Virus record (IMG/VR): IMGVR_UViG_3300023053_000237
Span: 1 to 35,972 of that record
Length of the DNA: 35,972 bases
Origin: a virus
Taxonomy: Duplodnaviria; Caudoviricetes
Direction: 5' to 3' (one strand)
The first letter of the stretch is position 1. Every line of letters begins with the position of its first letter. The notes below the pieces were generated by a model that saw nothing but the letters and a program-made list of their open reading frames with translations, was not told where the DNA came from and did not search any database. Shown here piece after piece: positions 1-35,972 of this stretch. The position numbers and the translations under genes are program-made.

Positions 1-135
1 ATGAAAAAGCTTATTCAGTCAATTTTTTGCTATAAAACAATATCTGTTACTGATGCTTACAATGGAGCAAAGGAAAAAGCAACTTATAGTCTTTTATTCG
101 GATTGACGATTTTAATAAGATATAAAAAGTTTTAA
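1..135 (+). CDS. Small hypothetical early protein (44 aa; may extend upstream of the window)
   Basis: Manual translation MKKLIQSIFC...RYKKF*, ending just before the transposase. Confidence 0.5.
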   Translation: MKKLIQSIFCYKTISVTDAYNGAKEKATYSLLFGLTILIRYKKF

Positions 136-158
136 AAACCATTTAAACACCGTTTAAT

Positions 159-2195
159 ATGTTTGAATATTATAACAATACTCTTTGCGTAAAAGGTAAC
201 TGGCTTGCAAATACAGGTGTAGTTTCTGCCAATAGTCTGAAAGTCCTTACGCACCGAGGTCAAATAAAAAAAGCAAGAGCCGCAAGAGGTTTAGGCAGCT
301 GCGCACTTTACATTTATGCAAGTCTTCCGGAGCGTTTCAAGAATATCATTGAACACGATCTGAAAATTAATCCTTATGAACAAAAAAGCACAATCAATTT
401 TTCAGATTATCTACAATCATCTGAAATGGCTTTAGCTTATTTTTCTAACTATGAGCTTGAAGACGGAAGATATTTATCAGAAGCTAATGCCGATGTCGTT
501 GAAGAATACACAGCAAACGTAGTTGTTTTCAATGCGATTGAAAAAGTTATCGGAAAAGTAGTTTCTGCAAATCCAAAGATCAACAAAGCTGAGTTATGGC
601 AAAGAATTTCGGATTCAGTACACTCAATTAGTGATGATTTAAGAATCCGCTACCCTTTTGACCTCCCGGAAAATTCTCAGGCTTTAAGAGCAAAATATGA
701 GGCTTGTGTTTTGAACAAAACTTCAAAGCGTTATCCACGCCCCGGAATGGAAGGATTAATACACAGTAATTACTGTCACACCAATTCGTTAAAAATTACG
801 GATGAAGTAGGCGAATGGCTTATTGCTTATTATTCTTTACCAAATAAGCCAAGTGTACCGGAACTTCTACAAGTTTATGAATTTAGCAGACCATCTACAG
901 GATTCCCGAAGCTTTCAGAAAGTGGAGTTTTGAATTTCTTAATGAAACCGGAAAATGAAAGGATTTGGACTTTAGCCCGTGATGGTAAGGATGCTTGGAC
1001 TAATAAATTTGGTCATTCAATAAAAAGAGATCGTGAAACGATGTTCCCAAATTCTTGGTGGGCAATTGACGGAACTAAATTAGATGCGATCCATTATTGG
1101 GATAACTCAAATAAAATGGCTGCTCAAATGAACATCAACGTTTTAATTGATGTTTACAGTGAGAAAATACTGGGTTGGAGTTTTTCAGAGAGCGAAACGC
1201 ACGTTGACCACTTCAAGGCGGTAAGAATGGCAGTAAATACAGCTTGTGCAAAACCTTATTTGTTCACGTATGATGCCCAATCAGGACACAGATCAACAAA
1301 AATGCAGGAGTTATACAGCAAAGTTGTTGCATCGAAAGGAACTCACTATAAACATAAAGTAGGCAGGAAATCAAACCCTCTTGAGCAGGCTTTTGACAGA
1401 CTTCAACAGCAAGTTATCGGAAAACGTTGGTTTTCAGATAAACAATCAATAAAATCAAAAAGAACCCGCTCTCAAGTCAATATTGAATTTATTAAGGAAA
1501 ATAAAGGAGCATTACCAACAAAAGAGGAACTCTACAAACACTGGATTTTGATGGTTAATGAGTGGAATAGCAATAAACATGGTAGAAAAAAAGATAAAAC
1601 TCGTAATGAGGTTTACAATGAAAAAGCAACATTCCATCATGAGCTTGACCCATTAGAGCAAATTTCCATGTTCTGGCTGAACGAAACTAAACCAAAAATA
1701 TACAAAGCACATGGAATGAAGCTCACAGTTGCAGGTCAGGATTATGACTTTGAAGTTTACGACAAAAATAATGAGGTTGATATAGAATTTAGAAGAAAGT
1801 ATGTAAACGAAAAATTAATTGTTTCATACGATCCTGAATACTTAAATGAGTACATCGCACTTTACAAACTCAATGACAAAGCGCAAAAGGTTTTTGTTGG
1901 TTATGCTCAGAAGAAACGGGAACACACGCAAATCCCTGTGTTGATGAATGAGGAAACTACACAAAAGTTGAGAAAAGATATTGAAGTGAGAGATTTAGAA
2001 TATCTGAGAGATTTCCAAAGTTACCAAAAGATTGCAGAACGCACCGGAATTACACGAGAAAAACTCATAGACGAACAAAATGCAATGATTGAGGATAACT
2101 GGGAACTTAATGCAAAAATGGCAGCCTACTCCACTAAAGAAGATCAAATAAAAATAAATCGAAAATCAGTTTTCGCACAACTTAACAAAAACTAA
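159..2195 (+). CDS. MuA-like DDE transposase
   Basis: 678 aa with RNase H-fold motifs WAIDGTKLD, VLIDVYSEKILGW, FTYDAQSG and SNPLEQAF; followed by an AAA ATPase. Confidence 0.92.
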   Translation: MFEYYNNTLCVKGNWLANTGVVSANSLKVLTHRGQIKKARAARGLGSCALYIYASLPERFKNIIEHDLKINPYEQKSTINFSDYLQSSEMALAYFSNYELEDGRYLSEANADVVEEYTANVVVFNAIEKVIGKVVSANPKINKAELWQRISDSVHSISDDLRIRYPFDLPENSQALRAKYEACVLNKTSKRYPRPGMEGLIHSNYCHTNSLKITDEVGEWLIAYYSLPNKPSVPELLQVYEFSRPSTGFPKLSESGVLNFLMKPENERIWTLARDGKDAWTNKFGHSIKRDRETMFPNSWWAIDGTKLDAIHYWDNSNKMAAQMNINVLIDVYSEKILGWSFSESETHVDHFKAVRMAVNTACAKPYLFTYDAQSGHRSTKMQELYSKVVASKGTHYKHKVGRKSNPLEQAFDRLQQQVIGKRWFSDKQSIKSKRTRSQVNIEFIKENKGALPTKEELYKHWILMVNEWNSNKHGRKKDKTRNEVYNEKATFHHELDPLEQISMFWLNETKPKIYKAHGMKLTVAGQDYDFEVYDKNNEVDIEFRRKYVNEKLIVSYDPEYLNEYIALYKLNDKAQKVFVGYAQKKREHTQIPVLMNEETTQKLRKDIEVRDLEYLRDFQSYQKIAERTGITREKLIDEQNAMIEDNWELNAKMAAYSTKEDQIKINRKSVFAQLNKN

Positions 2196-2203
2196 AAAAA
2201 CAT

Positions 2204-3067
2204 ATGAACCAAAAAGAAAAAATTGCAATTGTAGACCTGTTAAGGTTGTTTATTGCACAAAAAGGAAGCCAAAACAAAGCTTCAGCAGCTTTAAAAGGTG
2301 TTTCTCCCGCTGTTATTTCTCATCTATTGAGCGGAAACTGGTCGCCATACTCTGACGAAATGTTTAGAAAATTAGGCGTTCAGATAGGCTATAATTCTCA
2401 AGAATGGCAGTTTGCACCTACAACCAACGGAGTTGATTTACTTGGATTATTGGAAGATAGCAAAACCAGTGCATTAGTTCTATCGGTTATCAGCAATGCA
2501 GGTGCAGGAAAGTCGGAAACGACAAAGAAGTTTGCAGCGGAAAATTCAAATGTTGTTAGAATAGAATGCGGTCAGTATTGGGATCGAAAGTATTTTCTTT
2601 CAGAAATACTTTTTCAATTAGGTGATAAAAACCCATCCAATAGAATTGCGGAAATGATGCGAGACATCGTAATGCGATTTAAAAAAATGGAGCAACCGCA
2701 GTTAATTATCGATGAAGTTGATAAGATTGATGATAACGTATTACTTTTCTTAATAACACTATACAACGAACTTAAAGGACATTGCTCAATAGTGATTTTA
2801 GCCACTTATTTTTTAAGAAAAAGATTCGAGAACGGGTTAAGGCTTAAAAAGAAAGGCTACGAAGAATTAAACAGCCGTTTCGGGCGTTTCTACGAGCTTG
2901 AAGATACAAACTACCAAGACATCAAAGTGCTTTGCGAAGCGAACGGGCTGAGAGACGAAAGCATCATCAAAACAATCGCTAAAAATGCCAACGGAGATTT
3001 AAGAGCGGTTTCAGACAGCATACTTGCCACAAGAATAGACGACAAAAGAAAATTATTAGCATCATGA
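2204..3067 (+). CDS. MuB-like AAA+ transposition ATPase
   Basis: N-terminal HTH-like segment, Walker A SNAGAGKS, Walker B LIIDEVD, C-terminal GDLR; directly after the transposase. Confidence 0.9.
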   Translation: MNQKEKIAIVDLLRLFIAQKGSQNKASAALKGVSPAVISHLLSGNWSPYSDEMFRKLGVQIGYNSQEWQFAPTTNGVDLLGLLEDSKTSALVLSVISNAGAGKSETTKKFAAENSNVVRIECGQYWDRKYFLSEILFQLGDKNPSNRIAEMMRDIVMRFKKMEQPQLIIDEVDKIDDNVLLFLITLYNELKGHCSIVILATYFLRKRFENGLRLKKKGYEELNSRFGRFYELEDTNYQDIKVLCEANGLRDESIIKTIAKNANGDLRAVSDSILATRIDDKRKLLAS

Positions 3068-3495
3068 CAGAATTTAGATATCATCCCGAAATCGCAGGTT
3101 TAAAGGTAAACGAAAACGGTTCAAAAATCCTGCTGAATGAAAACGAACTTCAAATCAAAATTAGAAAAAGCGGAAAGCATCCATTTAAATACATTCTATT
3201 TAAACAGCATCAAATCGGTTTAGCAAAATTGGTTTTAGAATGTTGGAACGGAATGCCACCCGAACCGAAACTCACCGCAAAGCACATCAACGGAGATCAC
3301 GAAAATTATCATTATACCAATCTCCACTGGAATGCAAACGGAGGCAATGCGAAATATCCTTCAAAAATCAGCCCCGAACAGAAAAAAGAGATTCTTAAAA
3401 AAGTTGCAGAAGGAAAAGGAGATTCAGAAATCGCCAAAGAATACGGAGTAACGAGAAACGCAATTTTTAACCTCAGAAAAAAACAAGAGAAATAA
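3064..3495 (+). CDS. Degenerate HNH-like domain fused to a C-terminal HTH
   Basis: KHINGDHENYHYTNLHW resembles the HNH_3 motif; SEIAKEYGVTRNAIFNL is HTH-like; ATGA overlap with the ATPase gene. Confidence 0.65.
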   Translation: MTEFRYHPEIAGLKVNENGSKILLNENELQIKIRKSGKHPFKYILFKQHQIGLAKLVLECWNGMPPEPKLTAKHINGDHENYHYTNLHWNANGGNAKYPSKISPEQKKEILKKVAEGKGDSEIAKEYGVTRNAIFNLRKKQEK

Positions 3496-3496
3496 C

Positions 3497-4126
3497 ATGG
3501 CAAACGACTTCTTTTCTGTCGATGAAATTGAAAGCACAAAGTTTAAAGAATTTGATTTTACTGGCAAATGGGAAGCTTCATTCGGGAAACCTGCAATGTC
3601 AGGCGTTTGGATTATTTACGGAAAATCATTTAACGGAAAATCATCATTAATGATGCAGTTAGCAAAGCAATTTACAGGCTTTGTAAAAAACAAAGTTCTT
3701 ATTAATTCTTTGGAAGAAGGAAAGGTAAAATCATTTAAGCTCAATGTTGCTCGATCAGGTATCAATGCCGTAAAAGATAAAGTGCTGTTTGGGAATAGAG
3801 TATCAATGGAAAAGGTTTGCGAAAGATTAAATAAGCAGCGAAGCCCGGAAGTTATTTTCATTGATTCATTACAGTATGCCAACATGAACAAGAGTTCTTT
3901 TGAAAAACTAAAAAAAGATTTTCCTCACAAACTTTGGGTTTTCATTTCTCAAGCCGATAAATCAGGTGAACCGAAAGGTTCTTTAGCTGAAGCAATAAAA
4001 TATGATGCTGATGTAAAAATAAAGGTTGAAGGTTTTAAAGCATTTCCCGAAAGCCGTTTCGGAGGTGGTGAAGAATTCATCATAGACCCCGAAAGAGCAG
4101 CTAAATATCACGCAAAAATTAAATAA
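3497..4126 (+). CDS. Second P-loop ATPase (RecA/Sms-like)
   Basis: Walker A GKSFNGKS, Walker B IFIDS, C-terminal SRF. Confidence 0.8.
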   Translation: MANDFFSVDEIESTKFKEFDFTGKWEASFGKPAMSGVWIIYGKSFNGKSSLMMQLAKQFTGFVKNKVLINSLEEGKVKSFKLNVARSGINAVKDKVLFGNRVSMEKVCERLNKQRSPEVIFIDSLQYANMNKSSFEKLKKDFPHKLWVFISQADKSGEPKGSLAEAIKYDADVKIKVEGFKAFPESRFGGGEEFIIDPERAAKYHAKIK

Positions 4127-4132
4127 CACACA

Positions 4133-4357
4133 ATGACCTATACAGAAAGCGAAAGATTTGAAAAACTCACCATAGCACTGCAATATGACAGTTATGGAGA
4201 AAAATACCTCACAGCATTTGACCGGATTTTAATCCATCAGGAACGTAGCGCACTCATTAACTCACAGAGTTACCAATTACCTGCTGATGTTGAAGAAAAA
4301 ATAAAGACAAAACTAATTTTTATTAAATCTAAAAACTGGGAAGCTCCCGAAATGTAA
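4133..4357 (+). CDS. Hypothetical phage protein
   Basis: 74-aa ORF tightly packed in the early operon. Confidence 0.65.
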   Translation: MTYTESERFEKLTIALQYDSYGEKYLTAFDRILIHQERSALINSQSYQLPADVEEKIKTKLIFIKSKNWEAPEM

Positions 4358-4358
4358 T

Positions 4359-4574
4359 ATGGACGAAAATCAATTAAACTCTTTTACAGACAACCTTCTT
4401 AACACATTTACACAAAAAGCAGGTTCGGGAAAAATATCAGAAATGATTATTGGATTTAACGAAGTGAAAGAAATTCTGAAAAATGAATTATCAAAAGAAT
4501 TTAAAAAAGGCTATGACACTGCTGTAAGAGAAATCAAGGCTACAAGTATTATTAAGCAACAAAAGGAAAATTAA
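4359..4574 (+). CDS. Hypothetical phage protein
   Basis: 71-aa ORF starting 1 bp after the previous stop. Confidence 0.65.
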   Translation: MDENQLNSFTDNLLNTFTQKAGSGKISEMIIGFNEVKEILKNELSKEFKKGYDTAVREIKATSIIKQQKEN

Positions 4575-4576
4575 TC

Positions 4577-4738
4577 ATGTCTGAAATAACTGAGGAACAA
4601 TTGGAGAAAATGATATCCGACCTCAAAGAGCAGTTGAGATACACTAATGACGACACCATTTGCGATGAGCTTATTGCAGAAATCAAATTCAGAGAAACCG
4701 AACTAAAACAATTAACAATACAAAACAAAACATTATGA
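4577..4738 (+). CDS. Small acidic helical protein (53 aa), absent from the ORF track
   Basis: Manual translation MSEITEEQLEKMISDLKEQL...NKTL*; fills the gap and overlaps the next ATG (ATGA). Confidence 0.7.
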   Translation: MSEITEEQLEKMISDLKEQLRYTNDDTICDELIAEIKFRETELKQLTIQNKTL

Positions 4739-4983
4739 ACAGAGAAACTTTTGAAAAACAGCTAAGAGAATTATTTTCCGGTGAAAAACTATATCTCTCT
4801 TGGGTTGACGAAACAAATGCAGCAATAATCAAATTTCACAGAAGGTTAACGAGGTTAGAAATTGGTCACTTATTCTCTTTGGGAGTTGAAGGAATTTCCG
4901 GAACAAACGACGGGCTTTTAATCGCATTTCTTTTAGATAAAGCATCATTAAACAACATCTACTCACCTCAAATTATTAAATAA
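4735..4983 (+). CDS. Hypothetical phage protein
   Basis: 82-aa ORF, translationally coupled to the previous one. Confidence 0.65.
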   Translation: MNRETFEKQLRELFSGEKLYLSWVDETNAAIIKFHRRLTRLEIGHLFSLGVEGISGTNDGLLIAFLLDKASLNNIYSPQIIK

Positions 4984-4987
4984 AATT

Positions 4988-5650
4988 ATGACAACAATAG
5001 ACATTAACACACTTTCTCCTGAAGAAAAAAAGAGAATTGCAAAAGAACTCAGGAACGATATTAAAGCCGCCAAAACAAAACGTGATGAAGATTTAAAGAG
5101 CTTCAAAGAATTATCAACAGATTTCGTCAATAAACACATTGATCCGTTGGTTCACCATCACGAAATAACGGGAATGCTGATCGAAAAACTTTGGAATGAT
5201 TATAAACCTTTACAAGCCATTAAAAAGCAGGTTTACGGGGTTAAAATAGATAATCAAGACAGCCACACCTCAACATTAGAGGACGGTTCGGCAAGTATAA
5301 CGATTGGCTATAATGTGACCATCGGTTTTGATGGTACGGAAAACGCAGGCGTAGAAAAAATAAAAGATTTCCTAAAGTCGCTTTCAAACGATGAAGACAA
5401 TGTAAAGAAACTATCATCAGCGGTTAACACATTTTTAAAGCCAAATGCTAAAACAGGGATGCTTAACCCGGCAAAGATTATTGAGCTGTCAAAGCTTCGA
5501 TCTGAGTTTAACGATGAACGTTTCGATGATGGTTTAGAAATAATAATGAAAGCACAACAACGCAGACAAAACAGCATGTATGTAAGCGGTTGGAAATTCA
5601 TTGAGATTGACGGATTACCAAGAAAATTAGAATTCAGATTTACAATTTAA
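4988..5650 (+). CDS. DUF3164-like protein of Mu-like phages
   Basis: Motifs QDSHT, ITIGY..IGFDGTENAGVEKIK and F.D.RF.DG..II; typical position in the early operon. Confidence 0.7.
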   Translation: MTTIDINTLSPEEKKRIAKELRNDIKAAKTKRDEDLKSFKELSTDFVNKHIDPLVHHHEITGMLIEKLWNDYKPLQAIKKQVYGVKIDNQDSHTSTLEDGSASITIGYNVTIGFDGTENAGVEKIKDFLKSLSNDEDNVKKLSSAVNTFLKPNAKTGMLNPAKIIELSKLRSEFNDERFDDGLEIIMKAQQRRQNSMYVSGWKFIEIDGLPRKLEFRFTI

Positions 5651-6496
5651 ATGAAATATTTATTAGTAAATGTAAGTGGTGGTAGATCATCAGCAATGAT
5701 GGCACGACATATTCAAATCAACGAAAAGTATAAGGATTTTCAAAAGTTATTTGTATTCTGTAATACAGGCTTAGAACGCCCGGAAACAATCCAATTTTTA
5801 AAAGATCAGATGAATTATTGGAATCTGCCACTTTACATGATTGAAGGTGTTTATTCACTTAAAAAAGGTGTAGGTGTAAGGTCAAAATTGGTTGATTTCG
5901 ACACTATGGATATGACTGGAAAACCATTTTCACAAGCTATTGAACAGTTAAACAAAAATGAAAGGGTTGGAGTACCAAATGAAGCTATTCCATATTGCTC
6001 AGATTACCTTAAAAAAAGAGCTTCTCATCATTTTGCAAAAAAAGTTTTTAGGACAACAAAATATTTATCTGCAATTGGGTTCCGTCTTGAAGATATGCCA
6101 AAAAGAGTTACATGGAAAGAAGTAAAAAAAGAGAAAAAAAGAATCTTTCCACTTCTCACAGATTTTGGTAATGCAATTAATCAATTTGACTTAAACGTTT
6201 TTTTTCAAAATGAAAAATTCAAATTAGAAATTCATTCAAGACTTGGTAATTGCGCCTACTGTCAAAAAAAATCCGACAGAAATTTAATTGAAGCAATACA
6301 GTTTGATTTAAGAAAACAAGACTTTAAATACATTGACTGGTATAGAAAAGAAGAGCAAAAATATGGTAACCGTTTCTTTAGAGGAAATCTTTCGATAGAT
6401 GATATAGTCAAAACCGCTCAATGTGCATTAGATGATGGAACTCAATTAGAAATGTTTTCAGATATCGGAGAAGCTTGTATGTGTAGTTCTTATTAA
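5651..6496 (+). CDS. PAPS-reductase-family (PP-loop) protein
   Basis: SGGRSS PP-loop, FCNTGLE, YCSDYLK and GNCAYC Cys motifs. Confidence 0.8.
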   Translation: MKYLLVNVSGGRSSAMMARHIQINEKYKDFQKLFVFCNTGLERPETIQFLKDQMNYWNLPLYMIEGVYSLKKGVGVRSKLVDFDTMDMTGKPFSQAIEQLNKNERVGVPNEAIPYCSDYLKKRASHHFAKKVFRTTKYLSAIGFRLEDMPKRVTWKEVKKEKKRIFPLLTDFGNAINQFDLNVFFQNEKFKLEIHSRLGNCAYCQKKSDRNLIEAIQFDLRKQDFKYIDWYRKEEQKYGNRFFRGNLSIDDIVKTAQCALDDGTQLEMFSDIGEACMCSSY

Positions 6497-6515
6497 TACA
6501 AAAAATAACAAACAA

Positions 6516-6932
6516 ATGGCAACACTTAAAAAATTAATGACACTCATGTCAAAAGAAGGTGTGACGGAACAAAGAGCCGAAATAATCAACGCTTTCACTC
6601 ATGGTCGCACTGATTCTGCAAGAAATCTAAATCCACAGGAAATAGACAAGCTTTGCGAGTTTTACGAAAGGAATTCTAAAGAAGCATTAAATAAAAAACG
6701 CAAACGTGTGATAGCAGCGATTTTCGGAATGTTCAAGAAAATGAACAAATCTGTAAACATCGATTATGTGAAATCAATTGCTTGTAGAGCTTCAAAGTAT
6801 AAGAAATTTAACGATATCCCCTCTACTCGCTTAGACAGTCTTTACAATGCATTTTTAAACGCTCAAAAAGATTTGCATTTCGCAGGTAGATTGGTTGAAG
6901 GATATATCTCGGAGCAACAAAATTATAATTAA
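6516..6932 (+). CDS. Hypothetical basic protein, possibly Mu GemA/gp16-like regulator
   Basis: 138 aa, T.GRTDS...L motif, basic helical character; the family call is tentative. Confidence 0.45.
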   Translation: MATLKKLMTLMSKEGVTEQRAEIINAFTHGRTDSARNLNPQEIDKLCEFYERNSKEALNKKRKRVIAAIFGMFKKMNKSVNIDYVKSIACRASKYKKFNDIPSTRLDSLYNAFLNAQKDLHFAGRLVEGYISEQQNYN

Positions 6933-6939
6933 AAATACT

Positions 6940-7944
6940 ATGAAAATTATAGCGCACAAAGTAGGAAATAAAATTCTTGGTGAAAGTTTAAACCTTTCGG
7001 ATCAAGAATTAAACTTAAGTGAAGGTGTAGCAGAAATACTGCAAAACTATTTTTTAGGGGCTTTTAAAACAGAAGAAACTTATCAGTTTTATGCTGAATC
7101 TTATTTAGAAAATAATCCGATTTACAAAGCTGTAAGCGGTCTTTTTAATTCAGAGCCGAGTTTACTCGGATGGTCAAAAAATATTGCAAGAATTTTATAT
7201 GATGCTGCCGAAAATCCACGAATTCAGGGAGGCGATTTATTTGTCGTTTTATTTCCTAAAGAACATGAAAACGATGTTGATAAAATCGGAATTTTCAAAA
7301 TAGAGAAAAAAGAAAATTTCCTAAAAAACATCCCGTACAACGGAAATGATTTCAATTATGATACTGATCAGGGATTCAGTCTTCAAAAAATAGACAAAGC
7401 CGCTTTGATCTACGAAAAAGATAAAGAATCAGGATATGTTTTACAGGTTGTAGATAATAACAAAAACGGTGATATGTATTACTGGTTTGAGGACTTCTTA
7501 AAAGTAATACAGCGTGAAGATGATTACTACCATACTCAGGAATCAATGACAATCATTAAAGATTACTTAAAAAAACAGCTTCCTGAAGAGTTTGAAGTTT
7601 CAAAAGCAGATCAGGCGAATTTACTTAATAAAGCCGTGCAGTATTTCCAAGAAAAAGAAGAGTTTAACCTCGAAGAATTTGGAAATGAAGTTTTAGAACA
7701 GGAAGAAATAATCAACAGCTTTAATGAGTTTAAAACCGATTATGAACAGGATATGACAATAAATGTAGCTGAAGAATTTTCGATTAATAATTCAGCCGTA
7801 AAGAAGTCGCAAAAGCACTTTAAAAGCATTATTAAGTTAGATAAAAACTTTCACCTTTATATTCATGGAGATAAAAAGCTTTTAGAGAAAGGTGCTGACG
7901 AAAAAGGCAATTTTTACAAGGTTTATTTTGAAAAGGAAAGCTAA
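6940..7944 (+). CDS. Nucleoid-associated protein (YejK/NdpA-like)
   Basis: HKVGNK, IGIFKIE, YWFEDFL and IKLDKNFHLYIHG motifs; start moved to ATG 6940 to avoid overlap. Confidence 0.7.
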   Translation: MKIIAHKVGNKILGESLNLSDQELNLSEGVAEILQNYFLGAFKTEETYQFYAESYLENNPIYKAVSGLFNSEPSLLGWSKNIARILYDAAENPRIQGGDLFVVLFPKEHENDVDKIGIFKIEKKENFLKNIPYNGNDFNYDTDQGFSLQKIDKAALIYEKDKESGYVLQVVDNNKNGDMYYWFEDFLKVIQREDDYYHTQESMTIIKDYLKKQLPEEFEVSKADQANLLNKAVQYFQEKEEFNLEEFGNEVLEQEEIINSFNEFKTDYEQDMTINVAEEFSINNSAVKKSQKHFKSIIKLDKNFHLYIHGDKKLLEKGADEKGNFYKVYFEKES

Positions 7945-7946
7945 TT

Positions 7947-8186
7947 ATGGAAATGCCAACCCCTTGCAATTGCGGTGAATGGTTCGATTTACATGACGGT
8001 TTTCCGAGCCGAAAACAGAATAGAACCATTTGCGAAGATTGTCACGAAAACGAACTTGAAATCGAAGATTTGGAAGACGAAATCGAAGATTTAGAAAACT
8101 GGATTGCTGACGGCGAAAATGTCCGAGAGAATAAAAAGCAACTTAAACAACTTAAAGCAAAATTGGAAAAACTGAAAAATGAATAA
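7947..8186 (+). CDS. Small Zn-finger plus acidic coiled-coil protein
   Basis: CNC...CEDC followed by heptad repeats (EIEDLED/EIEDLEN). Confidence 0.65.
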   Translation: MEMPTPCNCGEWFDLHDGFPSRKQNRTICEDCHENELEIEDLEDEIEDLENWIADGENVRENKKQLKQLKAKLEKLKNE

Positions 8187-8532
8187 AATTAAACAATTAC
8201 TTAAAAAGCTTGTTAGATGGGCTTTACAAGATGAAATTAATAAGTTAAATATTTATACAAATGAAAACTATGCCATGTATAAAAAACTTAACGGAATGCT
8301 TGAAAACATTGATGCAAGCGTAGATTATCATCATCAATATGGAGCAAGTTGGGCTGTAATTTCTTTACAGGGTAAGACATTCGATTATATAAAATTTGTA
8401 GACCTCGGAAATAGTGACATTATGGAAATACAAAGATTTTTAAGGCGATATGATAGAACTAAAGTAGATGCAGCACCTTCAGAATCAGCCTTTTTAAGAA
8501 TTAGAAAGGGAGACAATAACAGATTTTTTTAA
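8179..8532 (+). CDS. Hypothetical phage protein
   Basis: 117-aa ORF overlapping the previous stop. Confidence 0.65.
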   Translation: MNKIKQLLKKLVRWALQDEINKLNIYTNENYAMYKKLNGMLENIDASVDYHHQYGASWAVISLQGKTFDYIKFVDLGNSDIMEIQRFLRRYDRTKVDAAPSESAFLRIRKGDNNRFF

Positions 8533-8536
8533 TAAA

Positions 8537-8914
8537 ATGGAAGAAATAGTAAGCCCTGAAATGGAAATCCTCAATCTATTTAATCAAATAACAGGACATA
8601 AACATCGAGGCGGAAAATCAAATTTAGCAGGAATTAAAAGAGTTTTAAAAGAAGGTTACACAGTAAAAGAAATTCAGGAAGTAATTCAGCTAAAAACGAT
8701 TCAGTGGAAAAAAAATGTTGAAATGTGTGACAATCTAAACCCAGTCACCATTTTTAGAGAAAAGAACTTTGATAAATACATTAATCAGGTTCTTAATGTT
8801 AAAGAAAATCCTAAAATGTATGCAGAACACTTCGCAGCAATTAATAAAGTCAACACCGGAAACAACACTTCCGGAGCGTTCGACAAAATTGATGCAATGT
8901 TTGGTAAGCGATGA
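8537..8914 (+). CDS. Conserved phage C-terminal domain protein (Phg_2220_C-like, replication-initiator associated)
   Basis: LNLFNQITG...LKEGYT...VIQLK..QW...LNPVTIF...FDKYINQ pattern. Confidence 0.7.
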   Translation: MEEIVSPEMEILNLFNQITGHKHRGGKSNLAGIKRVLKEGYTVKEIQEVIQLKTIQWKKNVEMCDNLNPVTIFREKNFDKYINQVLNVKENPKMYAEHFAAINKVNTGNNTSGAFDKIDAMFGKR

Positions 8915-9629
8915 TAAGTTTGAACTTATCCATGTAGAAAGGAGCTTAACGATTGAAAAATGTGTTTCAGCTCCTTTGCTTATCAATCAAAAAGCATCCG
9001 AAAAAGAGTTAATTAAATCGATTTTTCTTATCATAAAAAGATTCAATGATCTTGTTAATGTAGGTAAAAAGCTCAATGAAGATCAAATGATAGCTTTAGC
9101 CGCCGATTTATTCGAGAGATTTGGCGGTGAAAGTTTAGAGGATATAATGTTGTTTTTTAAGATGGCAAGAAATGGCGAATTTGGCGATTTGTATAGACTT
9201 GATTCAATCGTGATACTTTCATGGGTAAACAAGTATTTAGACAAAAAAACGGAGGCTTTCCACGAAAACAGGATCAACGAAGAAAATCAAAGGATAAGAG
9301 CTGAAAACGATGCCGTGAAAAACCACGAATATTCTGAAAAGTCTAAAGAAAAACTGGAAGAGCTTTCCAAAATGCTTAAAACTACTACAATCAGCAGAAA
9401 TACAGGAGTGATAAGAAAAGATAATCCGTTGTTTGATTATGATTCTTATCTCGAAGCCCTACCGGAAGCATCGAAAAAAATGGATAATGAAAAGCTAAAA
9501 ACGATGATTGACAATACATCACAATACTCACACCCGGAAGTTTTAAAAATCCTTCAGGCAGAACAACAAAGTCGAATTAATGATAAGAATAACCGAAGAA
9601 CTCGAAAACGTAATAAAGATGAAAATTGA
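8820..9629 (+). CDS. DUF6633-like / helicase-loader-like protein (start uncertain, ATG 8820 or 8892)
   Basis: SLEDIMLFFKMARNGEFG.LY.LD...ILSW..KY motif; follows the initiator-like gene. Confidence 0.55.
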   Translation: MQNTSQQLIKSTPETTLPERSTKLMQCLVSDDKFELIHVERSLTIEKCVSAPLLINQKASEKELIKSIFLIIKRFNDLVNVGKKLNEDQMIALAADLFERFGGESLEDIMLFFKMARNGEFGDLYRLDSIVILSWVNKYLDKKTEAFHENRINEENQRIRAENDAVKNHEYSEKSKEKLEELSKMLKTTTISRNTGVIRKDNPLFDYDSYLEALPEASKKMDNEKLKTMIDNTSQYSHPEVLKILQAEQQSRINDKNNRRTRKRNKDEN

Positions 9630-9855
9630 ATTGAATTTCACACAGTCTCAAATTTTTGAGTTTCTTCAAAAGCAAGGCTACGAAATTAAAAGTTGGCTTT
9701 GGCAATTTACAGATGAAACATTTCCGGGTGGATTTTCTTTTCATGAAAGCTGGACTTTTACAGCTTGTAAAGTCGGTGAAACTCAAAGCGAAGAAACAAT
9801 CTATACAAAGGTACTTGACAAAGAAATTCAACAAATTTTCAAACAAATTAAATAG
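9619..9855 (+). CDS. Hypothetical phage protein
   Basis: ATG 9619 (MKIELNF...) overlaps the previous stop. Confidence 0.6.
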   Translation: MKIELNFTQSQIFEFLQKQGYEIKSWLWQFTDETFPGGFSFHESWTFTACKVGETQSEETIYTKVLDKEIQQIFKQIK

Positions 9856-9905
9856 GTTATGGAAAGCCGTAATTATTTTCAATAACAACTTAATAAATTT
9901 ACAAA

Positions 9906-10208
9906 ATGGCAGAATACAGAATACTTACAGAAAACGATAAAATAGATGCACTTATTGAAAGCTTTGAAGATAGCCTTTTAGGTATGGGGCTGAAAGTTTT
10001 ATGCAATATTACAATAGAAAAAGGGAAAGATGCATCAACAATGGTACTGAAAACCAAAGACCCCGAAAAAGAAATAACAGCAGCCGAATTTTTTACACTT
10101 GGTTTAATGATTCAAAGAGACTATTTGGGTATAAAGGAAAAAGAGGAAATTATTAAACTGAAGAATGTTATTTATAAAATAAAAAGCGTGGCTCATTCAT
10201 TGGATTAG
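9906..10208 (+). CDS. Hypothetical phage protein
   Basis: 100-aa ORF with an A-rich start context. Confidence 0.6.
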   Translation: MAEYRILTENDKIDALIESFEDSLLGMGLKVLCNITIEKGKDASTMVLKTKDPEKEITAAEFFTLGLMIQRDYLGIKEKEEIIKLKNVIYKIKSVAHSLD

Positions 10209-10231
10209 TAATAATTTGTTATTTTTGAGTT

Positions 10232-10561
10232 ATGAAAAACCATGATTATACTTGGGATAATGTTAAAGTAATTCTTGGTGGTAGAGAATTAGATTTCACA
10301 CCTGTTGAAGGTCGTACTGGTGTGAATGTTTTTGAATCTGACATTACAATAACCTATGAAGAATTAAAAAAATCGACAACAAACACTTTTACTATAAGAG
10401 AAAATTTTTCACGGGAAAAACACCTCAGACAAAGACGTTTAATTGTTGATGATGTAATATTCAAAGAAAATGAAACTTTAGAAATTGGTGACAATGAATA
10501 TTTAGTAGTCGCAATTTTAGATGATGAAGTTATATTAAAATTAATATCTATTAAATTATGA
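10232..10561 (+). CDS. Hypothetical protein whose N-terminus resembles the tail-tube N-terminal motif
   Basis: DYTWDNVKVILGG versus EYGWADIIVNIGG in the tube gene. Confidence 0.55.
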   Translation: MKNHDYTWDNVKVILGGRELDFTPVEGRTGVNVFESDITITYEELKKSTTNTFTIRENFSREKHLRQRRLIVDDVIFKENETLEIGDNEYLVVAILDDEVILKLISIKL

Positions 10562-11022
10562 AAAAACTCTTATTACTTTTCACCTTGATATCCGGCTTTG
10601 CCTTTGGGCAAAATGTCGATCATTTTGAAAATCTTGATTCTATACAATTTAAAGATCGTATTGATGAAGTCGTAAAGCTTACCGGAAGAAATTACAAACT
10701 GACAGATTCGGGAGAATATAAGAAAAGAAGGTACTTTCAATTCACTAATTCGGACAATAAAGAAGATACTTTCACGGTAACCGGTTACAAAGCATTTGTA
10801 GGAGGTAATGCAGCTCTTGAAATCAAAGGAAAGGAAAGTTGGGGATTAAGATCAATTGCGGGTGCATTTTTGGCTGTATATCCTTTTTGGCTTAAATTTA
10901 TTGATCCTGAAGCTGACCGAGATAAAATTATTAAAGAAGAAAATGCATCTACTCCAAAAGATCGTTTAACGAGAATGTTTAAAGACAATAACTCAGAAAA
11001 TTTTTGGATAATAGAATTTTAA
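10558..11022 (+). CDS. Exported protein with a Sec signal peptide
   Basis: MKKLLLLFTLISGFAFG-Q, a typical Bacteroidota signal with Gln at +1. Confidence 0.75.
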   Translation: MKKLLLLFTLISGFAFGQNVDHFENLDSIQFKDRIDEVVKLTGRNYKLTDSGEYKKRRYFQFTNSDNKEDTFTVTGYKAFVGGNAALEIKGKESWGLRSIAGAFLAVYPFWLKFIDPEADRDKIIKEENASTPKDRLTRMFKDNNSENFWIIEF

Positions 11023-11043
11023 AACTTTCTGATGCAACAAAAG

Positions 11044-11071
11044 AAAATCACCTTGTTTGGTGATTTTTTTT
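11044..11071 (+). terminator. Intrinsic terminator ending the early operon
   Basis: AAAATCACC-ttgttt-GGTGATTTT stem-loop followed by a T tract. Confidence 0.65.
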
Positions 11072-11083
11072 GTTTTACTTTTG
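11052..11083 (+). promoter_or_regulatory. Bacteroidota sigma-A-type promoter, near-leaderless transcript
   Basis: TACTTTTG (TAnnTTTG) at 11076-11083, TTG 20 bp upstream, ATG at 11091. Confidence 0.55.
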
Positions 11084-11090
11084 TGGTTAT

Positions 11091-11321
11091 ATGGCAGTTA
11101 CAAAACAAAGCATTGGTGCAAAAAGAAATAAATTACTCCGTTATCAGCAGGTAATGGAAGAATTTAACAAGCATGATTGCCGTTATACTCCTATTACTGT
11201 TATTCACAGGGAATTTATTTACCCCAAATTTCACATTTCCCGTGATACATTATACCGTATTCTCAACACTCCAGTTGAGGAAGAATTAGTAAAAGTTACT
11301 TTACCATCTTTATTTGACTAA
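11091..11321 (+). CDS. Small HTH-like protein, candidate middle/late transcription regulator
   Basis: IYPKFHISRDTLYRIL HTH-like motif; lies between the early and morphogenesis genes, as Mu Mor/C do. Confidence 0.55.
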   Translation: MAVTKQSIGAKRNKLLRYQQVMEEFNKHDCRYTPITVIHREFIYPKFHISRDTLYRILNTPVEEELVKVTLPSLFD

Positions 11322-11324
11322 ATT

Positions 11325-11663
11325 ATGAAAGCTTCAGAATTAAGAATCGGAAATTTTATTTTAAATGAAAACAATCAAATCGTTGAAGTTGATGGCACGA
11401 GAATAACATTTTTACAAGATGGCAAAGTAAAATACAGACCTATCGAAATAACAGAAGAATGGTTACTTAAATTTAACTTTATTAATGGAGGATTAGGATT
11501 AATGAAGAGCTTAAACAATGATGTCTGGGTTGAATATAGTGGAAAATCAATTTTCATCACTTGTTTTTCAGCATTAATTGCAACCGAAAAAATAAAATAC
11601 ATACACCAACTTCAAAATTTATATTTTGTTTTTACAGGTAAAGAATTAGAAATCAAACATTAG
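11325..11663 (+). CDS. Conserved hypothetical phage protein
   Basis: ELRIGN...PIEITEEWLLKF...HQLQNLYF..TGKEL pattern. Confidence 0.7.
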   Translation: MKASELRIGNFILNENNQIVEVDGTRITFLQDGKVKYRPIEITEEWLLKFNFINGGLGLMKSLNNDVWVEYSGKSIFITCFSALIATEKIKYIHQLQNLYFVFTGKELEIKH

Positions 11664-12105
11664 TCGCTTCAAAGCTGTAATAAATTGTGTATTCCTGAAT
11701 CCCATCATCCCTTTTACTTCTTGAAAAAGTTTTTCTTAGCATTTTACTGCAATTTACATCCGGTGAAAATCCGTGTATTTTTTCGTGAATTTCTTTCATT
11801 AATCCAAATATATTCCATGCTGCATCTTTCTGCGATTTTGGGGCTTTAAAGCTTGTATTGGTTAGCTTCATATTAGCAAGTGTAAGCCTAACTGACAAAG
11901 CTCCGTTTTGTCTGTTTACTGGCTTTTTTGATAAATCCCGACCGATATCGCTAAAACTTCCATCGTTTAAGTCGATTAAACAGCACGGGAACTTTACAGG
12001 GAAATTTGGCGAATAATAATCTAATTGTCCTGTATCTTCATCTACATATTTTAAAGCCGAAATTTCAGCTATTTTATTTTGAATGTTGGTTAAAATTGTT
12101 TCCAT
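11653..12105 (-). CDS. Tail terminator/completion protein (Mu gp37-like)
   Basis: LKYVDED.GQLDY...PVKFPCCLID motif; position after gpG. Confidence 0.6.
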   Translation of the reverse strand: METILTNIQNKIAEISALKYVDEDTGQLDYYSPNFPVKFPCCLIDLNDGSFSDIGRDLSKKPVNRQNGALSVRLTLANMKLTNTSFKAPKSQKDAAWNIFGLMKEIHEKIHGFSPDVNCSKMLRKTFSRSKRDDGIQEYTIYYSFEATNV

Positions 12106-12662
12106 TATCTATATAATAAAAAGTTGTGTTGAAAATCATTGTTTAGTTCTCTAAAGTTTCTTTCGATAATTTCCTTAATAATTTTATCTACTTGAGCGTG
12201 ATGTCCTATAAATTGTCGCTGTGTGATAGTCATTCTTGCACCTTTTTTTTGAAGTGCTAAAGCTTTCCATTGTGAAGCTTCATCCGATAGTTTTTGGTTT
12301 CGTGCTTTGTTTGATGCCGTTTTTTTTACATCGTTCCTCATTGCTCCGGATGTTTTGTAATACATTGCCCAAAAAAACTTTCTCATCTTATCGGTTACGA
12401 CAACTACACCACCCTCATTTAATAATTTAGCCTGTGGCTGTGAGCTACTCCATGTTATGCCGTTTGAAACCATCTTTGGACTTTGAATTGATCTTCTCAA
12501 CATACCGGAACGAACCATTAAAGAACCTCGTCTATTGTGCAACTTTGTGTTAGCCCATTTCTTATCAAAGAAAGCTTTTCTTTCAAAATTTTTGTCGAAC
12601 TCATCACTAAGTTTAATCTTAGTATCCGTCATTACTTGTTTAATAAATTCTTTAGGCTGCAT
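12105..12662 (-). CDS. Virion morphogenesis protein (Mu gpG-like)
   Basis: L.RSG.LRRSI, A...NEGG and RQFIG motifs. Confidence 0.75.
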   Translation of the reverse strand: MQPKEFIKQVMTDTKIKLSDEFDKNFERKAFFDKKWANTKLHNRRGSLMVRSGMLRRSIQSPKMVSNGITWSSSQPQAKLLNEGGVVVVTDKMRKFFWAMYYKTSGAMRNDVKKTASNKARNQKLSDEASQWKALALQKKGARMTITQRQFIGHHAQVDKIIKEIIERNFRELNNDFQHNFLLYR

Positions 12663-13410
12663 AAAAACTTAAATTTTTAACTACGGTTTCCGCTCCTATT
12701 ACTTTACTGTAGGCGTTATTTGATGGGAAAATTTTGTTTTCCATTCCCGGATTAAAGCGGAACATTTCCAAAGTATTTTTGTTGTCTTTGTTGAGACTTG
12801 TGGTTGATTTTTCACCTGCCGCAATTGCTTTTTTGCTATCCGATAATTTATAATCAAAGGCTAAAACTTCAACAGCAACACATCTACAACGCCATCCATT
12901 AGGCGGATAATATGAAAACCAAAACGGATCATCTTTCGGTAATGTTGTACCGTTAAGCTGCGCATGGCTTGCACGTACTTTTTCATCGCCGGCGGTTCTA
13001 TACTGTAACAGGTATCTATCGGTGTTGTCTTGTAGATTGCCCCAATTGGCAGCACTTTGCGATGAAGCTACAGCAAACTCATATTCCGCCTCTAAGTAAG
13101 TTGTATTGTACTTTTCGTTGAGTTTTAAAATTTCCTGCTCAAACTTATAATAGGGCTTAATATTTCCATTCTCATCATTTAACAGGCTTCGGGCTTCTGT
13201 TAATTGTGCGTGTGTTTTTAATCCCGAAAAAACAAAAGCATCCTTTTTTAAATACTCTTTCATTTTCTCAGGCACTTCGTGTACAATCGCCTCGCTGAAT
13301 AATTCGCCTGTTGCCTGAACTAAATCTTTATATTCCTGAACCTTTTCTAAATCTTTAGGATGATATTTCTTTCTTTCAAATAACTTTTTAAACGCTTTTT
13401 CAGCAGTCAT
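12652..13410 (-). CDS. Minor head/morphogenesis protein (Mu gpF / SPP1 gp7 family); reading frame stays open up to the portal 3' end
   Basis: YRTAGDEKVRASHAQL.G...DDPFW..YYPPNGWRCRC signature. Confidence 0.88.
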   Translation of the reverse strand: MTAEKAFKKLFERKKYHPKDLEKVQEYKDLVQATGELFSEAIVHEVPEKMKEYLKKDAFVFSGLKTHAQLTEARSLLNDENGNIKPYYKFEQEILKLNEKYNTTYLEAEYEFAVASSQSAANWGNLQDNTDRYLLQYRTAGDEKVRASHAQLNGTTLPKDDPFWFSYYPPNGWRCRCVAVEVLAFDYKLSDSKKAIAAGEKSTTSLNKDNKNTLEMFRFNPGMENKIFPSNNAYSKVIGAETVVKNLSFYAA

Positions 13411-13516
13411 TAAAACCCGTTTAAACCCCTTTTTAGGAGTAGATTTATTACTTAAATTTAAGGTTCTGCAAGATTCGCAATCACATGGTTTATACTGACG
13501 CTCTAAATTCTCATGC

Positions 13517-13569
13517 AGGGCTAAAAAATATGTTTCTGCAATCTGTTTTTTAGCCCTTAGTCGAAAAAA
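13517..13569 (-). other. Putative -1 programmed ribosomal frameshift (portal to gpF)
   Basis: Slippery T-TTT-TTC at 13569-13563, 5-nt spacer, 12-bp stem AGGGCTAAAAAA/TTTTTTAGCCCT; the -1 frame runs into gpF. Confidence 0.75.
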
Positions 13570-14795
13570 CTTGCCGAAAAGCTTAATTTTTTATCATCGG
13601 TGACGGTTTCTTTTTCTTCAGTCGGAATACCGAATTTTTCATTAATCCATTCGTCAGGAACTTTTTTTCCTGCTTTTAAAAGCTCTACAGTCCTCGTGAA
13701 TAATTCGCCCAAGTCTTCACTTTTTTCATACTCGAAAATCAAACCTTCTTCCGGTAAAACACCAATTGCAAACAAAGCAGGAAAGACCTTTTCATTCATG
13801 TATTGCTCAACTACTTTTTTATCAGCGTTAACCAAATCGGCTAAAACATCCTGAGAACTGTCCTCTTTTCCTTTGCTTCCAAACTTGGTATCTTGACCGA
13901 TTACAGCCCCACAAATCAATAAAGAAATTGCATCCTTACATTTGTTGATTAAGTTATTATAAACGTCACCGTTTGTATCAACTCCTTTAGCCCACTCAAA
14001 ATTTTCGGTTTCATCAATGATAAACCATGCAGCTGCTCCCATGTCTCTCATCATTGTTTGCGCACGTCTCAATGCTGCCGGATCAGCAGTATTGGTTTTC
14101 ATTACTCGTGGCGGAATACCATAAATTTCGCATAACTCTGACCAACACGATTCAGCAAATCGCATAAACAAAACTTTTGCGATCAGTTTGTTTACAATAC
14201 CCAAATCTCCTGCTTTTCCAAATTCAAGCAACCATGTACCGAATTGAGATTCTTCCCTGTATTTTATGCCTTTGTCGTCCGTGTAGTCTTTTAAGAAAAC
14301 GCCGCTTACAGGCAGTACATTTTGAGGTGGTAAAAGTCTAACGATAGGCTTTTTGATGATATCCCCTTCTTTGTCATTTTCGGGGATTCGATCAAACTCA
14401 ACCAATCGCATTCCTTCATATTCAAAGTTTAGTATCAGACTGATAATTTCGTCCATCCAGATACTTCTTTCCGCTTCATCGGTAATGTCCTGATCCACTT
14501 CACCACTTTGTTTTTTAATGACGAAAGTAGAACCAAGCGTTTTTCTTTTTCTGTTACCAATTTGAGAGGCTAAATGCGGATCATCTAAGATATCCGCCAA
14601 AAGGTTATAAAATGGGAATGACTTTGGATTATCCGCATTCTTAAAGGCTGCAACTGCACTTTTCCACGTTTTTACATCCGAACGAACCTGCGAAATAGAT
14701 TTCGGTATTACTGAAGCTGCTAATTGCAGCGAACTTGTTACACTCCCTTTCGGCTTTAACTTAGCAGCTAAGTTTTTTGTTTTATTTTTTTTCAT
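13557..14795 (-). CDS. Portal protein (Mu gp29/DUF935-like)
   Basis: DPHLASQI..RK, WSELCEIYGIP.R..K and IS.LI.G motifs; position after terminase and gp36. Confidence 0.85.
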   Translation of the reverse strand: MKKNKTKNLAAKLKPKGSVTSSLQLAASVIPKSISQVRSDVKTWKSAVAAFKNADNPKSFPFYNLLADILDDPHLASQIGNRKRKTLGSTFVIKKQSGEVDQDITDEAERSIWMDEIISLILNFEYEGMRLVEFDRIPENDKEGDIIKKPIVRLLPPQNVLPVSGVFLKDYTDDKGIKYREESQFGTWLLEFGKAGDLGIVNKLIAKVLFMRFAESCWSELCEIYGIPPRVMKTNTADPAALRRAQTMMRDMGAAAWFIIDETENFEWAKGVDTNGDVYNNLINKCKDAISLLICGAVIGQDTKFGSKGKEDSSQDVLADLVNADKKVVEQYMNEKVFPALFAIGVLPEEGLIFEYEKSEDLGELFTRTVELLKAGKKVPDEWINEKFGIPTEEKETVTDDKKLSFSASFFD

Positions 14796-15253
14796 TATTC
14801 GTGATTAAATTTTTGTCTTGAGCCATAAGAGAAAGGGAAAACATCATCGTTTTCGCCTGAATTTTCAGGGTTGATTTCCGGTAAATCATCAATCGTTACT
14901 TCGCCTTTTCTTAGTTTATTTAACCAAGCCACTGCTCTATCGTAACGATCTTTTGCTTTATCATATAGGATATCAACATTGCTTAAATCGATGATGTACC
15001 ATTTTGCAATGGTCATGGTATAAGTCAATATTAAAGCATCTCTGTTTTCTCCTGTAGCGGAAAAAATAGCATTAACATCGTATCGTTTTCGTCCGTCTAA
15101 ATATTCCTTTTTATCGTTCCCGGTTAAATAGCTTTTAACTTCTTGAATAGCTGCTTTAATAGCCTGTACGACAATATCGTCATTGCCTTCAGTAATTTCA
15201 TCTACCTGATAATCGTAGATATTATTTTTTAAATCGTCTTTTGTTGCGAACAT
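14795..15253 (-). CDS. Head-tail adaptor (Mu gp36/DUF1320-like)
   Basis: A..EVKSYL...RYD...RYDRAVAWL.K...G motif. Confidence 0.8.
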   Translation of the reverse strand: MFATKDDLKNNIYDYQVDEITEGNDDIVVQAIKAAIQEVKSYLTGNDKKEYLDGRKRYDVNAIFSATGENRDALILTYTMTIAKWYIIDLSNVDILYDKAKDRYDRAVAWLNKLRKGEVTIDDLPEINPENSGENDDVFPFSYGSRQKFNHE

Positions 15254-15264
15254 AGTTGTATAGT

Positions 15265-16854
15265 TTAGTAATGCATATCCTGCCTTTTTCCCACTGCGTA
15301 GCTGCCTCGAGCTTTTCGGGTTCTACGGCTACAATTTTTAATTCCGCCATGCACAGCATCCGGACCATCATCATGCGCCTGACTTCCTTTTTCAAATGAT
15401 AGGAACTGATCTATTAAAGTTTGCTGATCTGCGGTTTTGTCGTCTTCATTAAAGAAGACATTATCACCTTCAAAATACCCGGATAAACTTTCGATACGGT
15501 CGTATTTATCGCCTTTAGCTTTTTTGTCTGCAACAACCGGTATGTAGTAATCCCTTTTTTCACCTTCATTATCAAAATCACTAACAAATTCATCCATTGC
15601 GAAAAGTCCTTCAATTAGATAGCGAATATTGTAGTCTTCGAGATTGTATCTTTCGTACATATCATATAACCACTTTGCACAGTGCGCACGGCTTTTCTGT
15701 TGCATATAAGTAAAAATGATATGTATTTCTTTTCCCTTCATCCCCACCAATATCATGGCTTTGTAATCGGCATTTTCTTTATAGCTTAAATCGCCATAAA
15801 AACACAATGCGTCATACTCTTTTAATTTATAGGCTCTTTTGTGGTGAATGTTTTCATATTTAAAAATTGCCCCGTCTTCAATATGCACGTGCATATATTC
15901 CCGCATAAATGAGCGGTAAGGCATTTTTTTGAATTTCTTTTTCCAGTAAGCTGCTGAAGCTTTCGCTTCCCATTCGGGAGTAAAATCGACTAAGTTTTTA
16001 ACGGCACAGACTGTGAGAACCTCAAAGTGAGTATCTGCAAAATCATCATCTATATCCTCATCTTCATCATCTTTAGTTGCATTAATTACTTCTTTGAAAT
16101 ACAGTTTTAAACGGTTGGTTAAACTCTTTTTATTGAAATTGTTATTCGCATAAACAAATCTTTCGGTAGCGTCTTCGTCAGCATCGAAACAACCCCAAAC
16201 ATCCTCAGTTACAAAATCGACATACTCACGCATTAATCGGTCGTTGTTAAGGTGTTTTTTGCTGTCGGCATCGTCTATTACAATATAATCCGGTCTGTCT
16301 GCCTGTTCTCTTGCACCTCTTGGATCTTGACCAAAACCGAGCGACTGAAATCGTACACCGTCAGTCGTTGTAAAATCTCCGTCCGCCCAATTTCCCTGAC
16401 TGAATTTTTCGCCATAATCATTTTTGATACGGTTATTAAACTGCAATTGCGCCTGTATTCCTGAAAGTAATTTTTTCGCCTTCGGGTCGGTTTGCCCGAT
16501 CAAAAGCATAAATTTTAATTCACCTAATACCAAATAAAGGTACAGCGGTATTCCCATGTCAATATGCACAGATTTTCCCGCTGAACGGAACATTTCGGCA
16601 AGCAGTCGGAGCCGTTTATTTTTGATTACGATATCCGCTAATTTCTTATGAAACCAAGCCGATTTTTTTTTTGCGAAGTTGGGAAAGTAATATTCAAACC
16701 ATTTGACGTAATCCGCCTCAAGTTCTTTCATACGCTTTACTTTCCCCGCTGCCGATTCGTGGATGTCAATGGTGGTTGCCTGCGCTATTCTTTGGGAATG
16801 CTTATCATAGTCCTGTAAGAGCTTCAGGTATTTTAGTTCCTTATTGTTGCTCAT
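15265..16854 (-). CDS. Terminase large subunit
   Basis: FRSAGKS Walker A, RPDYIVIDD Walker B, nuclease motifs YGDLSY and HDDGPDA. Confidence 0.9.
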   Translation of the reverse strand: MSNNKELKYLKLLQDYDKHSQRIAQATTIDIHESAAGKVKRMKELEADYVKWFEYYFPNFAKKKSAWFHKKLADIVIKNKRLRLLAEMFRSAGKSVHIDMGIPLYLYLVLGELKFMLLIGQTDPKAKKLLSGIQAQLQFNNRIKNDYGEKFSQGNWADGDFTTTDGVRFQSLGFGQDPRGAREQADRPDYIVIDDADSKKHLNNDRLMREYVDFVTEDVWGCFDADEDATERFVYANNNFNKKSLTNRLKLYFKEVINATKDDEDEDIDDDFADTHFEVLTVCAVKNLVDFTPEWEAKASAAYWKKKFKKMPYRSFMREYMHVHIEDGAIFKYENIHHKRAYKLKEYDALCFYGDLSYKENADYKAMILVGMKGKEIHIIFTYMQQKSRAHCAKWLYDMYERYNLEDYNIRYLIEGLFAMDEFVSDFDNEGEKRDYYIPVVADKKAKGDKYDRIESLSGYFEGDNVFFNEDDKTADQQTLIDQFLSFEKGSQAHDDGPDAVHGGIKNCSRRTRKARGSYAVGKRQDMHY

Positions 16855-17282
16855 TACAGTTCCTGTTTGATTTTATGTTGTAAAAACATCTTATGAAAGG
16901 GTGTACACAGAATAGCAAATTTTGGATCAGTTTGAGAAATAAATAAATCCAGTTCTTTGAGTATTTTGTGTATAATAATAGGATCAGCCTGTTTATCACA
17001 CTTGTCAAGTGCAGACATTAGTTTAGAAATAGAATCTGCTGAAAACGTCGGAAGACCACCACCCATAAGATGGATTGTTTCCTGTTGTAATTTTTGTTTG
17101 ATAACAGTTGGTGAAGCGTGAAAATTCAATCTTTTATCTTCCCAATCATATTTTTTTGCCCAACCGCCTAAAGTCTTTTCCGTCACTTTGAAAAGTTCCG
17201 CTACTTCCTTATTGGTAGCCTCTATATTTTCAATGTAATAGGCTTCTGCTTTTTTTCTGACCGCATCTTTTGTTATTGCCAT
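16854..17282 (-). CDS. Terminase small subunit-like HTH protein
   Basis: NKEVAELFKVTEKTLGGW HTH; immediately upstream of terL. Confidence 0.7.
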   Translation of the reverse strand: MAITKDAVRKKAEAYYIENIEATNKEVAELFKVTEKTLGGWAKKYDWEDKRLNFHASPTVIKQKLQQETIHLMGGGLPTFSADSISKLMSALDKCDKQADPIIIHKILKELDLFISQTDPKFAILCTPFHKMFLQHKIKQEL

Positions 17283-17348
17283 TTTCAACTCAATTTTATC
17301 AACAAAATTCAGCTCAATAATTTCTAAAAAGAATTGTTAGTCAGTGCG

Positions 17349-17397
17349 TCGGACACTTTAGTAAATGGCTCGGACAAAGCTGTCCGCAGATCAGACA
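17349..17397. promoter_or_regulatory. Repeated TCRGACA boxes in the divergent late-promoter region
   Basis: Direct copies at 17349, 17370 and 17391 (21-bp spacing) plus an inverted copy at 17381. Confidence 0.6.
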
Positions 17398-17468
17398 ACT
17401 TATTTTTTTCACGTTAAAAACCCCGCAATTTTGGCATATCAAAACGAACAAAAAAACAAAAAAAGCGT

Positions 17469-18443
17469 ATGCCAAGATTTGTATTAAATGATGAGAATGT
17501 TCGCAATTCTTATGGCTTTAAAATTCCCACAGCAGGTATTTATTTAGGAAGGTTTAATGCCAATCCTGTAATGCTTGACGGGCATTCCAATAGCAATGCA
17601 TCTGTAATTGGAAAATGGAAAGACCTTCAAGTAGATGGTGGCAATCTGTCTGCTGATACTGTTTTCAATCTTAAAGACCCAAATGCAAAAAGCATTTCTG
17701 ATAAGGTAGATGATGATTTTATAAAATCTGCCTCAATGGGTGTTTCCTTTAAAAAGGAAGACCTTAAAATGATTAACGGTGAGCTTACATTGACTAAATG
17801 CGAATTGTTAGAAGCTTCAATTGTTGCTATTCCAAGTAATGCCAATGCATTAAGATTATATGTAGATGGTGAAGTAATGAAAGAATTTGATGTACAGACA
17901 CTTTGCCTTTCTGTGGCTCAGAATGCGCCCGAAATCCTTCCAAAACAACAACAAACAAACGAAAATAAAATGGTTTTAAAACTTTCACAATTAGCATTTA
18001 TAGCTCTTGGTTTCTCGCAAAGCACAACAGAAGCGAGCGAAACCGAAATTAACACCGCTGTTTTAGCACTTCAAAACGCTAAAACCGAAGCTGAAAACAA
18101 GGCAAAAGCAGCCGAATTAAAACTTTCAGCTTTAGAAGATAAAGCAAAAGCAGAGCAATTGGCACTTTCTACAAAATTGGTAGATGATGCGATTGCATCA
18201 GGTCGTATCACCGCTGACAAAAAACAAGACTTCTTAGACCTCGCTGCCTCGAATTTCGATTTGGCAAAAACAACCATCGAATCTATTCCGGCTAAAAAAA
18301 ATCTGAGCACGGAAGTAAAAAATTCCAAAGTCGGTCTTGAGGCTATCACAAAAATGGAAGACTTCCAAAAATTAAGCTTAGAAGATCAGATTTCTTTAAA
18401 AGAGAATCACCCAGAAAATTACCAATTAATCTTAAAATCATAA
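17469..18443 (+). CDS. Prohead protease-scaffold; probable internal scaffold start at 17970
   Basis: NPVML.GH, IGKW, ASMG and LLEASIV.IPSN.NA protease motifs, then an Ala/Lys-rich coiled coil. Confidence 0.85.
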   Translation: MPRFVLNDENVRNSYGFKIPTAGIYLGRFNANPVMLDGHSNSNASVIGKWKDLQVDGGNLSADTVFNLKDPNAKSISDKVDDDFIKSASMGVSFKKEDLKMINGELTLTKCELLEASIVAIPSNANALRLYVDGEVMKEFDVQTLCLSVAQNAPEILPKQQQTNENKMVLKLSQLAFIALGFSQSTTEASETEINTAVLALQNAKTEAENKAKAAELKLSALEDKAKAEQLALSTKLVDDAIASGRITADKKQDFLDLAASNFDLAKTTIESIPAKKNLSTEVKNSKVGLEAITKMEDFQKLSLEDQISLKENHPENYQLILKS

Positions 18444-18449
18444 AATAAT

Positions 18450-19376
18450 ATGCCTACAAATTTTCCTGAGATTTGGCTTAAAAGAGTCATTGAGAACCTA
18501 TCCCGAAATGTTGCCGCAACCTTTTTAGAAGGTATTGCCGATTTGGATGTTGATGTAGTAACCATCAATGAGGGTAAACTGTCGGAGAAAAACAAAATGT
18601 ATGTCGCTGCAACCGACTTTGAAGTTGATGTATTAATCAATAATAATACTTATGAATTGGATGTACAAAACTATGACGATGATACCATCGAAATTACTTT
18701 GGACAAATACCAAACTTTGCCTACAGGTGTATCTGATGATGATACTACAGGTTCATCATATAGTAAAATTGACACTGTTACCAAAGCTCATAACAATGGG
18801 ATTTTAGCAAAAAAATATCGAAAAGCAATTCACTCTATTGCACCGTTGGAAGATACGGCAACAACTCCGGTTATTGAAGCAACGGGTTTAAGAGCTGGAG
18901 AAACCGATCCTTTAATGGATGGAACGAGAAAACGTCTTGTTTATGATGATCTTGTAAATGCTAAATCTAAAGCCGACAAAGCAGGTTTCAGTATTGAAGG
19001 CAGAAGATTGGTTTTGTGTGACAATCACTGGAATGATTTGCTTTTAGATCGTAAAAACTTCGGGGATCAGTTAGTTAATTATGCTCTTGGGAAACCAAAT
19101 CCTGTAATTGCCGGATGGGAATTACACCGCTATTCAGGTATGCCAATGTATGGAACAGATAAAAAGAAAAAAGCTTTTGATGCTGTTTCTGTAACAGGTG
19201 ATGTAGAAGCGTCTGTATTTTTCAACGTAGACAATATTGCAAAGAAAACAGGAGATACAAAACAATATTTCTCGTCAGCAGCTACAGCACCTCGTACACA
19301 ATCAAACGAACTTTCTTACAGACATTATTACGTTGTAACTCCATTCCAAAAAAAGAAAATCGGAGCAATCATTTAA
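18450..19376 (+). CDS. Major capsid protein
   Basis: 308 aa directly after the protease; PEIW N-terminus and GRRLVL...DLL motif. Confidence 0.75.
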   Translation: MPTNFPEIWLKRVIENLSRNVAATFLEGIADLDVDVVTINEGKLSEKNKMYVAATDFEVDVLINNNTYELDVQNYDDDTIEITLDKYQTLPTGVSDDDTTGSSYSKIDTVTKAHNNGILAKKYRKAIHSIAPLEDTATTPVIEATGLRAGETDPLMDGTRKRLVYDDLVNAKSKADKAGFSIEGRRLVLCDNHWNDLLLDRKNFGDQLVNYALGKPNPVIAGWELHRYSGMPMYGTDKKKKAFDAVSVTGDVEASVFFNVDNIAKKTGDTKQYFSSAATAPRTQSNELSYRHYYVVTPFQKKKIGAII

Positions 19377-19386
19377 TTAAATCATT

Positions 19387-19842
19387 ATGAAACTATCAGA
19401 AAAAGCCCTTCAAATCGCACTTACACAAAATGGCAAACAAGAAAATCCGCCCGGATCAAATTGGGGTGAACCTGTCAAAACTTACCTATCAAGTGTAGGA
19501 ATCGGTTTTCCTGCTGCATGGTGTATGGCATTTGTCTATTGGTGTTTTTCCGAAGCTTCAAAAAGTTTAAAAGTACCAAATACTGCAATAAAAACAGGAG
19601 GTGTTCTCGCCGCTTGGAATAAAGCAGATAAAAAAATAAAATCTTCAAACCCTGCCATCGGTTATGTGTTTATCATGGACTTTGGAAAGGGAAACGGTCA
19701 CACCGGTCTCGTTGAAAATTTCGACACCCAATACATATACACGATAGAAGGAAATACCAATGACGCCGGTAGCCGTGAAGGAATAAAAGTATTAAGAAAA
19801 AAACGCCTTAGAAGTACAATTAAAGGCTATTTAAACTACTGA
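19387..19842 (+). CDS. CHAP-domain endolysin
   Basis: AWCMAFVYW, GHTGLV and TIEGNTN catalytic motifs. Confidence 0.88.
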   Translation: MKLSEKALQIALTQNGKQENPPGSNWGEPVKTYLSSVGIGFPAAWCMAFVYWCFSEASKSLKVPNTAIKTGGVLAAWNKADKKIKSSNPAIGYVFIMDFGKGNGHTGLVENFDTQYIYTIEGNTNDAGSREGIKVLRKKRLRSTIKGYLNY

Positions 19843-19845
19843 AAA

Positions 19846-20346
19846 ATGAAAATTATTTCTGTCATAATTTGTTTTTTATTAATGTCATTGGCTTTGGTTT
19901 CCTGTATTAGCAGGAAGCCATCACAGCCGGTGGTTATTGAAAACACCAAAACAATTACAGAAGTCGTAAAAGATACGATCTATAAAATTGAAGCCGACAG
20001 CTCATTTTATAATGCGTACGTGAATTGTGTAAATGGCAAGCCTGTTTTAATCACCAATGAAATACCTGGTCTTGGCACAAAAACACTATTAAAACCAAAA
20101 CCCGGAAAATATTTAAATGTTCCTAAAGTCAACTTACAAAACGGTTTACTCACAGTTAATTGCGAAGCTGAAGCACAGGAACTGTTTAAACAATGGCGGG
20201 AAAAATACATAAACGAAAAATCCAAAGAATCTACAACGGTTTATGTTGAAAAGCCCTTAAAATGGTTTCAAGAGATACTCATGTACATCGGCATTCTCTT
20301 CTTGGGCTTTTGCGCCATCGCAATTATTCTAAAAATCAAAAATTAA
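19846..20346 (+). CDS. Putative unimolecular spanin
   Basis: N-terminal lipoprotein signal (LVSC) plus a C-terminal TM helix; follows the endolysin. Confidence 0.65.
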   Translation: MKIISVIICFLLMSLALVSCISRKPSQPVVIENTKTITEVVKDTIYKIEADSSFYNAYVNCVNGKPVLITNEIPGLGTKTLLKPKPGKYLNVPKVNLQNGLLTVNCEAEAQELFKQWREKYINEKSKESTTVYVEKPLKWFQEILMYIGILFLGFCAIAIILKIKN

Positions 20347-20363
20347 CACTAAAAATCAAAACA

Positions 20364-20834
20364 ATGGATCAAATTTTTAAAGACAACCCGAAGGTTGATA
20401 TTTACTATAAAACATCTGACGACACGCCTTTTTTCTCTAAAAATGCAGCTCAGAATCACGCCAAAACTTTAGAGCAAAAAAACATTGAAACAATTGTCAG
20501 AGGCTCTGTGAAAAATTCAGAAGAGAAAAATTTAAAAGTAGTGGTTGATACATCTACACTTGATATTAAAAGTATCGTGAATGATGTACTTACTGATAAA
20601 GGATTGTTAAACAATTCTGATGAACTAAAAACTAAAGTTCAGGAAGTTGTAGAAAAAGGAGCTGAAGGTTTGCAAGTTCAAAACGATGAGCAAAAATTAA
20701 CACCTAAACAACAATTACAGGCAGACTACGAGAAAAAATTTGGCGTCGTTCCAGCTGAGGAATTTACAAAAGCTCAACTTTCAGAAGCTATTGAAAAAGA
20801 TGAGCCATTGATTTCTGAACTTAAAATTGATTAA
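20364..20834 (+). CDS. Hypothetical virion-region protein
   Basis: ATG 20364 in an A-rich context; YYKTSD..PFF..NAA.NHAKTL motif. Confidence 0.65.
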   Translation: MDQIFKDNPKVDIYYKTSDDTPFFSKNAAQNHAKTLEQKNIETIVRGSVKNSEEKNLKVVVDTSTLDIKSIVNDVLTDKGLLNNSDELKTKVQEVVEKGAEGLQVQNDEQKLTPKQQLQADYEKKFGVVPAEEFTKAQLSEAIEKDEPLISELKID

Positions 20835-20836
20835 TA

Positions 20837-22018
20837 ATGAACGGAGTAAAATTTATCAGAGGCAATGGCGGTCTTTCCCGACAATTATCGGGCAGCGATC
20901 ACATTTCCGGAATGATCGTCTATGGTGAAAGTGATGTTGCTCAGGCATTAGTCCTTTCCATAGAAGATTTAGATAATAATGATATTACGGCAGTTTCAAA
21001 CCCTGTTTTACATTATCATGTATCTGAGTTTTTCAGAATCAATCCGGGTGCGAAATTATACATTCAGTCAGTTGAAGAATCAGACGGAGTTTTTGCGGAA
21101 GTAAAAACATTACAAAATTTTGCAGGTGGTGATTTACGTCAGGTTGCAGTTTGTGACTTTACAACACCCGTTTCAACACTTGTAGCAAGATTGGCAACTC
21201 TTAACCAAATTGCTGTCGATTTAGGGAATCTGAATGTTCCGTTGAGCTTTTTGTATTCTGTAAAGGTTGCCACATTGGATATTGCCTCGCTTCCAACCTT
21301 GCACACTCAAAATGCTGATCGTGTAACCGTAATTATTGGACAGGATGCCGGAGGACGTGGAAAATATTTATCAGAAACAAATCCTTCATTGACTTGTATT
21401 GGTGCTGCATTAGGTGCAGTTTCAAAAGCAATGGTGCATGAGTCGATTGCATGGGTTGAAAAACAAAACCTTGTATCAACAGCATATCCAAAGAGTTTAA
21501 CAGGAAGTGTAGAAATGGCGAGAGAAATGGATGTTACCGGATTGTGTGACGGTTCATTATACAGTGAATATACACCACAGCAATTACAGGCTATTTCAGA
21601 CAAAGGTTACGTTTTCGGAGTGAAATACACAGGAAATGCAGGAACATATTTTAACGATAGTTTCACAGCAACCACACTTGAAAGTGATTATGCTTATCTC
21701 GAAAACAACAGAACCATCGACAAAAGTATTCGTGGAATCTACAAAGCATTGCTTCCGAAAATTTCTGCACCTGCTTATGTTGATCCTGATACCGGGTATT
21801 TAGATGTTTCAACGGTCAGCTCATTGGAGGCTTTGTGTGATGATGTTTTAGATCAGATGCTCAGAGACGGTGAAATCAGTGGTTATAAAAACTATATAAA
21901 CCCCAATCAGCAAATTTTAAGAAACTCCAATCTTGAGGTGGTTACCAAATTAGTTCCAGTAGGTACACTAAGGGAAATTATAGTAAAAATCAGTTTAACC
22001 TTACAAATTAATCAATAA
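20837..22018 (+). CDS. Tail sheath protein (DUF2586-like)
   Basis: YHVSEFFR.NP, G.YFND, DYAYLENNRTIDK and C-terminal VPVG..REI.V motifs. Confidence 0.85.
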   Translation: MNGVKFIRGNGGLSRQLSGSDHISGMIVYGESDVAQALVLSIEDLDNNDITAVSNPVLHYHVSEFFRINPGAKLYIQSVEESDGVFAEVKTLQNFAGGDLRQVAVCDFTTPVSTLVARLATLNQIAVDLGNLNVPLSFLYSVKVATLDIASLPTLHTQNADRVTVIIGQDAGGRGKYLSETNPSLTCIGAALGAVSKAMVHESIAWVEKQNLVSTAYPKSLTGSVEMAREMDVTGLCDGSLYSEYTPQQLQAISDKGYVFGVKYTGNAGTYFNDSFTATTLESDYAYLENNRTIDKSIRGIYKALLPKISAPAYVDPDTGYLDVSTVSSLEALCDDVLDQMLRDGEISGYKNYINPNQQILRNSNLEVVTKLVPVGTLREIIVKISLTLQINQ

Positions 22019-22452
22019 TGGGTTTAGAATTAGAACCGCTAATTAATGGGCGGGAATACGGGTGGGCAGATATTATCGTAAACATCGGCGGTGTTCCTGT
22101 AACAGGAATCAGAGCCATAAAGTACGATGAAGAAATGGAGAAAGAAAATATCTACGGTGCGGGCAGAAATCCGGTAAGTCGTGGATATGGTAGAGTAAAA
22201 TCAACCGCTTCAATTACACTTCTTTCGGGTACTGTAATGGCTTTAAGAGCAAAAGCTCCAAAAGGTCAACTGTTCAGAATTGCACCTTTTTCAATTACTA
22301 TAAGTTATCAACCGGAAGCCGGGCCAATTGTGACACACATTTTAAAAAATGCTGAGTTCAAAAAATCAATATTCGACTGGAAAGAAGGTGATATGAGCAA
22401 AGAGATTGAATTGGAATTAATCATTTCTCATATCGTAGACAAATCAATTTAA
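22018..22452 (+). CDS. Tail tube protein
   Basis: 144 aa after the sheath; INGREY.WADI...IYGAG..P motif. Confidence 0.8.
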   Translation: MGLELEPLINGREYGWADIIVNIGGVPVTGIRAIKYDEEMEKENIYGAGRNPVSRGYGRVKSTASITLLSGTVMALRAKAPKGQLFRIAPFSITISYQPEAGPIVTHILKNAEFKKSIFDWKEGDMSKEIELELIISHIVDKSI

Positions 22453-22462
22453 TAAACAAAAA

Positions 22463-22810
22463 ATGGAAAAACAAGAAATTAACTTAGATAAAATCACTGA
22501 AAATATTTGCGGCTTAAATGATGCAGAACTTGCCGAATTAAAAGAAAAACATGGTTTCCTGATTGTAGGAACAATTTCGCAGGGAGAATCGCAATATCAT
22601 GCAATTTTTAAAGAACCTTCTTTTAAAACTTTAGAAGCTACAGGCTCTATTGCCAAAAACAGCGAGATTAAAGGCACTAAGGCACTTTATGACAACTGCA
22701 TCGTTAAAGCAGATCCGGAAATTGAAGAAAGAGATTTTCTGAAATTAAAATCTGTCGAATGTGTGGCAAACCACATGAATAGTTTCTCTACTTCCGTAAA
22801 AAACTTGTAA
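22463..22810 (+). CDS. Tail assembly chaperone (lambda gpG-like)
   Basis: Between tube and tape measure genes; ends in a slippery site. Confidence 0.75.
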   Translation: MEKQEINLDKITENICGLNDAELAELKEKHGFLIVGTISQGESQYHAIFKEPSFKTLEATGSIAKNSEIKGTKALYDNCIVKADPEIEERDFLKLKSVECVANHMNSFSTSVKNL

Positions 22811-23010
22811 GCTCGTTAAATGACGAGCATTCCGAAAACGAACGCTGGAAAGCAGATGCGTTGATACGTTCTAATTTTAGCGTTGATCCTGAAAAATTAC
22901 AATTAAGTGAATGGAGTAAATTAAACGCTCAGGCGCAATGGCTTGAGAAATGGAGGCTTGAAAATCAAGCGGAATTACTTTCTTCTTTGATTGAATCAGC
23001 TTTCGGCTAA
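22798..23010 (+). CDS. -1 frameshift extension of the tail chaperone (gpGT-like)
   Basis: A-AAA-AAC at 22798-22804, hairpin GCTCGT/ACGAGC at 22811-22828, and a -1 frame open to TAA 23010 with no ATG of its own. Confidence 0.8.
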   Translation, partial: KKLVSSLNDEHSENERWKADALIRSNFSVDPEKLQLSEWSKLNAQAQWLEKWRLENQAELLSSLIESAFG

Positions 23011-23165
23011 TTATCATTTTTGATTCTCTTAGCAAAATTCATTACAGCAATAAACATCCATACTGCTAAGCAAATTCCAAATAAAAGCGGATTGATTAAA
23101 GAAATCAATATGCTGATTAAAAACAGCCATCCTAAACGGGTGATCTTCTTACCAAAAATTATCAT
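23007..23165 (-). CDS. Small antisense membrane protein (52 aa), moron-like
   Basis: MIIFGKKITRLGWLFLISILISLINPLLFGICLAVWMFIAVMNFAKRIKNDN; fills the gap exactly; promoter-like GTTG-N20-TAACTTCG upstream. Confidence 0.65.
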   Translation of the reverse strand: MIIFGKKITRLGWLFLISILISLINPLLFGICLAVWMFIAVMNFAKRIKNDN

Positions 23166-23194
23166 TTCCAAAGACTTTTAAACGAAGTTACTCA

Positions 23195-25564
23195 ATGTCA
23201 ACAAATACTGCAACATATAACATCAATTTTTCTACCAACGGTGGACAAATTTTCCCACAAATCAATCTTGGTTTGGATGGTGTTAATGATGCGGTTGGTA
23301 GAACTACGAGGGCTTTTGGTGACTGTTATAAAGCTTTATTGTCTGTCAATCTTGCAGCTGAAGGTATCAATTCTTTGAAGCGTCAGATGGATGATCTGAT
23401 TGCACCAGGTGTAAAATTAAATACGAACATGGCTGAACTTTCAGCCATTACAGGAGTTACTGGTCAAGGGTTGAAAGATATCGAAATGGCTGCAAGAAGT
23501 ACAGCCAAAACATTTGGTACTGATGTTTCCCAAAATGTCGAGTCATACAAACTCATTTTATCACAATTAAGCCCTGAAATCGCTCAAAGCGCTGAAGCAA
23601 TGAAAATGATGGGTGAAAATTCAAACATCCTTTCAAAGCAGATGGGCGGTGATACTGTAGCTGCTACGAATGTTCTTACCACCTCGATGAATCAATTTGG
23701 CGTGAGCACAAAAGACCCAATCGCAGCGGCTAAGATCATGGCGGATATGATGAATGTAATGTCGGCAGGTGCGCAGGAAGGTTCTGCGGAATTGCCACAA
23801 ATTCAATCAGCTTTAGAACAGGTCGGGATGGTGGCAAAAACAACAGGTCTTTCATTTGTTGAAACCAACTCACAAATTCAGCTATTGGATAAAGCAGGAA
23901 AAAAAGGAAGTGAAGGCGGTATTGCTTTGAGAAACGTTTTGACAACTTTATCTGAAGGACGTTTTGCTTCTAAAGATGCAACCGCAGGATTAGCAGCTGC
24001 GGGAATCAGCACCGAGTATTTGGCAAATGCTTCTATACCATTAACAGACCGATTAAGAACGCTAAGAAAGATTCAAGGTGATACCGCATTAATGACTAAG
24101 GTTTTCGGAAAAGAAAACATGGCTGCGGGTATTGCAATGATTCAGGGAGCGGACGGAGCAGACGAAATGGCAAAAAAAATGGTTGATACCAATTCGGCAG
24201 CGGATCAGGCTACTGTTATTATGGGCACTTATCAGGAAAAAATGAATCGTGCGAAAGCAATTATTGACGATTATAAAATTTCCATATTTAATGCTACTGA
24301 AGCTTATCTACCATATATTCAACATACAATTACCGCCATTAATGGTGCTGCTGAGTTAGCCAATTCTATAACAGCTATAAAATCCGTTTTGGAAGCTTTT
24401 TTTCCGAGACTTTTTGCAAGTACAGCCGCTACAGAAGCTAATACAGTGGCAGAAGCCCAAAATACTACTACAAGAGGTGTTGGGGCTTTTGTGAACCGTA
24501 TTTATGCTTCTACAGTTACAGCAATTGGAAATGCTTATTTACGGGCAACTTTAGCAGTTAATGCATTTTCCTTATCAATTATGAATATCCCAGTTATCGG
24601 TTGGATTATCGCAGGTATTGTGGTTTTAATTGCTGCTATTAAACTATTGTGGGATCACTCAAGAAAGTTTCGTGAAATTCTCTTCGGAGTTTGGGAAGCC
24701 GGAAAAGCAGTCTTTTACAACATTGGTGTTTTCGTAACCCGTCTTTGGAATTTGGTGTTAAAGCCGATAGCTATGTTTATTTTCAATATTTACAAATCGA
24801 TTTTTCTTTCAGTATGGGAAGTTGTAAAGGTCGTTGTGAGTGGTATTGCAGATAATATTTCTTGGGTTTGGACTTCCATTATAAAACCTGTTGCTGAGTT
24901 TATTTACAACGCTTTTATTAATTCTTTTATCCAAATATGGAACACCGTTAAAACAGTTTTTAACTGGGTTGTCGGGATCATTTCCAAAGTTTGGAACTGG
25001 CTAAAAAATTTACTTGGAAGTTTTGGGGTGTGGATTGCGGAAACCATCATCAACCCTATTCGTGATGCGTTTAGTGGTGTTTGGAAATGGATTGTTGAAT
25101 TACTCGATAAAGTTATGAATAAACTGCAAGGTGTTTTAAAACCGATTAAGGATTTATGGAATAAGTTGTTTTCCGGTGAGGGGATGAAAAATGTATCTGT
25201 TGCATATAAGGAAGGTGCTTTAAAAGGAGGTGCAAGCTTTGATAAAGATCAGGCTGAAAAAAATAAAAAAGACGAGAAAACAGAAATTCCCAAAGACGAC
25301 AGTCACAAATCAATTTTCGATGTTGCAAAAGGTAGCCCGATGAAGCAAACAACATTCGGAGATGAAGCCGCAAAAAAGACTAAGAAGAAAAAAGACGGTG
25401 ACGGTGATTCAGGAAATAAAGTTCGTAACCTGAATATTACCAAACTCGTAGAAAACCTGAATATCTATAACCAAAACGGTACTACCATGAGTAAAGAATC
25501 TATCAAACAAATGGTACAGGAAGCATTATTAACAGCGTCTGCCGATTTTACACTTGCAGAATAA
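23195..25564 (+). CDS. Tail tape measure protein
   Basis: 789 aa, Ala-rich TP901-like core (GKKGSEGGIALRNVL) and Trp/Phe-periodic repeats. Confidence 0.92.
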   Translation: MSTNTATYNINFSTNGGQIFPQINLGLDGVNDAVGRTTRAFGDCYKALLSVNLAAEGINSLKRQMDDLIAPGVKLNTNMAELSAITGVTGQGLKDIEMAARSTAKTFGTDVSQNVESYKLILSQLSPEIAQSAEAMKMMGENSNILSKQMGGDTVAATNVLTTSMNQFGVSTKDPIAAAKIMADMMNVMSAGAQEGSAELPQIQSALEQVGMVAKTTGLSFVETNSQIQLLDKAGKKGSEGGIALRNVLTTLSEGRFASKDATAGLAAAGISTEYLANASIPLTDRLRTLRKIQGDTALMTKVFGKENMAAGIAMIQGADGADEMAKKMVDTNSAADQATVIMGTYQEKMNRAKAIIDDYKISIFNATEAYLPYIQHTITAINGAAELANSITAIKSVLEAFFPRLFASTAATEANTVAEAQNTTTRGVGAFVNRIYASTVTAIGNAYLRATLAVNAFSLSIMNIPVIGWIIAGIVVLIAAIKLLWDHSRKFREILFGVWEAGKAVFYNIGVFVTRLWNLVLKPIAMFIFNIYKSIFLSVWEVVKVVVSGIADNISWVWTSIIKPVAEFIYNAFINSFIQIWNTVKTVFNWVVGIISKVWNWLKNLLGSFGVWIAETIINPIRDAFSGVWKWIVELLDKVMNKLQGVLKPIKDLWNKLFSGEGMKNVSVAYKEGALKGGASFDKDQAEKNKKDEKTEIPKDDSHKSIFDVAKGSPMKQTTFGDEAAKKTKKKKDGDGDSGNKVRNLNITKLVENLNIYNQNGTTMSKESIKQMVQEALLTASADFTLAE

Positions 25565-26205
25565 TGGAAATTATAAAATACAGTTTTCCGAACACTGAAC
25601 AATTGGCAAGAGGTACAGCGGTTAATTTGGCTTTCCGTTACGGAATGCAGACGGCAAAACCTTTTAGTGTATCTGATACCATCGGAAATGAAGGAAACCC
25701 CGAATTCCAAAGCCTGAAAGATTTAGAAGGACAAAGTTGGTTAACATCATTATTTCTACGCTATACAGATGAGGTGAGTAAAATTATAACTGAGTTTGAA
25801 TTTATAGAATGTATCATAACAGTTACTCAGGAAAAAAACATTGTAAGCACCGCTTTGCAGGGAAGAAATGGAACAATTAAAGAATATATTTCTGATGGTG
25901 ATTATTCCATAACAGTTGATGCCGGGATAAACAATTATACTGAGGGTGATGATACAGGTGCAAGTCTGGAATATCCTATTGATAAAGTTAAAGAGCTTCA
26001 GAAAATTTTAAAACTTCCTGAAACTCTTGAGGTACAGTCAGACTTTTTAAAAGTATTTAAAATTGATTCTGCCGTAGTTAAAAGTTTTTATTTAACACAG
26101 GAAACCCACAGTAACAGACAATCTATACAAATGATTTTATTAAGTGATGAACCTTATGAAATCAGATTAAAAACAGAGGAAAAAGATGTTAAAGTTACGC
26201 AGTGA
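25564..26205 (+). CDS. Tail tube initiator-like protein (DUF6046-like)
   Basis: KNIV.T.LQGRNGTIKEYI..GDY motif directly after the tape measure gene. Confidence 0.7.
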   Translation: MEIIKYSFPNTEQLARGTAVNLAFRYGMQTAKPFSVSDTIGNEGNPEFQSLKDLEGQSWLTSLFLRYTDEVSKIITEFEFIECIITVTQEKNIVSTALQGRNGTIKEYISDGDYSITVDAGINNYTEGDDTGASLEYPIDKVKELQKILKLPETLEVQSDFLKVFKIDSAVVKSFYLTQETHSNRQSIQMILLSDEPYEIRLKTEEKDVKVTQ

Positions 26206-27166
26206 AATTACAATTGAAGGCGATAAAACTTGGCGGTTTAATGCTTTATCTGAATGCCAAATAATTGAAGATATTTCAAATCTTACAGATACGTGTGAGT
26301 TAAAACTCCCAAAAAAAATTAAGTGGGAGCAGGCTGTAACAAAAGACGGGAAACCACCGGTAAAAAGAGGTGATAAAATCACAGTTAAATTAGGATATGA
26401 CAAAGATTTACAAGTAAGATTTACCGGATATGTGCGCAGCGTAGATGCTAAAGTACCCATCACCATTAAATGTGAAGATGGAATGTTTTTACTCAAAACG
26501 CAAAAGGCAAAACCTAAAGCTTTTAAAAATGCTTCCCTAAATGATATTTTAAAACACCTTTTGGAAGGAACTGGGATAAAATTCGAGTTGATCGACAAAA
26601 CAATGATGGTAGGCAACTGGAGAATAACAAAATCAACCGTTGCTGAAGAATTGCAGGAACTGAAAGAAAAACAAATGCTTTCGTCTTATTTCCGAAGAAT
26701 TAATAATCAAAGTGTTTTGTATGTCGGTTTAGCTTATCCGGCAGACAACAGAAAAAAAGTAAAAATAATGTACGGTAAAAATCTCATCACAGAAGATTTT
26801 GAATACCGTGACAAAGCCGATATACGGGCTAAGGTTGAAGCGCAAACTTTCAACGCTAAACATAAAAAAACAGAGATTGAAATCGGTGATAAAGACGGTG
26901 ATGTTTTAAAAATAAGAATCGATGGTATTACCGAAAATGAATTAAAAAAATATGCTCAACAGGCATTAGACAGATACAAACAAAGCGGATTTAAAGGAAG
27001 CTTTGAAACTTTCGGACAGCCTGAAATATATAAATGTGATATGATAGATATTACAGCAAGTGACGGGAATAGCGGGGTTTATTTGGTTAAAAAGAATGAA
27101 ACCACTTTCGGAATGTCGGGGTACAGACAAAAAGTTGAATTAGGGCAACCGTTAAGTTTAAAATAA
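26186..27166 (+). CDS. Baseplate hub (P2 gpD / Mu gpP-like)
   Basis: LTDTC.L.LP, GD.ITVKLGY, F.GYV, I.CED and G.F.TFG.P motifs. Confidence 0.8.
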   Translation: MLKLRSEITIEGDKTWRFNALSECQIIEDISNLTDTCELKLPKKIKWEQAVTKDGKPPVKRGDKITVKLGYDKDLQVRFTGYVRSVDAKVPITIKCEDGMFLLKTQKAKPKAFKNASLNDILKHLLEGTGIKFELIDKTMMVGNWRITKSTVAEELQELKEKQMLSSYFRRINNQSVLYVGLAYPADNRKKVKIMYGKNLITEDFEYRDKADIRAKVEAQTFNAKHKKTEIEIGDKDGDVLKIRIDGITENELKKYAQQALDRYKQSGFKGSFETFGQPEIYKCDMIDITASDGNSGVYLVKKNETTFGMSGYRQKVELGQPLSLK

Positions 27167-27639
27167 TGAAAGAAATCATTCAAAAATTAGCGAGTAACGG
27201 TGACGAGATTTACGCAAAAATTTGCGAGGTTATTTCTGTTGATGAAGATAACAAAACGGCTGATTTAAAACCTTTAGACGGAAGTTCAGATATTTTTGAT
27301 GCTTACCTGGTAACGGATGATGAAAACGGAAGCTTGTATTTAGAGCCGAAAATAGGATCATTGGTTTGTGTGGTTTTTGTTACCAAAACAATAGCGGTGG
27401 TTGTAAATCCTTCCGAGCTTTTAAAGTTCAGGCTTAAAATATCAGGTGTAGAAATGAGCATTGATAAAGATGGTTTTTTGCTAAAAAAAGAAAATGAAAC
27501 GCTAAAAAAATTAATGGCTGATTTTATAACGGCTTGCCGAAATATGGTATTTCAAACCAACTCAGGTATTACGATAGAATTATTGACAGATGTTGAGTTT
27601 AAAGACCTTCAAACACGATTTAATAACTTTTTAAAATAG
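27166..27639 (+). CDS. Baseplate spike (gpV-like)
   Basis: OB-fold-like start with P.IGS.V.V motif; follows the hub gene. Confidence 0.65.
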   Translation: MKEIIQKLASNGDEIYAKICEVISVDEDNKTADLKPLDGSSDIFDAYLVTDDENGSLYLEPKIGSLVCVVFVTKTIAVVVNPSELLKFRLKISGVEMSIDKDGFLLKKENETLKKLMADFITACRNMVFQTNSGITIELLTDVEFKDLQTRFNNFLK

Positions 27640-27646
27640 TTTTAAA

Positions 27647-27850
27647 ATGCCTTTAAACGAAACTCAGATAAAAGCAAAAATTAAAGCAAAATTATTACTT
27701 GCACGAAATAATACGACTTCAGCAGATCAATCTTTAGATAATTTGATAGACGCAATTTATGAAGTTGTTATAGCAATATTAACAGATGCAGTTGTCACCG
27801 GAATTTGTGGCGGTGCGGGAAGTCCTTTAACGCTCGGAAAAATTACATAA
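27647..27850 (+). CDS. Small baseplate-region protein
   Basis: 67 aa, coupled to neighbouring genes. Confidence 0.6.
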   Translation: MPLNETQIKAKIKAKLLLARNNTTSADQSLDNLIDAIYEVVIAILTDAVVTGICGGAGSPLTLGKIT

Positions 27851-28134
27851 TGAATGATTTACTACTTACACAGGATTATGATCTCGAAATTAAAAACGGG
27901 GATTTTGTTATAGGCGATAGTCAATCGCAATCCGTAGAGCTTATGCTAATGAGTAAACAGGGCGAATATAAATTAAACCCTGAAGCCGGGTGCAATATTT
28001 TATCCGCAAAAAACGGAGTAATCGGAAGATTATTAGATAGGGAAATAAGAATACAATTAGAAGCGGACGGCTTTCAGTTGGAAAATTTAACAATAACAGA
28101 AAACGGAATCGATGTCTCAGGTACTTATATATAA
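27850..28134 (+). CDS. Baseplate gp25/gpW-like protein
   Basis: DL.I.NGDFVIG.S...GEYK.NP..G motif; start at ATG 27850. Confidence 0.65.
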   Translation: MNDLLLTQDYDLEIKNGDFVIGDSQSQSVELMLMSKQGEYKLNPEAGCNILSAKNGVIGRLLDREIRIQLEADGFQLENLTITENGIDVSGTYI

Positions 28135-28423
28135 GGTTTATGAAAATCAAAGCTTTTTAGATATTTCAAATGCTATCTACGGGCATGTGATGTATGCTTT
28201 TGAATTGGCAATATTAAACGGTTTCTCCCCTTCGGATTCAATTCCTGCAGGAAAGGAAATTTTTTATAATTCCGAAAATGAAAATAATGTGTTGGTACTA
28301 AAAAGCTTGGTGTCAAATAATAGCATCCCTGCAACAGCACTAACAACAGCTCAAAATGAACAGATACCAACACCTAAAGGAATTGGAGTTATGAAAATTG
28401 ATAACACTTTTAAAATTGATTAA
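28112..28423 (+). CDS. LysM/tail X-like baseplate protein
   Basis: V.ENQSFLDIS...YG......ELA.LNG pattern. Confidence 0.6.
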   Translation: MSQVLIYKVYENQSFLDISNAIYGHVMYAFELAILNGFSPSDSIPAGKEIFYNSENENNVLVLKSLVSNNSIPATALTTAQNEQIPTPKGIGVMKIDNTFKID

Positions 28424-28761
28424 TGGAAAAATTATTATTAGAGAATTTCGGCGTTTTGATCGCTGGAATTGCATCCGGTGTTGGTGGTTGGGTTTTCGGA
28501 AGAAAGAAAGCAGGTGCAGAACTTGAAAGCAACCAGATTGAAAATGCTAAGAAGTTACTTGAATACTACAAAGAATTAGTAGATGATTTAGGCAACCGTT
28601 TAGATCGTGCTATTGAAAACCTGCAAAAATCTGAAATTGAGAAACAAGAAGTCATTAAAAAATTCTCTGAAGCAACTGAGCAAATTCATGTTTTAGAGAA
28701 GAAAGTAGAAAACTTAACCGAAGAGTTGCAAAAGTATAAGCAGCTAAACAGAAAAGCATAA
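28423..28761 (+). CDS. N-terminal TM plus coiled-coil protein (holin-like candidate)
   Basis: Gly-rich hydrophobic segment, then RKK and a coiled coil. Confidence 0.5.
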   Translation: MEKLLLENFGVLIAGIASGVGGWVFGRKKAGAELESNQIENAKKLLEYYKELVDDLGNRLDRAIENLQKSEIEKQEVIKKFSEATEQIHVLEKKVENLTEELQKYKQLNRKA

Positions 28762-28764
28762 AAA

Positions 28765-29625
28765 ATGAACAAAACATTTGAGCAATTTTTAGCCGAACTA
28801 TTATCAGAAAAGGCAAAAAAAACGACTTTAAACAGTTTGGATAGTACTTCTAAAACTTCCGCGTGGAGACAGTTATTTGAAGTGCTTGCGTGGGTTCTTT
28901 ACAATTTTGCATTGTCGGCACTTTTACACCTTCAGGAGATCAGAGAATTAATTGCCAATCAAAAAGTTTTCAATTTGCGTAGATATCGCTTTGAAGCTTT
29001 AAGATTTCAATACGGCTTTGATCTCGTGGAGGACAGCGACCAATTTAAAACCACATTTTTAAATAATGGTGTTGAAGTCGTTGCAAGTGATGAAGATATT
29101 GAAAATTCAAAAATTGTAAAGTATGCAGCCTGTAACCGTGTTATTGACGGACGTGCAAAAATTGTGATGAAAATAGCGCCTGAAGATTTAGACGGAATTT
29201 TTGACGCTGATGTGATGAACGCATTTTCTAAATATATGGAAGAAATATCGCCCGCAGGCGACCATCTTACAATTATCAATTATTTGCCTGATATGCTAAG
29301 GTTTGTTTTCAAAATCAAATACAATCCAATGGTATTATTGGCAAATGGTATGAATATCATCACTGCAAGTTATCCAGTTACCGAAGCAATTGAAAACTTT
29401 TTAAAAAACCTTCCTTTTAATGGGGAATTGAGTGTACAAAGATTAGAAGCTGCAATATTGGCGGTTGATGGTGTAGAAGATTTGCAAACTTTAGCAATTG
29501 AATCAAAATGGATTGACCCTGCACAAAATGGATATGGTTTATACCAGCCTGTTAATATGTCAGTTATTCCCGCATCTGGAAGGTTTAAAGTAGAAGATTT
29601 TACAGGACTTCAATTTATTGTATGA
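28765..29625 (+). CDS. Baseplate wedge protein (gpJ-like)
   Basis: STSKTSAWR, L.FQYG, LPFNG.L and VDGV.D motifs. Confidence 0.7.
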   Translation: MNKTFEQFLAELLSEKAKKTTLNSLDSTSKTSAWRQLFEVLAWVLYNFALSALLHLQEIRELIANQKVFNLRRYRFEALRFQYGFDLVEDSDQFKTTFLNNGVEVVASDEDIENSKIVKYAACNRVIDGRAKIVMKIAPEDLDGIFDADVMNAFSKYMEEISPAGDHLTIINYLPDMLRFVFKIKYNPMVLLANGMNIITASYPVTEAIENFLKNLPFNGELSVQRLEAAILAVDGVEDLQTLAIESKWIDPAQNGYGLYQPVNMSVIPASGRFKVEDFTGLQFIV

Positions 29626-30110
29626 TGGATAAGCTTTTTGATATTAATTTCAAAAAATTGGCGCTTGAATGGTTGCCGACTTTTAACAGAATGCCTGTTT
29701 TCTCAGCAATTGTATTGGTGATGGTTGCACCTGTTGAATACATGTATAATGAGTTTTTGAAGGCTCGAAAACAAAATTTAATTAGGATAAACACAACCTG
29801 TCAAAAGTTTTCAATGCAAAAGCGTTTGAATGATTATTTCGACCCCGTTAATAGACGTATTGAAATTGTGAAGGCTGTTCTTTTTGATGGTGTTTATCTC
29901 TACACTGAAGCGGAAGACGACCAATGGCGCACAAAAACTCAATGGCTTTATGTTGACAGTTTGCCAATATACCTGTACACGGAAGCGGAACTCAATAGTG
30001 AATTTGATTTCATTGTGAAAGTTCCTACAGGATTAAATGAACTGCAATTAAAAGCAGAAATCGAATATTACATGTTACAATCTAAAAATTACAGAATCGA
30101 ATATATATGA
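29622..30110 (+). CDS. Baseplate wedge protein (gpI-like)
   Basis: LP...R, LND.FD and DFIV.VP motifs; follows the gpJ-like gene. Confidence 0.6.
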   Translation: MMDKLFDINFKKLALEWLPTFNRMPVFSAIVLVMVAPVEYMYNEFLKARKQNLIRINTTCQKFSMQKRLNDYFDPVNRRIEIVKAVLFDGVYLYTEAEDDQWRTKTQWLYVDSLPIYLYTEAELNSEFDFIVKVPTGLNELQLKAEIEYYMLQSKNYRIEYI

Positions 30111-30961
30111 GACTTAATTTTAAATTTATGCAAACGGACGGCGTTCCGTTGACCGCTGATCTTATGGATCAGATACAGGAAGCTTACGCAATTTTTAATG
30201 TTTTGGGAAGCATAGCCGGAAACTTAACAATTCTTTCCGGTTGTGAAATCAACGGTACTTCTGTTAGTTCCGGAATAGTGGTAATTGACAATGATGTTCT
30301 TTTTTTTGAAGGTGGAACGATAAATAATACCGTTTACATTAATCAGGAAAACATTCAAAAAGTATTCAAAAATCAGGTTTCAAAAGTATTAATTGAGAAA
30401 AAAACGGTCAAATTTGGCAACGCTTCAAATACATATAATTGGGCTGATTTTGTGAGATTAAAGACTTTAAAAGAAATTCAGGTTTTGGTCGAAAACAGCG
30501 TTACTCAGCAACAGTTCGCAGTCGCTTTAGCTGATATTGAACTGTTAAAACTTAAAACAGCTCCTGTATTCAATGGAGGTGTAGTTTGGGCTTTTGGAAG
30601 ACCTGCCAATGAGATTCCTACAGGATGGAAAGAAGCGATTGATATTCGTGGAAAAACAATCGTAGGACATGATCCCAATGACCCGATGTTTTCAACTTTG
30701 GGCGCAAATGTTGGTTCTAAAACACATCAACTGACAGCTAATGAGTTGCCACAACTTTCGGGAACAATGTACACAATAGCACCTGCCAATGATTACGGTT
30801 CAGGAATAACAAGTGTTCAAAATCAATCAACAGCTTCGATCGGTGGTAGTTCTGTAGCATATATGCACAAAAATTTTAGAATAACTTTTGGTGCTAATCA
30901 GCCTCACAACATCGTTCAGTCTTCGCACATTGCTCACTATATCGAACCAAACTTCCAATAA
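30107..30961 (+). CDS. Tail fibre/collar-domain protein
   Basis: IPTGW...DIRGK.IVG...G...G...HQLT.NELP and PHNIVQ collar motifs. Confidence 0.75.
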   Translation: MRLNFKFMQTDGVPLTADLMDQIQEAYAIFNVLGSIAGNLTILSGCEINGTSVSSGIVVIDNDVLFFEGGTINNTVYINQENIQKVFKNQVSKVLIEKKTVKFGNASNTYNWADFVRLKTLKEIQVLVENSVTQQQFAVALADIELLKLKTAPVFNGGVVWAFGRPANEIPTGWKEAIDIRGKTIVGHDPNDPMFSTLGANVGSKTHQLTANELPQLSGTMYTIAPANDYGSGITSVQNQSTASIGGSSVAYMHKNFRITFGANQPHNIVQSSHIAHYIEPNFQ

Positions 30962-30965
30962 TATT

Positions 30966-32936
30966 ATGTCACAATTACGAACTACAGTTTATCAATATTT
31001 TCAAACAGGCGACATTCCAACTGAAGCACAATTCCAATTTTCTTGGAACTCAGTTTGGTTCAAGGATGAAAAATTTACAATCTCTGATACAACAGGGCTT
31101 GAAAATGCCCTGCAAAATAAACTTGATACAACGCATTTAACGGATGAAAACGCACACCAAAATACGCTTGCAAAACTTAACGCATCTAATCTAAACGATG
31201 AACAAAAAGAAGCTTGGAAAAGTGCTTTAGGTGTTGGAACGATTCCGGACAATATAGCATTTGTTGATGCCGGTGTAGTTCCGGAAGTCTATAACAAAGA
31301 TCAGATTCATGCAATGACAATGTTGATTGCCGATTATACAATTGCCGGAAAAGTCAGAGCCGATAAAATTGAAGCTTTAGGGCTTACAGATTTGATTCAA
31401 GTGGATGAAAATACTTTAACTGATTTTGTTGCTAATGCTGATAATTACGAATTTCAGAAAAATGATTTCGTAGCTATTCCAGATGTTAACGGAAATTATT
31501 CCTTGTTTATTTTCAAAGGAGGCAATAAAAATGTTGTAGGAAGCTATTTAGCAACGGGCTTAACAAACATTACAATTTCGATGGTTGAGGGTTTACAAAC
31601 TGCTTTGAATGGTAAGGTTGATAAACCAATATCACAAGGAAGTTATTTTGCACAAATTGACCAAAACGGTAGTTATATTTGGCGAAATATCGTTCCGACA
31701 GCTAATAATCTTCTTGTTTGGAATGGTTCTGCTTTTGAGGCTTCTAATTGGTTCAGAAATCCTGCAAATGGACGTATAGGTGTTGGAACTACCACCCCAA
31801 CCGAACAATTACACTTGATGGCTCGTGCGAGAATGTCAGCTTTGGTTCTTGACGAAAATACGGAAATTCTTCCCGGACAAATTACGAGATCAGGAAATAG
31901 ATTTTCTGGTACAAATCCTTCCGGCATAAAAAAGGGCTTCCAGTATAACGATTATGAAGATTTTTTAAGCACATTCTCCGGGTTTTCGCAAGCTCAAAAT
32001 CTTACAATTTCGCAGTTATTGAACGGGGGCGCTGGAAGTGGTGGCAATATGAGTGTAAATTTAATTTCACCTCCAATAGTGCAGAATCAATATGATTCGA
32101 TTGAATACATAATGTTACAAGGTGCTAATCTTAACCTTTCAGCAGTTAGCCGAAAAGTAGAAATTTTAGAAGCTGATAAAACGACGGTAAAAGCTATAAT
32201 TCCCGACAATCAAGTTCAAACTTATGATAACGGATTATCATTAGTTTTCTACTATAATTTTCATCAGTTTACGGAAGGGCAGTATTTTATCCGATTAACG
32301 AGCGGAAGTAAAGTTTTCATTACTTCTTTGGATTTAAATATTGTCCCACAAATTACTAACGTGAATTTAAATAATTTGACATGGGATATAATTTACGATC
32401 AATCTATTACCCCTAACTCAAATGATATTGCTATCGGAGATAATTTCCGAATTACACTTCCCGACATGGACACTGTACTGCCTGTGATAAATTTGAAAAG
32501 TTCAGAAATATTTGATGTAGGTGAAGATTTTTATATAGAGTTCAAAATCCAATTATCGGCATACGGTTCAAATGCGTCAAATGCGTCAAAAACATTTATT
32601 GGAATCGGCTACAGTTCAACGCAAAACAGTAATATCAATAATACATTAGCAAGTACATCATATTATACGACTAATAGAACCTATAATTACGGAAACGGGG
32701 ACACCTATTTGGCAAATGCACAGTCCGCACCTTTGGAATACAACGTTAAAATCATCAAAACAGGAAACTTGTTCCGAACCATCATTGGAAACTTAAATAA
32801 ATCTGACATTTTAACCAATAATGAAGGTTATAGCTTCTTTGCGAACTTGATTGCGTATACAACACAAAACGGTATTTTCCCTGGTCAAAATGTAATAGTA
32901 CAATGTAAAATTTTAAAAGCTTTTAAATTTAACTAA
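30966..32936 (+). CDS. Tail fibre / receptor-binding protein candidate
   Basis: FQTGD.PTEAQF N-terminus, I..V.GLQTAL.GKVD, GRIGVGTTTP and a beta-rich C-terminus; start at ATG 30966. Confidence 0.7.
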   Translation: MSQLRTTVYQYFQTGDIPTEAQFQFSWNSVWFKDEKFTISDTTGLENALQNKLDTTHLTDENAHQNTLAKLNASNLNDEQKEAWKSALGVGTIPDNIAFVDAGVVPEVYNKDQIHAMTMLIADYTIAGKVRADKIEALGLTDLIQVDENTLTDFVANADNYEFQKNDFVAIPDVNGNYSLFIFKGGNKNVVGSYLATGLTNITISMVEGLQTALNGKVDKPISQGSYFAQIDQNGSYIWRNIVPTANNLLVWNGSAFEASNWFRNPANGRIGVGTTTPTEQLHLMARARMSALVLDENTEILPGQITRSGNRFSGTNPSGIKKGFQYNDYEDFLSTFSGFSQAQNLTISQLLNGGAGSGGNMSVNLISPPIVQNQYDSIEYIMLQGANLNLSAVSRKVEILEADKTTVKAIIPDNQVQTYDNGLSLVFYYNFHQFTEGQYFIRLTSGSKVFITSLDLNIVPQITNVNLNNLTWDIIYDQSITPNSNDIAIGDNFRITLPDMDTVLPVINLKSSEIFDVGEDFYIEFKIQLSAYGSNASNASKTFIGIGYSSTQNSNINNTLASTSYYTTNRTYNYGNGDTYLANAQSAPLEYNVKIIKTGNLFRTIIGNLNKSDILTNNEGYSFFANLIAYTTQNGIFPGQNVIVQCKILKAFKFN

Positions 32937-32937
32937 T

Positions 32938-33435
32938 ATGGAAACTAAATTAATAATATCGCCTGAAAACCAGGCAATGATTGACGCAATCAAAAATACC
33001 GGGAAAACTTGGTTTGAAATGGCTTTGCCGGATCATTCTGTTTATCCACAATTTGCCCGAAAACTCGTTGTTACAGGATTTAACACTCCGGACATGGAAG
33101 GTGACGAAGAGCGTATTTACGTAAATGTTCGCCAATATCTCATTCTAAAAGAAGGCAATACAATTCACAGAAAAATCAAAATGCCATTGTGGCAGATTCA
33201 TGAAGGCAACGTAGAAGAAATTGTCGGAACTGACGGAAATCTTTTAACTGGAACACTTACAACCTATGACGATAATGGAAATGTTATCTCTGAGGTTGAA
33301 GAGACTTTGAAGGCTCAATCAGTACAATATGTGCGTTTTCTTGTAAAAAATAAGCAATTACATATCGTAGATGTTTTAGCTCGTTTTATGAGCATCTATG
33401 TAGATAAATTCAAAACTGAAATAGATAATATATGA
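32938..33435 (+). CDS. Hypothetical protein (fibre-associated)
   Basis: 165 aa starting 1 bp after the fibre gene. Confidence 0.65.
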   Translation: METKLIISPENQAMIDAIKNTGKTWFEMALPDHSVYPQFARKLVVTGFNTPDMEGDEERIYVNVRQYLILKEGNTIHRKIKMPLWQIHEGNVEEIVGTDGNLLTGTLTTYDDNGNVISEVEETLKAQSVQYVRFLVKNKQLHIVDVLARFMSIYVDKFKTEIDNI

Positions 33436-33788
33436 AGAAATTTTTAATCGATTTACTGCTTTTTTTAGTGGCTTTCCTGCTCGTATTGCCATTAACTATA
33501 ATTAATTTTTTTGTTGTGTTATTCACATCTAAAGACCACGCAAAGGGATATTTCAGAAGCACGGCAGTTAACATTGATAAATTTGGAAATCGAGAGTTCC
33601 GGAAGCTTTGGAACTTGACTTTGCGCACTGAAAACGGTTACGAGTTTGGAAATGTTGAAGAAACTATTTCTTCAGCGTTGGGGAAAAACGAACGTGATGG
33701 AACTTTAAGCGGAATCGGAAAGGTTTTAACTTGGATTCTAAATTTATTAGATAAAAATCACGGGCTAAAATCAATTGTAGAACTGTAA
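33432..33788 (+). CDS. Membrane-anchored phage protein
   Basis: Hydrophobic N-terminus; D.FGN...FG...ETISS.LGKN motif. Confidence 0.65.
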   Translation: MKKFLIDLLLFLVAFLLVLPLTIINFFVVLFTSKDHAKGYFRSTAVNIDKFGNREFRKLWNLTLRTENGYEFGNVEETISSALGKNERDGTLSGIGKVLTWILNLLDKNHGLKSIVEL

Positions 33789-33830
33789 ATTTAAAAGGTC
33801 TTTAAAAGCTTTTTAAAATGTAATTTAATT

Positions 33831-34169
33831 ATGGGACAGATTATAGAAATGTTTGTTAAGCCTTTGAATAGAGAAAGGTTTGAACAGAAAGAAGAAGCGG
33901 AAGTAATATCACTTAAACAGAGATTTTGCAGTCATCAGTTAGAAATCGATGAAGATATTGACCAGCATAATTGTGAAAATTGTGGTAAGCTATTTACATC
34001 ACATGAAGCTTTATTATACGTTTTACATCATCGGGAAACAAAACTAACATCTTACAATCTTAGAAATGAAATACACTTCCTTACCGAGAAACGAGATTTA
34101 ATAAAATCGGATATTGAATTTCTGAAAAAAGAAAAACGATCAGCAGCAAAATTATATAAGGTTCTATAA
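33831..34169 (+). CDS. Zn-finger plus coiled-coil protein, last prophage gene
   Basis: CSH...CENC motif followed by a coiled coil. Confidence 0.6.
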   Translation: MGQIIEMFVKPLNRERFEQKEEAEVISLKQRFCSHQLEIDEDIDQHNCENCGKLFTSHEALLYVLHHRETKLTSYNLRNEIHFLTEKRDLIKSDIEFLKKEKRSAAKLYKVL

Positions 34170-34186
34170 TCGTCTGACAAATGTAA

Positions 34187-34219
34187 AAACCCCATTTAAA
34201 TAGTTTTTAATTGGGGTTT
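34187..34219 (+). terminator. Stem-loop after the last phage gene
   Basis: AAACCCCAtTTAAA...TTTAAtTGGGGTTT imperfect inverted repeat followed by T-rich sequence. Confidence 0.5.
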
Positions 34220-34228
34220 AATTTTGAT

Positions 34229-34280
34229 TTTTTTGGACGTTTTAATTTATTTTTCTTGACCTTTTAATTTGCCGTTTATA
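34229..34280. repeat. Prophage right end with tandem transposase-binding-like sites
   Basis: TTTTTTGGACGTTTTAATTT (34229-34248) and TTTTCTTGACCTTTTAATTT (34251-34270), 17/20 identical and 22 bp apart; terminus GCCGTTTATA. Confidence 0.75.
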
Positions 34281-35531
34281 CTTTGAGATACAACCCAACC
34301 GGTTTTTACTATGTGCGTAATATGCGCCCGTTGTGAATTGCTTTCATTTTTGAGTATCTTTGAGATACAACCCAACGGGATTAAATGCCCTTTGTTACTA
34401 AATAACGTTGTGAATTGCTTTCATTTTTGAGTATCTTTGAGATACAACCCAACTAAGCGCCCAGGCGAAGAACCCACCAACATGTTGTGAATTGCTTTCA
34501 TTTTTGAGTATCTTTGAGATACAACCCAACTAGTCTTTCCATTCCAGGATTAGAGTAATAGTTGTGAATTGCTTTCATTTTTGAGTATCTTTGAGATACA
34601 ACCCAACAGAATATAATTTATTAGAAAAACCAAAAGGGTTGTGAATTGCTTTCATTTTTGAGTATCTTTGAGATACAACCCAACAAGATTATAAAGAAAT
34701 GGTTGAGTGGATGCGTTGTGAATTGCTTTCATTTTTGAGTATCTTTGAGATACAACCCAACCGTGTGTCGTAATTGTTCTTTCTGTTGCCTGTTGTGAAT
34801 TGCTTTCATTTTTGAGTATCTTTGAGATACAACCCAACATACTAAGAATATGACACATTTAAGCGTTAGTTGTGAATTGCTTTCATTTTTGAGTATCTTT
34901 GAGATACAACCCAACATAATGCATGGTATTATGTTCAACAGGTAGGTTGTGAATTGCTTTCATTTTTGAGTATCTTTGAGATACAACCCAACATACTAAA
35001 AATGAGCAGATTACCAGAAATAGTTGTGAATTGCTTTCATTTTTGAGTATCTTTGAGATACAACCCAACGGGAGGTACGTCTACAGGTCATAGCCGATAG
35101 TTGTGAATTGCTTTCATTTTTGAGTATCTTTGAGATACAACCCAACCATGAAAACATTATTACAAATATTAAACGAGTTGTGAATTGCTTTCATTTTTGA
35201 GTATCTTTGAGATACAACCCAACCGAAATATACGACTTAGATAAGTTCTACGCGTTGTGAATTGCTTTCATTTTTGAGTATCTTTGAGATACAACCCAAC
35301 ACAATGTTGCCAATAAACAAAAGGTAACGCGTTGTGAATTGCTTTCATTTTTGAGTATCTTTGAGATACAACCCAACGCAGGAAGTACCGACGACACCGC
35401 GGAAAGTGTTGTGAATTGCTTTCATTTTTGAGTATCTTTGAGATACAACCCAACAATATTCATTATATACCATATTATAAGCTAGTTGTGAATTGCTTTC
35501 ATTTTTGAGTATCTTTGAGATACAACCCAAC
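34281..35531 (+). CRISPR. Type II-C-like CRISPR array: one truncated repeat (34281-34299), 16 full 47-bp repeats, 16 spacers of 30 bp
   Basis: GTTGTGAATTGCTTTCATTTTTGAGTATCTTTGAGATACAACCCAAC with a 77-bp period from 34330 to 35531; adjacent to cas2/cas1 with no csn2 or cas4 in between. Subtype and strand are inferred; cas9 is not in the window. Confidence 0.97.
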
Positions 35532-35536
35532 CTCAA

Positions 35537-35569
35537 AAAACAATCTACTGATTTTCAGTAGATTGTTTT
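35537..35569. terminator. Bidirectional terminator-like hairpin between the array and cas2
   Basis: Perfect 15-bp stem AAAACAATCTACTGA-ttt-TCAGTAGATTGTTTT. Confidence 0.75.
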
Positions 35570-35588
35570 CATTTTTAGGATTTAAATT

Positions 35589-35972
<384 letters not shown>

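Follow-up and report, generated by a model that had tools for sequence, protein, structure and literature searches.

Mu-like phages in CRISPR and other multicopy repeats of flavobacteria, and a candidate HNH-HTH target selector

Introduction

Phage Mu has TG...CA ends, makes 5-bp target duplications and chooses its targets nearly at random. The stretch of DNA analysed here (the window) is a whole virus record of 35,972 bases in which the first gene downstream of the start encodes a MuA-like transposase, and its phage sequence stops inside a host CRISPR repeat. The locus raises the question of whether such a phage came to lie there by chance or belongs to a lineage aimed at CRISPR repeats, as a first-pass annotation of the sequence had proposed in case the finding recurred, and, if it is aimed, by which of its proteins.

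Results

The prophage and its junctions with the array

The features of the window used below are the following.

159..2195, + strand: MuA-like DDE transposase (A), 678 aa; phrog_310, E 7e-51; 41% to the Peternella_1 transposase
2204..3067, + strand: MuB/TnsC-like AAA+ ATPase (B), 287 aa; phrog_296, E 1e-44; AAA_22, TniB
3064..3495, + strand: candidate target selector P0001, 143 aa; I-HmuI-like predicted HNH fold (residues 2-94), variable C-terminal HTH (96-143)
3497..4126, + strand: second small ATPase; phrog_6891
11653..32936, both strands: Mu-type head, packaging, lysis and contractile-tail genes
34229..34270, unstranded: two 20-bp sub-terminal repeats, 17/20 alike
34271..34280, + strand: right tip of the prophage, TA-3' end; boundary from the duplications in 24 two-sided sites
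34281..34284, + strand: target-site duplication CTTT, 4 bp; identical 4 bp before the left end in both L063 and L064
34281..34299, + strand: 3' part (positions 29-47) of the split type II-C repeat; exact match
34300..35531, + strand: Cas-proximal array part, 16 spacers and 16 intact repeats; no spacer matches the prophage
35537..35569, unstranded: perfect 15-bp inverted repeat directly after the last repeat, a likely terminator
35589..35972, - strand: host cas2; PF09827, E 4e-15

The assignment to the Mu-like transposable phages held, on the basis of Mu-type A and B (the rve match of A, E 1e-4, is below the Pfam cut-off), of three Mu-type structural families above cut-off (PF06074, portal; PF04233, gpF; PF07030, gp36) and of the target duplication described below. 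The second small ATPase is present in targeting and non-targeting kin alike. The early region is mosaic: B of the window is 95% alike to that of L090 and 54% to that of L032, and the second ATPase is 94% alike to that of L032 and 62% to that of L090. Genes for a PAPS-reductase-like protein and an NA37 (YejK-type) nucleoid protein, at 5651-6496 and 6895-7944, are patchy in relatives.

At the right end, the phage sequence stops at 34280 and the next 19 nt are identical to repeat positions 29-47, as the first-pass annotation had read them; they are followed by 16 spacers of 30 nt each and 16 identical 47-nt repeats, so that the normal spacer and intact repeats that it described were also found, and then by cas2. 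The two end repeats that it had pointed out (34229-34248 and 34251-34270) are conserved in the right ends of relatives, and in L063 a similar motif is found 15 bp in from the left end; the end repeats are putative transposase binding sites.

The missing left end was supplied by L063, a record found by a metagenome scan with the left-end motif, whose positions 5688-8027 are 100% identical to window 1-2340. This record runs from a degenerate terminal repeat through 42 full repeats and repeat positions 1-32 into the phage's left end, 1687 bp before window position 1, and an identical left junction is present in L064. Further repeats had thus been correctly expected upstream, and an array of 59 repeats is interrupted by 35,967 bp of phage, the element length obtained from L063 and the window combined; the earlier estimate was a split by more than 34 kb. 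A duplicated CTTTG(AG) had also been predicted; a duplication was present, but it comprised 4 bp (CTTT, repeat positions 29-32) and not 5-6, and the left end opened with TAGGGGCATG instead of the predicted TRTAAACGGC. As L063 completes the CTTT duplication, the junction is the product of true transposition. A degenerate terminal repeat, which the first reading had already discounted, a deletion and a misassembly were all ruled out by the matching 4 bp on both flanks (L063/L064) and by isolate genomes. Among the contigs of four sequencing runs none spanned the junction, so that these runs had no bearing on it. Cas1-mediated integration was ruled out too, as there is no full-repeat duplication and the insertion positions lie inside the repeat. 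All 24 rebuilt two-sided sites have elements with TA...TA ends and a 4-bp duplication, which are traits of the whole wider family and not of the targeting group.

Within L063:735-4000, one spacer of the left part of the array occurs twice, and another matches window 13245-13260 exactly over 16 nt, not enough for targeting.

Recurrence in CRISPR arrays

When the insertion sites of relatives were collected, the recurrence on which the first-pass proposal depended was found: there are 11 distinct insertions in type II-C arrays, the window element and ten relatives in arrays of other flavobacteria, a set in which L051 has a flank of 15 nt only and five members are known from end sequence without early genes. 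Among the eight loci of a GTDB scan (transposase identity 66-79%), four are inside II-C repeats (G006, G007, G010 and G011), three in REP-like elements (G008, G009 and G012) and one in a cassette-type repeat (G013). Metagenome matches numbered 15, of which nine were without downstream end sequence and were dropped; the six true phage left ends all sit in II-C repeats, five of them distinct. In a more distant clade (45%), G133 carries its element in a different II-C repeat and in the opposite orientation. Other queries were less productive: the left-end pattern gave no matches in viral_contigs, seven of the eight matches of a right-end 18-mer were due to chance, and a tail-fibre query did not locate right ends.

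The duplications fall at repeat positions 7-10, 16-19, 21-24, 29-32 (twice), 30-33, 37-40 (twice) and 39-42. As the positions and the hosts differ, the insertion events were independent, and one ancestral, vertically inherited insertion is ruled out. Ten of the 11 insertions share one orientation (p 0.012) and ten are in repeats, as opposed to spacers (p 0.02). The largest target array, with 85 repeats in a 3.4-Mb genome, makes up about 0.2% of it. A weak phase of 10-10.5 bp is apparent in the positions (post hoc p 0.03); neither a motif common to all targets nor a fixed distance within arrays was found.

One of the 11 array insertions is a mini-element of 1,089 bp (G365:C45:186755-187843; L041, L070), which retains the two phage ends and part of a 146-aa ORF. 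Its left junction is 4 bp into a spacer, its right junction is at repeat position 2 and there is no duplication; therefore, it probably arose by adjacent deletion or by recombination of two copies. At L055:3700-4000, next to a prophage left end, the repeats of the array differ in the middle from copy to copy.

Non-CRISPR repeats as targets

CRISPR repeats are not the only targets of the lineage. Close relatives are found in other multicopy host repeats, for which the labels REP-like and cassette-type were coined here from copy number and palindromy and to which no paper that we found could be tied. The proposal of a CRISPR-repeat-targeting phage therefore stands as far as the recurrent array insertions go, but not as an exclusive preference, as REP-like and cassette-type sites are used despite uninterrupted arrays: G009 (about 29 repeats) and G012 (3 repeats) each have an uninterrupted II-C array plus cas1, so their REP-like sites are no mere fallback. 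Exclusive CRISPR targeting, and the use of REP-like elements only where an array is lacking, were both rejected on these two genomes.

The target of G012 has at least 50 copies in its own genome and that of G013 has 39; flank matches, self included, numbered six in G603 and five each in G112 and G436. Four REP-like junctions (G009, G012, G603 and L168) lie at most 4 bp after an AGCCCGRC motif, in one orientation. Because counting copies by pooled BLAST was too insensitive for diverged REP-like and cassette-type repeats, profiles made from copies other than those at junctions were used instead; these missed G009 and L095 and matched G088 weakly.

L039 and the G013 contigs C11, C14, C21 and C28 contain arrays of single genes resembling integron cassettes, separated by a conserved 190-bp imperfect inverted repeat with at least 39 copies; related families occur in G088, G112, G436 and Flavobacterium-type genomes. 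Extra right-end motifs belonging to this phage family, with coding-like flanks and no second transposase match were seen at G013:C21:7185, G013:C14:4615 and G009:C2:71299. Two of the three are among cassette-type arrays, and they are remnants or further mini-elements.

Presence of the HNH-HTH gene and type of site

The gene for P0001 occupies the place between B and the second ATPase throughout the 14 core-clade rows, as well as in L105-L107, L115 and L098; it is missing from the 22 ordinary-site elements and from Peternella_1. This open reading frame (3064-3495) is the likely determinant of targeting and had not figured in the first-pass annotation.

Of 401 Weeksellaceae genomes, 35 matched a transposase profile, at 37 places in total; the 29 places that fall outside the core clade were examined and 26 left junctions resolved. 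Unresolved junctions were left out (L109, L114, L117, G434, G655, G1062, G835, G1080, L001, L004 and L005), as were G418 and a split match in G1098, and G860, the same site as L168, was counted once. All sites are those of surviving prophages. Not one of the 22 resolved prophages without the gene lay in an array or in a repeat matched by the profiles of four non-CRISPR families, and several of them interrupt long open frames, whereas carriers lay in repeats in 13 of 18 cases by strict tests (6 CRISPR, 7 profile-confirmed other repeats) and in 16 of 18 by eye. With related phages treated as independent, although the rows are not, Fisher's test gave p 7e-7 for 13/18 against 0/22 and p 0.005 for CRISPR repeats only (6/18 against 0/22); on a quick transposase tree the carriers group into three or four clusters, so these values overstate independence. 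The background of the profiles is 0.26% of 176,511 bp of host DNA. By eye or by a weak profile match, G009, L095 and G088 were placed in repeats, and the two carriers matching no repeat class are L096, with a coding-like right flank, and G224, with a 56-nt flank. Three further carrier contigs classed as linear (L162, L165 and L170) have short flanks that matched no repeat class and may be packaged ends or misses.

For a prospective set, with the prediction fixed beforehand, 401 genomes of G603's genus provided 12 with a match and, from these, 10 elements, one of which repeated L168. Five others were carriers, and the three resolved were all in one dispersed palindromic repeat family, recognised as such after the fact, with junctions 30-60 bp into it; the family starts with YAACTAGTATAT, a word present in 4-6 copies per genome against 0-3 for controls, and has like copies elsewhere. 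Of the four non-carriers three were resolved, none in a repeat family and all in ordinary sites. No element of this set was in a CRISPR array. Two non-carriers of the wider collection, L119 and L120 (G342 and G380), occupy the same host region with flanks 80% alike and different junctions, and L127 and L128 are two prophage copies in one genome (G160).

Multicopy non-coding repeats of the host harbour the lineage much more frequently than chance would predict. As the sister elements lacking the gene are in ordinary sites, survivor bias alone does not produce this pattern, and it is very likely that the lineage already targets repeats before selection acts.

Predicted fold of P0001 and its active site

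The predicted model of P0001 (pLDDT 87) matches the HNH homing endonuclease I-HmuI (PDB 1u3e) over residues 2-94 (Foldseek E 2.5e-3), with a Z of 11.6 and an rmsd of 2.3 over 88 residues, the sole Z above 8 among 48,161 chains. The HTH is C-terminal of this HNH part; its match to PDB 2lvs (E 0.04-0.45), an archaeal CRISPR-repeat-binding protein, was put down to generic HTH likeness and given no weight.

In the alignment, the VDH of I-HmuI corresponds to AKH in P0001, and across the family the Asp before the His gives way to Lys, Asn, Ile or Arg. Core-clade proteins retain His74 and Asn95; the outer members L095, L105 and L106 no longer have the His. In a D-H...N active site the Asp binds metal and the His is catalytic. 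With these roles, the replaced Asp and the variable His indicate that nuclease activity is probably gone, and the model points to P0001 as probably a nuclease-dead derivative of a homing endonuclease. Were the protein still to nick the repeat, the nick or a repair intermediate could attract transposition, and the His74 and Asn95 retained in the core clade are compatible with this; however, the position of the Asp is occupied by four other residues, and the three carriers that have lost the His still sit in repeats. Of the explanations considered in this work, nicking was given the slightest probability.

Co-folding of B with P0001 scored 0.37 against 0.00 for the best of three controls, the runs agreeing in at least 19% of contacts with a partner pLDDT of at least 70. 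Weak passes of this level are reached by 18 of 157 solved pairs and 2 of 215 mismatched pairs, and the prediction gives weak support to binding of B by P0001.

Variation of the HTH with the target

Among the eight core phages with a known target, pairs sharing a target were more alike in the HTH by 23 points (label-permutation p 0.005) and in the HNH part by 9 points (p 0.035), and showed no excess likeness in A (p 0.85), B (p 0.17) or the ATPase (p 0.45). For L034 and L037 the likeness is 97% in A, 98% in B and 99% in the ATPase but 40% in the HTH; the former is in a REP-like element and the latter in a variant CRISPR repeat. A helix, RNAIFNLRKK, is common to the four phages in the window-type repeat, the transposases of which fall in two subclades. 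In a nearest-neighbour test over 14 elements the scores were 10 for the HNH part, 9 for the ATPase, 8 for the HTH, 7 for A and 5 for B; the HTH was not singled out there, and therefore its signal is clear only inside the core clade.

Another explanation of the repeat bias is that A and B themselves prefer distorted DNA, such as hairpins, mismatches or slipped repeats, the HNH-HTH gene being a linked regulator or a passenger. MuA likes mismatched DNA, every target class is repeated or palindromic, and the sites of G008 and G013 fold strongly (z -3.9 and -4.7). Against it, five of the six rebuilt CRISPR sites are no better folded than shuffles (z -1.1 to 0.1) while three ordinary sites do fold strongly (z -3.3 to -6.0), symmetric hairpins would not give one orientation, and the near-identical A and B of L034 and L037 go with different targets. 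General hairpin strength is thus not supported as the targeting signal by site folding, as it leaves the CRISPR sites unexplained, and a preference for distorted DNA is considered unlikely as the source of the bias.

Consequences for the host array

No match at 24/30 or better was found between the 58 spacers of the window and its own prophage, and at the same threshold no self-targeting spacer was found in G006 (5 scored), G007 (52) or G133. In G010 (L257/L258), spacers 15 and 16 of the 69 to the right of the prophage, on the cas side, match the resident prophage at 29/30. The 3' flanks of their protospacers, AATCCA and GATTCA, are similar to each other and hint at the PAM of the Cas9 of G010, the frame of which is open but short (1280 aa against 1417-1456). 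As these spacers match a resident prophage, the lysogen needs either the spacers silenced or Cas9 inhibited. The suggestion of the first-pass annotation that insertion acts as counter-defence therefore fits one of the five arrays examined, but not that of the window itself, and a gene-sparing site is the more likely general benefit.

The protospacer flanks, the degenerate repeat at the left and the hairpin at 35537-35569 suggest that the array is transcribed from left to right, which would place the prophage upstream of the newest spacers. Every repeat (for example, window 34330-34376) contains TATCTTTG at positions 26-33, which resembles the Bacteroidota promoter motif, TAnnTTTG, and the repeats may hold embedded promoters.

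Such a motif, beginning at repeat position 26, and the weak phase of the positions would suit recruitment of the transpososome by a host complex at the repeat, whether Cas1-Cas2, Cas9, a nucleoid protein or RNA polymerase on a promoter embedded in the repeat, with a phage protein as a bridge at most. This was judged quite unlikely, as at least three unrelated repeat classes are used, no cas1 match was found in the draft genomes of G013 and G112, and the variable part of P0001 is a DNA-binding HTH.

Still less probable is insertion at random, as in Mu, followed by selection for insertions that are harmless or silence anti-phage spacers. In its favour, G010 has two self-matching cas-side spacers beside an open 1280-aa cas9, and the distantly related Hankyphage, once induced, inserts all over the genome according to the accessible part of bioRxiv 2024.08.07.606950. 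However, the 22 sisters that lack the gene persist at ordinary sites in hosts of the same family, in some cases within long open frames; four of the five arrays have no self-matching spacer; the cas1, cas2 and cas9 frames are open beside the split arrays of G007, G010 and G365; and neither the orientation nor the bias for repeats over spacers is explained.

Discussion

The reading that we prefer, with a probability of roughly 0.6, is that the repeat bias is due to a target selector encoded by the small gene after B, ORF 3064-3495 being the TnsD-like selector of a transposable phage; the evidence for all its mechanistic steps is correlative. The HTH of P0001, helped by the DNA-binding surface of the HNH part, would recognise a motif of a single host repeat family: the II-C repeat for the window-type variant, and REP-like or cassette-type repeats for other variants. 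P0001 would then load the AAA+ ATPase B on one side of the motif, and B would bring in transposase A for insertion at a variable distance, with one orientation and scattered positions as the outcome. This would be the TnsD-TnsC-TnsB logic built from different parts. The 10-10.5-bp phase would fit steps of a B polymer, but it is weak and not established. Lysogeny would benefit from a gene-sparing site, and in some hosts there could be a bonus, as the newer spacers would be cut off from the upstream promoter.

A broader proposal, to which we give even odds, is that targeting is modular and swappable and uses neither TniQ/TnsD nor CRISPR effectors: a nuclease-dead homing endonuclease with an exchangeable HTH would aim MuA/MuB and 36 kb of DNA at a chosen repeat family, and its CRISPR-reading variant would park the phage in, and sometimes silence, the very array that targets phage.

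Textbook transposable phages integrate nearly at random, and a lineage landing in repeats overturns that view for a widespread group of Bacteroidota phages, with sister lineages serving as built-in random controls. It also provides a third independent route to CRISPR-array insertion, after the integrase phage and the Tn7-like elements. Should the selector be the 143-aa HNH-HTH protein, it would represent a new class of transposon targeting factor, arisen by domestication of a homing endonuclease, and would offer a very compact means of directing the DDE integration of large cargo. L034 and L037 form a natural near-isogenic pair that makes the question of the selector directly testable.

Within the literature covered, to which most subscription journals do not belong (cf. 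the accessible parts of PMC10367356, PMC7761591, PMC8776804 and PMC11656645), no report was found of CRISPR-repeat-targeting or target-selective transposable phages, or of an HNH-derived selector. Targeting of CRISPR repeats as such is already known, from the accessible text of the sources cited below, for an integrase phage and for Tn7-like transposons.

Among phages, the window element shares with Mu the A/B transposition logic, terminal binding repeats and the portal, gpF and gp36 families, and differs in the TA...TA ends and 4-bp duplications of its family. Unlike the near-random target choice of Mu-like phages, carriers of the HNH-HTH gene were in repeats in 13-16 of 18 cases against 0 of 22 for non-carriers, counting prophage sites only. 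The Bacteroidota transposable phages (Winoviridae Peternella_1, Alisviridae, Hankyphage p00 and fF4) have the A-B-ATPase early region and Mu-type structural genes in common with it, and their transposases are 41% and 27-29% identical, the former value being that of Peternella_1, a cultured Winogradskyella phage that begins with TA and is the nearest named phage. They are described as non-site-specific or as inserting throughout the genome (for Hankyphage, in the available part of bioRxiv 2024.08.07.606950), and Peternella_1, unlike the window phage, has no HNH-HTH gene between B and ATPase. Winoviridae are defined, in the part of PMC8776804 accessible, by ten core structural genes in a shared phylogeny, and the window phage was compared with them by its transposase alone.

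With I-HmuI-type HNH homing endonucleases (PDB 1u3e), P0001 shares the predicted fold of residues 2-94 and the C-terminal HTH. It differs from them in the replaced metal-binding Asp, the variable catalytic His, the fixed gene position after B and an HTH that diverges with the target class.

The Streptococcus phage PhiAP1.1 reportedly integrates by site-specific recombination. No recombinase family matched the window proteins, and repeat-like words in the phage reach at most 12 nt, with no attP copy of the repeat. PhiAP1.1 is likewise a prophage interrupting a CRISPR repeat that can silence spacers, as described, with reference to Varble 2021, in the accessible part of PMC11837452; the lineage studied here differs in DDE transposition, a 4-bp duplication, many positions and the use of non-CRISPR repeats too.

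The array-targeting Tn7-like transposons of cyanobacteria are, in the accessible text of Chacon Machado and Peters (2025, PMC11837452), minimal transposons with 18 of 22 copies in arrays, in which a TnsD/TniQ selector directs insertion at a fixed distance into a spacer and leaves the repeat intact. As far as that text goes, they resemble the phage lineage in combining a DDE transposase, an AAA+ ATPase and a DNA-binding selector (a candidate one here), in their single orientation in arrays, in having some copies elsewhere and in carrying no Cas genes. No TniQ or TnsA family was found among the 48 window proteins. Set against the fixed-distance spacer insertion described there, ten of 11 array insertions of the phages are in repeats, at positions 7 to 44, and the repeat is split, now here and now there, by a 36-kb phage, with an HNH-HTH protein as its candidate selector.
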